From: Bacillota bacterium
GTDB lineage: Bacteria > Bacillota > Clostridia > Lachnospirales > Lachnospiraceae
NCBI GenBank assembly: GCA_023415475.1
Contig: JAEZKL010000130.1
Span: 27,529-91,528 of the forward strand
Length of the DNA: 64,000 nucleotides
Direction: 5' to 3'
Shown: piece by piece, positions 1 through 64,000 of the stretch
Position numbering within the stretch: the stretch's first letter is position 1
Layout: the number at the start of each line of letters is the position of its first letter
Notes under the pieces: generated by a model
Told to the model about the DNA's origin: nothing
Database searches by the model: none
What the model saw: the letters and a program-made list of their open reading frames with translations, nothing else
Translations under genes and position numbers: made by a program

Positions 1-1331
1 TGATAAACCTTTTTATATACCGTATCCTGAGTAAATAGGAAGCATCCGAGAGCAGTACGAGCTTCAGACAAAGGTATATCAGGGAATTCTTCGCAAAAAT
101 CCTCTAGTACAGTCCTGTCGTTATCAATCTGGGCCAGCTGTTGGTCAAAATAACCCGGATCGATTTGAAATCCATAGGATAATGCTCCTTCCAGCTGATC
201 AACCTGTCTCACCAGTGTTTTTAGAAGCGTCGATTTTCCGATTCCGTTCTCACCGATCACGGCAAGTCTCTGCCCCTTCTTTAACTCAAAACTTACTTCA
301 CATAGCGGCTTGTCATAGCCGATAACAAGTCTGTTTACCTTAAGAACCTCCTGTCCTCCCACCCTTAGCGGCTTAAATTCTGCATGGAAGGACTTAAGAT
401 CGTATTTTTCCGGAGCAGGGGTAAGATCCATGTGTTCAATCTGCTTCAGTTTGGATTTGGTCATTGCTACCTTGGTTGGATGATGTTTGTATTTCTCGAT
501 TAATGTCATAAGCCTTGCAATTTCCTTCTGCTGCAATTGATAATCCTTCTGCTGCTTATCCCAATTTGACCGCTTTTGTTTTACAAAGGCCGAATAATTC
601 CCCTGATATCGTGTCATCTTCCTATGTTCAATTTCATAGGTAACGTCTGCTATCTTATCCAAGAACATTCTGTCATGGGAAATGATAACCACCGCTTTGG
701 GATACTGCTGTAAATATCGTTCAAGCCATTCAATCGCGGGCATATCCAGATGATTGGTGGGCTCATCCAGCAGAAGAATATCGGGCTTACTTAAGAGTAG
801 CTGAATGAACGCCAGCTTCGTTCTCTGCCCACCGGAAAAATTTTGTATGGGACGCTTCAGATCCGTCAGAGTAAATCCAAATTTGGTAATTACGGTTTCC
901 ATTTCAGATTGATAGGTATAACCTCCTGAGCCTTCAAAAAGCTCCAGTGTTTTTGAATAACTCTCCAACACTTCCTTGGATTGGTCAGTTTCCATCTGAA
1001 TACAAAGCCGTTCCAGTTTAACCTTCCACTCAAGCACAGTTGCAAACGCCTTCAGAAGCTCTTCCTCCGCTGTTAAATTTTCATTCTCAAAGCTGATCTG
1101 CTGTAAGAATCCAATGGTCGTATTACCCGCCTTGCTGATCCAGCTGTTTTCATCACTGTCCGGATTATCCAGCGGAAGCATCCCGGCAATCAGCTTAAAC
1201 AAAGTAGTCTTGCCACAGCCGTTTCTACCAACGACTGCAATTTTCTCTGTATTTTTTATTTCAAAATTGATATGATCAAGTATGGTATCGGCTGCATATT
1301 TCACAAGCCCGTTATTGATTTGATAAATCAT
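1..1331 (-). CDS. ABC-F family ATPase (two-NBD translation-factor type), truncated at its 3' end by the window edge
   Basis: Not in the ORF track. The reverse complement from ATG at 1331 reads MIYQINNGLVKYAADTILDHINFEIKNTEKIAVVGRNGCGKTTL (Walker A). It continues through LSGGQRTKLAFIQLLLSKPDILLLDEPTNHLD, a charged helical linker of about 55 aa, and a second Walker A (GENGIGKST) near nt 240-270. An RBS (AAAGGAAAGG) lies upstream. Confidence 0.85.
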   Translation of the reverse strand, partial: MIYQINNGLVKYAADTILDHINFEIKNTEKIAVVGRNGCGKTTLFKLIAGMLPLDNPDSDENSWISKAGNTTIGFLQQISFENENLTAEEELLKAFATVLEWKVKLERLCIQMETDQSKEVLESYSKTLELFEGSGGYTYQSEMETVITKFGFTLTDLKRPIQNFSGGQRTKLAFIQLLLSKPDILLLDEPTNHLDMPAIEWLERYLQQYPKAVVIISHDRMFLDKIADVTYEIEHRKMTRYQGNYSAFVKQKRSNWDKQQKDYQLQQKEIARLMTLIEKYKHHPTKVAMTKSKLKQIEHMDLTPAPEKYDLKSFHAEFKPLRVGGQEVLKVNRLVIGYDKPLCEVSFELKKGQRLAVIGENGIGKSTLLKTLVRQVDQLEGALSYGFQIDPGYFDQQLAQIDNDRTVLEDFCEEFPDIPLSEARTALGCFLFTQDTVYKKVY

Positions 1332-1437
1332 AGATATCGCCTTTCCTTTCTCTTAAGTCTCCTGGTAGGTAAATCTCTGTTCTGCCATGGAGACATATAA
1401 TTCGTAAATGGGTTTTCTAAATCGACTATAATTTCGC

Positions 1438-1487
1438 AAAAAAACTGTCGGATCAGGTTAATGGCTACAAACCTATCCGACAGTTTT
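1438..1487 (-). terminator. Hairpin plus U7 in the 5' leader of the ABC-F gene (candidate attenuator, or terminator of a decayed upstream gene)
   Basis: The minus strand reads AAAACUGUCGGAU, a 21-nt loop, AUCCGACAGUUUUUUU, about 105 nt upstream of the ABC-F ATG. Confidence 0.45.
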
Positions 1488-2059
1488 ATGGGTTCATAAG
1501 ATTAATTAGAAAAATCGTCAGTTCACTAACGCTTTTTCCTCAAACAAAAAACTGCAGACAGGCTTTGCTGTTGCAGTCACATATCAATGGATCAATCCTG
1601 ATCACTACTTCTTAAACTAGGATGCCAAAATGAGGTACTCAAAACAATCCTCACAAAAAATATCATGAGAATTATTAAAGCATGTTTGGCATCAACTATT
1701 TAAGAACTGAAACCTCCGAGCAAAGCATAGCCGACTTTTTTAATTGTGGTCTTCGCGCGGAGATAAGTTTCACTGCTATAATCTTAGTGGTAGGTTTCAT
1801 AGAATTGTTCCTTTCTATCTCTTATTATTCATTATATCAGAATAAAGTACGTATTCATGATGGTCATGATTTCGTAATTGTAAGCAAGCTTGCTATGCGA
1901 GTGTCTTTCTCGCATTATGCTCACTACGCTTTTATTATATCATATATTCCAATATATGCAAGTTACTAAACAGTATCGACTAAGTCGATTAAGTCAATTT
2001 AAAATATCATCATTCTATACACAATTATATCCGATGGCAATTCGTTTGAAATTTACATG

Positions 2060-2440
2060 ATAGTCAATTGGTTTCCATCCGGATCATGAATGATCAGGTT
2101 TGTATCGGAGAGGACAATGGATTAAAGGAATCCGCCTCCAATGCATGTCCAAATCCTCCATCCTCATTCTGATACTCCAAAAGTGCCGATAACACATCCT
2201 CCCGGCTTCCATTTCAGTGTCCTGATATTTTTCTTTCAGTTGTTTTGTCAGAAGCTTATCCGAGATTTTTATGAAATCGTCAAACTTACTATCTATACTC
2301 AAAATTTTCTTTATCTCATTCACATAATAACTAAAATAAGGCTCAGCCTCGGAGAATACATTACGTGTGTTTTGCAGTGTTTCTCCGGTATTGCAATATC
2401 ACACAGGATGAAAGCACATGAAACCTAGCATGCTCACCCT
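2060..2440 (-). pseudogene. Decayed gene remnants: an N-terminal fragment of a protein with a [12 protein letters not shown] motif, joined to a VOC/glyoxalase-like C-terminal end
   Basis: The reading frame is broken. One frame gives ...EAEPYFSYYVNEIKKILSIDSKFDDF...KEKYQDTE. The next gives [35 protein letters not shown] then a stop. A third gives HDPDGNQLTIM then a stop, a typical VOC C-terminus. No intact start codon is present. Confidence 0.35.
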
Positions 2441-2465
2441 CCCCTTTATTCTATAATATCAATGA

Positions 2466-2687
2466 TTAATCTGATTTTTGAATTTCACGCTTAAATTCAA
2501 GAATATCACCTGGCTGGCAATCCAAAGCATCACAAATTGCCTCTAATGTCGAAAACCGGATAGCGCTGATCTTACCCGTTTTAATTTTCGAAAGATTTAC
2601 ATTAGCAATTCCAACTTTTTCAGCCAAATCGTTCAGTGACACTTTCCTATCAGCCATTACACGATCAAGTCTTAATATAATTGGCAT
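2466..2687 (-). CDS. XRE-family helix-turn-helix transcriptional regulator (YozG-like)
   Basis: 73 aa. The sequence ILRLDRVMADRKVSLNDLAEKVGIANVNLSKIKTGK...STLEAICDALDCQPGDILEF is the typical short HTH partner of DUF2975 genes. Confidence 0.85.
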   Translation of the reverse strand: MPIILRLDRVMADRKVSLNDLAEKVGIANVNLSKIKTGKISAIRFSTLEAICDALDCQPGDILEFKREIQKSD

Positions 2688-2699
2688 AGAGCAGTCCTC

Positions 2700-3242
2700 C
2701 TAAAGTGTTTCATCTGAGAGCCTTTGTAGCTCAGCACCATAATCAAATATAATGGCAATAAAGAAAAATATTAATGCTAGTATTACAGACACTATATTAA
2801 ATGATGACCGTATTGTAATCTCTGGTGCAAAAGAACTATAAAATCCCTTTCTTGAAATTGGTTCTACTAAGGAATATATCATTAATAAACCCCCTATTTT
2901 TTTAAGCCTTTTTGCGTTCTCTTGACTGAATGGCATAATATTTATACTGATTGATTTAAACATACGATATGCTATTAATAAAATGTAAAACACAAATACC
3001 CCTGATACAAGAATTGCCCACATTTCTGCAACTATTTCACCGGTTGTTTCCAATAGCTGTCCTGTTGATGAATAAAAGCCCAATGCATGCACTGCTTCGA
3101 AATTAGAATTTGGTGTAATATAATACCATATAAGAGAAGATAATGGTATACACATACCTACAATCAGTGAAATGTATAATACTTTTGTGCTAATAGCCAT
3201 TATTTTACTAATCTTACAAACTTTATTCTGTATATCATTCAT
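2700..3242 (-). CDS. DUF2975-like multi-pass membrane protein
   Basis: 180 aa with 4-5 hydrophobic segments, located immediately upstream of the small HTH gene (a known gene pair). Confidence 0.65.
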   Translation of the reverse strand: MNDIQNKVCKISKIMAISTKVLYISLIVGMCIPLSSLIWYYITPNSNFEAVHALGFYSSTGQLLETTGEIVAEMWAILVSGVFVFYILLIAYRMFKSISINIMPFSQENAKRLKKIGGLLMIYSLVEPISRKGFYSSFAPEITIRSSFNIVSVILALIFFFIAIIFDYGAELQRLSDETL

Positions 3243-3432
3243 ATAGCAACCCCTCTTCTTGTTTTATGATGCTATTATAGTAATATATTAAACGTTTGTC
3301 AATCATTATTTAACGTTTATCATTAAATATTATATGCAATACATTTTATCCGGACTTAATAGTAAAGAGAGGATACATTTTTCTATATCAAATGACTATC
3401 AAATGACACTTAATAGTAAAGCGAGATGCCAC

Positions 3433-3483
3433 TTTGTAAACTAAGATGCACTGTTTGTAAACGACAATTGAATATTTGTAAAC
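3433..3483 (+). promoter_or_regulatory. Three exact TTTGTAAAC direct repeats with 21-bp phasing, upstream of the L,D-transpeptidase gene
   Basis: The repeats lie at 3433-3441, 3454-3462 and 3475-3483 (9-bp repeat plus 12-bp spacer). A degenerate fourth copy (TTTGTAAG) is at 3515. Confidence 0.4.
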
Positions 3484-3701
3484 GGAACGCATCTTTAGCA
3501 ATAAAAATGTAGGTTTTGTAAGTGAAAAGCGATTTCTTTATTCTAAACGCAATTTGAATTTTACTTCTCTGCTGTATAATAGTAGGCTTTCAAAATATGA
3601 AATTAACAAAAGGTAATCTATTCAGTTATGAACAGTTTTAAAATATGAATTACAAGCATATGATTATGTGATTATCATTTATTCATAGAAGGTAAATCGG
3701 T

Positions 3702-5096
3702 ATGAAGCAGATTAGAATTATGATGCTTAGTAAACGAAAAATAAAAAGAAATCTTTTAATATCAGCAGCTTCAACCATTGGTATTTATTTACTTATCTCA
3801 TTGTATTTTTTTAGCCATTTCTTTTTTCACACTGAAGTAAATGGTATTAATGTATCACTGAAGGCTCATACCGATATATCATATATCATAATTAATTTTA
3901 TAAAAGATTATGAGCTGCAGCTAATAGAAAGAAACGGAGAAACGGAAGTAATCACAAGTCAGGATATTGAGATGCAGTATAATAAGAACAATAGAATATC
4001 ACAGGTTAATCATATGCAAAATCCATTTCTATGGATCGGTTCATTATTTAAAAATAGCAGATATTATATAAAAGACCTATACGATTATGATGAGACTTTA
4101 TTAGATAATAAAATCCACAGCTTAAAATGCATAAACGGTAAAATTACAGTACCCCAAAATGTGGATTTCAAATATTCTGATGGCTCCTACGAAATCGTCA
4201 AAGAGATATATGGAAATAAAGTTAATGTAATTCATTTCGCTAAGGTAATAAATAAATTAATATCCGAGGGAAGACCAAAATTAGACTTACATATAATGCA
4301 GTGTTATGAAGATCCAAAGTACACCATAGGCTCGGAAAAAACCTTAAGAACAAAAAATCTCTTAGATAAATATGTATCCGCAAGAATAACGTATCAATTT
4401 GGAAACATATCGGAACAATTAGATGGGACTACCATTAATCAATGGATTAGTGTCGATGAGGATCTAGAGGTTGCCATAAGTAACGAAGAAGTCTCAAAAT
4501 ATATCAAAGTATTGAGTAAAAAATATGACACAGTTGGTATCATAAGAGAATTTCAATCGACTACAGGCAAGAAAGTAGAATTAAAGGGCGGGCTTTATGG
4601 CTGGAAGATTAACCGTGATGCCGAATCAGAAGCATTATACAACCATATTAAGAAAGCTGATATAATTGAAAAAGAACCGATCTATCTGCAAAAGGCTTTT
4701 TCCAGAGAGGGTAACGAAATAGGGAATACCTATATAGAAATCAATATTACAAGGCAACATCTATGGTATTACAAGGATGGAAAGTTGATTGTCCAAGGAT
4801 CTGTAGTAACAGGGAATCCAAACAGAGGGAACGCCACTGTACTCGGAGTTTACTTCGTTAATTACAAACAAAAGGGAGCAACCTTAACAGGACCGGGATA
4901 TGAAGCGAAGGTAACCTACTGGATGCCATTTTTCGGCAACATGGGTCTTCATGACGCCTCCTGGAGATACCGTTTTGGAGGAGAAATCTATCAAAGAAAT
5001 GGAACTCACGGTTGTGTAAATGCTCCCTTATATTTAGCAAAAACTGTTTTTGAAAATATTGAAGAAGGAACCCCAGTTCTTGTATATGAGGAGTAG
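3702..5096 (+). CDS. L,D-transpeptidase family protein (YkuD domain) with an N-terminal membrane anchor
   Basis: 464 aa. The C-terminus contains YWMPFFGNMGLHDASWR...GTHGCVNAP, which is the YkuD catalytic His/Cys motif. An N-terminal TM helix is present. Confidence 0.85.
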   Translation: MKQIRIMMLSKRKIKRNLLISAASTIGIYLLISLYFFSHFFFHTEVNGINVSLKAHTDISYIIINFIKDYELQLIERNGETEVITSQDIEMQYNKNNRISQVNHMQNPFLWIGSLFKNSRYYIKDLYDYDETLLDNKIHSLKCINGKITVPQNVDFKYSDGSYEIVKEIYGNKVNVIHFAKVINKLISEGRPKLDLHIMQCYEDPKYTIGSEKTLRTKNLLDKYVSARITYQFGNISEQLDGTTINQWISVDEDLEVAISNEEVSKYIKVLSKKYDTVGIIREFQSTTGKKVELKGGLYGWKINRDAESEALYNHIKKADIIEKEPIYLQKAFSREGNEIGNTYIEINITRQHLWYYKDGKLIVQGSVVTGNPNRGNATVLGVYFVNYKQKGATLTGPGYEAKVTYWMPFFGNMGLHDASWRYRFGGEIYQRNGTHGCVNAPLYLAKTVFENIEEGTPVLVYEE

Positions 5097-5115
5097 CTTG
5101 CGCAGATGGAAGTTC

Positions 5116-5871
5116 TTACACACTGCCGTTACTCACTCGAAACCAATAAGTATAAAAGCTTTGGAAGCCCAGTGATTGATAAAGCAATATCGCCGGATGA
5201 TTTCCTTCCACTACCTGTAAATATGCTTTGCTCGCACCCTTCTTCATACCTTCCTTTAGGATACAGGTACATAATGACCGCGCCATCCCCTTTTTTCGAA
5301 AATCTTCCCTGACATGGATAGCATAAATACCGACATAGTCGCGATCAAGAATTCCAAGTCCGGTACCAACGATCACTCCCTGCCTCCAAATGGAGACACA
5401 TATAGTTTCCTTAGATATGGCATTGTACATCGTTGGAACGATTGCTCTATGTATGGCATTGGTTGTTCCCTTTAAGTCAAACAGGCCATCAATCCATTCT
5501 CTTCCGATTGTCTGACTGACAATCACTTCATCAGTCGGTGCATTAAGATTCGCCTCATCCAAATCTAAAATCATGACATCCGTGGTATGCTGTATTTCAT
5601 AATTACGGTTTTCCAGCATATAATCAAAATCCTTTGATACCAAAGGACTGATTTTGAATATCGCAGGCGTCCCCCATCGTTTATATGCAGCTTCACAATA
5701 TGGTATTTTCTCACGCCAGGAAAGAGTTGAAGTGCCAAACTGCTCAACACTGTTGGTTCTGTGTGTATAGAAGTGAGAAAAGCGCAGAATCCACCCGTCA
5801 TAAAGCTCCATTTGATGAGACGGCCAAGCATTCAGTGACAAATCTTCAATTGTTTTAATATTCATACTCAT
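5116..5871 (-). CDS. GNAT family N-acetyltransferase
   Basis: 251 aa. The sequence VREDFRKKGMARSLCTCILKEGMKKGASKAYLQVVEGNHPAILLYQSLGF matches the acetyl-CoA binding motif A region. Confidence 0.8.
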   Translation of the reverse strand: MSMNIKTIEDLSLNAWPSHQMELYDGWILRFSHFYTHRTNSVEQFGTSTLSWREKIPYCEAAYKRWGTPAIFKISPLVSKDFDYMLENRNYEIQHTTDVMILDLDEANLNAPTDEVIVSQTIGREWIDGLFDLKGTTNAIHRAIVPTMYNAISKETICVSIWRQGVIVGTGLGILDRDYVGIYAIHVREDFRKKGMARSLCTCILKEGMKKGASKAYLQVVEGNHPAILLYQSLGFQSFYTYWFRVSNGSV

Positions 5872-6044
5872 AATTATTTATTCACACGCCCACCATTATC
5901 TCTGCATGGCGGCGAATATCCTTTCTCCCTTATGATGCAGTCTCAAATCGGCAATCCACTTGGATCATTAGGAATAATATCGCAATATAATTATGAATAT
6001 TTATAACACAAACTGTAACCTATGTCAATTAGATTATCCTGATC

Positions 6045-6212
6045 TTATCTATCTTTCATTATGTCGATAATCATATGGTTGATTTCTTCAGCCAGCTCAT
6101 GGTTTATACCATGCCCTGCTCCTTCAAAGTACCTCGCATTCATATTGCAGTCCTTTAGGGCTTTCTCTCCGCCTAGCTTTTGAAAGGGGTCCTCTTTTCC
6201 CACAAGAAAAAT
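6045..6212 (-). pseudogene. C-terminal remnant of an alpha/beta hydrolase
   Basis: The minus frame reads IFLVGKEDPFQKLGGEKALKDCNMNARYFEGAGHGINHELAEEINHMIIDIMKDR then a stop. An in-frame stop lies immediately upstream, and there is no N-terminal part. Confidence 0.45.
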
Positions 6213-6329
6213 ATTTTATCGACGATTTGTCCTGTTCTGCCGTGAGAGACACCAATCGGAGATAGTAATACGAGCTTCCAGTGGCTTACAATCTGTCAAC
6301 TACCGGTTTCACTAAGAAAATTGAAGCTC

Positions 6330-6370
6330 AAAAAAATAAACTGCCCGTAAACCGGCTAGATCAGGGGCAG
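6330..6370 (-). terminator. Rho-independent terminator after the S41 peptidase gene
   Basis: The minus strand has a CUGCCCC...GGGCAG stem followed by UUUAUUUUUUU. Confidence 0.6.
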
Positions 6371-6389
6371 TATTTTTCGCCTATTATCT

Positions 6390-7685
6390 TTAATCTGCTA
6401 ATACGTAATTCAATACGACATCCTTTCCGTTCGCATAATCTTCAATGGTGGGCTGAATAGATATGTCAGGCAGAAATGTTCCGACTCCGTCATTTTTGTA
6501 GCTAAAGCTCTTCGTAAATTCAAAGTATTTAGTGCTATAGCCAATCGGAATTTGAGAATTCGGCAGCTCCATTGTTCTTACATCTCCGTAGCAATCCAGA
6601 GCACCACCGGTGGGTTCACCTACCGAAACAGCCTCAGGAGCCACCTCTTTAATTCGATATATTGCAAACATACCTGATGAGAAGGTATTGCGTCCTACCA
6701 GAGTGTATATCTTAACATCCGGATTCTCAATCACATACCTCTTAAGACGTTTCGTAAACGGGTTAAGAATCTCAGAATTCCCGCCGGAATTGCTTCTCAG
6801 ATCAATAATAATCTTATCGACTTCTTTTTCTTCTATCCTATTCATCATTTCATTGTTGAAATCAGCAAAACTCAGATCATCCATATTGGCACATGCATTG
6901 TATTCAAAATAGAGAGCTTTTTCGTCAGGTAGATATTCATAATCATAATTTTTATCATATATACCGAGAAGTACATCCTTCGTCTTAGTGTTGACATACT
7001 CTGCACTTTCTCCGTAATCCAGTGTGGATACGGTAAAGTCCCGTACCTCACCATCCTTTTGTACTGTAAATACCGTCTCCGTCTCATCTTGAAGGATACC
7101 CAGACCATACATATAGACAGGTGCTTGAAGGTAATTCGGTAGTATCGCTAATACCCAGCTCTCATTTTCATGGGATATCAGTGCTCTAAGCTGTTCAATC
7201 ACATGATCAATATCAACACCGTTTATCTTTAGGACTTGTGAAAACACCATCTCTTCCAGGTCCTTATCGGCATTTACTACATAGACCTTTCCGTCAAGGA
7301 TATAGAATTGCAGTGGGTAACTGTATCCATCCCAGTAATTTATTGAAGTATGAGCATCCCCAATCGATGCGATTATTTTATTAAGCTCTATAAAAACCTC
7401 GTTATTACTCAGCTGGTCAACCTTGTCAATCAATTGGTCAGTCATTGTGCCGAACTCTTCCTTAGTTATAATACTAAACAGATTTTTATGACGTTCAGGA
7501 AGCTCCTTCTTAAAAAATGTAATATCCTCTGTTAAAAGGCGATTCCGTTCTTCGTTGGTATTGTCATTCCTCAGTACAATCTCCCGATTGGCTGATTCAA
7601 CTATAGCGTTCACTCCGCTGCAGGAGCCCGCTGTAATAACGAGTACAAATGTGGCAGCTAGTAATATTAAAGCTTTTAACCTCAT
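6390..7685 (-). CDS. S41 family peptidase, probable lipoprotein
   Basis: 431 aa. There is a signal peptide with ITAGSC, plus IIDLRSNSGGNS and NTFSSGMFA motifs typical of S41/tail-specific-protease-like enzymes. Confidence 0.8.
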   Translation of the reverse strand: MRLKALILLAATFVLVITAGSCSGVNAIVESANREIVLRNDNTNEERNRLLTEDITFFKKELPERHKNLFSIITKEEFGTMTDQLIDKVDQLSNNEVFIELNKIIASIGDAHTSINYWDGYSYPLQFYILDGKVYVVNADKDLEEMVFSQVLKINGVDIDHVIEQLRALISHENESWVLAILPNYLQAPVYMYGLGILQDETETVFTVQKDGEVRDFTVSTLDYGESAEYVNTKTKDVLLGIYDKNYDYEYLPDEKALYFEYNACANMDDLSFADFNNEMMNRIEEKEVDKIIIDLRSNSGGNSEILNPFTKRLKRYVIENPDVKIYTLVGRNTFSSGMFAIYRIKEVAPEAVSVGEPTGGALDCYGDVRTMELPNSQIPIGYSTKYFEFTKSFSYKNDGVGTFLPDISIQPTIEDYANGKDVVLNYVLAD

Positions 7686-7720
7686 TTTATCGTCCTCCTG
7701 ATTATTTCTTATTTTTCACT

Positions 7721-8881
7721 TTACCTAGACCTTTGATGTCCGAGATAGCGCTCCTTAATCTCAAGCACATTCACCGTACTGATCAATTCGCGGATTAGCG
7801 CCTCACGTTCCTTATACCTTAGCTTCATATTTTCCGAGTTTAGATAGAGCTCATGCTTATTGGTATTAAAGCCCATAAAATTACTTTCAAACCCCGGTGC
7901 GGAGCATTTCCGACTTAGGTATTCCTTAGGGAATAAGTATGTTCCCCTCTCTGTTTTAAATTGGTCTATATAATTCAATCCATCAATAAACCACTTTGAT
8001 TTAATAGCATTTTTATAACAAGACATCATCGTCAGGTAATTCAATATTGCATTGTTGCCCAGATGACCGGGCCGTTTGTAGCTGTCATACATCGGAAGTA
8101 ACGGGTTCCAACCGCAGGCATGGTATATCCGTCTTTCCTTTACCCACAACAGTCCGTATCCTTCCGGCAGTGCTTGAAATTCTGGGGTTAGAATATATTC
8201 CATTATATCCTCAATCTTTTGCTGTATCATCGGATCCTTGTTATACTGTTGATAATAAGCCATCGCTGAAACGTCATATATTGTTGGCAACGGAATCTCA
8301 GCCCTCTTCGAGAAGGGATTCATCTCATCCTTTATTACCCCATGCTCCAACCACTGCTTGGGAGGCTTAGGGAGCTTACTTTTATCTTGAAATATATCAT
8401 AGATCCTTTCCTTTGCAGCCGTATGTAGCGCATTAATTCTATTATTCATAGTATCGATAATCTCTTGATTGACAAAACCGGTGATAAAGAAGACTCGCAT
8501 CAGCATCAAACCATAGAAAAAGCAGTAGTCATAATCCTTTGCCTGCATTTCCATAAAAAGCTTCTTTACGGGTATCAATGCTCTATCGATTTCCTCTATT
8601 CCGGAACGAAAGCCAAAATCCATTAGTACCGGGAAGAATTTATCGATACACATATCCCCATAATAATGGATCAGATGCTCCAATTCTTTTTTCTCATTAG
8701 CCTGAGTATTGAAGCCATCCAGATATCTGAGATATTTTTGAACCTCATCCATTCGTAATAAATCTGCTGAAATATTCTCAATCTCAAGGGTTGGTTTGTG
8801 CTTTGAATTATTGAACAGCAAACGCAGCCTTATCGCCGGTCCACCATTTTCATAGATCCATTCATAATGAATATTACTCAT
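7721..8881 (-). CDS. Hypothetical protein (no family recognised)
   Basis: A 386-aa ORF with RBS AAGGAGGGGG. It lies 36 nt upstream of the S41 gene and is probably co-transcribed with it. Confidence 0.6.
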   Translation of the reverse strand: MSNIHYEWIYENGGPAIRLRLLFNNSKHKPTLEIENISADLLRMDEVQKYLRYLDGFNTQANEKKELEHLIHYYGDMCIDKFFPVLMDFGFRSGIEEIDRALIPVKKLFMEMQAKDYDYCFFYGLMLMRVFFITGFVNQEIIDTMNNRINALHTAAKERIYDIFQDKSKLPKPPKQWLEHGVIKDEMNPFSKRAEIPLPTIYDVSAMAYYQQYNKDPMIQQKIEDIMEYILTPEFQALPEGYGLLWVKERRIYHACGWNPLLPMYDSYKRPGHLGNNAILNYLTMMSCYKNAIKSKWFIDGLNYIDQFKTERGTYLFPKEYLSRKCSAPGFESNFMGFNTNKHELYLNSENMKLRYKEREALIRELISTVNVLEIKERYLGHQRSR

Positions 8882-8955
8882 ACCATCCCCCTCCTTGTAG
8901 CTGCCCTATGGCTAATACTGAATATAATCACTTGTACTAAGCTATCTTTTTCCAA

Positions 8956-8984
8956 ATTATAACATTGTATTGTGAGGTTTTCAA
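8956..8984 (-). promoter_or_regulatory. Sigma-A type promoter for the 7721-8881/S41 unit
   Basis: The minus strand reads TTGAAA, a 17-nt spacer, then TGT-TATAAT (extended -10). Confidence 0.55.
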
Positions 8985-9039
8985 TCAAATTGAGTGAATT
9001 GAGTTAAATTACATCCACATTTTTGAACAAAACGTCAGC

Positions 9040-9207
9040 TTGCTGACACTTTCGAAGCTTGCTAAGCAAGCTTTACCTGACTACGGGTTGCGAAGCAACT
9101 ACATCCAATGCGCGAAGTGTGTCATCCTAAAGTGAACTACGTTCACTTAGCCCAGCGTTTGTATCGTATAGGACGTAATTTCCTATACGATACAAAAGGA
9201 GCTATCA
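9040..9207. repeat. Cluster of five consecutive short palindromic hairpins
   Basis: The hairpins are GTCAGC/GCTGAC, AAGCTTGCT/AGCAAGCTT, GTTGC/GCAAC, AAGTGAAC/GTTCACTT, and a 16-bp stem TTTGTATCGTATAGGA/TCCTATACGATACAAA. They share words with the other repeat families in this window. Confidence 0.5.
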
Positions 9208-9339
9208 CATCATTAATTATGCAATAGCCCCTTGGTACTGTATAAGTGTAGATATAAACTTAGAAATAAACTTTATATTTACACTTGTTTTTTATGCCTT
9301 TTTGATATATCTGTAGACCATATTCTTACGAATAGTTAT

Positions 9340-10812
9340 TTATTTCAGCGTTGATATCTCAATTCTATCATATTCGTATGCTTCCGGATGTTCTCCGTAG
9401 CGATCCAATTGTGAGGATTTACAATAGTAGACGTATTCCCCCTCTACATCAATACTACCGGATGAATAATAACCTCCCTCGAATTTGATGGTAGATTTGT
9501 CGCTAAGATCGATCAAGTAGATCTCAACCGGATCTTCATCACAGTCAAAGACTATCTTAAGATATCCCTCATCAATATCACCTCTCATAAAATAGGCAGA
9601 CCGGTTAATTTCTTTTATATCGAACGCATTCAGATACAGTCCGTTATTGTCTCCGTCAGTTCCGACAGAATATATATTCATGTCTTCCCCGTTATTGAAG
9701 TCGATACCGTAATACACATGAGAAGCAGTGGCTGCCAACAGGGTAAAGGTATTCGCCTCGAACCAATTGCATCCCAGTGCCTCTAATTCTTCTTTACTTA
9801 AGCTTTGTATCGTTGTAACTTCACGGTTCTTTACCTTATTTAGCTTCATTACTTTCGGTTCATCTGAGATAGCAAGAAAGAACAGTTCATTTTCGCTTGT
9901 CTTCATATCATATATATCCAGATCTTTATAAACTTCTTTCTTATTCTTCCCGTCAAAATCGATATAATATAGACGATCATTGGGATCATTCTCATTCAAG
10001 GTATTGTTAGAGCTTTTGCTGATATAATACAGTCCGTCCTGCACCATGACTGCTTCAAGGGTATCAATAGACTTTATCTTTGTGATAGTTTTCTTTACGC
10101 CCTCCTTATTAATCCGTATCAGCTCTCTGGCTTTTCTGTCTAAGGCAATTACGTCGTCATTATAAAATCCCAGTATTGTTGCTGTTCCCTTAAAAAGTCT
10201 GGTCTTATTCTTACCGTTCACACCAACCCGGTAAATGTCACCTTCCGTATGATAATAAATATTATCACCCTTGAGATAGAAATCACCGTTGTTAATATTG
10301 GCATCCTCTATTGTAGCAAGCTCTGTCACCTTCGAGGTATTCAGATTCTTTGCAGCGATCACCGTCTTGGTAAGCTTTCCCGTCTTATAAAAGAGATAAT
10401 TTCCATGAGTCAATGCCGTCGTACCGTGAACCGCCTCCTTAGTCGAAACAAAATCGGAATTCGACGCCGGTTCTGTTACCTTAGCCGGCTGCTCGGCCGG
10501 TGTTGGCTTTGCTGTAGACTCAGGATTCTTGGTGAGCGACGGCTCCGCTGTAGATTCCGGCTTCTTGGTTGGTGTTGGCTCTGTTGTGATCACAGACTCC
10601 TCTGCTGGTGTTGGCATTACCGTAGTCGAAACTGTTGATTGATCAAATGAATCTTCAATTTTATCATTTTCATTGTTACTATCTTGGGTTGATTTGTTAC
10701 ATGCTAAAGCTGCCATCGATACCATAAGCAGCAACCCTACCATCAAGGCCTTTTTCATCACCTTATATTTTTGTGATTTTCTTATTTCCTTTATATCATG
10801 GTTTGATATCAT
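9340..10812 (-). CDS. DUF5050-like membrane-anchored/secreted protein with a Pro/Thr/Glu-rich linker
   Basis: ORF 9340-10833. The start is probably ATG at 10812, preceded by GGAGG. A hydrophobic signal/anchor (LLLMVSMAALAC) is followed by a repetitive linker (PESTAEPSLTKNPESTAKPTPAE), then repeated YY/GD..YY motifs. Confidence 0.7.
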   Translation of the reverse strand: MISNHDIKEIRKSQKYKVMKKALMVGLLLMVSMAALACNKSTQDSNNENDKIEDSFDQSTVSTTVMPTPAEESVITTEPTPTKKPESTAEPSLTKNPESTAKPTPAEQPAKVTEPASNSDFVSTKEAVHGTTALTHGNYLFYKTGKLTKTVIAAKNLNTSKVTELATIEDANINNGDFYLKGDNIYYHTEGDIYRVGVNGKNKTRLFKGTATILGFYNDDVIALDRKARELIRINKEGVKKTITKIKSIDTLEAVMVQDGLYYISKSSNNTLNENDPNDRLYYIDFDGKNKKEVYKDLDIYDMKTSENELFFLAISDEPKVMKLNKVKNREVTTIQSLSKEELEALGCNWFEANTFTLLAATASHVYYGIDFNNGEDMNIYSVGTDGDNNGLYLNAFDIKEINRSAYFMRGDIDEGYLKIVFDCDEDPVEIYLIDLSDKSTIKFEGGYYSSGSIDVEGEYVYYCKSSQLDRYGEHPEAYEYDRIEISTLK

Positions 10813-10866
10813 AATTACCTCCATATATAGCATACTTATACATGATTCTACTATATTATAGACGAT

Positions 10867-10895
10867 ATTATAATAAGAATGGTTTCATTTGTAAA
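10867..10895 (-). promoter_or_regulatory. Sigma-A type promoter for the DUF5050 gene
   Basis: The minus strand reads TTTACA, a 17-nt spacer, then TATAAT. Confidence 0.45.
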
Positions 10896-10904
10896 ATATT
10901 GAAT

Positions 10905-13595
10905 TTAAGCCATCTGTCTTCTGGCAAGGCTTGCAAAAACACCGTCCCTTTCCATCAGCTCCTGATATGTACCCTGCTCTACGATTCTTCCCTGATCCAT
11001 TACTAGAATCTTATTACAGTTTCTGATTGTGCTCAACCGATGAGCAATAACAATACGAGTTGATTTCAAGCTGTCCAGACTCCTGCTGACAATCGCCTGA
11101 GTAGTATTGTCCAAAGCGCTGGTAGCTTCGTCGAAATAAATAATCTTAGGCTTATTCACAATGGCTCTGGCAATCATGATACGCTGCTTCTGACCGCCGG
11201 ATATCGTGGAGGCTCCCTCACTGATTGTGGTGTGCATACCCATGGGCATCTCTTTGATATCTTCTTCAATCCCTGCCATTGCTGCCGCTTCCCAGGCATC
11301 ATCCATCGAAAGGTATGGGTTGGTTCCAACAATATTATTAAAGATGGACCCAGTCATTAGTTGACCATTCTGAAGTACCACTCCTAACTGCCTGCGTACG
11401 GCTCTGACATCCACTTTTGATAAATCCTTTCCGTTATAATAGACGTTGCCTGTCTCCGGAGTCTCAAATCCAAGCAAAATACGGAGCAAAGTCGATTTAC
11501 CACAACCGGAGGTACCAACCAAAGCAACATAGTCTCCTTCCTCAATACGGAATGAAATATCCTGCAGGACAAGCGGTCCGTCACTCTGATAACGAAAGGA
11601 AACATGACTGACTTCTATCTCACCAGTCAAAGTACCGGGAGACAGCTTATTATCATCGTCCTCTGGCAGAGTCTCCAGAATGGGCTTCGCCCTTTTATAC
11701 AGCGGAATTACCAAATTGGCTCCGATGATCGAATTAGCAAGACCGACTAAAGAAAGCATAAAGGATACAAAGGCGGAATAGAAACCGATAAATCTGCTAG
11801 CCGTCATAGTCGCTTCACCACTAGCCTGTATATAGAATATAATCATACCGGCAAATACAGGAAAAGCCGTATAAAATACCGCAAGCACATTAGATATTCT
11901 CTCCCTGCAAAGTGTCAATCTGCATTGTTCCTTGAATTCATTTGCCCAACGGGAGAAGGCTCTGCTTTGCGCACCGGCAATCTTTAATTTTGTTACACTG
12001 CCAATCAGTTGAACCAACAATCCCGTTATTTTGTTTGATGCAGCAAGAACCTTATGCTCATATTTTACCTTGCGGGCTGCCAGCAACGCCATAACCAGAA
12101 TAGACAAAAGGACCAGTAGAGCGGCAACCATGGCAAGCCTTGAATTATAGTAGAACAATACCACGAAGGTGAACACTGAAAAGACACCAGATAATATGGA
12201 ATTTAATGTAGTTCCTGAAAGTATCATACGAATTTGGCTGATTCCCATTGCACGCATAGCCAAATCACCGGAAGAAAATTGCTTATAAAAGGGTACCGGA
12301 AGACTAAGCAGGCGATCCCATACAGCAGCCTGAAGGGCTCCATCCATCCTACCCTCCATACGCTGGGTTGCCAATGCACGCGTTAATTGAAAAAGCATGG
12401 TTGCCAGTGCACTTACACAGAGTATTAATCCAATCTGCAACAGCGCACCTATATCCCCCTCCGGTATAACATAATCAAAGACTAATCCGGTGGCCAATGG
12501 TACTGCAGTACTCAGTATCCCCCCAAATGCACCCATAATAGCAATTCTAAAAAGATCCTGTTTCCAACAGCTTTGCACTCCAAAACTCATTAGTTCCTTT
12601 AAGCCTATCTTCTTCTGCTCAAATGGACGAAATAACACAACGCCCTCTTCTCTAATCTGGGATGCCACCTTCTTGTTAACAGGGCATTGATTGCCATATG
12701 TCGGGTCATATAGGATATAGCAGCTTGGTGTTCTAGGCAATAGAGCAACTGGTCTGCCGTCCTCCTTCATATAACCCAGAATAGGTCCTCCGTCCTGTTT
12801 ATACCACCTGCCGTTTAAGGCTATCTCTCTTGTACGGAAATGAGATGCCCTTGCAATCGCATTTAGTGTAAGCTCTTGTTCTTCCTTTCGAGAAGGCAAT
12901 AATATCTTCATCTTAAGACTCTGTCCAATCAGATTACAGACATCGGCAAGTGCATTACCGCTATCCTCATGAAGAACGGTCTTTTTCTCCTTCTGATTCA
13001 GGACCGTAAGCTGCTTCAGTGAGTTAGATATTAATCGTTGGTCATTTTCCTGTCTCCTCTTCCGTTGTATCTCTTCGTTCTCTCTTTGCTTTTTGCATCG
13101 CTCTGCCTGAGAACACAGAATCCTGCTGTGAAGGCTGTTTCTTATTTCTTTCTTCTTTATAAACTCTTCAATAATGATTCCTTCCTCCGCAGCAGCTATC
13201 TCATTGTCTGCCGCACCTCGCACACCTTCCGATATATGCTTCAACCAGTTTTGTGTCATCTGTGAAAGCTTTACTTTAACCTTCTCATCTGATACCCCAG
13301 CCAACCATAAGGTTTCTAACCGGATTAACACACAGTCAAGGGAAGGTGCAGCCTGAATCACCATTCCATGTTCCGCCATTTCATGTTCCATACCAAAAAG
13401 CAACTCTCCCGGACCGGCCTCAAACCAAAAATATCTTACTCCTGTTTCATTATCAGACCTTAAGGCCGACAAGAAAAATAAAGCCGTGCCCTCCAGGACA
13501 AGCCAGACATACTCCGGGTTATGAAGCAAGTGTACCATGTCCTCTTTATTATCGATTATCGTGCCTTCCTTTTGAAATATATCAAAAATATCCAT
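10905..13595 (-). CDS. NHLP-type bacteriocin export ABC transporter permease/ATPase subunit with an extra N-terminal domain (cNMP-binding-like)
   Basis: 896 aa. The C-terminal NBD has GTSGCGKST, LSGGQKQR and IIYFDEATSALD. A six-helix TMD precedes it. About 330 N-terminal residues come before the TMD. It is paired with the C39 ABC gene and the HlyD gene. Confidence 0.85.
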   Translation of the reverse strand: MDIFDIFQKEGTIIDNKEDMVHLLHNPEYVWLVLEGTALFFLSALRSDNETGVRYFWFEAGPGELLFGMEHEMAEHGMVIQAAPSLDCVLIRLETLWLAGVSDEKVKVKLSQMTQNWLKHISEGVRGAADNEIAAAEEGIIIEEFIKKKEIRNSLHSRILCSQAERCKKQRENEEIQRKRRQENDQRLISNSLKQLTVLNQKEKKTVLHEDSGNALADVCNLIGQSLKMKILLPSRKEEQELTLNAIARASHFRTREIALNGRWYKQDGGPILGYMKEDGRPVALLPRTPSCYILYDPTYGNQCPVNKKVASQIREEGVVLFRPFEQKKIGLKELMSFGVQSCWKQDLFRIAIMGAFGGILSTAVPLATGLVFDYVIPEGDIGALLQIGLILCVSALATMLFQLTRALATQRMEGRMDGALQAAVWDRLLSLPVPFYKQFSSGDLAMRAMGISQIRMILSGTTLNSILSGVFSVFTFVVLFYYNSRLAMVAALLVLLSILVMALLAARKVKYEHKVLAASNKITGLLVQLIGSVTKLKIAGAQSRAFSRWANEFKEQCRLTLCRERISNVLAVFYTAFPVFAGMIIFYIQASGEATMTASRFIGFYSAFVSFMLSLVGLANSIIGANLVIPLYKRAKPILETLPEDDDNKLSPGTLTGEIEVSHVSFRYQSDGPLVLQDISFRIEEGDYVALVGTSGCGKSTLLRILLGFETPETGNVYYNGKDLSKVDVRAVRRQLGVVLQNGQLMTGSIFNNIVGTNPYLSMDDAWEAAAMAGIEEDIKEMPMGMHTTISEGASTISGGQKQRIMIARAIVNKPKIIYFDEATSALDNTTQAIVSRSLDSLKSTRIVIAHRLSTIRNCNKILVMDQGRIVEQGTYQELMERDGVFASLARRQMA

Positions 13596-13643
13596 ATCTC
13601 ACCCGCTCTTTTCTATGAAAGCACTGCACAAGCCGCAGTCTGC

Positions 13644-15818
13644 TTAACCTGTCTTAATCAGTTCGGTATAAACCCCGTTCTTTGCGTACAACTCATCATG
13701 TGTTCCACGTTCAACGATTTTTCCTTTATCAAGGAGAATAATCTCATCGCAATCTCGAATGGTACTGAGGCGATGCGCTATAATCAGACAGGTACACCCC
13801 CGCCGTCTGATATTCTCATCGACTGCTTTTTCCATCAACGGATCGAGCGCACTTGTCGCCTCATCAAGGATTAGTATCGATGGATTTCGCAGTAGCGCTC
13901 TGGCAATTTCAATACGCTGCCTCTGCCCACCACTAAAATTCTTACCTTCTTCTTCCATTCTTAGATCATAACCGCCGGAACGGGCAGTAATGTCCTCATG
14001 AATACAGGCATCCTTTGCTGCACGGATAAGCTCCTCCTCCCCCACAGTCTCATCCCATAAGGAAATATTATCGCGAATACTTTCCCGAAATATTCTGATA
14101 TCCTGGTCAACCATACACAGAGAATTGGTAATCACATACTGCTGCCACTCGGTTCGAGGCCGTCCATCCAGAAGTATTTCACCCGACCACGGCTGATAAA
14201 TACCAGCCAATAGCTTTGCTACGGTTGATTTACCGCTGCCGGAACCGCCTACCAGTGCCACTCGATTGCCCGGCTTAAGCTTTAGGCTGAAAATCTCGAT
14301 GAGTGGCGGATCCAGAGAACTATAACCAAAGGTAATGTCCTTAAGATCAACAAATCCCTCCAGTTTGTAGTCTTTCTCCTCCTGAACATCTGAGAGTTCT
14401 TCCGCCTTTGATATTTCGGTCTCTTTATTGTCAAAATCTATGGGATTTTTCATAACATCATCCAGTCGCTCGATTTCTCCTTCCACTTCCTGAAGCTCCG
14501 CTCCCAATCCGATGATCTCCTTCACCGGTGTCATAAAGCTTTCCATAAGACTTTGAAAGGCCACTAGCATACCAATTGTCATACTACCCCTGAGAATAAA
14601 ATATGCACCCATAATCAGTACGACCGCATTGTTAATACCGTTAAGGAATACCGGAAGCACCCCCAAATACTGAGAGGATACACCAAGCTTTTGCTCTGAA
14701 TTTAGAGCTTTTGCTTGATATCCTGACCATTTGGCAAAGAAATCAGATTCCGAGCCGGAGGCTTTTAATGTCTCAATAAGCTGTAAACCGTTCATGCCGG
14801 TAGCTATAAGCAGACCTCTGTCCTTTAACAACAAACTGTTACTATCCTTTCTATGATACGAGACCAGCTTAAGATAGAGAATATTGATAAGCGCGATAAC
14901 TGCTCCTACTGTAGCTAATACGATATTGTAGCGTAGCATCAGCAGAAAATAAAAAATAATCAAAACTAAATTTAACAATGCTGATGCAAGCTTGCCGGAC
15001 AGAAACTTTGCAACACGGTCATTACTCTGCATACGGGACGCAATATCCCCGACCACTCGTTGGTAGAAAAATACCGGTGGCAGCCTTAAGATATGCCATA
15101 AGAAGCGGCTTGAATTTGCGATTGCCAGTTTCATCTCCATCTTTAACAAAACATGTTTTTGCAGGAGGGTAAGTATCCCTCGAAATACGGCTGTTATTCC
15201 CATTCCCAACAGCAAGGGCATTACCCAGGAGGTTTTCCCGTCAAGAAGCACATCATCAACAAAGCTTCTTGTAAAGACAGGAAGTATCAATCCGGGAATG
15301 ACCATTGCCAATCCCACCAGCACCACATACAGTAAGGCTGCTTTCAAGCCGGACAGCCGATTCAGTAAGGTTGCTGCTATGCTGCTTTTCTTCCCTTCCT
15401 TCCGAAACTCTGTCGTAGGCTTAAATGACATTGTCACTCCCGTAAAGGATTGATTGAATTCCTCCTCTGTTACACTGCGTCGTCCTGAAGCAGGATCATT
15501 AATATAGAATTTGCTTTTCCCAATACCTTCAAGAACCATAAAATGACTGAAATTCCAATGGATGATTAGAGGTAATTGCATTTCCTTCAATTGACTTGGT
15601 TCCTTGCGATATCCCTTCGCCTCCAGATCGTAATGTCTTGCTGCTTTTAATATATTACTTGCTTTACTGCCATCGCGGGAAACACCGCATTCCACTCTTA
15701 CCTGCTCAAGTGGCACATATTTCCCGTAATATCTTAGAATCATGGTTAGTGAGGCTGCTCCGCATTCCGAGGCTTCCATCTGCAGAACAGTGGGAACCTT
15801 AACACGATACCTTCCCAT
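13644..15818 (-). CDS. NHLP-type bacteriocin export ABC transporter with an N-terminal C39 peptidase domain
   Basis: 724 aa. The C39 Cys motif is QMEASECGAASLTMILRYYG, with downstream HWNFSHFMVLEG and NDPASG (His/Asp). It also has a TMD and an NBD (GGSGSGKST, FSGGQRQR, ILILDEATSALD). Confidence 0.9.
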   Translation of the reverse strand: MGRYRVKVPTVLQMEASECGAASLTMILRYYGKYVPLEQVRVECGVSRDGSKASNILKAARHYDLEAKGYRKEPSQLKEMQLPLIIHWNFSHFMVLEGIGKSKFYINDPASGRRSVTEEEFNQSFTGVTMSFKPTTEFRKEGKKSSIAATLLNRLSGLKAALLYVVLVGLAMVIPGLILPVFTRSFVDDVLLDGKTSWVMPLLLGMGITAVFRGILTLLQKHVLLKMEMKLAIANSSRFLWHILRLPPVFFYQRVVGDIASRMQSNDRVAKFLSGKLASALLNLVLIIFYFLLMLRYNIVLATVGAVIALINILYLKLVSYHRKDSNSLLLKDRGLLIATGMNGLQLIETLKASGSESDFFAKWSGYQAKALNSEQKLGVSSQYLGVLPVFLNGINNAVVLIMGAYFILRGSMTIGMLVAFQSLMESFMTPVKEIIGLGAELQEVEGEIERLDDVMKNPIDFDNKETEISKAEELSDVQEEKDYKLEGFVDLKDITFGYSSLDPPLIEIFSLKLKPGNRVALVGGSGSGKSTVAKLLAGIYQPWSGEILLDGRPRTEWQQYVITNSLCMVDQDIRIFRESIRDNISLWDETVGEEELIRAAKDACIHEDITARSGGYDLRMEEEGKNFSGGQRQRIEIARALLRNPSILILDEATSALDPLMEKAVDENIRRRGCTCLIIAHRLSTIRDCDEIILLDKGKIVERGTHDELYAKNGVYTELIKTG

Positions 15819-15820
15819 CT

Positions 15821-16786
15821 CTACTGCACCCCTCTTTCCAGGCTGGGAATTACTTTCTCCAGTGGTCTTTCTCTACTGATTACAACTGCTCCCTGCACCA
15901 GCGTTCCACTGGAGATCGTAAAAGGTGGTCCGGAGGGAGAAGACCATTTAAAACCACTTACTGTATGAATATCTGTCGTTAAATCAATCTTAACCCGAAC
16001 CGGTATACCCATCTCACTAAGCTTTGCAACCAGTTCCTGACTGCCAAGTGTCTGAAGCATACTCTGCTCCGTTGCCGGGTATTCGTCAACAGATATCACT
16101 CTCCCTATCATAAACCCAAATTCTTCTTTATTTACAATACTAGGTATAATCTGTGCCTCCATACCGGATCTGATCCTTCCGCTCTGCTCAGCTGTTACAT
16201 ATAATACCGCCTCTAACCTGACCGTAGAATCATACTGCTCCAGAATCGCAAGAGCGTCTCCCTGTTTAATGACACTTCCTTTCTGAATATTAAGCTCCAT
16301 AATGCGTCCTGTTATCGGTGCAATAATTCTGGAGCGATAATCGAGCTCCTCCCTGAGCTGCTTTACCCTAGTCTGTGCCTCTGTAAATTCCTCTGCGCTT
16401 ACATTATTCGCTGCTTCCATCGAACTGAGTGTATCAATCAAACTATTAATTTGCTCCACCAGCTCCGGTTGTGCAACTCTTGCAATGACATCCCCTTTAT
16501 TCACCATGTCACCGTTTTCAAAACGAATATCCGTTACCTGCCCCATACTTTCGGAATTCAATGTATACACACCCGCATTATTTAATAGAATTCCGGTTCC
16601 CTCAATCTTCGTAATAATACTCCCCCTATAACCCCAGATCGCTGCACAGAATAAAATAAGACCGATAGCAACCAAAACTAGCCAGGCTTTGGGTGAGGTC
16701 AATCGAATTAACTGATCAAGCTGTTCCGGAGAGGAAAGCTTCTTTAATGATATTTCACGAAAGACAGTCCTTTTCATTCCAATCAC
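15821..16786 (-). CDS. HlyD-family secretion/adaptor protein of the NHLP bacteriocin system
   Basis: 321 aa. It has the KLSSPEQLDQLIRL signature, a single TM helix, and coiled-coil and barrel regions. It ends 2 nt before the C39 ABC gene start. Confidence 0.85.
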   Translation of the reverse strand: MIGMKRTVFREISLKKLSSPEQLDQLIRLTSPKAWLVLVAIGLILFCAAIWGYRGSIITKIEGTGILLNNAGVYTLNSESMGQVTDIRFENGDMVNKGDVIARVAQPELVEQINSLIDTLSSMEAANNVSAEEFTEAQTRVKQLREELDYRSRIIAPITGRIMELNIQKGSVIKQGDALAILEQYDSTVRLEAVLYVTAEQSGRIRSGMEAQIIPSIVNKEEFGFMIGRVISVDEYPATEQSMLQTLGSQELVAKLSEMGIPVRVKIDLTTDIHTVSGFKWSSPSGPPFTISSGTLVQGAVVISRERPLEKVIPSLERGVQ

Positions 16787-17949
16787 CTTTCCAGACGGCT
16801 AAATGATCCGTCTATAAGTTGCTTAATCACTATTAAATCTCCTGCTTCGTCGCCGGTTTCGGTAAATTCATGCACTCCGCATACACCCGTCCATTTCCCG
16901 AGCTCACGCAGTTTCTCCGCAACCTCCTCACGATTATTATTCTCAGTATTCTGTAAGGCGGCCGCCAAGATATGAACGGCATCATAGCCAAGTGCCGCAT
17001 AAGAATCGGGCTCCATCCCGTATTTATTAGCAAAATTGCGGGAAAAGCCTTTTGCCTGTTCGCTGGCAGCCGGGTCAAATACAGAACCAATCACGATGCT
17101 TGAATCCTGTTCTCCAATCAGGTTCGACAGCTGTGAGGAATCAAGTGCATTGCCTCCTATGAAAACTGTGTTAATCCCAATCTGTCCGGCATCATATATA
17201 AATTGCCCACCCTGGGATATTGCTGCCGCGACAAATATCCCATCATAGCCAAAGGCTCTCCACCTGTCCTTCAGACGGCTCAGCTCTTCTTCTCCGGCAT
17301 ACTCCGTAAAGCGATCAACTATGGTAATTCCATATCTTCGAAACTGATCCTCAACGGCATCCGCCAAACCCCTACCATAGGAATCATCGGAATAGTAAAT
17401 TACAATCCGCTTATGATTCATGTCAGCCAGAAATTCTGCTAATTTTTCTGCCAGAACAGCATCACTTGGAATGATCCGGAAAATATTTTGTTGATCTTTT
17501 TCGGTTAATTCCGGCGCAGTAGATGCAGGAGAAAGCATCACAAGATTTGCTTCCTTATAGATTGCAGATGCAGGCACTGAGATATAGGAGCTTTTATGTC
17601 CAATCACTGCCATTACTGTCTCACTATCCGACATACTTTGTGCGACAGCCAAGCCCTTAGTCGTCTCAGAAGCATCATCCGACTTCAGTAGTCGGAGTCT
17701 CTGCCCCCTTATCCCACCCTTCTCATTGATTTCTTCCACTGCCATGTCGATACCTTCTTCGAACAAACTAGTGTCGGATGCAAAGGGCCAAGCCACCCCC
17801 AGTGTAATTTCCTCCGTTTTGTTCGATATCTGCACACAGCTTGAAAGACTTAAGGTTATTATGATAACCGGAATGATTTTGATGACGAGCTGATCTATTT
17901 TTTTTATCATAACCTCATCCTTTCCTATGTTAAAACCATTATTTTGCAT
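16783..17949 (-). CDS. Periplasmic-binding-protein lipoprotein (LivK / Peripla_BP_6-like)
   Basis: 388-aa ORF. The likely start is ATG at 17910 (MIKKIDQ...). The lipobox is LSLSSC. The type-I PBP fold pattern includes GVAWPF...GIDMAVEEINEKGGIRGQRL. Its stop overlaps the HlyD start (ATGA at 16783-16786). Confidence 0.8.
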   Translation of the reverse strand: MQNNGFNIGKDEVMIKKIDQLVIKIIPVIIITLSLSSCVQISNKTEEITLGVAWPFASDTSLFEEGIDMAVEEINEKGGIRGQRLRLLKSDDASETTKGLAVAQSMSDSETVMAVIGHKSSYISVPASAIYKEANLVMLSPASTAPELTEKDQQNIFRIIPSDAVLAEKLAEFLADMNHKRIVIYYSDDSYGRGLADAVEDQFRRYGITIVDRFTEYAGEEELSRLKDRWRAFGYDGIFVAAAISQGGQFIYDAGQIGINTVFIGGNALDSSQLSNLIGEQDSSIVIGSVFDPAASEQAKGFSRNFANKYGMEPDSYAALGYDAVHILAAALQNTENNNREEVAEKLRELGKWTGVCGVHEFTETGDEAGDLIVIKQLIDGSFSRLER

Positions 17950-18000
17950 AGCTTCTCATTACTGAGCCGTTGTACGATAATACGCAGTGAGCTAAAAAGT

Positions 18001-18018
18001 ATTACATCATGATGTAAT
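18001..18018. promoter_or_regulatory. Perfect 18-bp palindrome in the divergent exporter/maturase intergenic region (candidate operator)
   Basis: The sequence is ATTACATCATGATGTAAT. It lies between the SBP-exporter operon start (17949/17910) and the radical SAM start (18172). Confidence 0.35.
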
Positions 18019-18171
18019 GAATTCATCAATCAAACGTATTAATTTACAATAGAAAGTACGTGTTGCGGAATTCTACAGACCCGAATGAAATATCATCCTG
18101 CTAAAAGCTTCATACGGAAGACAGACAGGTAATCGTTATCAAAAATATTATATAGAAAAGAGGATAAGAGA

Positions 18172-19557
18172 ATGGATACAAAAGAGTTACTGCCCTTCCA
18201 TCTGTTTCAATATAACGGTGAGCGTTATATGATCAATGTTGAAAAAATGCAGGCTGATACCATGGATCAACACTCCTATTCATATCTGGAGAAATTAGCA
18301 ATTGACGGCTACATGGCAGAATTACCACCGGATATGCAGTCAAAGCTAGAACACTATGGACTTCTCCCGACAGAAGGTACTAAAAGTAGACAGGTCCTCT
18401 CACCAAAGCATACACCTATCACTTATATGTCCCTTCTCGTTACCCAAGACTGTAATCTACGCTGCATCTATTGTTATGAGGATAAGACCAAGGCCAGAAT
18501 GGATGAGAAAACCGCCTTTCGGGCGGTGGACTGGTTAATCAGAAAATCGGAGAATATGCGGTCGATTCATATTGTTTTTTTTGGCGGTGAGCCTTTACTA
18601 AATTTTCCGTTAATGAAGGCAGTAGTTGAATATGCCAATGAAGCAGCGCACAAAGCCGGCAAACAGGCCACTTATTCCATTACAACCAATGGAACGCTAT
18701 TGGATGATGAGAAAAATCAGTTTTTTCTGAAGCACCAAATCAAAGTGATGATCAGCTTTGACGGACGAAAGGAGCTTCAGGATGTACAACGGCCATTTGC
18801 CTCGGGCTCAGGCTCCTATGACCTAATCTTGCCCAAAATTCATGATCTGCTGAAGCTTATGCCCCAGACTTCATGTCATGCAGTTGTCATGGGAAACACT
18901 TCTCCTGAGAAGGTAAAGGATGCATTGCAGGAGCTTGGTTTTCAACAGGTATCCGTAGCAATGAATTCCCAATCTCTGTTTACTCTCGACAGTCAGAAGG
19001 ATAAAGCATCGGACCGTGATATCCGGAGCATGATAAGCGCTCTGGAAGAGGAAGCGATAGTTTGGTACAATCGGATCATAGCTCGGGATACCGTTTCTAT
19101 AAATAAATTGACCGGAAGGAGCTATCTGTACCTGGCTCTGCGTTGCCTTTTAAATCATTCAATGAGAATATTTTTCTGCGGTGCCGGGAGGAGTATGGCC
19201 GCTGTTGCCCCCTCTGGGGATATCTATTTATGCCATCGCTTTGTCGGGCTGGATGATTACCGTATCGGTAGCATCGATGAGCATGATCTTAACCTAGAGA
19301 GCTTTAGTCAAAGCCCGGTTGAGGCAAATGCTATCTGTAACCGCTGTTTTGCCCGTTACTACTGCGGTGGTGGCTGTAAGCATGATCATGTCTCCTCTCG
19401 TGGCTACATCGATCAACCCGAAGAAGGAATGTGTCAGCTAAAACAGAGGGAACTTGAGCTGGCTGCCACAGTAGTCAGCAGGTTATCTCACGAGGACCGT
19501 AACTGGCTAGTCAAAGAGAAAATCTTTCCACCTAAGCCCTGCCCCCTGGATTTCTGA
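18172..19557 (+). CDS. Radical SAM/SPASM-domain peptide maturase (resembling the SCIFF maturase CteB and anSME)
   Basis: 461 aa. An N-terminal region of about 85 aa (FHLFQYNGERYMINVEKM...) resembles a peptide-recognition region. The CxxxCxxC motif lies in LVTQDCNLRCIYCY. The SPASM region contains CGAGRSMAAVAPSGDIYLCH and CNRCFARYYCGGGCKH. RBS: AAGAGGA. Confidence 0.9.
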   Translation: MDTKELLPFHLFQYNGERYMINVEKMQADTMDQHSYSYLEKLAIDGYMAELPPDMQSKLEHYGLLPTEGTKSRQVLSPKHTPITYMSLLVTQDCNLRCIYCYEDKTKARMDEKTAFRAVDWLIRKSENMRSIHIVFFGGEPLLNFPLMKAVVEYANEAAHKAGKQATYSITTNGTLLDDEKNQFFLKHQIKVMISFDGRKELQDVQRPFASGSGSYDLILPKIHDLLKLMPQTSCHAVVMGNTSPEKVKDALQELGFQQVSVAMNSQSLFTLDSQKDKASDRDIRSMISALEEEAIVWYNRIIARDTVSINKLTGRSYLYLALRCLLNHSMRIFFCGAGRSMAAVAPSGDIYLCHRFVGLDDYRIGSIDEHDLNLESFSQSPVEANAICNRCFARYYCGGGCKHDHVSSRGYIDQPEEGMCQLKQRELELAATVVSRLSHEDRNWLVKEKIFPPKPCPLDF

Positions 19558-19597
19558 TAGAAGGGAAGCTGGAACAGAGCATCAACATTAACATAAG

Positions 19598-19643
19598 AAA
19601 AGGCTGCCACTCAATAGATTATCTGCTAAGTGGCAGCCTTTTC
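19598..19643. terminator. Bidirectional rho-independent terminator between the maturase and precursor genes
   Basis: The sequence is AAAAGGCUGCCACU, a 17-nt loop, then AGUGGCAGCCUUUU, with A/U tracts on both sides. Confidence 0.7.
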
Positions 19644-19676
19644 TTACATATCACTGACTAAAGAGAATATATCTGA

Positions 19677-19916
19677 TTACAAGTCAATCAGGCATCTAAC
19701 CGGAATTTCAATGATGCAGCCACCGGCAACAGCATCCAATTCCTTTTCATTCAACTCTGATCCGACTTCCTCAATCTCTTCCTTTGTAAAGGTATAGCCT
19801 GCCTGTACGACAAAATCCCTGCGAGCTGCCTTGTCCTCGAAGCTGTTCACCTTTTTGGCAAATGCCTCGTCAGTCTTAATTCTTTCCAGATACGCTTTTG
19901 CTAAATCAATACTCAT
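19677..19916 (-). CDS. Nif11-like leader RiPP precursor peptide
   Basis: 79 aa. The Nif11-type N-terminal domain is MSIDLAKAYLERIKTDEAFAKKVNSF...AGYTFTKEEIEEV. The double-glycine site is NEKELDAVAGG, followed by the core CIIEIPVRCLIDL. RBS: AAGGAGG. Confidence 0.85.
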   Translation of the reverse strand: MSIDLAKAYLERIKTDEAFAKKVNSFEDKAARRDFVVQAGYTFTKEEIEEVGSELNEKELDAVAGGCIIEIPVRCLIDL

Positions 19917-20004
19917 GGGTGATCCTCCTTATAATAATTAATTTTGTGCATCTATGATACACTTAAATGTTTACGATGCTTAATACGTAACTGCTCCCTA
20001 TGTA

Positions 20005-20403
20005 TTACATATTAATTTCATTTTTTCGAAACATGCAATCCGAAGTACAGCTTTGAAACGGGCAATTCGAATATAATCCGCAAGAAGCCTTCCACCCTAT
20101 CTCCGGTGAACCGGCTGACGCCATGGATAGTTCCTCATCCAAAAGCTCATCCTCATCCTTTAAAAGGTAATCCGTCGATAATCCTTTGTCTTTCTTACCC
20201 TGTGACAATATGATACTGATAAGCTGGCTTCTTAAGTGGTCCCTGACCTTGCTCCTTATACTAAAATCAACTTCAATCAACTTCTTTGCTGTGATTAGTA
20301 GCTCTCCGATTTCATCATCACGGATGATCCCGGGCACTTGATCTCCTGCCAGGATTTTGTCAAGATACTCGAGATACCACTCTGCTTTGGTTTTCTCAGT
20401 CAT
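20005..20403 (-). CDS. Soluble anti-sigma-like protein with a Cys-rich C-terminal tail (possible second RiPP substrate)
   Basis: 132 aa. It overlaps the sigma gene by 8 nt. The N-terminus (YLEYLDKILAGDQVP...DDEIGELLITAKKLIEVDFS) resembles anti-sigma N-terminal regions found next to Firmicute ECF sigma genes. No TM helix is present. The C-terminus is LLDEELSMASAG followed by SPEIGWKASCGLYSNCPFQSCTSDCMFRKNEINM. Confidence 0.6.
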   Translation of the reverse strand: MTEKTKAEWYLEYLDKILAGDQVPGIIRDDEIGELLITAKKLIEVDFSIRSKVRDHLRSQLISIILSQGKKDKGLSTDYLLKDEDELLDEELSMASAGSPEIGWKASCGLYSNCPFQSCTSDCMFRKNEINM

Positions 20404-20971
20404 CCATATTTACCCCCTGATGCTCCATAAAATTCCGCATGCGCCGCATAGTCCTAAACAGGATAACTCCGATATTATTTTCGCTTAAGCCGGTAACTTT
20501 CGCTATTTCACGATTGGTCATGCCGCTCCAGAATTTTAAGGCGATGAGATCTCTTTCCCTATCGGTTAAAAACGTCAATGCCCTTTTCAACTGCTGCCTG
20601 ACCTCATTATATTCAGCTATGTCTACCGGGCTTAAACCGGGAGCCACAATATCTTCTATCGTCTCCAGAGGAGTATGGATATTGCGTTCCCGCCTGCGGT
20701 AATAATCGGTTACCGCATTACGGGCGATGCTGAAAACCCACGCAAAAAGCGGTGCTTTATCCGCAGAATAAAAACTGCGCTTCTCAAAAAGCTTATAAAA
20801 AATCATACTGGTTAAATCGTCCGCATCACTATAATTACTAACCCGATAGCAAACATAGTTGTAGATCCTCGGAAAATATTCATTATAAAATTCAGTAAAA
20901 TCAAAATCAGATTTATATGTAGTGTCAGTAAACGTCTGCTCTTGCAACTGTATCGGCATGATTATCCCCAC
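20396..20971 (-). CDS. ECF-type sigma-70 family RNA polymerase sigma factor
   Basis: 191 aa (GTG at 20971 or ATG at 20959). Region 2 reads YFPRIYNYVCYRV...DDLTSMIFYKLF. Region 4 reads LTDRERDLIALKFWSGMTNREIAKVTGLSENNIGVILFRTMRRMR. Confidence 0.85.
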   Translation of the reverse strand: MGIIMPIQLQEQTFTDTTYKSDFDFTEFYNEYFPRIYNYVCYRVSNYSDADDLTSMIFYKLFEKRSFYSADKAPLFAWVFSIARNAVTDYYRRRERNIHTPLETIEDIVAPGLSPVDIAEYNEVRQQLKRALTFLTDRERDLIALKFWSGMTNREIAKVTGLSENNIGVILFRTMRRMRNFMEHQGVNMDD

Positions 20972-21133
20972 TTCCCCCTGACAGCACCACCTGCACTTCC
21001 CCTTATCGGGAGCACTATGGCAGAGAAACTGCTGTCGATTCGGTATAGCACTTAATAAATTGACATTTTTCTTACTGTTATGATTAATTCTAGCATCATA
21101 ACAAATGTTTCAACAATGTACGCAGGGACAGTT

Positions 21134-21179
21134 TAAAAAAAATAAAAGTACAGTCTTTTTAATAAAAGACTGTACTTTT
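21134..21179 (-). terminator. Rho-independent terminator after the response regulator gene
   Basis: The minus strand reads AAAAGUACAGUCUUUU, loop, AAAAGACUGUACUUUU, followed by AUUUUUUUU. Confidence 0.7.
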
Positions 21180-21230
21180 AGACAGTTTACATTAGCCTAT
21201 TGAATACTCTTAGCGGTAGCTCAATAAGCA

Positions 21231-21929
21231 CTATTCATTACGTATTAACCCTTTCTGGGCAGCATACAAAATCGCTTGTGATTTATTCTCCAGATGCAAC
21301 ATATCCAGTAATCTGCTTATGTGGTACTTAATCGTGCGCTCGCTAAGCCCCAATCTTTCACCGACTTCTTTATAGGTTGCACCTTGTGCAATCAGCTCCA
21401 ATACCTCAATCTGCCGCTCGGTTAGTTCAGACTTCTCTGTTTTACACTTGTTCTGTGTTAAGCAATCGTTTATTCCTTTGCCTCGTTTGAATTCCATTAC
21501 CAATTTGGTGGCCAAACCCTGAGACAACGGCATTTCACCCTTCTCAACGGACTCTAGATATTCCACCAGCTTTTTCGCATCGGTATCCTTAAGCAGATAA
21601 CCGGAAGCACCATATTTGATTGCATTGAATAAATCCTCATCGTCATCCGAGGTGGTAAGCATAACCAGTTTAATCTCCGGAAGCTCTTCATGAATCCGTT
21701 TTACCGCTTCCAGACCGTTACAGCCCGGCATTTTGATATCCATTAGTATAATATCCGGCTTTAACTTATGAGCCATTACGGCTGCTTCATTACCATTCCT
21801 AGCCCTTCCTACTACTTCAACACCGAAGGTTTCTAATAAATACTGAAGACCCTCTAAAAACAAAGAGTGATCATCCACCAGCATTACTTTCATATTCATT
21901 CGTATCATCTTCCCCCTTCCTGGGCACAT
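21231..21929 (-). CDS. LuxR/NarL-family response regulator
   Basis: The receiver domain has MKVMLVDDHS...ILMDIKMPGCNG. The C-terminal HTH has LTERQIEVLELIAQGATYKEVGERLGLSERTIKYHISRL. The true start is probably ATG near 21893-21908, because the ORF overlaps the kinase 3' end. Confidence 0.9.
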   Translation of the reverse strand: MCPGRGKMIRMNMKVMLVDDHSLFLEGLQYLLETFGVEVVGRARNGNEAAVMAHKLKPDIILMDIKMPGCNGLEAVKRIHEELPEIKLVMLTTSDDDEDLFNAIKYGASGYLLKDTDAKKLVEYLESVEKGEMPLSQGLATKLVMEFKRGKGINDCLTQNKCKTEKSELTERQIEVLELIAQGATYKEVGERLGLSERTIKYHISRLLDMLHLENKSQAILYAAQKGLIRNE

Positions 21930-23610
21930 ATAACGTAACCTTGCTCCCCTTATCCGGTACGGATTCGATTGTAATATATCCGCCGATTAATGCTGCCCTC
22001 TCCTTCATAATATCCAAGCCGAATTTGTTCTTTACCGAGTCATCTTTATGAACTGCATGGAAACCCTTGCCGTCGTCAGCAATCGAGACGGTCATCTGCT
22101 TATCCTCTACTTGAAATGAGATGATAACCTCATGTGCCTGTGCATGTTTTCTGATGTTATTCATAGCCTCACGTATTATATTTTGAATGTTTACCTTAAC
22201 GGACATATTAAATTCTTTCTCTATTGAATCCTCCAAAATATCCAGCTTTACCTTCAAGCCAGTCTGCTGCTCAAAATTCATAATATCATTTTTTAAGGAG
22301 GTGATAAAATCTCTCTCCGTGATCACCGATGTTCTGACACTGGAGATATACTCTCTTATCTCTGCATGCATATTCTGTGTGACCTTAATTAATCGATCCA
22401 GTTTATCATACACAAGATCGATTCCCTCATTTACCAGCTCCTGACGGATCGCCTGGGCTTGCAAATTAATAAATCCCAGCACCTGTCCCAGATTGTCATG
22501 CAAATCTCTGCTTATTCTTTCTCTTTCATCAATGACTGCCAATTGCCATTGCTGCTTTAGAAACTCCTGTTGCGCCTGCTTTTTCTCTGTTATATCATGA
22601 AGTACTGCCAGACGACCTATGTAATAATCCTTTTTATCATATAGAGGAATAAGTAATATTTCAAAAACTCTTGTCTCTTTCTCCCCTGTTATGGAAAAAT
22701 CGGTATGAGAGGCTCTTCCATCTTTTATGATACGGACTAACTCCGGTATTGCCATACATACCTCATCAATTGACAATAGATAATATTTTTGTACCGAGAT
22801 ACCTATAATTCTTTTGAATGCCGGATTCATATCCAGTATCCTGTCCCGTATATCCAATACCATAACTCCTGCATCCATGGCTTCAATTATGGCTGTCCGT
22901 GCCAAAGGAACCAGTTCAAACATCCTGTTGTGGAAGATAGACCACAGCATCATAACACCTGCCGGACCGAAAAACAAAGGCGTGATATCATACTGTAATG
23001 GACTGATTCCGATAATGTAGATAAGGTTCGGAATTATGATAAAGCTTGTTCCAATGAGTAGATAGCTTGCTTGCTTTTTATAAACTGATCTCTTCGCTAA
23101 TGCTGTACGTAATAATACAGCAACAGCCCACAGGTTCAGACAGTGGGAATATGCTGCATGAATATAGAACCAACCTCCGTACTTTTTTGCTATCACATAA
23201 AACGCCCCGCTATACGCCAAATGGACATCATACCGAATCAGACCGTGCAACTGATTAGTCCAGACCAAAATAAGCGAAATGCAGGGCAAAACAAAGAGCC
23301 ATTTTAATTTATTCTTATGTTCTTTATAGCTGTGACCGGTCGCTTCCATGCAAAGGATAAGTAGGGAAACCGGGGAGAAGCAATATGCAATATACTGCAT
23401 ATTAGCCCAAAACAGCTTAACCGATAAATCTACAGCCGCCATTTCCAGAGCATTGGGAATAGACCAGAAGGTGACAATAAACATGCTTAGAGCAAAAAAC
23501 TCTACGCCTTGTGCTTTTCTACGTTTTATCTGCGCAAAGATACCCAACGATAAAGTGAGTAAGCCTGAAATCGACAAAGGCCATATGATCGGAATATATT
23601 GATAATTCAT
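21871..23610 (-). CDS. Sensor histidine kinase (N-terminal 7TM region, PAS, HisKA_3, HATPase)
   Basis: 579 aa. About seven N-terminal TM helices are followed by a PAS-like region, an H-box (RERISRDLHDNLGQ) and G-boxes (DDGKGF, GLDIMKERAALIGG). Confidence 0.85.
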   Translation of the reverse strand: MNYQYIPIIWPLSISGLLTLSLGIFAQIKRRKAQGVEFFALSMFIVTFWSIPNALEMAAVDLSVKLFWANMQYIAYCFSPVSLLILCMEATGHSYKEHKNKLKWLFVLPCISLILVWTNQLHGLIRYDVHLAYSGAFYVIAKKYGGWFYIHAAYSHCLNLWAVAVLLRTALAKRSVYKKQASYLLIGTSFIIIPNLIYIIGISPLQYDITPLFFGPAGVMMLWSIFHNRMFELVPLARTAIIEAMDAGVMVLDIRDRILDMNPAFKRIIGISVQKYYLLSIDEVCMAIPELVRIIKDGRASHTDFSITGEKETRVFEILLIPLYDKKDYYIGRLAVLHDITEKKQAQQEFLKQQWQLAVIDERERISRDLHDNLGQVLGFINLQAQAIRQELVNEGIDLVYDKLDRLIKVTQNMHAEIREYISSVRTSVITERDFITSLKNDIMNFEQQTGLKVKLDILEDSIEKEFNMSVKVNIQNIIREAMNNIRKHAQAHEVIISFQVEDKQMTVSIADDGKGFHAVHKDDSVKNKFGLDIMKERAALIGGYITIESVPDKGSKVTLYVPRKGEDDTNEYESNAGG

Positions 23611-23820
23611 ACGTTTCTCCTATATTTCAACGCTAATCTTATAATCTCATTCTCATCTTACCATATCATCCATATTGTGACAATCGTATTCCATCAATAA
23701 GGTTACTACCTTAGATCGTTCTGCATTTTCCTTCGAAATATTGAAGGATAGAAATAATAACGAATGGCATAGTATATCCGCTGAGGAAATCTACGGCATT
23801 CATCGGGCCGCTTCTTCCAT

Positions 23821-23853
23821 AAAAAGGGAGTGCCCCAAACATGCAGCACTCCC
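23821..23853 (-). terminator. Rho-independent terminator after the MCP gene
   Basis: The minus strand reads GGGAGUGC, loop, GCACUCCC, followed by UUUUUAU. Confidence 0.65.
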
Positions 23854-23919
23854 TGTCATTTCATGATAGTAAAGGTATTCCTACTTGCGCTCCTCATTGA
23901 TTAAATGTTCCTTTAAGAA

Positions 23920-25458
23920 CTAATTCACCCGAATCAACTTATTCATATCCTCGGCCATTCCCTGCAGCGTTTCTGCACTTCCTGCAAGCTCTTCGCTGGT
24001 CGCCAGATTTTGATGGATGGAATGAAAGACGGTATTAAAGCTGTCAATGGTGTTGTTCGTTGATTCTGTAAGCTTCGAATTCAAATCCACTGTATTCTGG
24101 GTCTCATGTAACATGGTTTCGATTAGGTGACTTATCTCATTAATATTCTTGCCTGATTCCTTGAGATCTGCTATCATATCGGTTACATTCACAACCGTAT
24201 CACGCAAGATATCATTACCATGAATAACCTTCAGAGTATTCACGCTCATCAGCTCCTTAACCTCATTTACCCTCTTTTTTAGGTCCTGAGTGATTGAGGC
24301 TACATCATTCAAGGATTTATTCGTATTATCCGCAAGCTTTCTGATCTCATCTGCCACCACGGCAAAGCCCTTTCCTCCTGCACCTGCTCTTGCAGCTTCA
24401 ATCGACGCATTTAGAGAAAGCAAATTCGTCTGGTCAGATATCTGACGTATGATTTCGAACATTGCATCTATCTGATCTGACTTCTCTTCCAAAACATAAG
24501 TTGCTTCTAAGGTATTCTCGATATCTCCTTTAATCTCGGTAATAATCGATAATGCTTCCATTAAGGCATTTTCGTTACGGTTTGAAAGATCCGTTAATTT
24601 TTCGGATTTGCATTCCGTATCCTTTACCTTACCCGCTATTGTCTGATTCGTATATAAGAGCTTCTGTAAGCTTCTATTATTATCATCAATATAATGTAGC
24701 ATCGTATCTGCTTCTTTGGAAGCCTCCTGACTAGTACTTGCAATCTCCTCAATCGAGACGCTTTCCTCCGTTGCTATCTCTGATAAGCTTTCGCTGGATA
24801 TCAGCAGGGACTGAGAATACTCCTCTACCTTATTAAATAATAGGATATTATTTTCATTATGTTGTTTCAGCTCATCCTCATTCAGTTCAATCGTTTTGAG
24901 AATTCTAGAGGAGAAGAAGGTTAATAGCGTGATTCCGAAGGATATTAAACTGATGACCACCACTCTTAAAATCAGCTCTCTAATCAAGTGATCGGATTCC
25001 GGAAGACTCTCCGGATTCAATACAAATATTATAACCTGCGATAGCAGTCCAAGTGCAACAAATGCTATATTCAATCTATTATCGAGAAATAATGCAGCAA
25101 GAATAATAAAATAGAACACACACGCCCATAGCTCCTTCGAGGGTATCATTAATCCCATATATAAATAATTAACATACGAAAAAGCTAATATGATAGTCTT
25201 TAGCGCTTTGAATGATCCCGTGATATGGTCGGTATCCCTGGTTGTCACATTGTACATGACCTTAAAGGTTATAAGCTCTATTACCATAATGATGGCCAAT
25301 GTAATCAGAGAGGACCATTGAATTTCCTCGAGTAAGCCTATCAGCTTTAAGAAAATAAATAAGGTTCCTGCTAAGCCTGCACTGATGGAATAGATAATTA
25401 GTACGAATTTTAAGGTATCAAATTGGTATTTTATAATAGTACTTCTTTCGTCTTTCAT
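23920..25458 (-). CDS. Methyl-accepting chemotaxis protein with a polytopic membrane N-terminus
   Basis: 512 aa. About six TM helices precede the conserved signalling hairpin [34 protein letters not shown]. Confidence 0.9.
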
Positions 25459-25482
25459 GTGGTCCTCCTCACATTGTATATT

Positions 25483-26487
25483 CTACCATTTATATAGTAA
25501 AGCAGTCATCGTGTAGCCTGATGCTACGGAACAGAATATACTAAGATCATCCTTCTCAAATTGCTCCTGACTCAGCCTGGCATCCAACGCCATGATAGGG
25601 CTTGTACAACCCGAATAGCCATATTGGTCCCCTATGTAGGTTGCTTTCTCCATTCCAACTCCCAGTCTGTCCATGGTCAACTCTAGATCCGTATAGGAGA
25701 ACTGCGACATAAAATAATGAGTGGTATCCTCCGGTGTATAATTGTAATCAGATAATAGCTTGGTAATAAGCTCCGACCAACGGTCTGACAAGAAACTGAA
25801 GTCAAAGGGTTTCCATAACATCTTCCGATCTTCATTGCTGACTTCACTGTCTGAGATTCTTGATATACCACAGGCCGGCATGGTAATGGACCAATAATAC
25901 TGATCGTCAGTGAACATCCTCGATCCGAGAAGACCTCTGCTCTCCTCCTCCACTTTTCTCTCCAGAATGATAGCGGCTGCTCCATCACCTGTACAGCCAT
26001 AAGCAACCATATCATCTTCTCTTGCCTGAGTACTGATTAGCAGGGCTCCAACGATTAGCACTTTATCAAACTTATCATCTGTTTTCAGGTATCTTGCAGC
26101 CGTATCCATCGCAGTCAGCATACCGATACAGTTGGCATTGATGTCAAATACTGCATGTGCATTGATTGCCTGAAGCTGATTCTTGATTAACAGTGCACAG
26201 CAGGGCGATAAGTATTCCGGAGTATCGGACACGGAGATTATCATATCAATATCCTCCGGCTTAAGTCCCGTATTACTGAGAGCCTGATTGGCAGCTTTGA
26301 CTGCCATGGATAAACTGGTTTCATCCTCATTGGCCAAGGTTCGCGTCTCCCTACCGAGCTTTTTGAACAACTGTGCCGCATGATCCTCAACCTGATACCT
26401 TCTAAAATGATCAATATAAAATTGGTTTTCCAATTTCCTTTGCGGATGATAGGATCCGACCCCTACAATGTGTACATTCTTATACAT
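25483..26487 (-). CDS. KAS III (FabH)-like thiolase-fold protein, probably non-condensing
   Basis: 334 aa. It shows the FabH-like layout and the active-site Cys context DINANCIGMLTAM. The region aligned to FabH HQAN reads MSQFS, and the region aligned to GNTSAAS reads GYSGCTS. Confidence 0.8.
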   Translation of the reverse strand: MYKNVHIVGVGSYHPQRKLENQFYIDHFRRYQVEDHAAQLFKKLGRETRTLANEDETSLSMAVKAANQALSNTGLKPEDIDMIISVSDTPEYLSPCCALLIKNQLQAINAHAVFDINANCIGMLTAMDTAARYLKTDDKFDKVLIVGALLISTQAREDDMVAYGCTGDGAAAIILERKVEEESRGLLGSRMFTDDQYYWSITMPACGISRISDSEVSNEDRKMLWKPFDFSFLSDRWSELITKLLSDYNYTPEDTTHYFMSQFSYTDLELTMDRLGVGMEKATYIGDQYGYSGCTSPIMALDARLSQEQFEKDDLSIFCSVASGYTMTALLYKW

Positions 26488-26542
26488 ATTTCCTCCTTAA
26501 TAAGTTCTCCAGAATAGAAGCTTGCCCTGGTTCTTACACCAG

Positions 26543-26635
26543 AGACATTTACTTAGCAGCCTGGCAGTCTTGGGATAATCATACCTGTAGATCCATAGCT
26601 TTGCGTCCTTACCTTTCGGTAAGTTTGCCTTGTCT
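26543..26635 (-). promoter_or_regulatory. c-di-GMP-I (GEMM-I) riboswitch aptamer in the leader of the KAS III-like/MCP operon
   Basis: The minus-strand RNA is AGACAAGGCAAACUUACCGAAAGGUAAGGACGCAAAGCUAUGGAUCU...GACUGCCAGGCUGCUAAGUAAAUGUCU. It has GCAAAC, a P1 hairpin with a GAAA tetraloop, the GGACGCAAAGC junction, a CCAGGCUGC 3' element, and a closing AGACA/UGUCU helix. Confidence 0.8.
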
Positions 26636-26669
26636 TAGGTAATATGTAATTTTATTGAAATTCATTAAA

Positions 26670-26697
26670 ATTATAACATTAATTGTCAAAAATACAA
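26670..26697 (-). promoter_or_regulatory. Candidate promoter driving riboswitch 1
   Basis: The minus strand reads TTGTAT, a 16-nt spacer, then TGT-TATAAT. It lies about 35 nt upstream of the aptamer. Confidence 0.4.
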
Positions 26698-26836
26698 TAT
26701 ACTTACCCGGTCATGCCAATAATTTTCCAAATACGAGGGGTTCTTGGTAATTCCTGGGTATCCCATTATCACAATACACATGTCTTCCTCACGAAGACAT
26801 ATAACGAAATACTGTTCGTCTGACAAAGAATTTTAG

Positions 26837-26865
26837 TTGCAAAAACTGGATTTTTGATTTATGAT
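26837..26865 (+). promoter_or_regulatory. Candidate sigma-A promoter for tdh-kbl
   Basis: TTGCAA, a 17-nt spacer, then TATGAT, about 75 nt upstream of the tdh ATG. Confidence 0.35.
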
Positions 26866-26940
26866 TATAGTAAAGGATCAATCACTTTGGATACTTAGCC
26901 TATGAATGAATCAATACTAATTATGTAAAGGAGACTGCTT

Positions 26941-28002
26941 ATGAGCGAGAATGATACCAAGACAATGTGGGCTCTGGTAAAGGAAAAAGCAGAACCCGGA
27001 TTATGGATGAAGCGTGTTCCTGTTCCATCAACCGGTAAAAACGAAGTAAAAATTAAGATTCACAAGACCTCCATCTGTGGAACCGATGTACACATCTATA
27101 ACTGGGATGAATGGTCCAGGAAGACCATACCTGTTCCGATGACCATCGGACATGAATTCGTCGGCGAGATTATAGAAGTAGGAGATAATGTAGAAGGCTA
27201 TGAGATCGGAGAACTGGTCTCCGGTGAAGGACATATCGTCTGCGGTAAGTGCCGTAATTGTCTGGCGGGACATCGTCACCTTTGCAAGGATACCCAGGGT
27301 GTAGGTGTTAACCGTAATGGTGCTTTTGCCGAATACCTTGTGATCCCCAGCACGAATGTCTGGCGCTGCGATCCTTCCATCCGTGAAGAGCTCTTCTCCT
27401 GCTTCGATCCGCTGGGTAATGCAGTTCATACTGCCCTGTCCTTTGATATGGTCGGGGAAGATGTGCTGATAACGGGCGCAGGACCGATCGGTGCAATGGC
27501 CGCAGCTGTCTGCCGCCACGTAGGTGCAAGACATGTTGTAATAACCGATGTCAATGAGTATCGCCTGGAGCTCGCCAAAAAACTGGGCGCAAACTGCATC
27601 ATCAATGTATCCAAGGAAAAGGTATCCGATGTAATGAAAACACTCGGTATGCGGGAAGGCTTTGATGTCGGTCTCGAGATGTCAGGTAGTCCGGCCGGGT
27701 TCAATGATATGGTTAACAATATGAAGCACGGCGGAAAGATTGCTCTCCTTGGATTACAAAAAGAAGGCACCATAATCGACTGGAATAAAGTGATATTTAA
27801 CGGACTAACCATTAAAGGTATCTATGGCAGAGAAATGTATGAGACCTGGTATAAGATGTCGACCATGCTGCAAAGTGGATTAAATATAGATGATATAATA
27901 ACACACCGCTTTGACGTTAAGGATTATGAGAAAGGCTTTGAAGTAATGAGATCCGGTTATTCCGGTAAAGTAATTTTAGATTGGAATCATATCAACGATT
28001 AA
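26941..28002 (+). CDS. tdh: L-threonine 3-dehydrogenase
   Basis: 353 aa. It is a Zn-dependent MDR enzyme ([38 protein letters not shown]) and is followed by kbl. Confidence 0.92.
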
Positions 28003-28035
28003 CAGGGCGATAGAAAAGTATGCTGTAAGAAAGGA

Positions 28036-29244
28036 TTGGATCAAGCAATGGAACGGAAAGACGATATTTTGAACCTTTATGTAACGGAGCTTCAAGCGAT
28101 TAAGGAAGCCGGTCTGTTCAAAGGAGAAAGCCCCATTACCTCAGCTCAGGGTTCTAAGGTGACCTTGGCAGACGGGCGAACTGTGATCAACATGTGTGCA
28201 AATAATTATTTGGGACTTGCAAATAACCCCCGAATTATTGAGGCTGCGAAGAATTCCTATGACGAGCGGGGTTATGGACTTTCCTCCGTTCGCTTTATCT
28301 GCGGAACTCAGGACATTCACAAGGATTTAGAGAAGACGATCAGCCGCTTTCTTGGCACTGAGGATACCATATTATATTCCTCCTGCTTTGATGCAAACGG
28401 TGGCTTATTCGAGACTATTCTTACCGAAGCAGATGCCATAATCAGTGATGAATTAAATCATGCCAGCATTATAGACGGAGTACGTCTGTGCAAGGCGAAA
28501 CGGTACCGTTATAAGAATAATAATATGGAAGACCTACGCGCTCAGCTTCAGGCTGCGGATGCTGCAGGTGCCAGAATTAAGTTGATCGCTACCGACGGCG
28601 TTTTCTCTATGGATGGAATTATCGCAGACTTAAAAAGTATCTGTGATCTCGCCGATGAATTCCATGCCCTTGTAATGGTGGATGACAGTCATGCGGTAGG
28701 CTTCGTAGGAAAGACCGGTCGCGGAAGCGCCGAATACTGCGGAGTTACAGGCCGTGTCGATATTATTACCGGCACTCTTGGTAAAGCTCTGGGCGGAGCT
28801 TCCGGTGGGTATACCAGCGGCAGAAAAGAGATTATTGATCTGCTTCGTCAAAGAAGTCGTCCTTATCTCTTCTCCAATACCTTAGCTCCTTCCATTGTCA
28901 GTGCCAGCCTTGAAGTATTTGCCATGCTGGATAGTGACACCTCGTTACGGGACCGGCTGGAGGCTACCACTACCTATTATCGAGGACTCTTAACAGAGGC
29001 CGGTTTCGATATCGTAAAGGGTGTCCATCCCATCGTACCGATTATGCTGTATGATGAAAAGGCTGCCGTTGAAATGGCAAGGCGTATGATGGAAAAGGGA
29101 GTTTATGTGGTTGCCTTCTCCTATCCTGTTGTACCCAAGGGAAAAGCCCGCATCAGGACTCAGGTATCGGCTGCTCATACCACAGAAGAGATCGATTATA
29201 TTGTTAAATGCTTTAAAGAGGTTAAGGAAGCGATGAATATTTAG
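28036..29244 (+). CDS. kbl: Glycine C-acetyltransferase (2-amino-3-ketobutyrate CoA ligase)
   Basis: 402 aa. It shows the PLP-dependent alpha-oxoamine synthase pattern ([43 protein letters not shown]). Confidence 0.92.
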
Positions 29245-29293
29245 TACACCTATTCTATCTCGGCTTTACGACAAGCATTATATGAAATCTGAT

Positions 29294-29348
29294 AAAAAAC
29301 ACTATGATTTCTCATTAAAAAACACCATGAGAAATCATAGTGTTTTTT
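29294..29348. terminator. Strong bidirectional terminator after kbl
   Basis: The sequence is AAAAAACACUAUGAUUUCUCAU, an 11-nt loop, then AUGAGAAAUCAUAGUGUUUUUU (22-bp stem including the A/U tracts). Confidence 0.8.
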
Positions 29349-29382
29349 CACATTATAAAACCTCATAGAAACCTCATATTTT

Positions 29383-29631
29383 ATGAGTGCATCAGCGTCT
29401 ATAAAGCTTTGCGACGATGCCATAAAGACAGTATCAGCAATCCGCTCCAAGCTTGGTGCTGCTCAAAACCGCTTAGAACACACTATAGCGAACCTGGATA
29501 ATACCGCTGAGAATCTGCAAAGTTCTGAAAGCATAATTCGCGATACTGATATCGCTAAGGCAATGGTCGAATATGTGAAAGCAAGTATCTTAGAACAGAT
29601 TGGGCAGGCAATGCTATCTCAAACAAATAAG
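29383..29631 (+). pseudogene. Flagellin C-terminal domain remnant
   Basis: The translation is DDAIKTVSAIRSKLGAAQNRLEHTIANLDNTAENLQSSESIIRDTDIAKAMVEYVKASILEQIGQAMLSQTNK, which covers the conserved flagellin C-terminal helices. The N-terminal domain, the variable domain and the last approximately 10 residues are absent. Confidence 0.75.
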
Positions 29632-29674
29632 GTAAGGATAACAGCATTCCATAATGCATATTATCCTTACCTTA
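29620..29674 (-). terminator. Hairpin terminator after MCP 29715-31706
   Basis: The minus strand reads UAAGGUAAGGAUAA, loop, UUAUCCUUACCUUA, followed by UUUGUUUG. Confidence 0.55.
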
Positions 29675-29714
29675 GCTATTTATTGATATTCTACGACTGG
29701 CTCTTTCTCTCTTC

Positions 29715-31706
29715 TTACATCTTAAACTTTGATATGGATTTTTGCATGTCTTCTGCTAATCCGGACAGGCTCTCACTGGAGTTTGCAATCTCATTCATGG
29801 ATGAGGTTTGCTCTTCAATCGACGCGGTAGCCTCCTGCGTACCTGCTGCATTCTCCTCAGAGATAGCAGACAGATTCTGAATAATACCTACGATTTCATC
29901 CTTTTTGTTACCCATTTCCTTGCTTTGCTGATTCAGATAGTGAATTAATTTCTTTAGGTTTTCAATTGCTGCTGCGATACCCTCGAATTTCGTATTGGTA
30001 AAGTCAACACTGCTAGTCTGCTCTTTGAGGTTCTCACCGACCTCTGACATTGCTTGTACTGCATATTGACTCTTTCCGGTCAGCTCCTCAATATCCTTTA
30101 TGATCTCTCCGGCAAAACGATTGGTCTGCTCTGCCAGCTTTCTTATTTCATCGGCCACTACTGCAAAGCCCTTTCCCTGCTCTCCGGCTCTTGCCGCCTC
30201 AATTGCTGCATTCAAGGCTAACAGATTCGTCTGACTGGCGATATTTAATATCATCTGGCTGGCATTATCAATCTTATTTGCACTTTCGTTTGTTTCCAGG
30301 ATGACATTACGTATCTCTGTCGCTGTCTTATTCGTGATATCAGTCTTCTGTATCAAGACAGTAAGAACATCAAGGCCTTCGCTCTTTTGTCTCTCCACTT
30401 CATCGGCCAGTCCGTTCAATTCTACAATAAGCTTCTGATCCTTCTCAATCAAGTCACCTAAGAGTTCGATTTCACCAGCACCCTTTTCGGTATCACTCGC
30501 CTGATCAGCAGCTCCCATAGCAATATCCTGTACTGCACTGGCTACTTCGTTTGCACTTTCTGCCGCTTGCTGAGTTGTTGCAGTAAGCTCCTCTGAGGCT
30601 GCCGCTATATGCTCAGCCGATTGAGCGATACTCTCAATCAAAGTTCTTAAGTTATCCTGAAGGACCAGGGTTGCATTAGCCATGATCCCTATTTCATCCG
30701 CTCGATTGAGGTACTTATTTGCTTTGTCATTATTCTCAGTAGTCATATCATATTGGGACATGCTGTTTAATAAATCAACCACATGGGTGATGGGCTTCGA
30801 TATTGATCTGCCAAGAAGAAAAGCAATCACTACACCGGCAGCAATGAATATCACCGAGAACACAACTAATAATAAAGTCATTTTATTGATCTCACTGGTA
30901 ATCTGATTCTTAGGCGCCTTCAGGGCTAATACCCAGTCTGTATTCGGTATCATGGTAAGAGATGCTACGAACTCTACACCCCTCAGGTTGTAGCGTATAT
31001 TTCCTTCCTTTCTAACCCTGAATCCATCGAATTTGATACCAAAGTCTTTAAACTCTCCATTTTCCTCAATATCTTTAATTACATTTCTTTGCTCCATTAC
31101 GATCGTTTTATCATCGTGAGCATAAAATGTTCCGTCATTTCCAAGAATGAAGGCACTACCCTCTTCTCCGAAGGTCATACTATAGATGATTTCATTTAAA
31201 GCTGAACCATCTCTTCGTCCAATGAGTGCACCAATAATCTCATCGCCTGATTTAATTGGTGATGCATACATAATAACGGTACTATTGGTTACTTTACTGA
31301 CCAATACATCAGAAAAGCATGCTTGACCCAATAACGCTTTTTGTATATATTCTCGCTCGCTCAGATCCGCTTCCTCTCCACCGATTGCATACCTTGCAAT
31401 ACCTTCCGGGTTAACCACAGCCATATCAAGATATCCCAGTTCTTCGGCTTCTTTCGCCAGGATTTCCAACTGCTCCTCCAATGGCAGACCGCTAATTCGA
31501 TTAGCAACCTGCCTCAATACCTCGGTTCGCAGCTGCAAACGGGCGTTTACATAATTCGCTCCCTGGATCGAGGCTTCCTTCAGTCCGTCTTCCACTTCAT
31601 GAAAAGCCGTATTATGGCCTAATACAATTGATATTGTACCTAAACCACCAGTAACTAATAAAACAAGTACTCCGACAAATAGCGCAATTCTATTTGACAA
31701 TTTCAT
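29715..31706 (-). CDS. Methyl-accepting chemotaxis protein (Cache-type extracellular sensor, HAMP, MCP signalling domain)
   Basis: 663 aa. Two TM helices flank a sensor domain of about 260 aa. The signalling hairpin is [34 protein letters not shown]. Confidence 0.9.
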
Positions 31707-31885
31707 ATCCGTTTTCTCCTTTTTTTAATATGTATCACATTGCTCTAAACTTTTTGCTATGAATAATAACATAAAACGCATGATGTAATAAACAGGTGAG
31801 GTATCGCAAAGATGTTATGCTAAGATGTTGTACAAAATCAAGATTCGTATTTGGGGAATTAACTACTGAAGGCTGTTTTGATCAC

Positions 31886-31917
31886 AAAAAAAGAGCTGTG
31901 GTATACTTACCCACAGC
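31886..31917 (-). terminator. Intrinsic terminator forming the expression platform of riboswitch 2
   Basis: The minus strand reads GCUGUGG, loop GUAAGUAUA, CCACAGC, then UCUUUUUUU. It directly abuts the 3' strand of the aptamer closing helix. Confidence 0.7.
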
Positions 31918-32026
31918 AATAGACAGAAACCGTATTTCCGCTTTTCTTGCCTTGGCAACTGGACGATCATAGTTAACACCTTAGATTCACAGCTTTGCGT
32001 CCTTACTTTTCAGTAAGTTTGCTATT
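31918..32026 (-). promoter_or_regulatory. c-di-GMP-I (GEMM-I) riboswitch in the leader of MCP 29715-31706
   Basis: The minus-strand RNA is AAUAGCAAACUUACUGAAAAGUAAGGACGCAAAGCUGUGAAUCU...CCAGUUGCC...CUAUU. It has the same GCAAAC, hairpin and GGACGCAAAGC core as copy 1. The closing helix is AAUAG/CUAUU. Confidence 0.8.
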
Positions 32027-32042
32027 ATCAACAACATTTAGC

Positions 32043-32071
32043 ATTATATTATAAATTTCTGGCAGAATCAA
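32043..32071 (-). promoter_or_regulatory. Sigma-A promoter driving riboswitch 2
   Basis: The minus strand reads TTGATT, a 17-nt spacer, then TATAAT. It lies about 17 nt upstream of the aptamer. Confidence 0.5.
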
Positions 32072-32245
32072 GTAAATATTTGAAAATTTTTTTAGTTTGT
32101 TTCAACCTCTCATTACCAATATAAATCCCGGTCAAACAGCCCCCATTTAGTTAATTTTTGTTGTTTCAGGTACCGTTCTATGCTATACTCGTCCTATTCG
32201 CCAGAAGCATTACAAGCTTGCAAAAAGTACAGGGAGGGTCAGATT

Positions 32246-32932
32246 TTGAAATATACTAACGTGAGAAAGGCTACCTTTCTTCAGCGGCCGAATCGTTTTA
32301 TCGCTCATGTCCTCGTGGATGGCAAGGAAGAAATCGCCCATGTTAAGAATACAGGACGCTGCAGAGAAATCCTACAGGAGGGTACAGAGGTTATCATAGA
32401 GGAAGCTTCTAATAAAGAACGTAAGACAAAGTATTCTCTAATTGCAGCTTACAAGGGATATGTTTTAATTAATATAGATTCCCAAATTCCGAATTCAGTA
32501 GTTTTTGAAGGTATAAAAGACAACCTCATTAAGGAGCTTCCTACGGTAACGAAGCTCGCCAGAGAGGTTGTCTATGGTAATTCCCGATTTGATCTATACT
32601 TTGAAGCAGGGGATCAAAAAGGGTTTATAGAAGTCAAAGGAGTAACTCTTGAAGCAGACGGTGTAGCGATGTTTCCTGACGCTCCCACACAACGGGGTAC
32701 GAAGCATATCTATGAGATGATAAAGGCCGTTGAGGAAGGCTATTCCGGTTATATCTTCTTCCTGATTCAGATGAAGGGTGTCAACTATTTCACACCGAAC
32801 AGAATAAGAGATCCCGAATTAGCAGAGGCACTATCCATCGCTAAGGAAAAAGGAGTATCGGTTCTAGCATATGACTCTGTAGTGACGAAGGACGGTATCA
32901 TTCTTGGTGCACCGGTTAGAATACAATTATAA
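32246..32932 (+). CDS. sfsA: DNA/RNA nuclease SfsA (sugar fermentation stimulation protein homolog)
   Basis: The ORF starts at 32180. The probable start is TTG at 32246, 8 nt after AGGGAGG, giving an N-terminus KYTNVRKATFLQRPNRFIAHV that is typical of SfsA. PDAPTQRGTKH is also present. Confidence 0.85.
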   Translation: MKYTNVRKATFLQRPNRFIAHVLVDGKEEIAHVKNTGRCREILQEGTEVIIEEASNKERKTKYSLIAAYKGYVLINIDSQIPNSVVFEGIKDNLIKELPTVTKLAREVVYGNSRFDLYFEAGDQKGFIEVKGVTLEADGVAMFPDAPTQRGTKHIYEMIKAVEEGYSGYIFFLIQMKGVNYFTPNRIRDPELAEALSIAKEKGVSVLAYDSVVTKDGIILGAPVRIQL

Positions 32933-32935
32933 GGG

Positions 32936-33844
32936 CTATTGAAATCTGGTCCAAATGACGGAAGAATCAATATTCTTCAGATCCGGTGAACAGGTCCTTG
33001 CCATAGCTCCGGCCAGCTCCTCTGTGATCTCCTGAAGCCTCTTTTGTACTCCGGCAGCTCCTTCTGCGTTCAGATGAGTCATCAGCTCACGCCCTACCGA
33101 GACTGCAGTCGCTCCCAGTGCTAGTGCCTTAAAGACATCCATTCCGTTTGAAACTCCGCAATCTACAAAAATAGGAATACTGTTATTCACAAGCTTAGCA
33201 ATCTTCGGTAATATCATCAGTGGTGGGATTGCATAGCTTTGTATTCCATGATGATGTGAGATAACCATACCTTTCACCCCTGCCTCAAGGCATTTATCGG
33301 CATCGCGTTCACTCAGAACTCCTTTAATAATAAACGGCAGCTTCGTAGCCTTTACAAAATCTTTCATCTCATCCAGTGTCTTCCCTGTCATCGGAAGACC
33401 CAATACCGTATCATATTGACCTCTGCTATTGAAGGCATGATCGATATCCATTCCTACTGCAATGCATCCACATTGCTCTGCATGCTCCAGTTTACGATAG
33501 ATATTCTTATTATCTGCATGGGGTTTGATAATTTTTATCGTCTTCGCCCCAGTCGCTGTAATTGCCTCCAGTTCAGACTCTTCTCCCATTCCGGTCCACA
33601 TCACCGCATTTGCTGCAGCTGCTCCCCTTGCCATCTCCGACATACCACCGGGATGACAACTATTCAGATGAGATAGCGCCGCCGTCATCACCGGAGTAGC
33701 AAAGGTTTCACCATATAATTCAAGAGTTGTGGTCGGGATTACGGAATCTATATGGCGCATTTCAATCAACAGCGAATCAAAATACTCGCGGGTAATCTGA
33801 TTGGCATCTGCCGGATTCATATTTTGAGATATATTCTGCCTCAT
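32936..33844 (-). CDS. FMN-dependent alpha-hydroxy-acid oxidising/dehydrogenase family protein
   Basis: 302 aa. The TIM-barrel FMN_dh pattern includes PFIIKGVLSERDADKCLEAGVKGMVISHHHG and IPIFVDCGVSNGMDVFKALALGATAVSVGR. Confidence 0.75.
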   Translation of the reverse strand: MRQNISQNMNPADANQITREYFDSLLIEMRHIDSVIPTTTLELYGETFATPVMTAALSHLNSCHPGGMSEMARGAAAANAVMWTGMGEESELEAITATGAKTIKIIKPHADNKNIYRKLEHAEQCGCIAVGMDIDHAFNSRGQYDTVLGLPMTGKTLDEMKDFVKATKLPFIIKGVLSERDADKCLEAGVKGMVISHHHGIQSYAIPPLMILPKIAKLVNNSIPIFVDCGVSNGMDVFKALALGATAVSVGRELMTHLNAEGAAGVQKRLQEITEELAGAMARTCSPDLKNIDSSVIWTRFQ

Positions 33845-33982
33845 AAGGTCCTCCTGTTAGTTCACTTTTCTAATCCATAGTTTACCTCAAACCAATCCGG
33901 GTATCCAATGGGTTATATTATATTTCTCATGGTCATTCTATTCCCTTTAATGACTAGATTACTGCATCATTCTTGAACGTTC

Positions 33983-35110
33983 TTATTGTTTTAGGAAATA
34001 ATTCTGAAGATCCTCAAAATAGGTTGCCAGAACTTCCCGGTTCAAACTGTAGAACACCTTATTTGCATTGACCTCAGCCTTTAACAAGCCTTCCTTTAAT
34101 AATGAATTCACATGATAAGAGATCGTAGCCGTTGACAGCTGTAATTCATTGGCCAACTCTTTCCCATAGAAAGGCTTCTGACCTGCCAGCTCCAGGATAT
34201 CTACTTTGCTCTTATCACTTAACAGCTTGCCGATATTAACAATATCTTCTTTCTTGATACTCTTGCCGGTAAGGATGAAATTCTCATTCATCATAATTCC
34301 GATTCGAAGGACTTCCTGCTTGGAGGAATCCTCTGCATCCATGGACAAGGCTACGCAGAAAGGCTGAAATATGTGAGGAACAAGGATTGTACCAGCAGAA
34401 CGTCTTTCCCAAGAGATATTCAGCTTCTCTTTAATGGTTTCGATAATATCGTTCTCTTTCTGAAAATCACTCCAATATTCATAAAAGTCCTCCTCAAGCT
34501 TACGAATGGAAGGCTGATGTCTACTGACAATCAGTTCAATCGTCTCTGCTAGTAAGCTGTGAACTTCATTATAAAAGACTTCCTGATGATTAAATATCTT
34601 TATAATCTCCCATTTCACTTCATTTTCGAAGGAGGAACTCTCGAGAAAAGCAATAAGATCAGTAAGATTACTTAACTTCTCCTTTGATGTATTGAGATAT
34701 TCCTCCGCATCGATTAAGCCTGCATAGCTCTGAACCTTTTTTTCCTCCCCCATGGCTCCGAGGGCCTGTGCATAAGGTACAAGCTGTTTATTATAATCAT
34801 GGAAATTCCAGAGGATCGATAAAGCTGCGTAGGTCATGAATTCGACATTCCGCTCTTTAAAAAGATATTCGATACGTTCTTTTCTGTCTGAAAAGTGCGA
34901 TTTCACATCAGCATAAATGGAATGAATGATGTGGTATCTCTCGTTATACTCCTCGATATTATTCTGATGTAAATCAGCATATCTATCAAAGGTTTCCTTC
35001 ATGTCATCCTTATTGATATAATAATATAGGAGCACAAAGGCTTCATCTACCAGATTAGCTCGCTGTAATATCTTCAACTTCTTCTCCACTTGTATTATCC
35101 TCCACTTCAT
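33983..35110 (-). CDS. Transcriptional regulator with a C-terminal ArsR-type winged helix
   Basis: 375 aa. The C-terminus is FYGKELANELQLSTATISYHVNSLLKEGLLK. The 5' end overlaps the MFS gene by 56 nt, so the start is uncertain. Confidence 0.65.
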   Translation of the reverse strand: MKWRIIQVEKKLKILQRANLVDEAFVLLYYYINKDDMKETFDRYADLHQNNIEEYNERYHIIHSIYADVKSHFSDRKERIEYLFKERNVEFMTYAALSILWNFHDYNKQLVPYAQALGAMGEEKKVQSYAGLIDAEEYLNTSKEKLSNLTDLIAFLESSSFENEVKWEIIKIFNHQEVFYNEVHSLLAETIELIVSRHQPSIRKLEEDFYEYWSDFQKENDIIETIKEKLNISWERRSAGTILVPHIFQPFCVALSMDAEDSSKQEVLRIGIMMNENFILTGKSIKKEDIVNIGKLLSDKSKVDILELAGQKPFYGKELANELQLSTATISYHVNSLLKEGLLKAEVNANKVFYSLNREVLATYFEDLQNYFLKQ

Positions 35111-36365
35111 CCCGATTCATAGCAACAAACCGTTTCTTCCTGCATAGTACGGCGCTTACTATGATATCAATTATACCTGCTATTAAGAATAATACTACAG
35201 TTGGGGTGAAACCTGCAAGTATACTTACCAGAAAAGATACAACCGGTATTGCCGCCACACAACAGGCACTGAATATCGCAGATATCCGTGCGATATATTC
35301 TCCTTGAATATTTCTAATAAATTCAACATTACAGAAGGTTGAAAGTAAGGCTACGGCTGCTCCTACGACGAAGGAGGTTATTGATACCAGGATATATATC
35401 AGTATCTCGGAGGTAATAAAACTTCCTGTAATTACAAATGTAAGATAATAAACTCCGATGGAATATGCACTAAAGGATGCTATCTCTCGTTTACTCAGTT
35501 TATTGCTGATATAAGGATAGCTGGCTGCACCGACAATCATTCCGATGCTTATTGCAAATCCCAGAACCGATAGCATTATCTCATTTACCTTAAGTACCTC
35601 ACTGATCAAGGGAGCCTGCAAACTGTTAAGCGGAACCAGCACGGCGTTTAGGAATACCGCCAGTAGTACAAAATACCGCAGATTGGAATCGTTCTTCAGA
35701 TAGGTGAAGCCTCCCTTTAAGCTGTGAAGGTATTCCTTGGTATTAATCCTTCCTCTTGCCAATTTCTCTTCCTTCACTCTTAACGTCATAATAATGATTG
35801 CTGACAGGAAAAAGGTCGCCATATCAATATAGATTGCTGTTGACAACGAAAACATTGAGATGATCACACCTGCCGCACCCAGACCAACCAGCTCCATCAC
35901 ACTACAGGCACTGGAGCTTAAGGAAAGTCCAAAAGAGTAATACTTTTTATCCAGGAGCTTCGGCAATAACGAGGATGAAGCAGGCCCTCTGAAGGCTTCT
36001 GCACTTGAGATGATTATCGTTGCCGCGAGCAACAGCCATTGATTTAAGAAGCCGAATAAAAATCCGGTCGCAATAAAGCCAACACAGAGACCTCGAATGA
36101 TATCGGTTACTATCATGATATGTTTTTTATTCTTTCCCTCAATTGCCGCTCCGGCAAAGGGTTGCAAAAAAATCGTAGGTATTCGGTTCACCCCAAAAAT
36201 AATTGCCGACCAGGCTGCACTCTGCGTAAGCTGATATACCAGCCAGGTCAGAGCTATACTGTCAATCGAATCTCCAAAACGATTGATCACAGCTGCTATG
36301 ATTGTTTTCATATACTCCTTCTGTCTTAGTATCTGTCTGTATCCTACCTTTTTTTCCTCTTCCAT
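35055..36365 (-). CDS. MFS transporter
   Basis: 436 aa with about 12 TM helices and the N-terminal MFS motif region INRFGDSIDSIALTWLVY. Confidence 0.85.
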   Translation of the reverse strand: MEEEKKVGYRQILRQKEYMKTIIAAVINRFGDSIDSIALTWLVYQLTQSAAWSAIIFGVNRIPTIFLQPFAGAAIEGKNKKHIMIVTDIIRGLCVGFIATGFLFGFLNQWLLLAATIIISSAEAFRGPASSSLLPKLLDKKYYSFGLSLSSSACSVMELVGLGAAGVIISMFSLSTAIYIDMATFFLSAIIIMTLRVKEEKLARGRINTKEYLHSLKGGFTYLKNDSNLRYFVLLAVFLNAVLVPLNSLQAPLISEVLKVNEIMLSVLGFAISIGMIVGAASYPYISNKLSKREIASFSAYSIGVYYLTFVITGSFITSEILIYILVSITSFVVGAAVALLSTFCNVEFIRNIQGEYIARISAIFSACCVAAIPVVSFLVSILAGFTPTVVLFLIAGIIDIIVSAVLCRKKRFVAMNRDEVEDNTSGEEVEDITAS

Positions 36366-36412
36366 AATAATCCCCTTTCAATGTTAAGAATAAGTTCTTT
36401 CCATATATTTCT

Positions 36413-36432
36413 TGTTAGATACAAATCTAACA
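36413..36432. promoter_or_regulatory. Palindromic candidate operator upstream of the MFS/ArsR-like operon
   Basis: The site is TGTTAGAT-ACAA-ATCTAACA (perfect 8-4-8). A related half-palindrome (TGTTAGATAATCTTCTAATA) is at 36459-36478 and ATCTAACA is at 36493-36500. Confidence 0.45.
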
Positions 36433-36561
36433 TATTGTTCTATATTTGTCAATTATTTTGTTAGATAATCTTCTAATATAATGTACAAACTCATCTAACA
36501 TTATATATTTCTCCCATTAGCTACCCCTGTAACTACCGATCTCCTTCCCATTACGCTATAG

Positions 36562-36607
36562 AAAATGCACCTGCGACATTAGTTATTTCTCTAATGTCGC
36601 AGGTGCA
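36562..36607 (-). terminator. Terminator after the InlB B-repeat protein gene
   Basis: A 17-bp stem (UGCACCUGCGACAUUAG/CUAAUGUCGCAGGUGCA) is followed on the minus strand by UUUUCUAU. Confidence 0.65.
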
Positions 36608-36741
36608 TATAATAATACTATTTCAGATATCAACCTGTTTTCGGTGTCGAACGATTTAAAAACTTCATTATAATCGAAGTGATAATGTTAGAATGAATCT
36701 GTATTCAACAGAGCCTGTACTGAGCGAAAGCTCCACATAAG

Positions 36742-37542
36742 CTAATCGATTGCTGCTTTATCTAACGACCATCTGGCAAACAGCTTGATCTGTCCGACCT
36801 CCTTAACGATCGTATCCTCTTTAATCGGTTCTGCATTATAGTTAGTATAATCCTTGAATTTATACCAACCGTCAAAGATGCAATTCTCCTTCTCAGGCTC
36901 CGGTAGTTCGCCGTAAGTCAAACCATTCGATACTTCTTTCTCATAGGCTTCTCCGTTAAAAGCAACAAATATGACCTTAACGGTTTTCTCTGTCCACCTG
37001 GCATACAGTGTAGTTGGTGATGACTCCGTAAAGATTGACTTTGTTGTAATCTTATTCCCACCGGAAGCAGACGTATACCAACCGGCAAATTTATAGTTTT
37101 CTTTTGTAGGCGTAGGCAGCTGGTTATAATATTTGGATCCATAATAAACCTTTACGGTTTTGCTGTTTAGAATCCCCTCGTCCGTCTCTAGCGTAATCTC
37201 AGTTTGTTCTCCTCGCCATCTTGCGTATAAAGTATGATTAAGAGGCTTCACTACCTTTGTTGTCTCCGTAATCTTAATACCCCCGCTGATGTAGGTATAC
37301 CAGCCGACAAACTCATAATTATCTCTGGAGGCTACGGGAAGAGGTCCATAGGTATCTCCAAACATAGCCTGCATATCATAGACATCTGAAGTACCACCAT
37401 TCGCATCAAAGGTGACTGTTATCATATTACCGGCCACTTGGGAGGCATAGGTATGTACCGGAAAGTTCAGTAATATACCCAGTATAATAGCCAGACCGAG
37501 TAAAAAACGATATTTTATAAATTCAATATACGGTTCTTGCAT
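36742..37542 (-). CDS. Secreted protein with three Listeria-Bacteroides (InlB B-type) repeats
   Basis: 266 aa. After a signal peptide there are three copies of the pattern FDANGG...YG.LP.P.R..Y.F.GWYT..SGG.KIT....LYARW. Confidence 0.75.
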   Translation of the reverse strand: MQEPYIEFIKYRFLLGLAIILGILLNFPVHTYASQVAGNMITVTFDANGGTSDVYDMQAMFGDTYGPLPVASRDNYEFVGWYTYISGGIKITETTKVVKPLNHTLYARWRGEQTEITLETDEGILNSKTVKVYYGSKYYNQLPTPTKENYKFAGWYTSASGGNKITTKSIFTESSPTTLYARWTEKTVKVIFVAFNGEAYEKEVSNGLTYGELPEPEKENCIFDGWYKFKDYTNYNAEPIKEDTIVKEVGQIKLFARWSLDKAAID

Positions 37543-37670
37543 ATTATCCTCCTATCCCATATCTATTACCAGATTATTCTGATTAATCCCAAACACTGTC
37601 ACAAAGCTTGCATAGCTACAATATATATATCGGCATGTCCACCAATAATGATAAGCCGATCTGAATATTT

Positions 37671-38678
37671 TTATGAAAGGAGTACTTCATACCCGTTTCT
37701 GGCTGATTCATACGCTCCTAACATCAGAAGAACGGTCTCCTCCATGGTTACCGGGTTTAATGCAAAGGGCTTATGTTGTTCGATACTTTGATAAAAATCA
37801 CCGATACAATCCTCGTGTCCTGCGCCCCAATAGCTTTTTCCATAGCCCTGCTTTCCTTCAACCGGTATCAGAACTGCTTCCCCATTCTTATGATAACAGG
37901 TGATATTCATCTCTTCAATTCGGATGACCATATGCTCACAATTCACCTCAATGAAAGGAGCGGAGTCCGCATTATAGGCAGTTGTCGCATAAAAGCATAC
38001 TACTGCCTCCGGGTATCTTACATAAGCACTCATCATATCCTCAACTTCAATGATTCCCTTTAGATGATGGTTTGCTATGACTGCGTCTACACTTTCAAGC
38101 GGTTGTCCCACCAGATAATGCAGAAGATCCAGGGTATGAATGGATTGGTTAATCAGGGCTCCTCCACCCTCATAATCAAGCTTGCCCCGCCAATCGCTCT
38201 CCGTATAATACTCTGCCTTACGGTTCCAGGTCACGATTCCCCTGGCACCGATCACCTTTCCGGCTTCCCCCGAAGAAATCATTTCCTTCGCTTTTATGAT
38301 GCTTGGATTATAACGGTTCTGAAAACATAATCCAAGCTGACAGTCTGAGCCGGCGGCTGCGTCTTTTAATTCCTTCCATTGTTCCTTTGATATTACAGGC
38401 GGTTTTTCCATGAACACATGCATTCCAGACTTAAGTCCATAGATTGCCATAGGAGTATGGAGATAATGTGGTGTACAGATATGGATTGCATCCAGCCTCT
38501 CCTTCTCTATCATTTCCTCGAGGGAGGTGTAGGCATTCCCACCATATTCTTTCGCGAAGGCCTCAGCTCTCTCCGGCTTATTATCTGCATAAGCAACAAG
38601 CTCATGCTTCGAGAGCTTCTTCAGACATTTTGCATGAATGACTGCAATACCTCCGCAACCTACAATACCGACTCTCAT
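37671..38678 (-). CDS. Gfo/Idh/MocA family oxidoreductase
   Basis: 335 aa. The Rossmann N-terminus is MRVGIVGCGGIAVIHAK and an EKP motif (VFMEKPP) is present. Confidence 0.85.
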   Translation of the reverse strand: MRVGIVGCGGIAVIHAKCLKKLSKHELVAYADNKPERAEAFAKEYGGNAYTSLEEMIEKERLDAIHICTPHYLHTPMAIYGLKSGMHVFMEKPPVISKEQWKELKDAAAGSDCQLGLCFQNRYNPSIIKAKEMISSGEAGKVIGARGIVTWNRKAEYYTESDWRGKLDYEGGGALINQSIHTLDLLHYLVGQPLESVDAVIANHHLKGIIEVEDMMSAYVRYPEAVVCFYATTAYNADSAPFIEVNCEHMVIRIEEMNITCYHKNGEAVLIPVEGKQGYGKSYWGAGHEDCIGDFYQSIEQHKPFALNPVTMEETVLLMLGAYESARNGYEVLLS

Positions 38679-39859
38679 CTGTCGTTGCCTCCTGACCCAA
38701 AGCTTCCAGCCGTAGAAAAGGTTGCTTCTGTTATTGTTTCTTTCTTTCTTGAGGAAGTTCTCCGCTCATTTAATTGATTGAAGAACAATTCCTCATCAAA
38801 AGGTATCTCCACCGGTTTGTTAAGCCAACTCGATAAATGCATCGCATTGGATAAGGTAAGACCGTGAATTCCTTCCTTTCCCTCCGCAATTAAAGGAGTA
38901 CCCTGAAGTATTGCTCCGGCAAAGGCTCTCATGACACCGGCATGCTGAGGATTCTCACCGTCCGAATGCACCTCTACCCAGCTTCCTTCCGGCTTTGCAA
39001 AGCCTACTGTCGCGGTGTAGCAATATTCTCTCTCATTTACTGTAAGCTCGTACATCATCAGCTTATCATCCTCACACACCAGCTTTGCTCTCTCCAGGGT
39101 GATCTCAAAGCGGTTAGTTCCCGGGTAATCTCCCGTCGTGGTTACAAATACCCCTGTTGCGCCGTTCGGGTATTCCAGATAAGCGGTAACATCATCCTCT
39201 ACCTCGATATCATGCCATTTTCCGTTGTGGCAGAAGGCTTGTACCTTATTTGGCATACCGCAGATCCACTGTAACAGATCCAGATTATGAGGACATTGGT
39301 TCAGCAACACTCCGCCACCTTCTCCCTCCCAGGTTGCTCTCCAGCTGCCAGAGTTATAATAGGCCTGTGTCCGGTACCAGTCTGTTATAATCCAATTTAC
39401 CCTTTTTATCTGCCCATAGCTTCCACTGTGTACCAGCTCATACATCTTGCGGTATACATGGTTCGTCCTCTGGTTGAACATCATAGCAAATACCACTTTG
39501 TACTTATCCGCTGCTTCATTCATCATTCTTACTTGCTTTGTATAGACACCGGCTGGCTTCTCACACAATACATGAAGACCCTTCTCAAAAGCGAGAACAG
39601 CCAGCCTGGGGTGCTCATAATGAGGAGTCGCTATCAGTACCGCATCACAGCTGCCGGATGCTATCAGCTCGTCACCATTTGAATAAATTAATACACTCTC
39701 CGGCAAATCTCCTTTTGCCCAGTCTCTCCGGCTTTCCCTAAGGTCCGCAACGGCAGCCAGCTCCAATCCCGCAACTTCACCTTGTATAATCGTCTTACAA
39801 TGGTTGCTACCCATATTTCCAATTCCGATAATTCCAATCCTAACTTTATCCATTCCCAT
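38675..39859 (-). CDS. Gfo/Idh/MocA family oxidoreductase
   Basis: 394 aa. Motifs are RIGIIGIGNMGSNH and VLCEKPAG. There is a 4-nt overlap with the downstream paralog. Confidence 0.85.
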   Translation of the reverse strand: MGMDKVRIGIIGIGNMGSNHCKTIIQGEVAGLELAAVADLRESRRDWAKGDLPESVLIYSNGDELIASGSCDAVLIATPHYEHPRLAVLAFEKGLHVLCEKPAGVYTKQVRMMNEAADKYKVVFAMMFNQRTNHVYRKMYELVHSGSYGQIKRVNWIITDWYRTQAYYNSGSWRATWEGEGGGVLLNQCPHNLDLLQWICGMPNKVQAFCHNGKWHDIEVEDDVTAYLEYPNGATGVFVTTTGDYPGTNRFEITLERAKLVCEDDKLMMYELTVNEREYCYTATVGFAKPEGSWVEVHSDGENPQHAGVMRAFAGAILQGTPLIAEGKEGIHGLTLSNAMHLSSWLNKPVEIPFDEELFFNQLNERRTSSRKKETITEATFSTAGSFGSGGNDR

Positions 39860-39935
39860 TTTCTCCTATTCGTTTATTATATATTCAATCCAATTAAATA
39901 GTAATGATAGCCTAATTCTTAACGCCCTGCCAAGC

Positions 39936-40694
39936 TTAGCGATACCCTAAGGAAGAGAGATTCCGATAGCTCTTACTTAAGCAATTGAAGGGACTTTCCT
40001 GGCAGATATCCTGCTCTACCAGCAGATATTCGCAGTTGGTGTCCTTAAGGGTCCCTAATATTCTCTCAAAGTTCATGTTTCCTTCCAGAACCGGTGCCAT
40101 AACTGCCTCATGGTGCAGTATTGCCATATCCTTCAGATGTACACAGGGAATACGATTTTTAAGACGTTCGATCCATTGGCATACATCCAACCCTGCTGCC
40201 TGAAGCCAATAGGTATCCAGCGTGAAGCCCATTTCCTCCGGGGCAAAGCCCTCCATAAGGTATTCCATGTAGTACTTCCCATTCACCTTCTCAAACTCAA
40301 AATTATGATTGTGATACATGAACAGCATCCCTGCGTTCCTGATCTTGATTGCCGCTTCCTTATAATCCTCGGAAAAATGTTCGATCCATTCCGGGTTACG
40401 GTATTTATCGGGCATACTGCCTATCCCTATGTATTTGCATCCCATCAACTTATGATCTTCAATTAATTGATCTGTATCATTTATGATTCTGTTTGGATCA
40501 CTATGGGTTAATACAATCTTTAAGCCATGCTTATCACACAGTTCCCTAACCATTCCCGGATTTATGGAAGGTCCTATGGCTGATATCTGAACTGTGGTAT
40601 AACCTATTTTTGCAATCTGCCCTAAGGTATAATCCAAATCCTTCTCGGTCTGCGTATAGGAGCGGACTGTATATAATTGTGTGCCTAAAATCAT
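39936..40694 (-). CDS. Sugar phosphate isomerase/epimerase (xylose-isomerase-like TIM barrel)
   Basis: 252 aa. It shows the AP_endonuc_2-like pattern (GYTTVQIS, MYHNHNFEF, CVHLKD). Confidence 0.85.
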   Translation of the reverse strand: MILGTQLYTVRSYTQTEKDLDYTLGQIAKIGYTTVQISAIGPSINPGMVRELCDKHGLKIVLTHSDPNRIINDTDQLIEDHKLMGCKYIGIGSMPDKYRNPEWIEHFSEDYKEAAIKIRNAGMLFMYHNHNFEFEKVNGKYYMEYLMEGFAPEEMGFTLDTYWLQAAGLDVCQWIERLKNRIPCVHLKDMAILHHEAVMAPVLEGNMNFERILGTLKDTNCEYLLVEQDICQESPFNCLSKSYRNLSSLGYR

Positions 40695-40902
40695 AATGAA
40701 TTTCCTCCTCCGTTACTTATTTTCTTCTATTATAATGTTTCAATATACAATCCGCCATTGCAAATGTCATATGATATATTGCAAATATAGCCCTTTTTCT
40801 ATATAATAATCCTTACAAGTTAATATTGTATGTGTGGATGGTAAGCTTTTTTTGCTCCCATCACCTCAGACACATTATTAATATTAAGAAAGGATACCTG
40901 TT

Positions 40903-41739
40903 ATGGCTTCTCTCAGCGTTATCAGTACGGAGCTGGTAGAATTTGGTTATCGTATTACCAACAATATAAATCCGACTCACCAGGTCCATTGTCACAATGT
41001 TTATGAAATCTATTATTTTATTGAGGGTGATGTAGATTACCTTGTGGAGGGCAAGCTATACCGGCCTGCACCGCATAGCCTATTACTCCTGTCTCCCCAT
41101 GTATTTCACGGGGTTAAGGTAAGATCAGTGAACCCCTATCGGCGCTTCACCCTACATTTTCACCCTGATTTATTGCAACCCGAACGTCGGCCACTGCTCT
41201 TATCTGCTTTCCCCAGTAATGAAAAGCATTCCAGACGTGAAGTCTATTATGAGAACCTGACAGGTACACAATTAGTGAGCTTCTTCGAGGCGCTGGCAGG
41301 CCTGGCTGACCAGCCGGAACAGCTTAAGCGGCAGCTCCTGCCAGCCTATATCGAGGCAATTCTTGCTCAGCTGACCCTCATATGCCAGACCCATAGTCCG
41401 GTACAGGTGGAAGCCGGAACATCTCAAACAATTACTGATATTATAGCATATCTCAATGATCACTTAACTGAGCCGATTACCCTGGATCAGCTGTCAGAGC
41501 ACTTTAATATCAGTAAGCATTATATGAACCGTGCTTTCCGTAAGGCTGCCGGAACGACCGTATTTGATTATCTCATCTACAAAAGGGTCATCTTTGCTCA
41601 GCAGCTGATGATTAACGGATGCACTGCAGCTGAGGCAGCCCTGCAGTCAGGCTTTCGTGATTACTCTGTATTCTACCGTGCCTACCGAAAGCATCTCGGA
41701 CATTCTCCTCTTGAGGATCGTACTTTCACACATTTGTAG
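40903..41739 (+). CDS. AraC family transcriptional regulator
   Basis: 278 aa. A cupin-like N-terminus is followed by a C-terminal double HTH (ITLDQLSEHFNISKHYMNRAFRK...GFRDYSVFYRAYRKHLGHSP). It is divergent from the sugar cluster. Confidence 0.85.
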   Translation: MASLSVISTELVEFGYRITNNINPTHQVHCHNVYEIYYFIEGDVDYLVEGKLYRPAPHSLLLLSPHVFHGVKVRSVNPYRRFTLHFHPDLLQPERRPLLLSAFPSNEKHSRREVYYENLTGTQLVSFFEALAGLADQPEQLKRQLLPAYIEAILAQLTLICQTHSPVQVEAGTSQTITDIIAYLNDHLTEPITLDQLSEHFNISKHYMNRAFRKAAGTTVFDYLIYKRVIFAQQLMINGCTAAEAALQSGFRDYSVFYRAYRKHLGHSPLEDRTFTHL

Positions 41740-41742
41740 AAT

Positions 41743-41782
41743 CGAACATATGTTTGACTTCTGTTAATCAAAATGCTATAAT
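41743..41782 (+). promoter_or_regulatory. LexA (Cheo) box overlapping a near-consensus sigma-A promoter
   Basis: CGAACATATGTTTG at 41743-41756 compares with the Firmicute consensus CGAACnnnnGTTCG. The -35 TTGACT is at 41754-41759, followed by a 17-nt spacer and the -10 TATAAT at 41777-41782. Confidence 0.6.
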
Positions 41783-41850
41783 AAAACCATGAATTCAGTA
41801 TCGTGTATTCTGGACCTTCTCTATAAGTCCAGGTAGAAGGAGCACTGCTT

Positions 41851-43104
41851 ATGGTTAGTATTATTCATGATAATTCTATGTCCCTCACTGATAAGCTCAA
41901 TCAGATGCAGGAGGATGTGAAATATGATGTGGCAGACCCTCAGGTAAGCTATGGTTCGTCTTATTCAGAGGAAGAGAGTCTGCCGGATCCCTCCCTTTTT
42001 TCCGATATTCATGCCAAACCGGCACCACCTACCGTTCCAAAGGTATTCCTTTCCAACCAATGCAGCTTTAATTGTGCCTATTGTGGCTGCAGAGCCAGCC
42101 GCGAGAGTACAAGACGTTATTGTAACACTCCCAGGGAGTTAGCAGATATCGCCTTGTCTCAGGCAAAGAATAATGGCCATGGAATCTTTATCACCTCTGC
42201 TATCTATCGCAATGCCGATTATACACAGGAAATCATTATTGAGACTCTGCGTGTTCTTCGCAAGGAGTTGTTCTATGACGGATATATCCATGCCAAAATC
42301 ATGCCCGGTGTTGACCCTTTATTAATCGAGAGGACCGGGCGTTATGCCAACCGCCTCAGTGTGAATATCGAGGTCGCCCAGAATGCAGGTTATGAAAGGG
42401 TTGCAAAACAGAAGAACAAAGAGAATATTCTTATTCCTATGCAGCAAATCAGCAATTTGGTCCGTGATTCCAGACAATACCGAAGTAAAGGCGGTCCGAT
42501 ACTGGCCAAGTCCCAGACAACACAGCTGATGGCAGGCAGCTGCGATGAGAATGACCGTACCATCCTTCGATTATCCAAAGCCCTTTATAATAAATATAAC
42601 CTAAGTCGTGTGTATTACACCGCCTTTCACTATCTTAATCCCGCCAAAGACTATGATGACCTTCCTTTTACCCAGGTCCCGATATGGAGGGTGAAACGAT
42701 TATATCAGGCCGACCGTTTACTGCAGCTTTATGATTTTACGCCTGACGACATTGCACCGGAGCAGGCTCCGGAGCTATGTGAAAGCATGGATCCGAAGAT
42801 GAGCTGGGCTCTGCGTAATATCCATCTGTTTCCGATCGAAGTAAATCATGCTGATTATGAACAGCTTCTTCGTATTCCCGGTATCGGACTAACCTATGCC
42901 CAGAAGATCATCCGTGCCCGTAGATACGGAATCGTGACCCACCAAACCCTTCGAAAAATCGGTGTAGCCCTGAAGAGAAGTACCTATTTCATAACCTGTA
43001 ACGGTAAATATGAAGGCGGTAATCTTCCATCGAACCCGGAGCTGCTTACCCAGCTTTTTTCCGAGGTTCCGAAGAATGAAGAGCTCCTATTAAAGCACTC
43101 CTGA
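41851..43104 (+). CDS. Putative DNA modification/repair radical SAM protein (TIGR03916-like)
   Basis: 417 aa. The CxxxCxxC motif lies in SNQCSFNCAYCGC. The C-terminal helix-hairpin-helix reads LLRIPGIGLTYAQKIIRAR. Confidence 0.85.
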   Translation: MVSIIHDNSMSLTDKLNQMQEDVKYDVADPQVSYGSSYSEEESLPDPSLFSDIHAKPAPPTVPKVFLSNQCSFNCAYCGCRASRESTRRYCNTPRELADIALSQAKNNGHGIFITSAIYRNADYTQEIIIETLRVLRKELFYDGYIHAKIMPGVDPLLIERTGRYANRLSVNIEVAQNAGYERVAKQKNKENILIPMQQISNLVRDSRQYRSKGGPILAKSQTTQLMAGSCDENDRTILRLSKALYNKYNLSRVYYTAFHYLNPAKDYDDLPFTQVPIWRVKRLYQADRLLQLYDFTPDDIAPEQAPELCESMDPKMSWALRNIHLFPIEVNHADYEQLLRIPGIGLTYAQKIIRARRYGIVTHQTLRKIGVALKRSTYFITCNGKYEGGNLPSNPELLTQLFSEVPKNEELLLKHS

Positions 43105-43249
43105 TGCCGCTTTTGGGCACCACATGGTGGCAACCTTTGATGCTCTTATCGCATATTGAGCGTATTACAACCGATTACCGTTTCTTGCTTTTTCAGAAGG
43201 AACAAGCTATAATGAGGTATAATCAAACATCAATAGAAAGGGTTCTAAT

Positions 43250-43462
43250 ATGTCGAAAGTAAAGCGCATAGCCGCTATCATCGGTTTAATATTCATAGCC
43301 TCAATGTACTTGATTTCCTTTTTGTCCGCATTATTTGCAACAGAATATTCCTATGGTCTTTTTACGGCAAGTATTTTCAGCACCATTGTAATTCCGATTA
43401 TGATCTACCTGTTTATCACGGTTTATAAGTGGGTTCATAAGAAGGACGAGACCGAGGAATAG
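43250..43462 (+). CDS. Small two-TM membrane protein
   Basis: 70 aa with two clear hydrophobic helices. RBS: AGAAAGGG. Confidence 0.55.
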   Translation: MSKVKRIAAIIGLIFIASMYLISFLSALFATEYSYGLFTASIFSTIVIPIMIYLFITVYKWVHKKDETEE

Positions 43463-43532
43463 ATTGAAAATCATTGATTTTTCATTCGGCAAATTTGTGC
43501 TGCCGCTCAAATTCGCGGTACTTTGCCAGCAT
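43461..43532 (+). repeat. Multi-hairpin intergenic repeat, family B, left copy
   Basis: About 83% identical by eye to the reverse complement of 45234-45307. It contains the GATTGAAAA..GATTTTTCA and G(C/G)(A/G)AATTTG..CAAATTCGC hairpins. Confidence 0.7.
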
Positions 43533-43563
43533 GAATGATTAGTGTGAAGATTAAAACACATAA

Positions 43564-43610
43564 GGCTCTTGCATAGGATTTAGCTTTATCCCTGCAAGAG
43601 CCCATTTTAT
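43564..43610 (+). terminator. Hairpin terminator downstream of the small membrane protein gene
   Basis: GGCUCUUGCA, a 19-nt loop, UGCAAGAGCC, followed by CAUUUUAUU. Confidence 0.5.
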
Positions 43611-43620
43611 TCATGACAAG

Positions 43621-43714
43621 TGAATTGGTTAACCAATTCATCTTGTTTGCGCGTAAGCAAAGTGAGTAATGTGAACAAACACGGTTTGTTCACATTCTGC
43701 AAGCTTGCTTGCAC
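43621..43714. repeat. Multi-hairpin intergenic repeat, family C copy, with an adjacent 20-bp palindrome
   Basis: TGAATTGGTTAACCAATTCA is a perfect palindrome. It is followed by GTAAGCAAAG..AATGTGAACAAAC-ACG-GTTTGTTCACATT..TGCAAGCTTGCTTGCA. The segment is about 75% similar by eye to the reverse complement of 50335-50392. Confidence 0.45.
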
Positions 43715-43739
43715 AGTATTTCTTCTATTCATGTCTCAA

Positions 43740-45065
43740 TTATTTCTCTTTCCCTTTTATCTTCTTGAAATATTCTTGAATCTGCACCTCATAGCCATTA
43801 TCCGAGGGGATATAAAACACCCTGTCCTTAATCTCATCGGGAAGGTATTGCTGCTCCACATAATGATTCTCATAGCTATGGGCATACTTATATCCTAGCC
43901 CATGACCAAGCTTTGCCGCCCCTTTATAATGGGCATCCATCAGATAAGCCGGTATGGTGGCAGTCTTTTCATTCTCAACTACATTCATCGCATCATCAAT
44001 CGCACAGATTGCAGAATTACTCTTCGGCGCGCAGGCAACATAGGCAGCAGCCTGGGCCAGGACAATCCTCGCCTCCGGCATACCCAGTCGCTCAACGGCA
44101 AGGGCTGCGCTGGTCGCTACTACTAACGCATTGGGATCTGCATTAGAGACATCCTCCGCGGCACAGATCATGATTCTGCGGGCAATAAAGGCCACTTCCT
44201 CACCTGCATATAGCATCCTGGCAAGGTAATAGATCGCCGCATCGGGATCAGAGCCTCTCATACTCTTAATAAAGGCGGAAATTGTGTCATAGTGATTGTC
44301 TCCGTCCTTATCATATCTGAGAACTCTCTTCTGTATACATTCCGATGCAACCGTCAAGGTGATATGAACCTTACCGTCCTCGGAGCGCTCCGTAGTTAAA
44401 ATACCGATCTCTATGGCATTGAGGGCCGCTCTCGCATCACCGTTAGCTACATCTGCGAGAAATTCCAAGGCCTCCTCATCAATATCCGCATGATAGGCAC
44501 CCATGCCGCGCTCCACATCATATACGGCTCTGCGAAGCAGCGTCTTGATGTCCTCCTTGTCCAGTGGTTTCAGTTCAAATATTATGGATCGGGACAATAA
44601 CGCAGAATTCACTTCAAAGTATGGATTCTCGGTTGTAGCACCGATTAACACGACCGTACCATCTTCTACATAGGGAAGCAGATAATCCTGCTGCCCCTTG
44701 TTAAAGCGATGTATCTCATCTATGAATAAAATGGTCCGTTTTCCATAGCGTCCAAGATTATCCTTAGCCTCCTCCACTACCGCCTCCATGTCCTTCTTGC
44801 CTGCAGAGGTTGCATTAATCTGAGTGAAGCTGGAGCTGGTCGTATTGGCAATGACCTTGGCAAGGGTAGTTTTGCCGGTACCCGGCGGCCCATAGAAGAT
44901 AATCGAGCTGACTTTATCTGCCTTAATCGCCCGATATAACAGCTTGTCCTTACCTATAATATGGCTCTGCCCTACGACCTCCTCCAGAGTGACCGGACGA
45001 AGTCTTGATGCAAGTGGAGCCTCCTTCTTCATTGTGTTATCTCTCATATAATCAAATAAATCCAC
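43740..45065 (-). CDS. rarA: Replication-associated recombination protein A (AAA+ ATPase)
   Basis: 441 aa. Motifs are GPPGTGKTTLA, ILFIDEIHRFNKGQQDYLLPYVEDG and the MgsA C-terminal region. Confidence 0.92.
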   Translation of the reverse strand: MDLFDYMRDNTMKKEAPLASRLRPVTLEEVVGQSHIIGKDKLLYRAIKADKVSSIIFYGPPGTGKTTLAKVIANTTSSSFTQINATSAGKKDMEAVVEEAKDNLGRYGKRTILFIDEIHRFNKGQQDYLLPYVEDGTVVLIGATTENPYFEVNSALLSRSIIFELKPLDKEDIKTLLRRAVYDVERGMGAYHADIDEEALEFLADVANGDARAALNAIEIGILTTERSEDGKVHITLTVASECIQKRVLRYDKDGDNHYDTISAFIKSMRGSDPDAAIYYLARMLYAGEEVAFIARRIMICAAEDVSNADPNALVVATSAALAVERLGMPEARIVLAQAAAYVACAPKSNSAICAIDDAMNVVENEKTATIPAYLMDAHYKGAAKLGHGLGYKYAHSYENHYVEQQYLPDEIKDRVFYIPSDNGYEVQIQEYFKKIKGKEK

Positions 45066-45233
45066 AAAATCACCCTTCCCTTTACGAGAATAGAAATCCT
45101 ATATATCATTCTACCTTACTATGCACTGGATAAAGCTTAGTGTATCCTATATACTATGTTATACAGGCATAAACTTACGACTTGAAAAAAATGATAGAAT
45201 GTGCATAATAAAAAGATATAATACTATTCATTT

Positions 45234-45307
45234 ATGTTGCCAAATCACTGCGAATTTGGGCGGCAACACAAATTCGCCGATTGAAAAATCTTTGATTTTT
45301 CAATCTG
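45234..45307 (-). repeat. Multi-hairpin intergenic repeat, family B, right (inverted) copy
   Basis: This is the reverse-complement match to 43461-43532. Internal perfect hairpins are GATTGAAAAATC/GATTTTTCAATC and GCGAATTTG/CAAATTCGC. Confidence 0.7.
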
Positions 45308-45334
45308 TTCTATTGTAATCAAAAGGAGCTGCTT

Positions 45335-45520
45335 ATGAGAATTCCGAAAGACCCCTATATGCTACTGAGCTTTATTAATACTAAGCTGAGAGACGAATAT
45401 CACAGCCTGGAGGATTTATGCAAAAGTATGAACATAGACCAAATCGAGCTGGAAGATAAATTATCCGGTATTGATTATACCTATGTCAGAGAATCAAACC
45501 GATTTACTGCGGCATTTTAG
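45335..45520 (+). CDS. DUF4250-like small protein
   Basis: 61 aa. The sequence is MRIPKDPYMLLSFINTKLRDEYHSLEDLCKSMNIDQIELEDKL. RBS: AAAGGAG. Confidence 0.7.
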   Translation: MRIPKDPYMLLSFINTKLRDEYHSLEDLCKSMNIDQIELEDKLSGIDYTYVRESNRFTAAF

Positions 45521-46013
45521 TTCCTGTATGCTTATTCCGAAGCTTCTTTATAATAACGATCAGAGACAGAAAGAATAAAGCTCCTGTAACTGCTCCACAG
45601 CTATCTAAAAGCACATCACTTATCTGTCCGCTTCTGCCGGCAACAAAGGTCTGATGGAATTCATCCGTTGCCGCATAAGCTGAAGTGATAAAAATTGATA
45701 AGCCTGCCCCTATACGGAATCCTTTCCCTCGGACCATAAAATGCAAGACCCAAGCTGCAGCTAAAAATGCGTATTCTATAAAATGTGCTGTCTTTCGAAC
45801 GATATGGTCAAGCTCTAAAAGCACCTGTTGTCTTGCTGACTCTCCATAGGATAGATCGGTGATATGTTCATACGCATTCAGAAGTGTCTGCGATATCATC
45901 AGACTGCTTTCACCCGAGGTCGTCGCAGGCGTCGAGGAAAAGCAGAAGATAATTACCATGATGATAACAGCAGGTAGCCAGGAGATATATTTTAATTTCA
46001 TTAGAACCTCCAA
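45504..46013 (-). CDS. VanZ family membrane protein
   Basis: 169 aa with four TM helices and the VRKTAHFIEYAFLAAAW motif. Confidence 0.8.
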   Translation of the reverse strand: MEVLMKLKYISWLPAVIIMVIIFCFSSTPATTSGESSLMISQTLLNAYEHITDLSYGESARQQVLLELDHIVRKTAHFIEYAFLAAAWVLHFMVRGKGFRIGAGLSIFITSAYAATDEFHQTFVAGRSGQISDVLLDSCGAVTGALFFLSLIVIIKKLRNKHTGTKMPQ

Positions 46014-46215
46014 AGTTTATGTATAATAAGGGAAACCGGAAGAGACTACTCATAAATCCCTTTCTATCCGAGACTCATGGTATCATGATACCATAAGTGG
46101 AGCGTCAAAAGGCACGTAAATAATCTATATTCAAAACTGACTTTTGACGCTCTAATCATACCATATTTATCATGATAATAGCAATATCGCATTCAGCAGA
46201 AAGGAAACAGTTCGA

Positions 46216-46878
46216 ATGAAGGAAGCGTTTAAGACTATTTATAAAGGTGGCAGTGGAGAATTTGTGATGAAAAAATCCAGATTCATAGCCAATGTTTGTC
46301 CCGTTGAAACTGAAGAAGCTGCTCTTGAATTTATTGAGGGCCTGAAGAAAAAGTATTGGGATGCTACGCATAATTGTTCCGCTTATATCATCGGAACCGA
46401 CCTGCCTCTGATGCGATGTTCTGACGACGGGGAGCCCAGCAAAACTGCTGGCAGACCGATGTTGGATGTACTTTTAGCTCATGAGCTTACGAATCTGGTT
46501 GTTGTGGTCACCAGATATTTTGGCGGCACCCTTCTGGGAACCGGTGGTTTGGTGAAGGCTTATCAATCAGCCGCTATAGAAGGACTTAATCAATGTAAGA
46601 TGATAACCAAGGAGATAGGAATTCGTACCGAACTGATAATGGACTATAATCTGGTTGGAAAGCTTCAATACTATATTAACCAGGAGCAGTTCACCCTTCT
46701 TTCCTCTCAATATACTGACCTGGTTCGCTTCGAGCTGTTGGTCCCACCCAGCAGGTTTGAGGCTTTTACAAAAAAAATTGCTGAACTCACAAACGGTTCA
46801 GCAATTCCTAATGAGTTAGATAAGGTATACTTCACTATAATAGACGGCGAAGTACGCCTCTTCGATTCCTGCTTATAA
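46216..46878 (+). CDS. YigZ / IMPACT family protein
   Basis: 220 aa. Motifs are SRFIANVCPVETEEAALEFIEGLKKKYWDATHNCSAYI, SDDGEPSKTAGRPML and VVVTRYFGGTLLGTGGL. Confidence 0.85.
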   Translation: MKEAFKTIYKGGSGEFVMKKSRFIANVCPVETEEAALEFIEGLKKKYWDATHNCSAYIIGTDLPLMRCSDDGEPSKTAGRPMLDVLLAHELTNLVVVVTRYFGGTLLGTGGLVKAYQSAAIEGLNQCKMITKEIGIRTELIMDYNLVGKLQYYINQEQFTLLSSQYTDLVRFELLVPPSRFEAFTKKIAELTNGSAIPNELDKVYFTIIDGEVRLFDSCL

Positions 46879-47163
46879 TCCCATCGTTACAAGCTCGTCC
46901 ACTACTTCTACCATTGAAATCGGTGTGACTTCAAATTGAAAAAGCTTCTTCAGAATCGTTACTACACATTCTCTCGAAGTAGACACTCCTGCTACTTCAT
47001 CGGTTTCTACTGTATCCTCAAGATACTTCGAAATCTTGATCCCATAAAAAGGGGTCATTTTGTCTTCTTCTGATACACTCTCCATTAGACAATAATCCAG
47101 TTGCATGCTTCTCGTATCTTCCAGCGTAATTCGGTTGCTGAAAAGTAGCTGTACCTGTTTCAT
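46873..47163 (-). CDS. Hypothetical small protein
   Basis: 96-aa ORF that converges on and overlaps the yigZ-like stop by 6 nt. No family was recognised. Confidence 0.5.
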   Translation of the reverse strand: MKQVQLLFSNRITLEDTRSMQLDYCLMESVSEEDKMTPFYGIKISKYLEDTVETDEVAGVSTSRECVVTILKKLFQFEVTPISMVEVVDELVTMGL

Positions 47164-47595
47164 TTTACATTACCCCACATTCATAAAATTAGAAAATTGC
47201 TGACATTTCTCATTATACACAGTAAATTACCATTGTCAAAGGCATATTTAACGCACCATTTTATCGTGTTCCTTATATTTCGACACATATTCACGTTTTG
47301 TGTGTACAAATAGTAATTGGAATGGATTCCTCTGCGTTTTCATGTATAAAATTGGCAAAAACAGCTAAATTTGTACAAAAGTACTTTCCGGATACATATT
47401 TATCCTTTTTGTGGAATTTTATGGGTGTCACTTGAAATTAAGTCTTTATTTCAAGTGACATATTTGATATAATGTAGCTTAGTGAATAAAGTGGCAAGCT
47501 TTGCTCATTAAATGACTTTTTAACAGACAGTAAACGTATCTATGCCTTTTGTATGTAAACTATCGTTTCATATTATAGGCAGAATGGAGTTAAGT

Positions 47596-50316
47596 ATGGA
47601 TTACAGTAAACGAGGGATTGAAAACAAACAACAATATATAAAATCAACCTCAAGAAGGCTGATATCAAAAACCAGAATTACATTATTCCGATTATGTATT
47701 GTAGCTTTTGTGGCTCTGGCAATTATAGGTTGCTTTGCAGGCTTCGGTTATATTAAGGGGGTTGTTGACAGTGCTCCCGATATCTCACAGATCAATGTTG
47801 TTCCTACCGGCTTTACTACTACGATCTATGACAAAGATGGTAACGCGATAGAGAATCTAATTGGCGCTCAGGCTAATCGTGTATATGTTGAATTAGCGGA
47901 TCTGCCGGAGCATGTGAAGTATGCATTTATCAGCGTTGAGGATGAGCGTTTCTATGAGCATAGCGGTATCGATGTACGCGGTATTCTGCGAGCAGGCGTA
48001 CAGGGCCTTAAAAACGGTGGCTTTTCAGAGGGCGGCAGTACAATCACCCAGCAGTTGATTAAGAATCAGGTATTCGACGGTGGGCGTGAGACTACCTTCA
48101 TTGAGAGGCTGGAACGAAAAATCCAGGAACAATTCTTAGCCGTTCAGTTAGAAGACCGACTGGATAAGGAATTAATTCTCGAATATTATCTGAATACCAT
48201 TAATCTCGGATCGGGAACATATGGAATCCAAACCGCTTCCAAACGTTATTTTAATAAGGATGCGAAGGACTTAACCTTATCGGAATCCGCCGTTATCGCT
48301 GCTATCGCACAGACTCCGGTTTATCGAAACCCGATTACTTATCCGGAGCAAAACAAAACCCGCCGTGACGAGATTTTAGATGAAATGCTGGATCAGGGCT
48401 ATTGTAGTCAGGAGGAATATGACAAGGCAATGGCCGATGAGATATATTCCCGAATTCAATCCGTAAACGAGGAGCAGGATACCTCCTCTTATTACAGCTA
48501 TTTCGTGGACGAATTGATCGAACAGGTTATGGAGGATCTTCAGTCCGAGCTTGGCTATACTCAGACACAAGCTTCAACACTCCTCTATAGCGGTGGCTTA
48601 AGTATCTATACCACACAGGATTCGACGATACAGGATATTTGTGATGAGGTATTTTCGGATGAAGCGAACTTCCCCGAGATTGGCACCTCATTCTATGAGC
48701 TTACCTACGCATTGTCCATCCAGAAGAATGATGCAGAGAAAACTACGATACATTATCATGGCAATGATTTACTTGAATATTATAAGGATTATGCTGATCC
48801 GGAAGGCCTGTATGTAAACGATGACGGAAGTAAATTCTCCTTATTGTTTACCGATAAAAAGGATATGCAGGATAAAATCGATGCCTTCAGAGAGGCGAAG
48901 GTGGAGGAAGGAGATACCATCCTTGGCGAAAAGGTTAATATGACAATTCAGCCTCAGACCTCCTTCGTAGTAATGGATCAACATTCAGGTGAGGTTGTGG
49001 CTATTGTAGGTGGGCGCGGTGAGAAGACCGGTAATCGTACCTTAAATAGGGCAACGAATACGGTAAGACAGCCCGGTTCTACCTTTAAGGTATTATCTAC
49101 TTACCTTCCCGCTCTAGATACCGCCGGTTTAACTCTGGCAGACGTTCAGGATGATGCAGGCCCATACTACTATCCCGGTTCAAAGAAGGAAGTAAACAAT
49201 TGGACCTCCACGAAGAAATACGTAGGTCTTAGTACCTTGCGAAAAGGCATCTATGACTCCATGAATATTGTTACGGTGAAGACCTTAGTAGATGTGACAC
49301 CGGAGATTGGCTATGATTACCTTCTTAAGTTAGGCTTTACCTCTCTGGTCGATTCCCGTAAGGAGGCAGATGGCCGCGTTGTATCCGACATCAATTATCC
49401 TATGGCACTCGGTGGCTTAACGGATGGTGTCAGCAATCTGGAGTTAACGGCAGCTTATGCTGCTATTGCGAATAGCGGTGTCTATACCGAACCGATTTTC
49501 TATTCCAAAATATTAGATCATGACGGAAAGGTCTTGTTAACAAAGACTCCTTACCGCGATCAGGTAATGAAGGAATCCACCTCATATTTGTTAACCAGTG
49601 CTATGGAGGACGTTGTAAAGATTGGTACTGGTAAGAATTTAAGACTCACAGCAATTGATATGCCAGTTGCAGGAAAGACAGGTTCTACCTCAGATTATAA
49701 TGACTTATGGTTCTCGGGCTTCTCACCCTATTATACCGCTACGGTATGGTCCGGGTTTGATAATAACCGCAGTCAATCTGAGAAGACCTATCAGCGTAAG
49801 ATATGGAAAAAGATTATGGAGCAAATTCATATACAGAAGAATCTCGAGACAAAATCCTTCACTGTTCCGGAATCAGTGGTAACCTCAAAAATATGTACCA
49901 AATCCGGCAAGCTGGCGGTAGAGGGTGTTTGTGACCACTACCTCGGCGGTGACACTACTAAGGTTGAATATTTTGCAAAGGGAACCCAACCTACCGAGAA
50001 ATGTGATATTCATGAAAAAGCAACGGTATGTACCGAATCCCATGCTTTAGCTACGGAATACTGCCCGACCATGGAAGAAGCGGTATTTCTGAATAAGACA
50101 GAGACTTCGGTGACCGGAGATACTCCATTTATTTATCCTATTGATTCCTGCCTAATTCACAAGCAGGGTGCACCGATTGATTATGAACCGACTATTCCGG
50201 AGGATATCATTGTGGATGATGGGTTGTACGAGGATGACGAATTTTATCAGGATGAATATGAGGATATCCCCGTGGATGGTTATGACGATTTTCCCAATCA
50301 GACGGTATTCCCATAA
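47596..50316 (+). CDS. Class A penicillin-binding protein (glycosyltransferase plus transpeptidase)
   Basis: The ORF starts at 47542. The likely start is ATG at 47596, after GGAG. GT51 motifs are SVEDERFYEHSGID and GGSTITQQL. Transpeptidase motifs are STFK and KTGS. An acidic C-terminal tail is present. Confidence 0.9.
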   Translation: MDYSKRGIENKQQYIKSTSRRLISKTRITLFRLCIVAFVALAIIGCFAGFGYIKGVVDSAPDISQINVVPTGFTTTIYDKDGNAIENLIGAQANRVYVELADLPEHVKYAFISVEDERFYEHSGIDVRGILRAGVQGLKNGGFSEGGSTITQQLIKNQVFDGGRETTFIERLERKIQEQFLAVQLEDRLDKELILEYYLNTINLGSGTYGIQTASKRYFNKDAKDLTLSESAVIAAIAQTPVYRNPITYPEQNKTRRDEILDEMLDQGYCSQEEYDKAMADEIYSRIQSVNEEQDTSSYYSYFVDELIEQVMEDLQSELGYTQTQASTLLYSGGLSIYTTQDSTIQDICDEVFSDEANFPEIGTSFYELTYALSIQKNDAEKTTIHYHGNDLLEYYKDYADPEGLYVNDDGSKFSLLFTDKKDMQDKIDAFREAKVEEGDTILGEKVNMTIQPQTSFVVMDQHSGEVVAIVGGRGEKTGNRTLNRATNTVRQPGSTFKVLSTYLPALDTAGLTLADVQDDAGPYYYPGSKKEVNNWTSTKKYVGLSTLRKGIYDSMNIVTVKTLVDVTPEIGYDYLLKLGFTSLVDSRKEADGRVVSDINYPMALGGLTDGVSNLELTAAYAAIANSGVYTEPIFYSKILDHDGKVLLTKTPYRDQVMKESTSYLLTSAMEDVVKIGTGKNLRLTAIDMPVAGKTGSTSDYNDLWFSGFSPYYTATVWSGFDNNRSQSEKTYQRKIWKKIMEQIHIQKNLETKSFTVPESVVTSKICTKSGKLAVEGVCDHYLGGDTTKVEYFAKGTQPTEKCDIHEKATVCTESHALATEYCPTMEEAVFLNKTETSVTGDTPFIYPIDSCLIHKQGAPIDYEPTIPEDIIVDDGLYEDDEFYQDEYEDIPVDGYDDFPNQTVFP

Positions 50317-50334
50317 TCAATAATATCATCAAAG

Positions 50335-50392
50335 TATGCTTGCAGTAAGTGAAAAAACTCTGTTTGTTCACTTTGCTCGCATTTGCTTACAC
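50335..50392 (-). repeat. Family C intergenic repeat copy (inverted)
   Basis: The reverse complement GTGTAAGCAAATGCGAGCAAAGTGAACAAACAGAGTTTTTTCACTTACTGCAAGC resembles 43651-43704. Confidence 0.4.
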
Positions 50393-50397
50393 GTTAG

Positions 50398-50444
50398 TAA
50401 AAGGGTTATATGCCTTCCGTGTTAAGGAAGCATATAGCCCTTTT
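50398..50444. terminator. Bidirectional terminator between the PBP and spoVAE genes
   Basis: AAAAGGGUUAUAUGCCUUCC, loop, GGAAGCAUAUAGCCCUUUU (one bulge and one G-U pair). Confidence 0.6.
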
Positions 50445-50506
50445 ATCGTTTTATCGTCATTATTTACGAAGTAGTGTATTAACCGGTTATGGCATCCTGC
50501 TTCCCT

Positions 50507-50863
50507 TTAGGATTTCATCTTTGGACCGAAGAACCAGGAAGCGATGTAGGCAAAAATTAAGGCTGAGGAAATACCGACGGCTGAAGTAGTAAATCCACCC
50601 TTGAAGATACCGAGGAAGCCCTCCTTATCGACTGCTTCCTTTACACCCTTGAATAAAATATTACCAAAGCCGGTCAGGGGTACGCCGGCGCCGGCTCCTG
50701 CCCATTTTGCAAAGGGTTCATAGATGCCAACAGCTCCCAGTATTGCACCGGTACATACCAATATGACCATAACCCTTCCCGGTAAAAGCTTTGTTTTATC
50801 CAGCAAAACCTGAACTACTGCGCAAATTGCACCTCCGACCAAGAATGCTTTTAAATATTCCAT
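50507..50863 (-). CDS. spoVAE: Stage V sporulation protein AE (SpoVAEB-type)
   Basis: 118 aa. It is a membrane protein starting MEYLKAFLVGGAICAVVQVL, is paralogous to SpoVAC, and is the last gene of the spoVAC-AD-AE block. Confidence 0.85.
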   Translation of the reverse strand: MEYLKAFLVGGAICAVVQVLLDKTKLLPGRVMVILVCTGAILGAVGIYEPFAKWAGAGAGVPLTGFGNILFKGVKEAVDKEGFLGIFKGGFTTSAVGISSALIFAYIASWFFGPKMKS

Positions 50864-50867
50864 GTGG

Positions 50868-51932
50868 CTAGCTCCTTTCTAAAATAACTGCATGAGCAAT
50901 ACCCGGTACCGAGTTTCCCTCGTTAAAGCTCACCTGCGATAACAAGGCTCCCGTAGGGATAAATAATACTCTTTTCCAGGTTCCTTCCCGCAGCTGCTTT
51001 AATATATAACCTGCAAGGGTAATTGCAGAGCAGCCGCAGCCACTACCGCCTGCATGTGTATCCTGATTATCCTTATCAAAGATTTCTATACCGCAATCCA
51101 TATGATTACCTGAGATATCATAATTTTTCTCTTTCAACAAATCTATCAGTATATTCTTTCCAACATAACCCAGATCCCCGGTAATAATCTTATCATAATA
51201 GGAAGGCTCCACACCCAGATCCTCAAAATTCTGCTTGATTGTCTCAAATGCTGCCGGAGCCATAGCGGCTCCCATATTCATGGAATCCTTCAACCCATAA
51301 TCTACAATTTTACCGATTGTAACTCCCTTTATTACAATCTGAGCCTGGTTATCCTTTGGTGTAAGGCTCTGATCTCCTATGATTACCGCACCGCTTCCGG
51401 TAACCGTCCAGGACGCAGAGTATGGTCTCTGATTTCCATAATCCAAAGGGAAACGAAATTGCTTCTCAGCACCTGCGAAGTGGCTTGAAGTAATTGCCAT
51501 AACCCGATCTGCAAAGCCTCCTTCTACAAGAATGGAACCAATCGTAATCGCTTCTCCCATCGTAGAACACGCACCATAGATACCAAGCATCGGAATCTCC
51601 AGCTCACCAATACCAAAGGAGGTGGCTATTAGCTGTCCCAAAAGGTCGCCCCCGATCAGGTATCGTATATCCATGCTTGCCAAGCCGCTTTTCTCAAGCG
51701 CCTTTTGCGCGGCGCGTTTCATTAATTCACTTTCTGCCTCCTCCCAGGTCTTCTTTCCTGCGAGTGGATCTTCCTCGATCATATCAAAAAGGGAGCCCAG
51801 AGGACCTTCTCCCTCTTTTTTTCCTGCTATGGATGCCGCCGATAGAATACATGGCGGTTTAAGAAAAAGAATACTCTGTTTTCCAACCATCTTCGTTTGA
51901 TTATTATCCTGTTGTTGCATTATTACCTCCAC
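50868..51932 (-). CDS. spoVAD: Stage V sporulation protein AD
   Basis: 354 aa. It is a thiolase-like SpoVAD (GGDLLGQLIATSFG, GIYGACSTMGE, HAGGSGCGCSA). Confidence 0.9.
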   Translation of the reverse strand: MEVIMQQQDNNQTKMVGKQSILFLKPPCILSAASIAGKKEGEGPLGSLFDMIEEDPLAGKKTWEEAESELMKRAAQKALEKSGLASMDIRYLIGGDLLGQLIATSFGIGELEIPMLGIYGACSTMGEAITIGSILVEGGFADRVMAITSSHFAGAEKQFRFPLDYGNQRPYSASWTVTGSGAVIIGDQSLTPKDNQAQIVIKGVTIGKIVDYGLKDSMNMGAAMAPAAFETIKQNFEDLGVEPSYYDKIITGDLGYVGKNILIDLLKEKNYDISGNHMDCGIEIFDKDNQDTHAGGSGCGCSAITLAGYILKQLREGTWKRVLFIPTGALLSQVSFNEGNSVPGIAHAVILERS

Positions 51933-51939
51933 TTAATTA

Positions 51940-52449
51940 CTAAACTACCTTCAGCTGTTTTAAAATGTAATAGATAAGCCCAAGTACCCAGGAGAAAAAT
52001 ATACCATACAGAATTACCGGCCCCGCAATGGTAAATATCTTGCAGCCGATACCAAAGACCTGTCCCTCCTTTTTATATTCCACTGCCGGTGCCGCCACAG
52101 AATTCGCAAAGCCAGTGATCGGAACCAAGGTTCCTGCCCCTCCAAACTTAGCCAGCTTCTGATACAATCCCAATCCGGTCAATAATATCGATAAAAAGAT
52201 CAAGGTTACGGTATTATAGGATTTTGCAGCTTCTTCCTCTGCTCCGAGATATTGATAATATGCGATAAAGGCCTGCCCTAGGGTACAAATAATTCCTCCG
52301 ATGATAAAAGCTTTAAGAGTATTCTTAAATACACTGAAGGTCGGTGTTGTTTCTTTTACATATTTATTATACATTTGATTTCTCTTCTGTGTATCCTGCT
52401 CCCGTACCACCTTTGAGACTGATTCCTTCTTATTATTTGCCATAATCAC
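51940..52449 (-). CDS. spoVAC: Stage V sporulation protein AC
   Basis: 169 aa. Motifs are AFIIGGIICTLGQ and GAGTLVPITGFANSV. Confidence 0.9.
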   Translation of the reverse strand: MIMANNKKESVSKVVREQDTQKRNQMYNKYVKETTPTFSVFKNTLKAFIIGGIICTLGQAFIAYYQYLGAEEEAAKSYNTVTLIFLSILLTGLGLYQKLAKFGGAGTLVPITGFANSVAAPAVEYKKEGQVFGIGCKIFTIAGPVILYGIFFSWVLGLIYYILKQLKVV

Positions 52450-52477
52450 ACCTACTCCTTTCCTGTTTATCCATTCT

Positions 52478-52657
52478 CTAACGCATATTGAAGAGCGAAG
52501 TAATAACCGGGGTCAGAAGCTCAATCCCACTTCTAACCAAAGTTCCATCATACTGAGTCTCCCGTGCGGTGCCAAAAAGCTCTACGCACAAAACGATTGC
52601 AACTGCCATTATCAGGATAAAAGCTGCAACCCAAATTATCTTCCTCTTAGAAGCCAT
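52478..52657 (-). CDS. Small single-TM protein upstream of spoVAC
   Basis: The ORF is 52478-52717. The start is more likely ATG at 52657 (MASKRKIIWVAAFILIMAVAIVL), after GAAGG. Confidence 0.4.
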   Translation of the reverse strand: MASKRKIIWVAAFILIMAVAIVLCVELFGTARETQYDGTLVRSGIELLTPVITSLFNMR

Positions 52658-52878
52658 ACCGACCTTCACACTCCATCTTTTACTTTCTTTTTTAGCGTGG
52701 CAGAATAATAAAAGCATCAGTTATATCAACTGATGCTTAATTCATCGAAGCCAGCAATTTCACTTCTCTTAGTATATGATTTTTACTTTTTACTATTCTG
52801 GTAATATATGTCACATGACTAACATGGCCTTCTGCCCCTTGTGTTAGTTTGTGCTATTTCAAGGCATCCAACAAGCTC

Positions 52879-52937
52879 GGAAGAACAAGGAGTTCGCACC
52901 TCTGTGCGGACTTCGTAGTTCTTCCTAAGGATTTTTG
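52879..52937 (+). repeat. Family A intergenic hairpin repeat, copy 1
   Basis: GGAAGAACAAGGAGTTCGCACCTCTGTGCGGACTTCGTAGTTCTTCCTAAGGATTTTTG. The outer stem is GGAAGAAC/GTTCTTCC. The copy is flanked by a 23-bp direct duplication at 52832-52854 and 52951-52973. Confidence 0.7.
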
Positions 52938-53029
52938 TTTTTTAGTATGCCTGCCCCTTGTGTTAGTTTGTGCCGAGGATTACGCAGGCACAAACTTCTA
53001 AATGTGAATTATGCTTTTTATAATTCACA

Positions 53030-53797
53030 TTAGGCCCCAAGCTTTTCTCTCATAATTTTTAGTATTCTTTTCTCCATTCTGGACACCTGTACCTGTGAGA
53101 TACCAAGCTCCTTAGCGATATCCGTCTGCGTTCTATCTTTAAAGTATCTAAGCCTGATTATTTCCTGCTCCTTCTCATCCAAGGAAGCGATAATCTCTTT
53201 CAAGGCAAGCCTATCTACTAAATTTTCACTTTCATCCTTTGTTTCTGCCAGTTTATCAATAAGGAAGATGGGACTTCCATCCCCTTGGTATATAGTCTTA
53301 TACAACGATTCAACCTCTGCACCGGTCTCCAATGCCATAACGATTTCTTCTTTATCAATATCAAGGTCTGACTCGATCTCTTCAATGGTTGGTTCTCTAC
53401 CGTACATATTTCCGTATTTTTCGCGAACGACTCTGATTTTCGCTGCAGTCTCCTTCAGTGACCTGCTTACCTTAATCATTCCGTCATCACGGAGAAAACG
53501 CTTAATTTCACCTGTAATCATAGGTACGGCATAGGTAGAGAATTTTACCTCATAGGAGGAATCAAATTTATCAATTGCTTTAATCAGACCGATGCTTCCA
53601 ATCTGGAACAAATCCTCCATCTCGTGACCACGATTTGCAAAGCGTCTTACAATACTCCAAACCAGTCCAACATTCTCTGTTACTACACGATCTCTAGCCT
53701 CTCTGTCTCCTTCCTTCGATAGTCTAATCAGCTCAAGCGTATCCACATTAAACCTCTCTCCTTTCCTCTGCAGCTTAAAATTATGTACGATCTGCAA
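53030..53797 (-). CDS. sigF: Sporulation sigma factor SigF
   Basis: 255 aa. The sequence VWSIVRRFANRGHEMEDLFQIGSIGLIKAIDKFDSSYEVKFSTYAVPMITGEIKRFLRDDGMIKVSRSLKE matches the SigF pattern. The gene starts 4 nt after spoIIAB ends. Confidence 0.92.
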   Translation of the reverse strand: MQIVHNFKLQRKGERFNVDTLELIRLSKEGDREARDRVVTENVGLVWSIVRRFANRGHEMEDLFQIGSIGLIKAIDKFDSSYEVKFSTYAVPMITGEIKRFLRDDGMIKVSRSLKETAAKIRVVREKYGNMYGREPTIEEIESDLDIDKEEIVMALETGAEVESLYKTIYQGDGSPIFLIDKLAETKDESENLVDRLALKEIIASLDEKEQEIIRLRYFKDRTQTDIAKELGISQVQVSRMEKRILKIMREKLGA

Positions 53798-53801
53798 TAC
53801 G

Positions 53802-54275
53802 TCAAAGTACCTTCTGTCCGGCTTCCTGCGTATACTCCTTTATCCTCTCAGTTTTCCCCACTTTTTTTCTCATCCTCACCAAAGTTCCGCTGCCAATCTG
53901 CGATGTTACCTCAAGATCATCCATAAAGGCCTCCATAAAAGAGAATCCCATTCCGGAGCGTTCCAGCTCTGGTCTTGAGGTATACAGTGGTTCCATTGCT
54001 TTTTCAATATTCTCAATCCCAACACCTTTATCCTTTATCTCCACCATGAGTTCATTGCCTTCAATGATGCAATGCATCGTAATTATTCCGATCGAATTGG
54101 AATAGCCATGAATAATAGAATTGGTAACAGCCTCTGATACTGCGGTCTTAATATCTGCCAATTCTTCAATCGTCGGATCCAGTTGCGTTGCAAAGGCAGC
54201 CACTACTGTTCTTGCAAAGCTTTCATTCTGCGATTTACTTTCAAATTCTAATGTCATTTCGTTCTTATCCTTCAT
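53802..54275 (-). CDS. spoIIAB: Anti-sigma F factor (serine kinase) SpoIIAB
   Basis: 157 aa. Motifs are [35 protein letters not shown] and SGMGFSFME. Confidence 0.92.
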
Positions 54276-54337
54276 AGTGTTTTTTGTCCCCTTTCAATTT
54301 CTAAAAATCCTTAATTTACTTCAGGTATTTAAAACCT

Positions 54338-54422
54338 GTAAGAACAAGGAGTGAGCACCACAGTGCGACCAGTAGGAATTTACTTCGCGAATTCCTCCCG
54401 CAGTTCTTACTAAGGATTATTG
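54338..54422 (+). repeat. Family A intergenic hairpin repeat, copy 2 (inside the spoIIA operon)
   Basis: GTAAGAACAAGGAGTGAGCACCACAGTGCGACC...CGCAGTTCTTACTAAGGATTATTG, with an extra internal hairpin GGAATT..AATTCC. It lies in the 169-nt gap between spoIIAA and spoIIAB. Confidence 0.7.
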
Positions 54423-54444
54423 CTTTCTAATAGTCCCTTTTATA

Positions 54445-54837
54445 CTAGGCCTTCTGTATAATATTTAATGCGGTCTCAACCGTATCATATCTTTCGATAA
54501 TTTTATACAGCCCTGACAATCTAAAAATCCTGTCCACTGAAGAATTCACGTTGACTACTGCTGTCTTACCTCCGATGAAGATAACCTTCCGGTATCTGCC
54601 CATTATCACACCAATGCCTGCACTATCCATAAAGCTTGCACCAGAAAAATCAAATATAATATGCTTAATGTTATGACGGTCTATTAGTTTATCCGCCTTC
54701 TCTCTGATCCGGATTGCATTATGATGGTCTAATTCGTCATTTAATCGGATTATCAGGCACCGTTCACAGATGTCATAGCTTGTTCCCTCCTCTCCTTTGT
54801 TTGAAGTCACTCCTTTTTGTTTTTTATCATCTTGCAT
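54445..54837 (-). CDS. spoIIAA: Anti-sigma F factor antagonist SpoIIAA (STAS domain)
   Basis: 130 aa. The phospho-Ser region is FDFSGASFMDSAGIGVIMGRY. An unusually long N-terminal extension of about 20 aa is present. Confidence 0.9.
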   Translation of the reverse strand: MQDDKKQKGVTSNKGEEGTSYDICERCLIIRLNDELDHHNAIRIREKADKLIDRHNIKHIIFDFSGASFMDSAGIGVIMGRYRKVIFIGGKTAVVNVNSSVDRIFRLSGLYKIIERYDTVETALNIIQKA

Positions 54838-54974
54838 GAGTTATTCCCTCCTGACTCTTTGAATTACTGGTTTTTAGCTATGAAAAAAAGACCTTTAATG
54901 GAATGGGTATCCCCATTCAACATAAAACGTCTTTTTTCCAAATCATCTTATCTTAAGTTGTTCAAGTATCTTAT

Positions 54975-56378
54975 CTATTCCTGTACTTCCTTCAGGTAAT
55001 CCTTTGCATAAGCTGCTCTGTTGGAATCCGGATATTCGGTTAATACAATATTGTAATACAGGGCCGCATTCTCTTTATCATCAAGACGCTGATAAGCTCT
55101 CCCTATAAAATAAATCGCATTTACATCCTGTGGATTAAAGATCAATGCCTTTTCCAATTCCTTGATAGCTTCCTCATACTTTCCATCACTATATAGGTCA
55201 TGTCCCGTGTCGTAATGACTCTCTGCGGCATCAGGATATGTTACCTCTCGCAGTAACTCTGTCAGTGCAACTGCATCTTCATTCTCAAACTTGGTTTCCG
55301 GGGCAGTAGCTAATAAATCTGCAATTGCCAAATAATCTCTGCTCCCTTCCGCCTTCTCCAGTTCAACAAAATAGAGCTGGGTAGCTTTGAAAAGAGCATT
55401 ATATATACTATCGGTATCCTCTGCATTATTCAAGGTTTTAATTTGACCTTGTAAGGCTTCCACCTGCTGTTCCAGCTGTGACTTATCATTCTTGAGGGAA
55501 GTAATCTCATCCCCCTGCTCCTCAATCTTAGCCAGGCTGGTGCTATAATCAACATTCTCTGTATCCGGATTTGTAGCCTGCCTCTTCTCAATCGTTGGCA
55601 CAATTAAAAAGGCAGTAACTGCAATACCAATGATAATACCGATCACAAGGTTGACAAAAACCATAATATTAGGCTTGTCCTCTCTGTATGAGGATATTGG
55701 CATAATAGCTCCGGACGTGGGGTGATTCCCTTCCGGATTATTATCCGGATCCTTCGCTGTCCCTTCCGGTACTTCAAGTTCTTTCAGATAGCGTAAGGTC
55801 ATTGTATTTGATACATCAATCTTTGCTGCCTTATACAGATACTTTTTCGCTTTGTCATTCTCTTTTTGCTTCATAAGGAGAAGTGCCAGCAGATGGTAAG
55901 CACGAACGAAATGTGGGTTAAGGCTTACTACCTTCTTCAGTTGAATGATGGATAGATCATCGCTCCCCTGCTTCGCATATGTCAGAGCAGTATTATATCG
56001 CTTAATGGCCTGATTCAATGCATCCAGCTTCGTTGGGTTACTCTGGACCTTATTGATATAATCCTCCGCATCATTCTCCGTCGGCTGGAAATGGCGGCTG
56101 ATTACCCATTCACTTAAGGCAGCTACCGTTTCTCCCATCTCATAATATATGAGACCCAATAGATTTCTTGCATTGGTATTCATTTTATTTAATTCAAGGC
56201 TGCTTTTTAAGGAGATGATGGCTCCGGATAGGTCCCTTACCTTCGCTCTCGCTAAGCCGTTATTATAATATTGATTGGACGCTCTATAGATTTTACGATA
56301 AATCATCATGTCTGTACCGCATCGTTCGCAGCGTTTCTTCTTGTCCGACATATTACTTCCGCAATTCGGGCAAATCAT
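54975..56378 (-). CDS. Zinc-ribbon / single-TM / TPR-repeat protein
   Basis: 467 aa. The N-terminus is MICPNCGSNMSDKKKRCERCG. TPR units flank a central TM helix (VNLVIGIIIGIAVTAFLIV) and a coiled coil. Confidence 0.75.
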   Translation of the reverse strand: MICPNCGSNMSDKKKRCERCGTDMMIYRKIYRASNQYYNNGLARAKVRDLSGAIISLKSSLELNKMNTNARNLLGLIYYEMGETVAALSEWVISRHFQPTENDAEDYINKVQSNPTKLDALNQAIKRYNTALTYAKQGSDDLSIIQLKKVVSLNPHFVRAYHLLALLLMKQKENDKAKKYLYKAAKIDVSNTMTLRYLKELEVPEGTAKDPDNNPEGNHPTSGAIMPISSYREDKPNIMVFVNLVIGIIIGIAVTAFLIVPTIEKRQATNPDTENVDYSTSLAKIEEQGDEITSLKNDKSQLEQQVEALQGQIKTLNNAEDTDSIYNALFKATQLYFVELEKAEGSRDYLAIADLLATAPETKFENEDAVALTELLREVTYPDAAESHYDTGHDLYSDGKYEEAIKELEKALIFNPQDVNAIYFIGRAYQRLDDKENAALYYNIVLTEYPDSNRAAYAKDYLKEVQE

Positions 56379-56409
56379 ATCATCCCCACCTGTCCGTTTA
56401 ATCTTTTCG

Positions 56410-56550
56410 TTATTTTTCCTTGTTCCCCTTCAGTACTTCCTTTAAAATGTCAGTAACATCTGTCAGGTCATTGTTATTTATGACATCCTCTGCCTGCTCA
56501 ATCTCTAAGCTTGGTTGGAATTTATCGATTTCTTCATCAAAATTTATCAT
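56410..56550 (-). CDS. Unlisted 46-codon acidic small ORF upstream of the TPR gene
   Basis: MINFDEEIDKFQPSLEIEQAEDVINNNDLTDVTDILKEVLKGNKEK. GGAGG lies 7 nt upstream of the ATG. The stop is 31 nt before the TPR gene start. It falls below the 60-aa cutoff of the track. Confidence 0.4.
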   Translation of the reverse strand: MINFDEEIDKFQPSLEIEQAEDVINNNDLTDVTDILKEVLKGNKEK

Positions 56551-56757
56551 ATTCGATCCTCCGATATTGTTAGGTGGATATATAATTCTTGTTCCATTCT
56601 TATGATACTATAATAGTTAAAAAAATCAAGAGTTTCTAGTATCTTCTAGGAAAACATTATTAACATTATATCTTATAATACATAAATTATCAAATAAATT
56701 CAACTTATTCCATTCGACAAGGATAGATTAGATTAACCCTTCCCCTTCCAATAATAT

Positions 56758-58947
56758 TTACACTACGGAGGATAATCGGATAATCTTAGCATTGAAATCA
56801 CCCCAGGTCAGTTCCTTCGGTCGATTGATACCATAATTCATCAGCTGGGCTCCGGTCACCACAAACTCACTTTCATCAATTCGATAACGGTAGGCAGGAT
56901 CTAATCCATCCAGACGTACCCGGTAAAGAGGGCTATTAGGAACATTGAGACCACGATAAAGGAATAGGAGCGCTTCCGTCTTATCCTCAGACACAAATAG
57001 GAAAGAGGTATCATCCCCTTCAAAGGGACTTGATAACCGGTATAGATCACCATATTGAACCAATCGTCGTATAGATTTATAGAAAGCAACCTCGTTTTTA
57101 ATCAGCTGCTTCTCCTCCTCATTAAATCCGGTAACGTCCAGCTCATACCCAAAATTACCTGCCATAGCAACCATGTGGCGGAAGCTCAACGAGGTGCTTC
57201 TTCCGGTCTGATGATTGGGAACTGCAGACACATGAGCAGTCATTGCACATACCGGGTAAACAAGAGAGGTACCATACTGTATCTTCAGTCGTTCTACCGC
57301 ATCCGTATCATCACTGGTCCAGTTTTGAGGCATATAGTATAGGATTCCTGGATCAAAACGTCCGCCGCCTCCGGAGCAGCTTTCAAAAAGAATGTCAGGA
57401 AAACGGTCAGTAATGATATCCATAACCTGATAAAGACCGAGCATATAACGGTGAGCCGTCTCCTGCTGTTGCTCCCGGTCAAGTAGTGCGGAACCGATTT
57501 CCGACATATTACGGTTCATATCCCATTTCACATAGGATATCTTTGCACTCTGAAGAATATAAGTCAACATTTCAAGCACCGCTTCTCTGACATCCTCTCT
57601 GGAGTAGTCCAGAATCAGCTGCTGCCTAGCCTCAGAGCGATGTCTGTCCGGTACATGGAGGCACCAATCGGGATGAGCACGGTACAGATCACTGTCAGGA
57701 GATATCATCTCCGGCTCGAACCACAGGCCAAATTTCATGCCATAGGCTTCGATTGCTTCTGCCAGACTACCCAAACCATTCGGCAGCTTATTCTGATTCA
57801 CATACCAATCTCCAAGACTACAGTTATCACTGTTACGCTTTCCAAACCATCCGTCATCCAGCACCATCATCTCGATTCCCAACTCTGATGCCTGCTTTGC
57901 AATCTGTATAATCTTATCCTCATTGAAATTAAAATAGGTTGCTTCCCAATTGTTGATAACAATCGGACGCTCGCAGTTCTTATACTTGCTCTTCATCAGA
58001 TTATTACGATAAATCCGATGATACGTTCTGGACATTTCACCAAGACCCCTGTTTGAGTAAACCATGACCACCTCAGGAGTCACAAACGCCTCGCCCGGCT
58101 GCAGCAGCCAGGTAAAGTCGAAGGGATTAATTCCCATTGCCACTCTTGTAGTAGAATACTGATCAACATCCGCATAAGCAATAAAATTACCGCTGTAAAC
58201 AAGGTTAAAGCCATAAACCTCTCCACTATTCTCCGTTGCCCTCTTGTCCATAATAGCAATAAAGGGATTCTCGGCATGTCCACTGGCTCCGCGTCTGCTT
58301 TCGATTGACTGATTTCCATGGGACAAAGCCCTTCTGACTATATGTCTTTCTCTCGTCCAACTTCCTGATAAGCTTAACAGGTCATAATCATAATGATCAA
58401 AATCCATACTCATACTAAGAGCGCGTAGCAGACGGAGCTTTTGCGTTCCTTCATTATAAAAGCTCACTGACCTTACGATTACATTTTCCTTCTCAAAGAC
58501 GCTATAAGCCAATACCACCTTCAGCTTGATCAATTCATCCACCAACGTGATATATAAGGTTTGTGCCTCCTCTTCGCCGGCCGATAGGCTTGGCAGACCG
58601 GCCAGCTTACTCTTTCCATTTACTATTTTATGAGATTGATAGCACAACTCAGTAATTCGCGTTCCATTTTCAAGCTGTACCTGATATGCCGGCATACGCA
58701 AATCCGTATTGCCATAGGCCGGATATTCGGATGGCATCGTATCTAAAGAAAAGGAGTTGTCTTCGTCCGGATTAGCACTAAATGAAGGCCGGCCTGCGCT
58801 CTTGCATAGCTCCGACACCACCGGTTCGTCTATTTTGGCTCCGTAGTATACATGTTCCAAATATTTATCCTTCGTGATACGCAGGATATACGTAGCTGTC
58901 TTTGATTGTAATAAAAAGCTTTTATCTTCCGATTGATACTTAATCAT
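56758..58947 (-). CDS. Alpha-galactosidase (GH36)
   Basis: 729 aa. Motifs are VLDDGWFGKRN, YVKWDMNR and FESCSGGGGRFD, which are typical GH36 catalytic-region motifs. Confidence 0.9.
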   Translation of the reverse strand: MIKYQSEDKSFLLQSKTATYILRITKDKYLEHVYYGAKIDEPVVSELCKSAGRPSFSANPDEDNSFSLDTMPSEYPAYGNTDLRMPAYQVQLENGTRITELCYQSHKIVNGKSKLAGLPSLSAGEEEAQTLYITLVDELIKLKVVLAYSVFEKENVIVRSVSFYNEGTQKLRLLRALSMSMDFDHYDYDLLSLSGSWTRERHIVRRALSHGNQSIESRRGASGHAENPFIAIMDKRATENSGEVYGFNLVYSGNFIAYADVDQYSTTRVAMGINPFDFTWLLQPGEAFVTPEVVMVYSNRGLGEMSRTYHRIYRNNLMKSKYKNCERPIVINNWEATYFNFNEDKIIQIAKQASELGIEMMVLDDGWFGKRNSDNCSLGDWYVNQNKLPNGLGSLAEAIEAYGMKFGLWFEPEMISPDSDLYRAHPDWCLHVPDRHRSEARQQLILDYSREDVREAVLEMLTYILQSAKISYVKWDMNRNMSEIGSALLDREQQQETAHRYMLGLYQVMDIITDRFPDILFESCSGGGGRFDPGILYYMPQNWTSDDTDAVERLKIQYGTSLVYPVCAMTAHVSAVPNHQTGRSTSLSFRHMVAMAGNFGYELDVTGFNEEEKQLIKNEVAFYKSIRRLVQYGDLYRLSSPFEGDDTSFLFVSEDKTEALLFLYRGLNVPNSPLYRVRLDGLDPAYRYRIDESEFVVTGAQLMNYGINRPKELTWGDFNAKIIRLSSVV

Positions 58948-59041
58948 TATAGTCCTCCAAATTATGAATAATTAATAATACTATCTGAACACTGCTCCTA
59001 CATGCTGCATCTTCGATGCAGCCGGGAACCCGGAAGAAACA

Positions 59042-59102
59042 AGGAATGAGCACCACCTAGCGAGCTTCGCAGTTTCTTCCTAAGGATTTTTGCATTATAA
59101 AA
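59042..59102 (+). repeat. Family A intergenic hairpin repeat, copy 3
   Basis: GGAAGAAACAAGGAATGAGCACCACCTAGCGAGCTTCGCAGTTTCTTCCTAAGGATTTTTG. It lies about 95 nt upstream of the alpha-galactosidase start. Confidence 0.7.
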
Positions 59103-59438
59103 ATCCTTTATTCATATTGATACTATCATAACATATTTGAGCTAATTCTCAAGAACTTCCTAAAGTTATATGTTGTAAAAGAGCTCCCTTTTCTATTCTT
59201 TTATAATATTTGATATGGATAGTATATTTGACCTTCTCATATAATAATACTGGAAGAAGCACGCGATACGAACAGCTTACGCGAAAATGAAAGGTATCCG
59301 TGTAAAACCAAACACCTTTCACTAGGTAATCCACTATATTATTTGACAAATCGGAATTAAAGTGGTAAATGTTAACTATATTCTGAGATAATATCCTAGT
59401 AATAGACAATAATTATTTTGATAGATTGGAGCAATGAT

Positions 59439-60317
59439 ATGGTTAAATCAACGTTTCGCTTAATCAGCTTGCTTTCCAGGAAAATAAGGGATGATCATGT
59501 CGCTGCGTTTTCAGCTCAAGCAGCCTTTTTTATCATCATATCATTTTTTCCTTTTATCATGCTGCTTTTTAGCATTGTAAAATACTTTCCGATTGAGGAA
59601 GAAAATATGCTTCTGCTGCTAAGTCAGGCCTTTCCGACTACTGTTAATTCCTTAATCGAGAGTATTATATCTGAGATATATGATGTGGCTGCCTCCACTA
59701 CCATAATCTCCGCTACCATTGTATCCACTCTATGGTCTGCAGGAAAGGGCTTTCTTGCCGTCATGAAGGGTTTAAATTCCGTATATGAAATTGACGAGAC
59801 GAGACATAGTCTCTGGTTACGCGTCATGTCTGCCTTATACACCCTGATCTTTGCCATTATGGTTATTACAACTATGCTTCTTTTTGTCTTTGGCAACCGA
59901 CTCTACTTATGGATCACACAAAAATTTCCGGTGATTGAGGAGACAGCCGTCCTAATTATCAGCTTAAGGACCATTGTCGGGCTTATTACTCTAATCATAT
60001 TCTTTCTTCTCATCTACATCGTCATACCGAACCGTAAAACAAAGCTTCTGAATGAGCTGCCGGGCGCGATGTTATGTGCAGCCGGATGGATGGGCTTTTC
60101 CTATGCCTTTTCCTACTATATCGATAATTTTTCTAATTATGCTTCCATGTACGGTAGCCTTACTGCCATTGTATTATTTATGCTTTGGCTCTATTTCTGC
60201 ATGTACCTTCTTTTTCTTGGAGCGGAATTTAATCTATTATTTGAGAATAAGACCTTTATCAACAAAATCAAGCTAATATATCGCAAATCGGATAAAGAAC
60301 CGATTATTCATAGATAA
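59439..60317 (+). CDS. YihY/BrkB family membrane protein
   Basis: The ORF starts at 59418. The likely start is ATG at 59439, after GGAG. The protein has FSAQAAFFIIISFFPFIML and six TM helices. Confidence 0.8.
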   Translation: MVKSTFRLISLLSRKIRDDHVAAFSAQAAFFIIISFFPFIMLLFSIVKYFPIEEENMLLLLSQAFPTTVNSLIESIISEIYDVAASTTIISATIVSTLWSAGKGFLAVMKGLNSVYEIDETRHSLWLRVMSALYTLIFAIMVITTMLLFVFGNRLYLWITQKFPVIEETAVLIISLRTIVGLITLIIFFLLIYIVIPNRKTKLLNELPGAMLCAAGWMGFSYAFSYYIDNFSNYASMYGSLTAIVLFMLWLYFCMYLLFLGAEFNLLFENKTFINKIKLIYRKSDKEPIIHR

Positions 60318-62775
60318 AACCAAGCTCGGTGCCTTCATAAAAATATGATAGTATCGCTTCATAGCCTTCTCCGGAGTCTGCCAAAGCCTTAACTCCGTTC
60401 TGACTCATTCCTACTCCATGACCATATCCACCGCCGGTAAGAGTTACGCTGCTAATCCTTTTATCCTTCTCTTTTTTATCAATAATAAAGAAGGCACTGG
60501 GAAGAAGGTTAAGATTCTTAACTTCACTTTCATCCTGCCTGATTACGGTATCATAGGTCGGAGCCAGTAATGCCCTGATATTATATTCCGTTCTTACCTT
60601 GACGGTATATTTACTGCCTTCAATCAACAGCTCGGAGATTATTCCACTGCTTTCTCTTTTTAGAACAGTGATATCCACAAGTTCGCCGATTTTATCCACC
60701 GGACGGCTTTCAAAGACCGCCTCTTCATTCTCATCCTCACCGGTTTTGGTCAGTATCAGCTCAGGATTTGCATTATATCGCTTGGAAAGATTCTCATCAA
60801 TCACCTTCTGAAGCTCTTTTGCCTTCATCGTTACCTTCCAACGATACCAATTAAAGCTACTGTCATAAGTGGTGAGCTCATCTTCCTCCAGAAAGCTTCG
60901 AAAGACCTCCTCCGTTGAGAGATCTGTATACTGATCAGCAATAGAGCTGGGAGTATCCGCTCCCCCCCCATCCTCATCGATATATAACAGCTTTCCGGCA
61001 AGATAAGGATAATTTGTGTTATTGGACCATACACTAGCCGCCTCTGAGGTATGTCCGCAGGAGGTTGAGAAATAATAAGCTGTGATTACTTCACCTTCAT
61101 ATTCAATTACCTTTCCGTAGGTATCCTTCACGGCAAGGATTGAATCCTCATTTTCTGATATATTATTGTATACCTGGTAGGATACACTATCATCGACATG
61201 AGCACCATAGGTACTCAGGCTGTTTGCGAGCAAATGCTTATAGGCATAGCTTCTTGCGCATACTGCCTGTACCCGCAGCGACTCAAGCCCATAATAGGTC
61301 GGCATCTCACTAGGTATAACCGCATAAAGATATTCCTCCAAGGGCAGCTCGTTAATGACTAAAAGCCCTTGATCACCTTCTGCAATTTCTATCCTTCCCC
61401 GATAATTCGGATATCCATCCGAACGCTCTATGGAAAGTAGCTCAATCCTTGAACCCTCTTCTGCTGCCTTCACAGTTATTCTTCCCTCAGATAATAGCGG
61501 ATCTCCCGGTTCTATTGTTACGATGTCGCCTTTCTTATAGGAACGCTCCGATTCCTTGCTGCTTATGGTGAAATCATCGGTAGACGTCAATTCCACTTTA
61601 TCATGATAATAATCCCGATAACCGGAGGTCATGAGCAGAACCCTGATATTCTCCGCCTTAATACTTTCTGTTATTAATGCTGCACTAATCTTGCCAAGTG
61701 ATACTACAAAATCCGTATTCTCATAACCTACTAATATACTGCCCGTAGGCTCAATGGAAAGCTTTCCGTATAATTTATAGATTCTGAAATTCTCATCCAG
61801 TGACACCTTACCATAGCCTTCTATCTCGATATAATCCTTTCCGGTCTGTAACACCTTTCCTTGGATAATTTCCGGCTTTTGTAGAACCTTGACGATCTTT
61901 GAGTCCTCAATCGTTATGTCACTAACCACCTTTTCAATCGTGGTCTCAAGCTTGTACTTTGCTGTAAAGCTTTTGCTGATCCCATTAATAAAGGTATCAA
62001 TCTGTAAACCATCACCCTTTTTAATCCAGACATTATGTATCACAATTTTTTCTGTCGAGACTGCTTTGATATAGATGAGCTCTTGTTCACAAACCAGTGC
62101 CTTGATACCTTTGTCCAAATATTTTGCAACCAAATCAAGCTTCTTTGTACCATAGTCATTTTCATAGCTCTTAGCATCGTTGTAATAAAACTTTCCTCTG
62201 TCAGTCACCATACGAAAAGACCCTTCTCCATTCTCTTCACTTCCTAATACGAAAAGAGTTTCCTCCTTAATCTTCTGCTCCTTAAGCGGCACAACTGCGA
62301 TAATCGCATCATACAATTCCAAAAATTCGCGGAGTTTCATTGGTTGTTCTGATTTGGTAAATTCAAAGGATATTCCTGAATATACTGCCTGATAATCCGG
62401 ATACTTCAATATCAGTTTGTCAATCAGCTCTTTGCAGGTACTATAAGTCAGAGCCTCCATCGGAGCTCTATTAATATTGCTCTCAATGAGGCCCATCTTC
62501 CATACTGCATTTACATATGTATCATACCAGCCTGACATATTTTCATTTCCATATGTAATGCCCATACTCAGGCTTTCTCTCTCTGCTTTATTATATTCAA
62601 GGAAGCTTAGCAGGCGGTATGCCTCAGCTTGAGCAATACCATCCGTCTGCACTACCGTATTCTCCGGCTCCCCTGGTTTCTGGTCCTTCATACCCCTGAT
62701 TATATTCACTGTAAATACAACAATGACTATTCCAATACATATTCCTATCAATATAAGCTTTCTCTTTATACTCAT
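60304..62775 (-). CDS. SpoIID/LytB domain-containing protein (large, membrane-anchored)
   Basis: 823 aa. An N-terminal TM helix is followed by a SpoIID domain (LEEYLYAVIPSEMP...ESLRVQAVCARSYA, YFSTSCGHTS, GGGYGHGVGMSQNG). Confidence 0.85.
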   Translation of the reverse strand: MSIKRKLILIGICIGIVIVVFTVNIIRGMKDQKPGEPENTVVQTDGIAQAEAYRLLSFLEYNKAERESLSMGITYGNENMSGWYDTYVNAVWKMGLIESNINRAPMEALTYSTCKELIDKLILKYPDYQAVYSGISFEFTKSEQPMKLREFLELYDAIIAVVPLKEQKIKEETLFVLGSEENGEGSFRMVTDRGKFYYNDAKSYENDYGTKKLDLVAKYLDKGIKALVCEQELIYIKAVSTEKIVIHNVWIKKGDGLQIDTFINGISKSFTAKYKLETTIEKVVSDITIEDSKIVKVLQKPEIIQGKVLQTGKDYIEIEGYGKVSLDENFRIYKLYGKLSIEPTGSILVGYENTDFVVSLGKISAALITESIKAENIRVLLMTSGYRDYYHDKVELTSTDDFTISSKESERSYKKGDIVTIEPGDPLLSEGRITVKAAEEGSRIELLSIERSDGYPNYRGRIEIAEGDQGLLVINELPLEEYLYAVIPSEMPTYYGLESLRVQAVCARSYAYKHLLANSLSTYGAHVDDSVSYQVYNNISENEDSILAVKDTYGKVIEYEGEVITAYYFSTSCGHTSEAASVWSNNTNYPYLAGKLLYIDEDGGGADTPSSIADQYTDLSTEEVFRSFLEEDELTTYDSSFNWYRWKVTMKAKELQKVIDENLSKRYNANPELILTKTGEDENEEAVFESRPVDKIGELVDITVLKRESSGIISELLIEGSKYTVKVRTEYNIRALLAPTYDTVIRQDESEVKNLNLLPSAFFIIDKKEKDKRISSVTLTGGGYGHGVGMSQNGVKALADSGEGYEAILSYFYEGTELGFIYE

Positions 62776-63084
62776 AGCTGCTCCTATTCCAGGCCCTGAT
62801 TAACCTATTGACATAGTTATTATCCCATACGCTAATATATTATGTCAATGGATGTAATATGCGTACAAGTTTATGTTTCACATCGCAAATTAACTTTAAA
62901 TTCTTTGCAGATGCTATCATTATTCTTTAAAAGCATATGGGGTGGCGTTATGGCAACCCTAATACATAGATTGACGGACCGCTTACTGTTTTCTAAGCCA
63001 TTTCAAACATAAATGTTTGCTTTTGTCTTTCAAAACCAGTAAGTGGTCCGTCATATAGTGTTTTTGAGCGAACCGGAAAGCTTC

Positions 63085-64000
63085 TTATTCTTCCGTTGTT
63101 TTAAATTCTATGATTGCTTTTACAATATCATCAATCTTTCTCTTATCTGCGAAAAATCTTGTCTCACCGTTCTTAATAATATAGAAGCTATCATCATAAG
63201 GCAGGTAGGAAGCGGTAAGTACAGTGTTCTTATCATCATTCAGATGGAAGCTCATGGTCAGATGAGGTGTGATTCCCTCTGCACTGATCTCCTCTTTGAT
63301 CGGAGCATCGTACTGAGCGGATATCATCTTTTGGTATACGTCTTTGAAGACATCCTCTTCGACCTCTTTGCTATTGTAGAAGTAAGTGGTCTTAACCTCA
63401 TCTTCTCCTGCATCATTTTTCCCGGTAGCGCGCTCCATGCTCATCGTGTATGCAGAACCGTCAATATCGATGTCAACTCTATCTACCATTTCAATATTTG
63501 GAATAGCGACAAATTTGTTTAAGAGGCTGAATACATCCACCTCTACCATATTGTCAATTGCGTCCTTATCTATTGTATAAACTGCACTGTCACCCTCAAT
63601 CATAACATAATAATTATTATTTTCATCAAGTCCTCCGACCGAAAGCTTATATTCCTTTGGATCATAATAGGTCTTCTCCGTAATCTCCTCGCCGGTATCC
63701 GGATCCTTCTCCGGCTCATCAAGCGTCTCTGTCCGGGTCTCCAGGTATCCCAGCTCGATGATAGACATTGGTTGATCCAAGCCATATGTGCTCAGCTCGG
63801 TAGGATGATAATCCACACATTTGATATAATCAAAGGTGGTGTACTTCTCCTGCAGAGTAGTAACTGCAGAGCTATCAGCGGTATATCTCTGTGGATAGGG
63901 CTTCAAGATAACCCAAGGGAACATGGCGGAACCACTGTTATCCAGACCGTTGTTCTCTTCGTAAAATAACTCAAAATCCTCACTATCACGATTATCCACT
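63085..64000 (-). CDS. DUF4340-like protein, 5'-truncated by the window edge
   Basis: The frame stays open to the end of the window. The repeated pattern YYVMIEGDSAVYTIDKD / FYIIKNGETRFFADK is typical of DUF4340 proteins. Confidence 0.55.
   Translation of the reverse strand, partial: VDNRDSEDFELFYEENNGLDNSGSAMFPWVILKPYPQRYTADSSAVTTLQEKYTTFDYIKCVDYHPTELSTYGLDQPMSIIELGYLETRTETLDEPEKDPDTGEEITEKTYYDPKEYKLSVGGLDENNNYYVMIEGDSAVYTIDKDAIDNMVEVDVFSLLNKFVAIPNIEMVDRVDIDIDGSAYTMSMERATGKNDAGEDEVKTTYFYNSKEVEEDVFKDVYQKMISAQYDAPIKEEISAEGITPHLTMSFHLNDDKNTVLTASYLPYDDSFYIIKNGETRFFADKRKIDDIVKAIIEFKTTEE

Follow-up and report, generated by a model that had tools for sequence, protein, structure and literature searches.

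A Nif11-leader radical SAM peptide cassette of known type with a predicted ECF sigma control layer

Described relatives and layout of the cassette

The closest described systems are gene clusters with an enzyme of the TIGR04064 family, named 'nif11-like peptide radical SAM maturase' and defined in silico by Haft in 2011 (PMC3023750). Its counterpart in Desulfitobacterium hafniense (DSY0169/Dhaf_0108) was listed in 2010 (PMC2887384) and in 2014 (Letzel, PMC4289311). These clusters, known from genome mining only, combine the enzyme as sole maturase with a Nif11 precursor whose core is short, about 13-14 residues, and with the NHLP export trio; we found no report of a characterised product in the literature. 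Proteins of this type already carry NCBI names. The export trio and PCAT1 (Haft 2010, PMC2887384; 4RY2) comprise a C39-ABC protein, a second ABC protein and HlyD, and the double-glycine leader is cut at export. In the ranthipeptides (freyrasin PapA/PapB, thermocellin CteA/CteB SCIFF, QhpD/QhpC), SPASM radical SAM enzymes form thioethers from Cys to side-chain carbons. As to regulation, the RiPP cluster of microbisporicin is controlled by the ECF sigma MibX, the anti-sigma MibW and the LuxR-family regulator MibR (PMC4973701).

The locus analysed here shares the enzyme family, the export trio, the lack of any maturase besides the radical SAM enzyme and the short-core Nif11 precursor with the TIGR04064 clusters. 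Within the window (the whole 64-kb stretch of DNA analysed), we consider it probable that region 10905-23610 is one self-contained cassette that makes and exports a small modified peptide, a judgement that applies jointly to the whole explanation below, control layer included. Its principal genes are as follows.

10905-13595, minus strand: ABC2, NHLP-type permease/ATPase without a peptidase domain (TIGR03797, 947 against a cut-off of 709)
13644-15818, minus strand: ABC1, PCAT with intact C39 domain (TIGR03796, 1090 against 853; Peptidase_C39, E 1.5e-38)
15821-16786, minus strand: HlyD-type adaptor for NHLP export (TIGR03794, 333 against 156)
16783-17949, minus strand: SBP, LivJ-like Peripla_BP_6 solute-binding lipoprotein (PF13458, E 3e-48)
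18172-19557, plus strand: radical SAM/SPASM peptide maturase (TIGR04064, 551.5 against 518.7)
19594-19646, no strand assigned: bidirectional intrinsic terminator (fold dG -31.8 kcal/mol, z = -9.1)
19677-19916, minus strand: precursor peptide of 79 residues (TIGR03798, 68.5 against 32.3; PF07862, E 3e-11)
20005-20403, minus strand: p132, soluble anti-sigma-like protein of 132 residues (sigma-gene overlap, leader-like box)
20396-20971, minus strand: ECF sigma factor (TIGR02937, 99.3 against 42.9; Sigma70_r2, Sigma70_r4_2)

Re-read from the sequence, all ORFs lie where the initial annotation had placed them and with its spacings, including gaps of 2 nt (HlyD/ABC1), 48 nt (ABC1/ABC2) and 88 nt (p132 gene to precursor gene); the SBP/HlyD overlap is GTGA and not ATGA. 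A better ribosome-binding site makes the ATG at 16777, nine bases downstream, the likelier true start of HlyD. The four family models named for the precursor and export proteins (TIGR03798, TIGR03794, TIGR03796 and TIGR03797) all scored above their curated cut-offs. The terminator proposed to be common to the radical SAM and precursor genes is a real hairpin, flanked by an A-run upstream and a T-run downstream.

We compared the cassette with 42 species loci carrying a TIGR04064-like enzyme. Gene order across the whole cassette, SBP, ECF sigma and 132-residue protein included, was kept in 22 of them, which makes the cassette a conserved unit shared by no fewer than 22 further bacterial species. 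The exporter-operon SBP, the Cys-rich 132-residue protein and the ECF module all recur in these species and are not incidental; across the 42 loci, ECF never occurred without SBP. The published descriptions of TIGR04064 clusters contain no mention that we found of the conserved SBP, the ECF sigma, p132 or the shared promoter. The label 'uncharacterised' first given to the locus holds for experiments, as far as the literature we found, but not in silico, TIGR04064 having been defined in 2011. The RiPP part is a new member of an already known type, and the novelty lies in the control layer: the ECF sigma, the shared promoter, and p132 with its exporter-type box.

Maturase, precursor and export

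The radical SAM enzyme carries the Cys motifs C94-x3-C98-x2-C101 and C389-x2-C392-x5-C398-x3-C402, whose Cys residues are invariant in 26 homologues, and is 46-50% identical to Desulfitobacterium and Desulfosporosinus enzymes. TIGR04064 ranked first among the HMMs, followed by PapB (257), SCIFF (229) and QhpD (215), each below its own cut-off; the enzyme groups with peptide maturases, and anSME, the grouping that had been checked against, reached only 110 bits. The resemblance to CteB noted earlier was borne out, CteB (5WGG) being the closest solved structure (E 1e-49). The enzyme has the Radical_SAM Pfam domain; the SPASM model scored 19.4, slightly below its cut-off of 21.5.

The precursor consists of a 66-residue Nif11 leader ending in ELDAVAGG and a 13-residue core, CIIEIPVRCLIDL. 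Across its relatives a hypervariable core follows a conserved leader, and some related loci have two precursors. The core contains C-x2-E and C-x2-D, and the cores of close relatives contain C-x2/3-[DE] twice. PapB joins Cys to Asp or Glu residues located C-terminal to that Cys (PMC12373016), and substrates of PapB and QhpD have Cys followed by Asp/Glu, as does the core in the window. The core fits PapB/QhpD-type Cys-to-Asp/Glu chemistry. The present system differs from the ranthipeptides in its Nif11 leader with a GG site, its PCAT exporter and a far shorter core with two Cys rather than six. By analogy with PapB, CteB and QhpD, the closest relatives that have been characterised, the enzyme would bind the Nif11-leader precursor and most likely join Cys1 to Glu4 and Cys9 to Asp12 through side-chain carbons, yielding two small thioether rings. 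In several relatives, however, the core has only one Cys and lacks both Asp and Glu (SSWCLWNG, GCLLMFG), and the acceptor residue is therefore not universal. That observation, an enzyme score under the cut-off of every characterised thioether family, and the ability of PapB to join Cys to the C-terminal residue when a peptide ends in a D- or beta-amino acid (PMC12373016) would allow a different cross-link, either an alpha-carbon thioether as in sactipeptides or a link to the C-terminal residue. We regard this as unlikely, since the best secondary matches, PapB, SCIFF/CteB and QhpD, all form non-alpha thioethers (PMC11002830) and paired C-x2/3-[DE] motifs occur in the core from the window and in those of its close relatives.

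The C39 domain of ABC1 is intact, as had been claimed: the sequence itself shows Q13, C19, H92 and D108, and ABC1 matches PCAT1 (4RY2) over its full length (residues 5-721, E 2e-95). From family membership, this domain would cut the leader after Gly-Gly66, and the 13-mer would leave through the ABC1/ABC2/HlyD machine. In contrast to the described NHLP/Nif11 trio, the operon in the window starts with the SBP gene, has an ECF-type promoter and encodes an ABC2 with a predicted CRP-like N-terminal domain. The TIGR03797 match in ABC2 spans residues 213-895, preceded by an extension of ~210 residues. An AF2 model of residues 1-142 (pLDDT 68) has a CRP/cNMP-like beta-barrel with trailing helices, and in Foldseek it best matched effector domains from CRP, CprK, Vfr, CLP, CooA and FNR (E about 1e-4, TM 0.55-0.62); Pfam and PDB sequence searches with this domain returned nothing. 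The model predicts a CRP-like sensor domain in ABC2. The SBP has the lipobox LSSC, and no importer permease gene lies near it. Its gene adjoins the exporter in 22/22 related cassette loci and in the distant loci L078, L083 and L087 (34% identity to the L087 SBP). Candidate signal inputs are the extracellular SBP and, on the cytoplasmic side, the CRP-like domain.

The product may be a thioether peptide, and possibly a signal rather than a toxin. That it is instead an antagonistic bacteriocin, its production merely timed by the regulatory genes, is a reading we doubt yet take seriously. The export trio was originally defined as a bacteriocin exporter (PMC2887384); hypervariable cores among close relatives and two precursors in some loci are typical of toxin arms races; and microbisporicin, an antibiotic RiPP, is likewise under ECF sigma/anti-sigma control (PMC4973701). 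Against this, ORF reading and NCBIfam/Pfam profile searches found no immunity gene within 10905-23610, and the hydrophobic core peptide is very short. The extracellular binding protein conserved with the exporter runs contrary to the bacteriocin 'grammar' of Haft, in which such systems are without a periplasmic substrate-binding protein (PMC3023750). SCIFF ranthipeptides, which are relatives, affect clostridial quorum-sensing and sporulation genes according to the summary of Chen et al. 2020 in PMC8102284.

The ECF sigma and its probable three-site promoter

The ECF sigma has sigma-2 and sigma-4 domains only and shares 44% identity with the sigma of the distant module L087; the gene caller places its start at an internal ATG, four codons into the ORF, for a product of 187 residues. 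A bipartite ECF-type motif, TGTAATAC-N14-CGTATTAA, has exactly three matches in the window, against 0.47 expected, all correctly placed and oriented.

17977-18006, minus strand: ECF-type promoter of the SBP-HlyD-ABC1-ABC2 operon, TGTAATAC-N14-CGTATTAT
18013-18042, plus strand: ECF-type promoter of the radical SAM gene, TGTAATGA-N14-CGTATTAA
19980-20009, minus strand: ECF-type promoter of the precursor gene, TGTAATAC-N14-CGTATTAA

The -35 boxes of the radical SAM and SBP promoters stand back to back and form the palindrome ATTACATCATGATGTAAT (18001-18018), and the precursor promoter overlaps the stop codon of the p132 gene. The motif occurs at the same three places in 22/22 related loci, the label of the SBP site in L027 being masked by an over-long ORF call. 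The precursor had been thought possibly co-transcribed with the sigma operon; given its own conserved promoter, read-through is not the sole route to its expression. The motif immediately precedes the sigma gene in the distant modules L078 and L087, and the promoter that an ECF sigma recognises is usually marked by autoregulation (PMC7826278). The motif is absent before the sigma gene of the present cassette. Because motif and sigma are co-conserved and the motif precedes the sigma gene in the distant variants, we assign the three-site promoter to the adjacent ECF sigma as its most likely reader. The precursor, radical SAM and SBP-HlyD-ABC1-ABC2 units would all be transcribed from this one motif, and a single dedicated sigma factor appears to drive all operons of the cassette.

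Upstream of the sigma gene lie the regulatory elements below; the kinase and LuxR-type regulator reported as neighbours were recovered with the expected Pfam domains (HisKA_7TM and PAS; Response_reg and GerE).

21113-21180, minus strand: conserved hairpin plus imperfect palindrome, candidate operator for the LuxR-type regulator
21231-21929, minus strand: NarL/LuxR-type response regulator (Response_reg, GerE)
21871-23610, minus strand: sensor histidine kinase, 7TM/PAS/HisKA_3/HATPase (PF16927, E 2e-54; PAS, HisKA_3, HATPase_c)

The regulator adjoins the cassette in 10 of 22 related loci, nine times with the kinase and once alone (L004, on a short contig). The hairpin (21143-21180) is conserved in sequence and lies 3' of the response-regulator gene, and the imperfect palindrome ACTGTCC-N4-GTACATTGT (21113-21132) stands beside a sigma-70-like promoter upstream of the ECF gene. 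The palindrome is found upstream of sigma in most loci with the kinase/regulator pair within reach, and also in L031, L032, L034 and L036, where the pair was not found. The sigma gene, behind this promoter and palindrome, is probably controlled by the 7TM-PAS kinase and its LuxR-type regulator. A pathway-specific ECF sigma/anti-sigma pair with a LuxR-family regulator, here predicted from the genes, recalls microbisporicin.

p132 and its leader-like box

p132 has three N-terminal helices, a leader-like double-glycine box in its C-terminal half (residues 84-98, EDELLDEELSMASAG) and a four-Cys tail (C108, C115, C120, C124). It matched no Pfam or NCBIfam family; no similarity to known anti-sigma domains was detected, and Foldseek with a poor AF2 model (pLDDT 57) returned nothing. 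A search of 1.84 billion representative proteins found only 77 relatives, a tiny family that carries no annotation. The p132 gene overlaps the sigma gene by 8 nt here and by 8 nt or more in related loci, although it is absent in L004 and L039 and truncated in L002. Translationally coupled in this way, p132 probably holds the sigma activity in check. The microbisporicin anti-sigma MibW belongs to a different family, while p132 is small, has no hydrophobic segment, is unrelated in sequence to known anti-sigmas and carries the exporter box.

Profile comparison of p132 with the precursor by hhalign gave a sole match, box to box (residues 84-98 with 52-66, P = 7e-4), over 15 columns and at a probability of 26%; individual HMM E-values are not significant. 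The box reads L-12, L-7, V-4 and then AG, and its profile matches the leader at -12, -7, -4, -3 and -1. In the cassette clade the box ends in AG, with A at -2 in 92%, which may prevent cleavage. Distant relatives have true GG boxes of the canonical form ELSxxELxxVAGG at the homologous position. Among 10,215 ORFs, p132 proteins are the best-represented class directly after true GG-leader peptides.

One explanation, to which we give not quite an even chance, is that p132 is an ordinary cytoplasmic anti-sigma. On this view the box would be an acidic amphipathic fourth helix in contact with sigma, the tail with its four Cys would sense zinc or redox state, and regulation would not involve the exporter. 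The shortness and low probability of the box match and the AG ending agree with this, as do a modelled helix at 89-96 that comes after the three at the N-terminus, an arrangement that an anti-sigma domain could have, and an ECF-p132-DUF7005 variant with no exporter within about 10 kb. But the conserved p132 positions are exactly -12, -7, -4 and -1, coinciding one to one with the known PCAT recognition determinants (PMC7018657). Perfect ELSDxELDxVAGG boxes occur in distant homologues, one of which was matched at E 1e-6 by an HMM made from Nif11 leaders alone. In the sequence examined at L083, the box HMM found no GG-box ORF beside the PCAT pair other than the p132 relative; in that at L087, no other GG-bearing gene was seen beside the pair and no Nif11 gene was called.

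It is improbable that p132 is a second RiPP precursor, with an N-terminal leader of ~98 residues and an exported Cys-rich tail on which the radical SAM enzyme acts, its adjacency to sigma reflecting only co-regulation. A GG-type box is indeed followed by a Cys-rich tail, and NHLP-type leaders are likewise long and structured (PMC12537861). However, the p132 gene overlaps or directly adjoins the ECF gene in every case where its upstream neighbour is readable (L088, where it follows an AraC-type gene, is a possible exception), the tail is in most members a zinc-ribbon-like CPxCG...CPxC motif that is missing in some (L009, L027), and the N-terminal domain has no similarity to Nif11/NHLP leaders outside the box. 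The p132 family is also present in loci without a radical SAM gene.

As our preferred mechanism we tentatively propose, at somewhat less than even probability, that the exporter peptidase domain binds the p132 box, cleaving it in the GG-bearing relatives, and so couples sigma release to the state of the exporter. FlgM is an anti-sigma exported by flagellar type III secretion, and its export frees sigma-28. The proposed logic is similar in that the exporter, built with the help of the sigma, would take the anti-sigma as a substrate, but a PCAT ABC exporter would take the place of type III secretion, and there is no homology. Export-coupled sigma control is a plausible hypothesis; if p132 does act in this way, export capacity would set transcription. 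Sigma, p132, SBP and exporter also occur together in distant loci, without a radical SAM or Nif11 gene in the sequence examined, and two of these loci adjoin a fatty-acid/polyketide-like cluster.

Gene content and conservation of the cassette

The ORFs of the window matched the initial annotation of the locus gene for gene, and comprise the following features.

Genes of the cassette (coordinates in the window, strand, product)
10905-13595, minus, second ABC transporter (ABC2)
13644-15818, minus, C39-ABC (ABC1), a peptidase-containing ABC transporter (PCAT)
15821-16786, minus, HlyD
16783-17949, minus, solute-binding lipoprotein (SBP)
18172-19557, plus, radical SAM enzyme, divergent from ABC2-ABC1-HlyD-SBP
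19677-19916, minus, 79-aa precursor, converging on the radical SAM gene
20005-20403, minus, 132-aa Cys-rich anti-sigma-like protein (p132)
20396-20971, minus, ECF sigma factor

The spacings described earlier were also correct, namely an 8-nt overlap between the sigma and p132 genes, an 88-nt gap before the precursor gene and gaps of 2 and 48 nt within the exporter operon. The overlap between SBP and HlyD, previously given as ATGA, is GTGA, and an ATG nine bases downstream of it is the likelier HlyD start; for the sigma gene, a gene caller places the start four codons into the ORF. The bidirectional terminator between the radical SAM and precursor genes was recovered as a hairpin of -31.8 kcal/mol (z = -9.1) with flanking A and T runs. 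The neighbouring genes bear no relation to the cassette; they encode an S41-like peptidase, two unassigned proteins, chemotaxis receptors, a KSIII, a dehydrogenase and an aminotransferase. Just downstream of ABC2, the minus-strand ORFs at 7721-8881 and 9340-10833 encode proteins of 386 and 497 aa without a Pfam match, the larger having an N-terminal hydrophobic segment and a Pro/Thr/Glu-rich linker.

The family tests proposed with the initial annotation came out in its favour, and the scores of five models exceeded their curated cut-offs.

Matches to curated family models (score; cut-off)
TIGR03797, ABC2: 947; 709
TIGR03796, C39-ABC: 1090; 853
TIGR03794, HlyD: 333; 156
TIGR04064, radical SAM enzyme, residues 7-461: 551.5; 518.7
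TIGR03798, Nif11 leader: 68.5; 32.3

All genes of the NHLP export trio lie in one operon, with all three equivalog models above cut-off. The C39 domain matches PF03412 over its full length (E 1.5e-38) and retains Q13, C19, H92 and D108 as read from the sequence, and PCAT1 aligns with the C39-ABC along its entire length. SBP, a lipoprotein of LivJ type, has no importer partner in its vicinity. A role as an unrelated nutrient-uptake gene was considered and rejected, because SBP adjoins the exporter in every cassette and in the distant modules described below, again with no importer permease nearby.

A scan of one genome per species gave 77 loci, in which ORFs were called locus by locus and searched with ten window proteins; 42 of the loci contained an enzyme that reached 370 bits or more in comparison with that of the window. 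The whole cassette was found in the same order and orientation (ABC2-ABC1-HlyD-SBP, the divergent radical SAM gene, then the converging precursor, p132 and ECF genes) in 22 of these 42, with hosts including Desulfosporosinus, Desulfitobacterium, Anaerobacterium, Formimonas, Syntrophomonadaceae, Carboxydocellales and other Bacillota. p132 is recognisable in 20 of the 22 cassette loci. A NarL/LuxR-type response regulator adjoins the cassette in ten, nine of them with the 7TM-PAS sensor histidine kinase as well and one (L004, a short contig) with the regulator only. The ECF gene never occurred without SBP among the 42 loci. The features initially singled out as unusual recur across the 22 cassette loci, and SBP, ECF and p132 therefore represent a conserved syndrome. 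The window itself comes from a metagenome scaffold whose nearest species-level relatives are Bacillota and a Herbinix MAG. The initial observation is confirmed and its interpretation supported.

The radical SAM maturase and its precursor

By its TIGR04064 match the enzyme belongs to the 'nif11-like peptide radical SAM maturase' family. Across 26 homologues, the cysteines of the CX3CX2C motif (C94, C98 and C101) and of the auxiliary-cluster C-x2-C-x5-C-x3-C motif (C389, C392, C398 and C402) are invariant; both motifs have been described for TIGR04064 (PMC3023750). The enzyme scored under the cut-offs of the PapB (257<340), SCIFF (229<425) and QhpD (215<453) models, which places it by sequence in a sister family of PapB, SCIFF/CteB and QhpD rather than among their members. 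CteB is the closest solved structure (E 1e-49). Clustering with anSME enzymes, named in the initial annotation as a finding that would speak against a peptide maturase, was not seen, the anaerobic sulfatase maturase model scoring only 110.

No LanM or cyclodehydratase was detected in 10905-23610 by ORF, NCBIfam and Pfam analysis, leaving the radical SAM enzyme as the only candidate maturase; its gene lies 119 nt from that of the precursor. The 66-aa leader ends in ...ELDAVAGG66 and the next residue, the first of the 13-aa core, is Cys. TIGR04064 was defined in silico as a radical SAM enzyme acting as the sole maturase of Nif11 or NHLP peptides (Haft 2011, PMC3023750), and the Desulfitobacterium hafniense version of the cluster was listed in 2010 (PMC2887384) and 2014 (PMC4289311). 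Literature searches found no experimental work on any TIGR04064 member, and as a RiPP the locus therefore adds one more member to a group that genome mining alone has revealed. The family was predicted in 2011, and the tiny two-Cys core found here offers an easy first target for characterisation.

Among the cassette precursors the leaders are well conserved and the cores, of 7-20 aa, are hypervariable. Two tandem precursors with nearly identical leaders and differing cores, e.g. CGHACLEGIGDVQVW and CGHACLAIPGADLKFT, are present in L028 (11398-11958) and L033 (4394-4947). The window clade and several others have two C-x2/3-[DE] motifs per core, such as CIIE...CLID, CFID...CGYD and CLVD...CGLGE. 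This pairing fits the rule for PapB (PMC12373016) and QhpD, in which a Cys is linked to an Asp or Glu C-terminal to it. On this pattern, present in the window core as C-x2-E and C-x2-D, the chances are about even that the window core would carry two thioether rings, Cys1-Glu4 and Cys9-Asp12. Cores of other clades contain one Cys and lack acidic residues, which prevents generalising the thioether chemistry. As to the function of the peptide, the lack of an immunity gene, the conservation of an extracellular binding protein and a reported link between related ranthipeptides and quorum sensing (Chen et al. 2020, as cited in PMC8102284) would speak for a signal, the hypervariable cores and duplicated precursors for a toxin.

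The predicted ECF sigma regulon

The sigma factor exceeds the TIGR02937 cut-off (99.3 versus 42.9) and has only the sigma-2 and sigma-4 domains (Sigma70_r2 and Sigma70_r4_2). Its best specific model, the BldN-type TIGR02952, stays under its own cut-off (138<206), so that no named sigma subfamily applies; the accessible text of the ECF reclassification paper holds nothing relevant to this group. Aligning the regions upstream of precursor genes identified a bipartite motif, TGTAATAC-N14-CGTATTAA. Searched as GTAAT-N16-19-CGTAT, it has exactly three matches across the 64 kb of the window, where chance would give 0.47; all three are inside the locus and correctly oriented.

Motif matches and the predicted promoters (coordinates, strand)
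17977-18006, minus, promoter of the SBP-exporter operon
18013-18042, plus, promoter of the radical SAM gene
19980-20009, minus, promoter of the precursor, overlapping the p132 stop codon

The motif occupies the same three places in all 22 related cassette loci. The -35 boxes of the SBP operon and the radical SAM gene stand back to back, together making up a perfect palindrome of 18 bp, ATTACATCATGATGTAAT, at 18001-18018; most related loci share this arrangement, their boxes being about 10 nt apart. ECF promoters typically have 'AAC' in the -35 box and 'CGT' in the -10 box, and the motif resembles the promoters of Bacillus sigma-X and sigma-W. It is absent upstream of the sigma gene in the cassette loci. 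In L078 and L087, two distant modules, the sigma gene is immediately preceded by the motif, the autoregulation signature that is the usual basis for assigning an ECF promoter (PMC7826278), and we accordingly assign the motif, as a predicted target promoter, to the adjacent ECF sigma. The locus is thus likely a RiPP cassette whose three operons make up the regulon of this sigma factor. Such a compact and complete ECF regulon, with three promoters, one sigma and one partner protein, would be readable directly from the sequence.

The sigma gene itself appears to be under different control. Its upstream region, in the window and most loci bearing the kinase/regulator pair, contains a sequence-conserved hairpin and a palindrome, ACTGTAC-N-GTACATTGT, beside a sigma-70-like promoter. 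In the window (21113-21180, minus) this hairpin is the terminator after the response-regulator gene, and its arms, AAAAGTACAGTC / GACTGTACTTTT, are conserved in sequence across distant genera. The palindrome follows it in the form ACTGTCC-N4-GTACATTGT and overlaps the -35 box of the promoter TTGAAA-N15-TGCTAGAAT; it looks like a candidate operator to which the LuxR-type regulator would bind. Where the pair is missing, most loci have different repeats at this place, e.g. TTTGGTGGCAGTTTTGGTGG, and four of them (L031, L032, L034 and L036) have the palindrome. The distinct element ahead of the sigma gene suggests a cascade from kinase and regulator through sigma to the three operons, and in our judgement the pair probably acts upstream of the sigma regulon. 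The microbisporicin cluster shares this logic, with a LuxR-family master regulator and an ECF sigma/anti-sigma pair (PMC4973701).

p132, its leader-like box and the exporter

p132 matched no Pfam or NCBIfam family even at E values up to 10. A word-indexed search returned 75 relatives and an exhaustive HMM search of 1.84 billion representative proteins only 77, the named ones all 'hypothetical'. In the window the p132 and sigma genes share 8 nt, in related loci at least 8 nt, and in L078, L082, L083, L087 and L089 they overlap or abut, an arrangement consistent with co-transcription and translational coupling. The family alignment comprises three N-terminal helices, a variable linker, a conserved box DEL[DT]EE.L..VAAG and a four-Cys tail, usually CPxCG...CPxC. 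Because the tail is absent in some members and L002 keeps only the N-terminal 80 residues, this layout fits an N-terminal sigma-binding part followed by a C-terminal input part. The AF2 model has 3+1 helices at a pLDDT of 57, and a Foldseek search with this poor model gave no match. p132 is probably the anti-sigma of the adjacent ECF sigma. The truncated gene of L002 (11655-11897) is accompanied by the sigma gene and all three promoters; these are also kept in L004 (Herbinix, 5731-5868) and L039, where p132 is absent.

The box of p132 resembles the end of the precursor leader. In a profile-profile comparison, p132 residues 84-98 (EDELLDEELSMASAG) paired with precursor residues 52-66 (GSELNEKELDAVAGG) as the single hit (P = 7e-4). 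When an HMM of the leader box only was run against 10,215 ORFs, p132 was the best-represented class right after true GG-leader peptides, with individual E-values that are not significant. At each position listed below, the p132 family conserves the leader residue, -2 excepted.

Conservation at box positions (p132 family; Nif11 leaders)
-12: L 83%; L 94%
-7: L 83%; L 100%
-4: V 82%; V 100%
-3: A 76%; A 100%
-2: A 92%; G 100%
-1: G 87%; G 83%

Positions -4, -7 and -12 together with the GG pair are known determinants of binding to the PCAT peptidase domain (PMC7018657). The main rival reading holds that the box is only a sigma-binding helix. It has to be weighed against this retention of leader residues and against the distant members of the family, which have GG at -2/-1 and perfect boxes at the homologous position, e.g. 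ELSDDELDWVAGG and ELSEEELGYASGG, one of them at E 1e-6 against the leader-box HMM; the window p132 and 48 of 56 aligned members have AG there. Co-variation between p132 and leader boxes, for instance Thr at -11 in both, was rejected as evidence because the loci sharing Thr form one clade. Literature searches found no anti-sigma factor with a double-glycine motif or PCAT cleavage.

Within the exporter, ABC2 carries an N-terminal extension whose residues 1-142 have no Pfam match; a profile of this domain matched only designed helical repeats among PDB sequences. The homologue search gave just two proteins, so the structural model was built on three sequences only; it shows a beta-barrel with trailing helices at a pLDDT of 68. 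A structure search with the model matched the effector domains of CRP, CprK, Vfr, CLP, CooA and FNR, and from this predicted fold ABC2 probably carries a cytoplasmic ligand-sensing domain. A conserved G-[DE]-L-L-F-G within residues 1-142 (13170-13595, minus) recalls the cNMP phosphate-binding cassette.

Returning to recognition of the p132 box by the exporter, we tentatively propose that the C39 domain engages the box and that sigma activity would then track the state of the exporter, with SBP as a possible input from outside and the CRP-like domain of ABC2 as one from inside. In GG-bearing relatives the C39 domain would cleave the box and the tail would be exported; in the cassette clade, where the box ends in AG, binding may be all that happens, p132 acting as a slow or pseudo-substrate that competes with the precursor. 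FlgM export sets sigma-28 activity by freeing the sigma factor, and the likeness to that system is one of proposed logic.

The same components occur away from the RiPP. L087, covered for 10 kb on each side, encodes SBP, HlyD, C39-ABC, ABC2, ECF and a p132-like protein, and a fatty-acid/polyketide-like cluster comes next (SDR, ketosynthase, FabA/ApeI-like protein, ACP, PPTase, KSIII and AMP-ligase); its sigma and SBP are 44% and 34% identical to those of the window. No radical SAM or Nif11 gene was called within these 10 kb on each side, the cleanest such case, and none within the sequence covered for L078 and L083. L078 has an L087-like arrangement with a NapH-like ferredoxin gene inserted, and its ABC2 is a true TIGR03797 member (985 bits). 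In L083 the order is ECF, p132-like gene, two outer-membrane factor genes, SBP, HlyD, C39-ABC and ABC2, and next to the PCAT pair no GG-box ORF other than the p132-like one was detected. The SBP-exporter-ECF-p132 module is thus joined to a radical SAM RiPP in the window and stands beside a fatty-acid/polyketide-like cluster in L078 and L087, where no GG-bearing substrate is visible apart from the putative anti-sigma, which may at the same time be the pro-form of a secreted signal peptide.

SBP, HlyD, C39-ABC, the CRP-domain ABC, the ECF sigma and the box-bearing anti-sigma could together form an undescribed portable signalling device in which the exporter cleaves p132 and exports its tail, or sequesters p132, a possibility we rate at somewhat less than even. 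New here are the predicted and conserved ECF regulon, an anti-sigma-like protein that bears the exporter tag, the SBP embedded in the exporter operon and the predicted sensor domain of ABC2. The larger point of the locus is regulatory, with a partner protein that copies the recognition tag of the exporter. If the exporter acts on p132, secretion would be coupled to transcription in a new way, peptidase-containing ABC transporters would gain a new class of substrate, and bacteria would have a switch to reuse with one biosynthetic cluster or another.

In L087 (10464-20414) and L078 (8591-14012) the module is co-directional with, and directly upstream of, the fatty-acid or aryl-polyene-like cluster, whose genes across the two loci encode SDR, a 750-aa ketosynthase, FabA/ApeI-like protein, lactamase_B, ACPs, PPTase, KSIII and AMP-ligase. 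KSIII genes are thus found in clusters attached to distant modules; the window has a stand-alone KSIII (FabH-like) gene (25483-26487, minus), about 2 kb past the kinase gene and after a chemotaxis-receptor gene, which is probably unrelated to the cassette.

Adjacency of p132-like genes to an exporter or a sigma gene is not universal. A variant in L080 (821-1990) and L082 (10403-11557) combines ECF and a p132-like protein, whose tail reads CxxCxC...CPxCGH, with a DUF7005 protein (about 385 aa, no NCBIfam match), and no exporter was found within about 10 kb; in L088 (1207-1607, a short contig) the p132-like gene follows an AraC-type gene instead of a sigma gene. In L082 the DUF7005 gene is closely followed by an ECF-type motif, and ECF-type promoters precede the p132-like genes of L088 and L079 (511-1165), both short contigs. 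In L079 the p132-like gene is followed by that of a Nif11-leader peptide with a Cys-free core (FLIVDTVVATVLVATYVVGKGW).

Follow-up and report, generated by a model that had tools for sequence, protein, structure and literature searches.

A soluble protein coupled to the ECF sigma factor of a Nif11-leader peptide cluster is a candidate anti-sigma factor with a leader-like helix

The window, a 64-kb stretch of Bacillota DNA, carries a cluster for a radical SAM peptide. The precursor gene (19677..19916, minus strand) encodes a Nif11-leader RiPP precursor that scored above the cut-offs of PF07862 and TIGR03798; its leader ends in ...ELDAVAGG and its core, CIIEIPVRCLIDL, uses C-x-x-E and C-x-x-D. 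A Nif11-like peptide radical SAM/SPASM maturase is encoded on the plus strand (18172..19557; TIGR04064, 551.5 bits against a cut-off of 518.7), with the PapB and SCIFF maturases as the next-best families. The export operon, on the minus strand, begins with a Peripla_BP_6 solute-binding protein (SBP; 16783..17949; PF13458), a gene found in all loci that reach into this operon. It continues with an HlyD-type adaptor (15821..16786; TIGR03794, 333 bits), a C39 peptidase-containing ABC exporter (PCAT; 13644..15818; TIGR03796, 1090 bits, with a PF03412 match) and a second exporter subunit (NHLM ABC2; 10905..13595; TIGR03797, 946.9 bits). Judged by eye only, the N-terminal domain of the PCAT has Q..C, H and D residues resembling the C39 catalytic set.

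Upstream of the precursor gene and on the same strand lies a gene for an ECF sigma factor (20396..20971) with Sigma70_r2 and Sigma70_r4_2 domains, which scored above the cut-off of TIGR02937 and reached 137.6 bits, below the cut-off, with TIGR02952. The sigma gene is followed by a 132-codon ORF (20005..20403, minus strand), the subject of this study. On the 5' side of this sigma operon is a two-component system (21231..23610, minus strand) recognized from its ORFs, with domains taken from syntenic loci: a HisKA_7TM-type kinase (21871-23610) and a LuxR-type response regulator (21231-21929). A strong terminator (21143-21180) separates the two-component system from the sigma operon.

Three copies of an ECF-type promoter motif, TGTAAT-N16-CGTA, were found in the cluster: 5' of the precursor gene (19984..20009, minus strand), 5' of the SBP-HlyD-PCAT-ABC2 operon (17981..18006, minus strand) and 5' of the maturase gene (18013..18038, plus strand). 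These are the only copies in the 64-kb window, against 0.30 expected, and none of 100 shuffles reached three. The consensus reads TGTAATA-N15-CGTATTAA. The copy before the precursor gene, which is conserved in all related loci, has a -35 element that overlaps the stop codon of the 132-aa ORF. Complete related clusters carry the motif 5' of the maturase gene, the export operon and every precursor gene, and truncated loci have fewer copies; among decayed loci, two copies persist in L019 and none in the remnant locus of Desulfosporosinus orientis. The sigma operon itself has no TGTAAT-N16-CGTA motif. From the motif and its placement, both observed directly, we infer that the three promoters are used by the sigma factor of the cluster.

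The ATG of the 132-aa ORF lies within the final codons of the sigma gene, and the two ORFs share 8 nt (ATGACTGA), as the first-pass annotation had reported. An AGGGGG Shine-Dalgarno sequence is found about 9 nt 5' of the start. The ORF is a real gene on which purifying selection acts (overall dN/dS 0.19 versus L002 and 0.28 versus L001). In all related loci that retain upstream sequence, the homologous gene lies directly 3' of the orthologous sigma gene; where the 3' end of the sigma gene could be read it abuts or overlaps this gene, by 8 nt in most loci and with no overlap in L016. [quoted passage not shown]

The gene is most likely the first example of an unannotated family confined to Nif11-leader/radical SAM peptide clusters of Bacillota. 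We collected about 45 such proteins, whose genes lie within the same Nif11-precursor/radical SAM/C39-exporter cluster type at all but two loci, both decayed. At one of these, the D. orientis remnant, the sigma and family genes are still paired and the peptide genes are gone; the family protein ends 8 residues past AAG, and no promoter motif lies nearby. This pair had been considered as proof that the family motif works without an exporter. That argument was dropped, since the pair is more likely a deletion remnant and therefore carries little evidential weight.

Known protein families gave no assignment. The window protein had no match in Pfam or NCBIfam at E <= 1, no anti-sigma model was among the listed Pfam matches of 28 family members at E <= 10, and the N-terminal part had no Pfam, NCBIfam or PDB sequence match in any member. 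A PDB profile search at E <= 10 returned no anti-sigma chain, and its matches were confined to short stretches that mimic zinc knuckles, for instance in ovomucoid and ribosomal proteins. When the N-terminal 68 residues served as the profile, in order to reach annotated anti-sigma factors, family members alone came back. Foldseek with the window model found no match, nor did it find one for the helical part of a model from clade B. The resemblance of the N-terminal half to anti-sigma N-terminal regions, noted in the first-pass annotation, thus found no backing in these sequence searches. Literature searches found neither a description of this sigma/anti-sigma pair nor an anti-sigma factor with a double-glycine motif.

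In class I anti-sigma domains (ASDI), a bundle of three helices is joined through a flexible linker to a fourth, helix 4; roughly one in three ASDI proteins is soluble (PMC7406223). AlphaFold2 predicted three helices in the N-terminal part of the window protein (residues 3-18, 30-46 and 52-70), which would form a putative sigma4-binding bundle (residues 1-70; 20194..20403, minus strand) that is conserved family-wide, followed by a disordered segment (72-83) and a short helix (89-96). The intervening acidic linker (residues 71-85; 20149..20193, minus strand) is of low confidence (pLDDT < 50 at residues 72-83), varies in length and sequence in the alignment and has a dN/dS near 1 versus L002. 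The clade-B model has the same layout of three helices, disordered linker and short fourth helix. Both models are of moderate confidence (pLDDT 64-71, pTM 0.32-0.37), and comparison with the ASDI fold concerns secondary-structure topology only; at this level the bundle, linker and helix 4 are predicted in both, as in a class I anti-sigma domain. In agreement with the first-pass annotation, the protein has no transmembrane segment (maximum 19-residue Kyte-Doolittle mean, 0.76), and a regex search of the whole protein found neither HxxxCxxC nor CxxC, all Cys lying within residues 108-123. The HxxxCxxC motif inside the anti-sigma domain that marks the ZAS subclass is accordingly lacking from the window protein.

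The missing sequence link to any anti-sigma family and the low pTM of the models could also be accommodated if the protein were no inhibitor but another kind of sigma-associated accessory, such as a positive co-factor, a maturase adaptor or a redox- or metal-sensing partner. We regard this as improbable, as the gene order, the overlap with the sigma gene, the protein size and the four-helix layout all fit sigma/anti-sigma pairs.

Helix 4 is the most conserved element of the family. In the window protein it comprises residues 86-98 (ELLDEELSMASAG; 20110..20148, minus strand), and the protein ends with DELLDEELSMASAG followed by SPEIGWKASCGLYSNCPFQSCTSDCMFRKNEINM. Counted back from G98, the segment has L at -12, E at -8, L at -7, A at -4, A at -2 and G at -1. 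The leader end of the neighboring precursor, SELNEKELDAVAGG followed by C, falls into the same register, and the double-glycine register that the first-pass annotation had read in both sequences was confirmed in this respect. dN/dS is about 0.07 across the motif. E86, L87 and L92 are invariant throughout the family alignment, whose consensus here is E-L-x-[DE]-[DE]-x-L-x-x-[VA]-A-A-[GA]. Among 30 members, Leu occupies both -12 and -7 in every one; position -4 carries Val in 16, Ala in 12 (the window protein included) and Thr in 2, and Ala predominates at -3. The two Leu and the hydrophobic -4 residue that double-glycine leaders carry on a short helix are thus matched here, with a helix predicted at 89-96. 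The cleavage-site signature of such leaders, Gly at -2 and then Gly, Ala or Ser at -1, is not: position -2 is Ala in 29 of the 30 (A97 in the window protein), with Gly in P0013 only, and at -1 there are 20 members with Gly and 10 with Ala. Helix 4 therefore looks like a double-glycine leader end from which the Gly at -2 is missing.

Profile comparisons detected the same likeness. Alignment of the family with the Nif11 precursors of the same loci by hhalign gave a single local match (P = 3.9e-4, probability 36%), which coincides exactly with the motif, in register, and ends on the cleavage-site Gly; no similarity extended beyond this 17-residue motif. An N-terminal kinship to the Nif11 domain ('AKAYLERI' with 'KAEWYLEYL') was rejected by the same comparison. 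When a leader-end HMM was run over 2,691 ORFs, family members ranked just below the true precursors, and the window's own clade obtained no score. The window protein matched none of the leader models TIGR01847, TIGR03798 and TIGR03793 at E <= 1; the true precursor matched all three, with only TIGR03798 above its cut-off. An apparent co-variation of helix 4 with its cognate leader (LTEEEL with LTDEEL; LLDEEL with LNEKEL) was set aside because only two clades lie behind it.

The remainder of the protein is a 34-aa tail (residues 99-132; 20008..20109, minus strand) with Cys at 108, 114, 119 and 123 in the pattern C-x5-CPF-x2-C-x3-C. The four Cys and the CTSD sequence are present as initially annotated, and the alignment suggests that the tail is a re-spaced derivative of the family zinc ribbon. 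The three closest homologs keep every one of these Cys, which also align with Cys in P0004. In most of the family the tail reads CPxCG-x9-12-CxxC and has no conserved acidic residue, and the CxxC ... CxxC zinc-ribbon pattern is found in about 26 members, the window protein not among them. Eight to ten of 28 members weakly matched Zn_ribbon Pfam models. The clade-B tail was modeled as a beta hairpin (pLDDT about 80) that fits onto zinc ribbons of the RanBP2 type and of ribosomal proteins with an rmsd of 0.6-0.9 A, at Foldseek E-values >= 1. With the C-terminal module (motif plus tail) as the profile, a search for Nif11 or other leaders carrying the same 'core' returned a truncated family fragment from a decayed cluster (P0040), generic zinc ribbons and one GG-leader peptide (P0044) whose match was non-significant (E = 1.9) and whose context was uninformative.

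The first-pass annotation had taken the tail, with the segment before it, for a second leader-and-core peptide. On that account residues 1-98 would be a long leader and the tail a core that is crosslinked (for example Cys119 to Asp122), cut after AG and secreted. A leader-like motif does stand immediately before the tail, the real core contains C-x-x-E and C-x-x-D, the tail Cys and a C-x-x-D-C unit are conserved in the window's four-member clade, and the rest of the tail changes rapidly, in the manner of a core (dN/dS 0.85 versus L001). Wider comparison points the other way. C-x-x-D, which had been read as the same unit as in the core, occurs in those four members only, and even there L018 has C-x3-D rings in its real core and keeps C-x-x-D in its tail. 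A Cys donor and an Asp or Glu acceptor kept across homologs, as in precursors of radical SAM (ranthipeptide-type) peptides, were not observed, most of the family having a standard zinc ribbon without an acidic acceptor. Five members have no tail Cys or end 5-10 residues after AAG, and one of them, P0006, still adjoins a Nif11 precursor gene. Position -2 is Ala rather than Gly, the Nif11 or NHLP leader domain is absent (no match to PF07862 or TIGR03798), and the gene is coupled to sigma without exception, unlike the true precursors, each of which has a promoter of its own. Because the tail is a zinc ribbon in most members, re-spaced in the window's clade and devoid of Cys in five, it is not a conserved core peptide. 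A role as second precursor is unlikely, and we give the full scheme of crosslinking, cleavage and secretion very little credence. By sequence comparison, the Cys4 tail appears instead to descend from a C-terminal zinc ribbon and is probably an accessory module, metal-binding or sensory. With no CxxC and with Cys spaced 5, 4 and 3 residues apart, the window tail itself is at most a putative metal-binding site. Of the two features whose conservation the first-pass annotation had proposed as a check, the EL..(A/G)G site proved to be the best-conserved part of the family, in the form EL....L..(V/A)A(A)(G/A), and the tail Cys are lacking from five members.

On balance we lean towards the view that the product of the ORF is a soluble anti-sigma factor, cognate to the ECF sigma factor of the cluster, and the founding member of a new family. 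Sigma and anti-sigma factor would be produced together from their overlapping genes, and the three N-terminal helices and helix 4 would hold the sigma factor, as gene position and predicted topology suggest. Once freed, the sigma factor would transcribe from the three TGTAAT-N16-CGTA promoters, driving the precursor, the maturase and the SBP-HlyD-PCAT export operon; the sigma operon, which lacks the motif, sits behind the two-component system in this window. This reading gives no account of how sigma is released, and it leaves the likeness of helix 4 to a leader and the strict co-occurrence with C39 exporters as coincidence or shared helix grammar.

A possible release step, which we consider doubtful, would make use of that likeness. 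Helix 4 of the anti-sigma factor would mimic the end of a leader, and the C39 domain, or a leader-binding domain of the maturase, would compete for it with sigma. The leader residues L-12 and L-7 form a 'hydrophobic knot' with the peptidase domain (PMC6363468; PMC6959990), and the C39 cleft is described as too narrow except for a double-glycine motif (PMC6959990). The knot residues are kept by all 30 members, and the Ala at -2 would leave the helix poorly cleaved or uncleaved. Tentatively, then, the sigma2-binding helix could be a non-cleavable mimic of an export leader and the peptidase domain of the exporter an anti-anti-sigma factor. Idle exporters would capture the helix and free sigma; exporters saturated with precursor would let the anti-sigma factor rebind, and sigma activity would track free exporter capacity in a FlgM-like manner. 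The exporter operon lies behind a promoter that appears to be sigma-dependent, so a feedback loop is possible. Also in favor are the only family-precursor profile match, the ranking of family members by the leader-end HMM and the restriction of the family to PCAT-containing clusters outside two decayed remnants. Against these stand the modest statistics (a 36% hhalign probability, and the window's clade missed by the HMM), a co-variation drawn from two clades, the frequency of acidic amphipathic helices with small-residue ends, and the lack of an experimental precedent. Moreover, any class I anti-sigma domain is expected to conserve helix 4 (PMC7406223). The feed-forward release of sigma proposed in the first-pass annotation survives in this form, as binding and mimicry, and fails as maturation of a core, the tail being no conserved core and position -2 being Ala. 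A cut after AG would also keep all four anti-sigma helices, so that cleavage alone would not obviously free sigma.

The proposed anti-sigma factor bears on how such clusters are controlled. To our knowledge, little has been charted of how anaerobic Bacillota regulate their radical SAM peptide clusters, and many of these clusters are silent in heterologous hosts. Compactly built from a single ECF sigma factor, a small soluble partner and three promoters of clear consensus, the circuit described here could serve to activate the cluster. It adds a putative anti-sigma family that current domain libraries miss. If helix 4 truly engages the exporter or maturase, it would represent a new route of anti-sigma inactivation, by mimicry of a secretion signal, and would show how a cell matches precursor supply to export capacity. 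Transcription of precursor, maturase and exporter would then be tied to export capacity, in a FlgM-like RiPP checkpoint that operates by molecular mimicry.

Several known systems share parts of this arrangement. FlgM is a soluble anti-sigma-28 factor whose flagellar export reports completion of the hook-basal body. It offers a conceptual parallel for capture by an exporter, with no homology and a different export system, and the exporter link proposed here consists of sequence resemblance only. As in the double-glycine leaders of PCAT substrates (Nif11, NHLP, class II bacteriocin and lanthipeptide), the family motif has E/L at -13/-12, an acidic run, L at -7, V or A at -4, A at -3 and small residues at -2/-1, and the cluster likewise encodes a C39 exporter. 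Unlike those leaders, it has Ala at -2 in nearly all members, follows an 85-aa sigma-coupled domain and precedes a zinc ribbon or almost nothing. Most family tails resemble zinc ribbons (Zn_ribbon_3, Zn_Ribbon_1 and DZR; RanBP2-type and ribosomal) in their CPxCG...CxxC pattern, weak matches and beta-hairpin model, whereas the window protein has no CxxC pair.

[quoted passage not shown] The window protein differs from them in that its sequence shows no likeness to theirs that could be detected and in that it lacks an HxxxCxxC zinc site, and the family in placing its Cys4 site in a separate C-terminal zinc ribbon and in having a helix 4 that is both its best-conserved element and leader-like. 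In the control of RiPP clusters, the counterparts are MibX/MibW and PspX/PspW, the ECF sigma/anti-sigma pairs that control the lantibiotics microbisporicin and planosporicin. MibW and PspW are membrane-bound, occur in actinomycetes and are believed to sense their product extracellularly; the putative anti-sigma factor of the window is a soluble Bacillota protein of an unrelated family. As in those systems, an ECF sigma/anti-sigma pair situated within the cluster would drive the promoters of a RiPP cluster.

The 132-aa ORF (20005-20403, minus strand) begins within the final codons of the ECF sigma ORF (20396-20971, minus strand), with which it shares 8 nt, ATGACTGA. A Shine-Dalgarno sequence, AGGGGG, lies about 9 nt upstream of its start. 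The Kyte-Doolittle 19-residue mean of the encoded protein peaks at 0.76 and the protein thus lacks a hydrophobic segment. Neither HxxxCxxC nor CxxC is present, and the four cysteines lie at positions 108, 114, 119 and 123. Toward its C-terminus the protein carries DELLDEELSMASAG and then the 34-aa tail SPEIGWKASCGLYSNCPFQSCTSDCMFRKNEINM. All of the sequence features reported in the first-pass annotation (the overlap, the missing hydrophobic segment and HxxxCxxC motif, the C-terminus and the tail) were therefore found. That annotation interpreted them as an anti-sigma factor fused to a second leader-and-core peptide.

A word-indexed search with the 132-aa protein returned only two close relatives (identities of 88% and 64%), each located in a syntenic locus. 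With exhaustive HMMER and profile searches the family grew to about 45 members (95-132 aa). Their sources are uncultured Bacillota, Clostridia and Peptococcaceae as well as Desulfosporosinus orientis DSM 765; all are unnamed and lack Pfam domains. The genomic contexts of 17 family genes were examined. An orthologous sigma gene was located directly 5' of the family gene in all contexts that retain upstream sequence, and the two genes overlap by at least 8 nt in most loci where the sigma 3' end was read; in one related locus, L016, they abut without overlap. The same type of cluster surrounds the family gene in 15 of the 17 contexts, two of which (L003 and L006) were counted from leader and promoter scans rather than a full gene list. 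Long contigs carry one or two Nif11 precursors, a maturase on the opposite strand, and then genes for a solute-binding protein (SBP), HlyD, a C39 peptidase-containing ABC exporter (PCAT) and a second ABC exporter subunit, while on short contigs the cluster is visible only in part.

Both exceptions are decayed. In D. orientis (CP003108; L013, 9442-10288), an orphan sigma gene and a 95-aa family member lie beside a MalT-like STAND regulator; no gene for a precursor, maturase or exporter and no copy of the promoter motif lies within 10 kb. Since the protein stops 8 residues past its AAG motif, the pair appears to be what a deletion left of the cluster. In a Syntrophomonadaceae MAG (L019, 8001-9434), what is left is a family gene truncated at its N-terminal end (P0040), two pieces of radical SAM sequence and the C-terminal part of an ABC gene, together with two intact promoter motifs.

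In the window itself the 132-aa ORF sits in a complete Nif11-type peptide cluster. The Nif11-leader precursor (19677-19916, minus strand; TIGR03798) has a leader ending in ELDAVAGG and the core CIIEIPVRCLIDL. The radical SAM/SPASM maturase (18172-19557, plus strand) matches TIGR04064 at 551 bits, with the PapB and SCIFF maturases as next-best families. The export operon, on the minus strand, opens with a Leu/Ile/Val-type SBP (Peripla_BP_6, PF13458; 16783-17949) and continues with the HlyD adaptor (15821-16786; TIGR03794), the PCAT (13644-15818; TIGR03796) and the second ABC subunit (10905-13595; TIGR03797). The SBP gene is kept in every related locus that reaches into the export operon and has no matching permease genes nearby; its product may bind the mature peptide as a receptor or take part in export. 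The second ABC subunit carries an N-terminal extension of about 210 aa (residues 1-210) that lies outside the TIGR03797 model and has no Pfam match. Elsewhere in the window, an ORF at 29383-29880 (plus strand) opens with a stretch resembling the C-terminal domain of flagellins (…AAQNRLEHTIANLDNTAENL…LSQTNK), beyond which the sequence is unrelated; it is perhaps a fragment of a gene, or an ORF whose limits were set wrongly.

Alignment of eight loci revealed that TGTAAT-N16-CGTAT, a -35/-10 pair of the ECF type, is conserved in the short spacer between the 132-aa ORF and the precursor gene. In the 64-kb window the pattern TGTAAT-N15-17-CGTA has exactly three matches, where 0.30 would be expected, and 0 of 100 shuffles reached three. 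The sites precede the precursor gene (19984-20009, minus strand, the -35 element overlapping the stop codon of the 132-aa ORF), the SBP-HlyD-PCAT operon (17981-18006, minus strand) and the maturase gene (18013-18038, plus strand). The same sites recur in complete related clusters, one per precursor gene, with the consensus TGTAATA-N15-CGTATTAA (44 matches). Motif and placement are seen directly in these sequences, and we infer that this ECF sigma factor recognizes them.

No such site precedes the sigma operon, and an ECF-type promoter is absent from the region upstream of the sigma gene (20972-21230, minus strand); the sigma factor is therefore apparently not autoregulated. Past the terminator, this region holds a conserved ACTGT-N-GTACATTGT with sigma-70-like hexamers, common to L001, L002, L008 and L010, that could be a binding site for a LuxR-type response regulator. 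A response regulator and a histidine kinase are encoded upstream of the sigma gene in the window, parted from the sigma operon by a strong terminator (17-bp stem, 21143-21180). The upstream regulator differs by lineage: a HisKA_7TM kinase and LuxR response regulator in L001, L002, L016 and L017 and, in L018 and L013, a MalT-like STAND protein whose gene is transcribed divergently. In L004-L007 the upstream gene is HtpG-like, and thus no dedicated regulator is adjacent. The core of sigma gene, anti-sigma gene and three promoters is constant while the regulator varies. In the simplest circuit, the upstream regulator would switch on the sigma/anti-sigma operon, free sigma would switch on the precursor, maturase and exporter genes, and the anti-sigma factor would set the threshold.

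The family alignment divides into residues 1-70, conserved throughout (M.EK.KA.iYL.YLD.ILAGE...), a linker variable in length and sequence, a short motif and the tail. AlphaFold2 models of the window protein (pLDDT 64) and of P0032, a member of the subgroup clade B (pLDDT 71), both predict helices at 3-18, 30-46/48 and 51/52-66/70 and, beyond a disordered linker, a short helix on the motif. Sequence methods found no link to any anti-sigma family, and Foldseek on the helical part of the two models was uninformative. The anti-sigma assignment thus stands on gene position, coupling and predicted topology, not on homology. The best-supported reading, which we consider somewhat better than an even bet, is that the protein is a soluble anti-sigma factor specific to this cluster, belongs to a new family and has a tail derived from a zinc ribbon; it is placed in no described family because the sequence-membership tests failed. 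That the protein instead partners the sigma factor without inhibiting it is improbable. We found no literature on this sigma/anti-sigma pair or on anti-sigma factors with leader-like motifs, and contexts involving bacteriocins, radical SAM enzymes or Nif11 go unmentioned in the main text of the ECF reclassification paper.

The tail has the form CPxCG-x9-12-CxxC in about 26 family members, and 8-10 of 28 match zinc-ribbon Pfam models weakly. The tail of P0032 is modelled as a beta hairpin (pLDDT about 80); over 21-23 residues it fits RanBP2-type and ribosomal zinc ribbons to within 0.6-0.9 A, although the very small size of the domain keeps the E-values at 1 or above. The four-member clade of the window protein (P0001-P0004) keeps CG...CP(F/Y) with re-spaced cysteines (C-x5-C-x4-C-x3-C), and C-x-x-D-C is specific to this clade. 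In five members the tail lacks Cys or the protein ends soon after AAG; one of these, P0006, still adjoins a Nif11 precursor. In L018 the real core has C-x3-D rings while the tail retains C-x-x-D. The tail dN/dS is 0.23 against L002 and 0.85 against L001, compared with about 0.07 for the motif and 0.15-0.20 for the N-terminal region. On these family-wide data, the tail is an accessory module that varies between members and probably descends from a zinc ribbon; it is not a conserved core peptide. The same data contradict the alternative that the whole protein is a second precursor, which we regard as very improbable. A 74-aa peptide in L020 (182-406; P0044), with two unannotated genes next downstream, combines a classic GG leader (LEELTEEELTQVVGG) with a core that contains C..C and CPYCG. 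Its match to the family C-terminal module is not significant (E = 1.9), but the peptide is an example of this kind of core following a genuine GG leader.

The motif (residues 86-98, positions -13 to -1) holds the invariant columns of the family. Among 30 full-length members, E-13, L-12 and L-7 are each found in 30, positions -10 and -9 are almost always D/E, and -8 is D/E in 21. Position -4 is V16/A12/T2, -3 is A21, -2 is A29/G1 and -1 is G20/A10. The double-glycine register assigned at first reading was correct, and the motif is conserved among homologs. In a profile-profile comparison of the family with Nif11 precursors of the same loci, the single local match coincided with the motif and stopped at the cleavage-site Gly (P = 3.9e-4, probability 36%). 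Leader-end HMMs, made from the final 13 or 16 residues of the leaders, were run against 2,691 ORFs of the window and related loci and ranked family members right behind true precursors; the alignments covered mostly the ELTEEEL half, and the window's own clade received no score. In L010 (1227-1920) a family protein with an extra small residue (ASAAG) adjoins a precursor with an extra Gly (VAGGG), a single case that may be coincidence.

An anti-sigma factor whose helix 4 doubles as a leader mimic, engaging the C39 domain or the maturase, would account for the invariant L-12 and L-7, the in-register match to the precursor leader and the strict association with the PCAT cluster. The statistics are modest, however, and a conserved helix 4 is expected regardless; we consider this proposal rather unlikely. 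Cleavage after AG would leave helices 1-4 intact, and release of sigma by cleavage alone is not obvious. In C39 domain structures, the peptidase holds L-12 and L-7 in a hydrophobic knot, position -4 tunes specificity, and the active-site cleft is too narrow for all but the double-glycine motif (PMC6363468; PMC6959990). The family keeps both knot residues perfectly, yet 29 of 30 full-length members carry Ala at -2.

Follow-up and report, generated by a model that had tools for sequence, protein, structure and literature searches.

A class I c-di-GMP riboswitch aptamer upstream of a KAS III-like/chemotaxis receptor operon in a Lachnospiraceae genome, with a putative terminator-less expression platform

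A two-gene operon encoding a KAS III-like protein and a methyl-accepting chemotaxis protein (MCP) in a Lachnospiraceae genome is preceded by a leader that resembles a c-di-GMP riboswitch, and the locus raises the question of which ligand this leader senses and how it might act on its genes. We examined it within the window, which here denotes the whole stretch of 64,000 nucleotides that was analysed. A preliminary description of this DNA had read the motifs of a GEMM-I element from the minus strand (GGCAAAC, a hairpin with a GNRA loop, a junction and the end of a second stem) and had proposed a cmsearch comparison with RF01051. All of these motifs were present, and the search of the window's own genome with RF01051 (c-di-GMP-I) returned 71.7 bits at 26552-26639 of the minus strand, well above the gathering score of 35, while no RF01051 match was found in any of the 14 control genomes. 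A cmscan of the whole window (Rfam 15, gathering thresholds) gave two riboswitch matches, at 31951-32033 and 26551-26638. The features of the aptamer are as follows.

26552-26639, minus strand: c-di-GMP-I (GEMM-I) aptamer, 71.7 bits to RF01051 and 62.9 bits to RF03167; in the own genome this match is G000:C131:54080-54167
26629-26623, minus strand: GGCAAAC motif, read from the sequence
26623-26608, minus strand: P1b hairpin CUUACC-GAAA-GGUAAG, with the GAAA loop at 26617-26614
26608-26598, minus strand: aptamer motif GGACGCAAAGC, read from the sequence
26599-26558, minus strand: P2
26565-26556, minus strand: aptamer motif GCCAGGCUGC, read from the sequence

Based on the model alignment and the motif positions, the equivalents of the three ligand contacts were all canonical, with G20 corresponding to the G at 26629, A47 to the A at 26602 and C92 to the C at 26556, the last being a putative assignment that follows where the junction falls in the structure line of RF03167. 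The numbering was calibrated against what we take to be the sequence of the Vc2 construct. G20, A47 and C92 are the ligand contacts of Vc2 (PMC11218506). The window aptamer shares with Vc2, the RF01051 reference aptamer from Vibrio cholerae, these identical contacts together with GGCAAAC, a P1b with a GAAA tetraloop, GACGCAAAG and a P2 ending in GCUGC. It differs in the tetraloop-receptor region of P2, which reads CUACAGG...CCCAAGA compared to the consensus CUAAGG...UAUGA with the GAAA loop present, and the two also have different hosts, regulated genes and platforms. When 21 distinct orthologous aptamers were aligned, none of the 17 predicted pairs was lost and three of them showed compensatory double changes, although the sequences are close and their variation is limited. 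By score, contact nucleotides, architecture and context, the leader very probably carries a genuine class I c-di-GMP riboswitch aptamer, for which c-di-GMP would be the ligand.

It was noted that cmscan did not label this site RF01051. At 26551-26638 it kept RF03167 (c-di-GMP-I-GGC) at 62.9 bits, a marginal pass of the cut-off of 59 (E = 1.7e-12), with clan competition hiding one lower-ranked clan member at the site. The label leads to an alternative in which the leader would be a specificity variant, either c-di-GMP-I-GGC or a GEMM-Ib sensor of cGAMP, rather than a c-di-GMP sensor. However, the RF03167 consensus reads GACGCGAA, while the window reads GACGCAAAG / GACGCAAA, as do all relatives, and the bit score of RF01051 is the higher of the two. 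The A47 position holds an A, and the G that we take, from the model consensus, to define the RF03167 variant is absent. Among 12 further relatives, all reading GACGCAAAG, cmscan assigns near-identical sequences now to RF01051 and now to RF03167 (L127 against L129, for example), and we therefore regard the GGC label as an artefact of E-value-based clan competition. The alternate labelling was observed between L126, L127, L133 and L135 on one side and L125, L129 and L131 on the other, all of them with an A at the A47 position. An A in place of G at G20 is the change associated with cGAMP-selective GEMM-Ib aptamers, and a sequence of this type is ruled out here because the equivalent at 26629 is a G. 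A specificity variant is thus extremely improbable. Separately, two orthologous leaders do carry an A at the G20 position, namely L128 at 1835-1924 (AAAGCAAAC) and L013 at 2662-2746 (AAGAGCAAAC). Automated counts of the GGC variant may take in ordinary class I aptamers with an atypical P2 loop.

The own genome contained six RF01051 matches above the cut-off. These include tandem aptamers on contig C174 (1912-1996 and 2100-2184, about 100 nt apart) and further matches on C21 (34-117) and C177 (131186-131287). The second copy inside the window lies upstream of another chemotaxis receptor gene and differs from the first in having a clear terminator, GCUGUGG...CCACAGC with a U run (31917-31885), beyond which the leader continues for about 180 nt.

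31951-32033, minus strand: second c-di-GMP-I aptamer (70 bits to RF01051), ahead of the gene for a dCache-type MCP at 29715-31706

We then assessed whether the aptamer belongs to the operon by following the KAS III-like gene through other genomes. Orthologues with 53-91% identity were found in Herbinix, Anaerocolumna, Clostridium magnum, C. aciditolerans and other Clostridia, and within the own GTDB genus the gene was present in 6 of the 82 genomes searched. Additional loci came from a scan of metagenome contigs, which gave one further orthologue, and from protein database and contig look-ups, which gave 11 more. The aptamer lay upstream of the KAS III-like gene in the sense orientation in L002 and L003, in 14 of 16 genome loci and in each of the 12 additional loci, of which two are truncated by the contig end. 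Among the 27 loci with enough upstream sequence, only L018 and L023 had no aptamer at the gathering threshold. With none upstream, the riboswitch would have been lost, or never gained, at these two loci. Their KAS III-like orthologues (70% and 63% identity, respectively) have AT-rich regions upstream of the match at 3001. The position of the aptamer was the same, upstream of the KAS III-like gene, in all 25 aptamer-bearing orthologous loci. Paralogous KAS III genes of the same genus, with about 40% identity (L004, L005 and L006; about 1062-1312 / 2686-2935), were found beside a divergently oriented T-box leader and not a c-di-GMP riboswitch.

The transcription unit was delimited by the following features.

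26670-26697, minus strand: predicted promoter, with the -35 element TTGTAT at 26697-26692, a 16-nt spacer and the extended -10 element TGTTATAAT at 26678-26670
26639-26649, minus strand: conserved 5' leader UUACAUAUUAC, directly 5' of the aptamer
26485-26498, minus strand: Shine-Dalgarno (SD) sequence AAGGAGG at 26498-26492 and start codon ATG at 26487-26485, spaced as AAGGAGG-AAAU-AUG
25483-26487, minus strand: gene 1, KAS III-like protein of 334 aa (Pfam ACP_syn_III and ACP_syn_III_C)
23920-25458, minus strand: gene 2, methyl-accepting chemotaxis protein of 512 aa (Pfam MCPsignal, residues 311-447)
23819-23854, minus strand: operon terminator AGGGAGUGC...GCACUCCCU followed by UUUUUAU, read from the sequence

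The promoter had been put forward as a candidate with this same -35 element, spacer and TGTTATAAT, and its layout is shared by the subclade relatives (TTGATT, 16 nt, TGnTATAAT). A consensus promoter scan missed it, as the -35 element matches at 3 of 6 positions. It lies about 30 nt upstream of the aptamer, and the start codon follows 63 nt downstream. Gene 2 begins 24 nt after gene 1 with its own SD sequence, GAGGAGG. The pair of KAS III-like and MCP genes was constant in eleven further loci while the genes beyond it differed, and the regulated unit is therefore these two genes, an operon that extends from the extended -10 promoter at 26697-26670 to the terminator at 23854-23819. With its orientation, its conserved promoter and its unchanged position in other genomes, the proposed placement of a c-di-GMP-I riboswitch in front of a KAS III-like/MCP operon was borne out.

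Both regulated proteins depart from familiar members of their families. When aligned with FabH of S. aureus (1zow), the KAS III-like protein retains the nucleophile Cys120 and has SQFS for HQAN and GY for GN, so that the His and Asn of the condensing triad are replaced, and both substitutions were invariant across 28 orthologues. Against NCBIfam, FabH models included, it fell under every cut-off. On these grounds, the protein is probably not a decarboxylating condensing enzyme. The partner MCP has a hydrophobic, polytopic N-terminal half with roughly six hydrophobic segments in the first 190 residues, and neither a recognisable sensor domain nor a large external domain was found in it by Pfam or in the translation. 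An MCP gene directly follows the KAS III-like gene in every locus long enough to show both, and this constant pairing hints at a membrane or lipid-derived signal.

An intriguing question is how the aptamer is connected to gene expression, and the distant orthologues offer a point of comparison. In Herbinix, Anaerocolumna and Clostridium (L003, L011-L024, L066), the aptamer is followed by a classical intrinsic terminator, such as GAUAGAUAGCA-uaucuuag-UGCUAUCUAUC and then UUUUUUG in L019. These terminators carry CUUAG in the loop and AGCA in the 5' arm, which are complementary to the 3' end of the aptamer, GCUAAG-uuug-UGCU, and the P1 3' strand pairs with the CUUAG of the terminator loop. An antiterminator built in this way uses C92 and the P1 3' strand and would therefore form only with P1 open, so that the ligand should favour the terminator. 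We infer that the terminator-bearing orthologues are OFF switches, a logic that agrees with clostridial class I switches. A similar case is Cd1, upstream of flgB in Clostridioides difficile, which we take to be a clostridial class I OFF switch acting on motility-related genes by premature termination. Its logic matches that of the terminator-bearing orthologues, while the window copy has no terminator.

The window belongs to a subclade of ten leaders (the window itself, L010, L025 and L125-L131), defined by a KAS III-like identity of at least 84%. Two scans of the window minus strand found no terminator, that is, no GC-rich hairpin with a U tract, in the stretch from the aptamer to the start codon, and none of nine subclade leaders had a site passing the terminator criteria. 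The terminator was also absent in L002. The preliminary description had likewise seen no U-tract terminator before the ribosome binding site and had raised translational control or a non-canonical platform as possibilities, which is consistent with this division between a terminator-less subclade and terminator-bearing distant orthologues. Compared to the Herbinix, Anaerocolumna and Clostridium leaders, the subclade shares the aptamer, the P1 3' strand GCUAAG and the two downstream genes, and differs in having the elements CUUCU, UCUGGAG and AACUUA by the SD sequence where the others have a terminator. The elements of the platform are listed here in transcript order.

26551-26555, minus strand: P1 3' strand UAAGU, the switching sequence, after the GC junction in the model alignment
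26523-26547, minus strand: hairpin H1 (UGUC-U-CUGGU / ACCAG-GGCA), the apparent relic of an antiterminator core
26516-26520, minus strand: CUUCU, candidate anti-SD, with CUUC invariant in all nine subclade leaders and U or C as the last letter
26507-26513, minus strand: UCUGGAG, candidate decoy SD (anti-anti-SD), kept in nine of the ten subclade leaders and missing from L128
26501-26506, minus strand: AACUUA, complementary to the P1 3' strand, with 2 nt between it and the SD motif AAGGAGG

The hairpin H1 contains the short CUGGU..ACCAG stem noticed earlier ahead of AAGGAGG, which is found at 26542-26527. RNAalifold identified three H1 pairs with compensatory changes in nine subclade leaders, and the pairing was kept despite a sequence identity of 42%. 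H1, bordered by AAG and CUU, is a positional homologue of the L014 antiterminator AAG-UUA-AUGCU...AGCAU-UU-CUU. The window lineage has kept the antiterminator hairpin and lost the terminator stem and the U tract. One part of the preliminary reading was not upheld, as AGACA and UGUCU had been proposed to form a closing helix. Both strings are present, but their pairing, taken as the closing helix of P1, is not kept in relatives: L131 has AGAAA with UGUCC, L128 has AGAAA with UGUCU, L126 is without UGUCU, and the pairing is also unkept in L025. The UGUC instead forms part of the covarying H1.

26635-26631, minus strand: AGACA
26547-26543, minus strand: UGUCU

The remaining elements are connected by complementarity. 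UAAGU matches two stretches as their complement, AACUUA (26506-26501) and GCUU (26521-26518). CUUCU pairs with either the GGAG of the decoy or the real SD in predicted folds, and UCUGGAG forms a CUUC/GGAG hairpin in the consensus fold. The motif RCUUA stands just upstream of the SD sequence in every leader that has no terminator (the subclade, L002/L134 and L132), and no terminator-bearing leader has it. The leader and the platform elements are 83-95% identical between relatives compared to 42% for H1 and 57% for the third codon positions of the adjacent gene, and this far greater conservation indicates that they are under selection. No covariation was detected in the nine subclade leaders for the anti-SD, decoy or AACUUA pairings, as all elements except H1 are invariant.

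From these elements we favour a translational OFF switch. Without ligand, UAAGU would pair with AACUUA and GCUU, and the anti-SD CUUCU would be held by the decoy UCUGGAG, leaving the SD sequence free. With c-di-GMP bound, P1 would capture UAAGU and the 3' domain would loosen, so that CUUCU could pair with the real SD and initiation would fall. An SD-sequestering helix would stand in place of the terminator helix and would still be governed by the old antiterminator. Predicted folds of the isolated 3' domain are consistent with both states. In one of them, UAAGU:ACUUA closes a junction that holds H1 and the CUUC:GGAG decoy hairpin, with the SD free. In the other, of close energy, the SD is taken up in pairing, with H1 beside CUUC(C):GGAG(G). 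When the P1 3' strand was barred from pairing in the prediction, which mimics a P1 locked by the ligand, the predicted SD accessibility was lowered in 10 of 11 leaders, which are close relatives and not independent trials. The values fell from 0.53 to 0.36 in the window, from 0.72 to 0.29 in L010 and from 0.50 to 0.09 in L129, and L128 moved in the opposite direction. With the whole aptamer constrained, eight of nine leaders shifted in the same direction, towards lower predicted accessibility. The small predicted effect in the window is due to the CUUCU:AGGAG helix having only 5 bp across an 18-nt loop. It is the blocked-P1 folds, together with a polarity matching that of the terminator-type orthologues, that lead us to favour this mechanism. 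We consider it likely that control is translational rather than by termination, and hold somewhat less firmly that the polarity is probably OFF. The account taken as a whole, with a class I aptamer, a two-gene operon and a translational OFF switch, appears to us evenly balanced between being right and being wrong.

The 5' leader was the main source of a competing account with the reverse polarity. UUACAUAUUAC is complementary to the 3' extension of P1 and also to AAUAUGUA at the start codon, and a translational ON switch could operate by a P1 strand swap in which the aptamer flanks sequester the SD and the AUG without ligand. UACAUAUU-A-C(C/U)U would pair with AGG-A-AAUAUGUA and UAAGU with ACUUA, and c-di-GMP would close P1 and free the ribosome binding site. 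Both the minimum-free-energy fold computed for the full leader and the consensus that RNAalifold gave for nine subclade leaders point this way, the consensus fold being equally compatible with an ON switch. Furthermore, UUACAUAUUAC shows 95% pairwise identity among nine subclade leaders compared to a neutral expectation of 57% from third codon positions, and the CAUAUU-type leaders of L002, L133 and L135 are complementary to their own start regions. However, an extended P1 can also explain the conservation of the leader, and the predicted duplexes between leader and start codon were no better for cognate (-5.75 kcal/mol) than for non-cognate pairs (-4.88 kcal/mol). For the window, 6% of shuffles matched its leader-start-codon duplex, and no covariation was seen. 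The leader-AUG helix is present in both modelled states and is not obviously ligand-dependent, and the polarity would be opposite to the one predicted for those orthologues of this gene that bear a terminator. Constrained thermodynamic folding of the full leader was uninformative on polarity, since the 5' leader paired with the start codon in either state. A long-range helix conserved from the 5' leader to the start codon, although attractive to the eye in several lineages, was rejected as a separate candidate, with the cognate duplexes no better than the non-cognate ones and shuffle p-values mostly above 0.05. The ON switch is therefore regarded as unlikely. A related possibility, which we also consider doubtful, is that the terminator was rebuilt into a three-piece translational device, comprising the anti-SD, the decoy SD and the P1 3' complement by the SD, with its polarity possibly flipped so that it is ON here and OFF in relatives.

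Transcriptional control could also have been retained in a weaker form. H1 and the pyrimidine-rich CUUCUAUUCU would then act as a weak or NusA/NusG-dependent terminator, the use of which would be set by the P1 3' strand extending the hairpin. In L133 and L135, the hairpin homologous to H1 is followed by real U tracts (ACUCUUUUU), L025 has CUUCUUUUCU at this point, and the L002 hairpin is followed by UUUU. This attenuation is nevertheless distinctly unlikely given the scan of the nine subclade leaders, in which no site passed the terminator criteria. Several relatives have CUUCCGAUCU, a poor U tract, and the H1 core is present in both modelled states, so that termination would not be obviously ligand-dependent.

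A further consideration is whether the platform regulates at all. The aptamer could bind c-di-GMP while its platform has decayed and leaves the operon unregulated, as in Bacillus thuringiensis, where Bc1 binds its ligand without a change in downstream expression (PMC11218506). The small change in predicted SD accessibility in the window fits such decay, as do two substitutions in the window P1 5' strand relative to the subclade consensus, with CCUAA instead of CUUUA and a P1 that is weaker or register-shifted. On the other hand, the platform and the leader are conserved across the subclade far above the neutral rate, which argues for function, and we regard decay as very unlikely. Bc1, from the Bacillus cereus group (PMC11218506), resembles the window leader in that its class I aptamer precedes an MCP gene in the 5' UTR of a Firmicute and in its non-standard platform. 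The Bc1 platform spans about 220 nt, has two intrinsic terminators and mixes transcriptional and translational effects (PMC11218506). The window platform differs from it in its 63 nt, in having zero terminators and in having a KAS III-like gene as the first regulated gene.

c-di-GMP riboswitches are well known, a link to chemotaxis receptors was noted at the discovery of the class, and the aptamer itself adds little. The occurrence of c-di-GMP-I aptamers upstream of MCP genes is likewise known from Bc1 (PMC11218506). What is of modest interest is the turnover of the platform within one orthologous family, together with the conserved KAS III-like/MCP cargo. Across the 25 orthologous leaders the expression platform has turned over while the aptamer and the gene stayed the same, and these leaders form a compact natural series for testing how a riboswitch moves between transcriptional and translational control. 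The regulated KAS III-like/MCP unit is itself conserved and uncharacterised, and its placement under the control of c-di-GMP suggests that a lipid-like signal or an acylation step is coupled to the decision of cellulolytic Clostridia between motile and sessile life.
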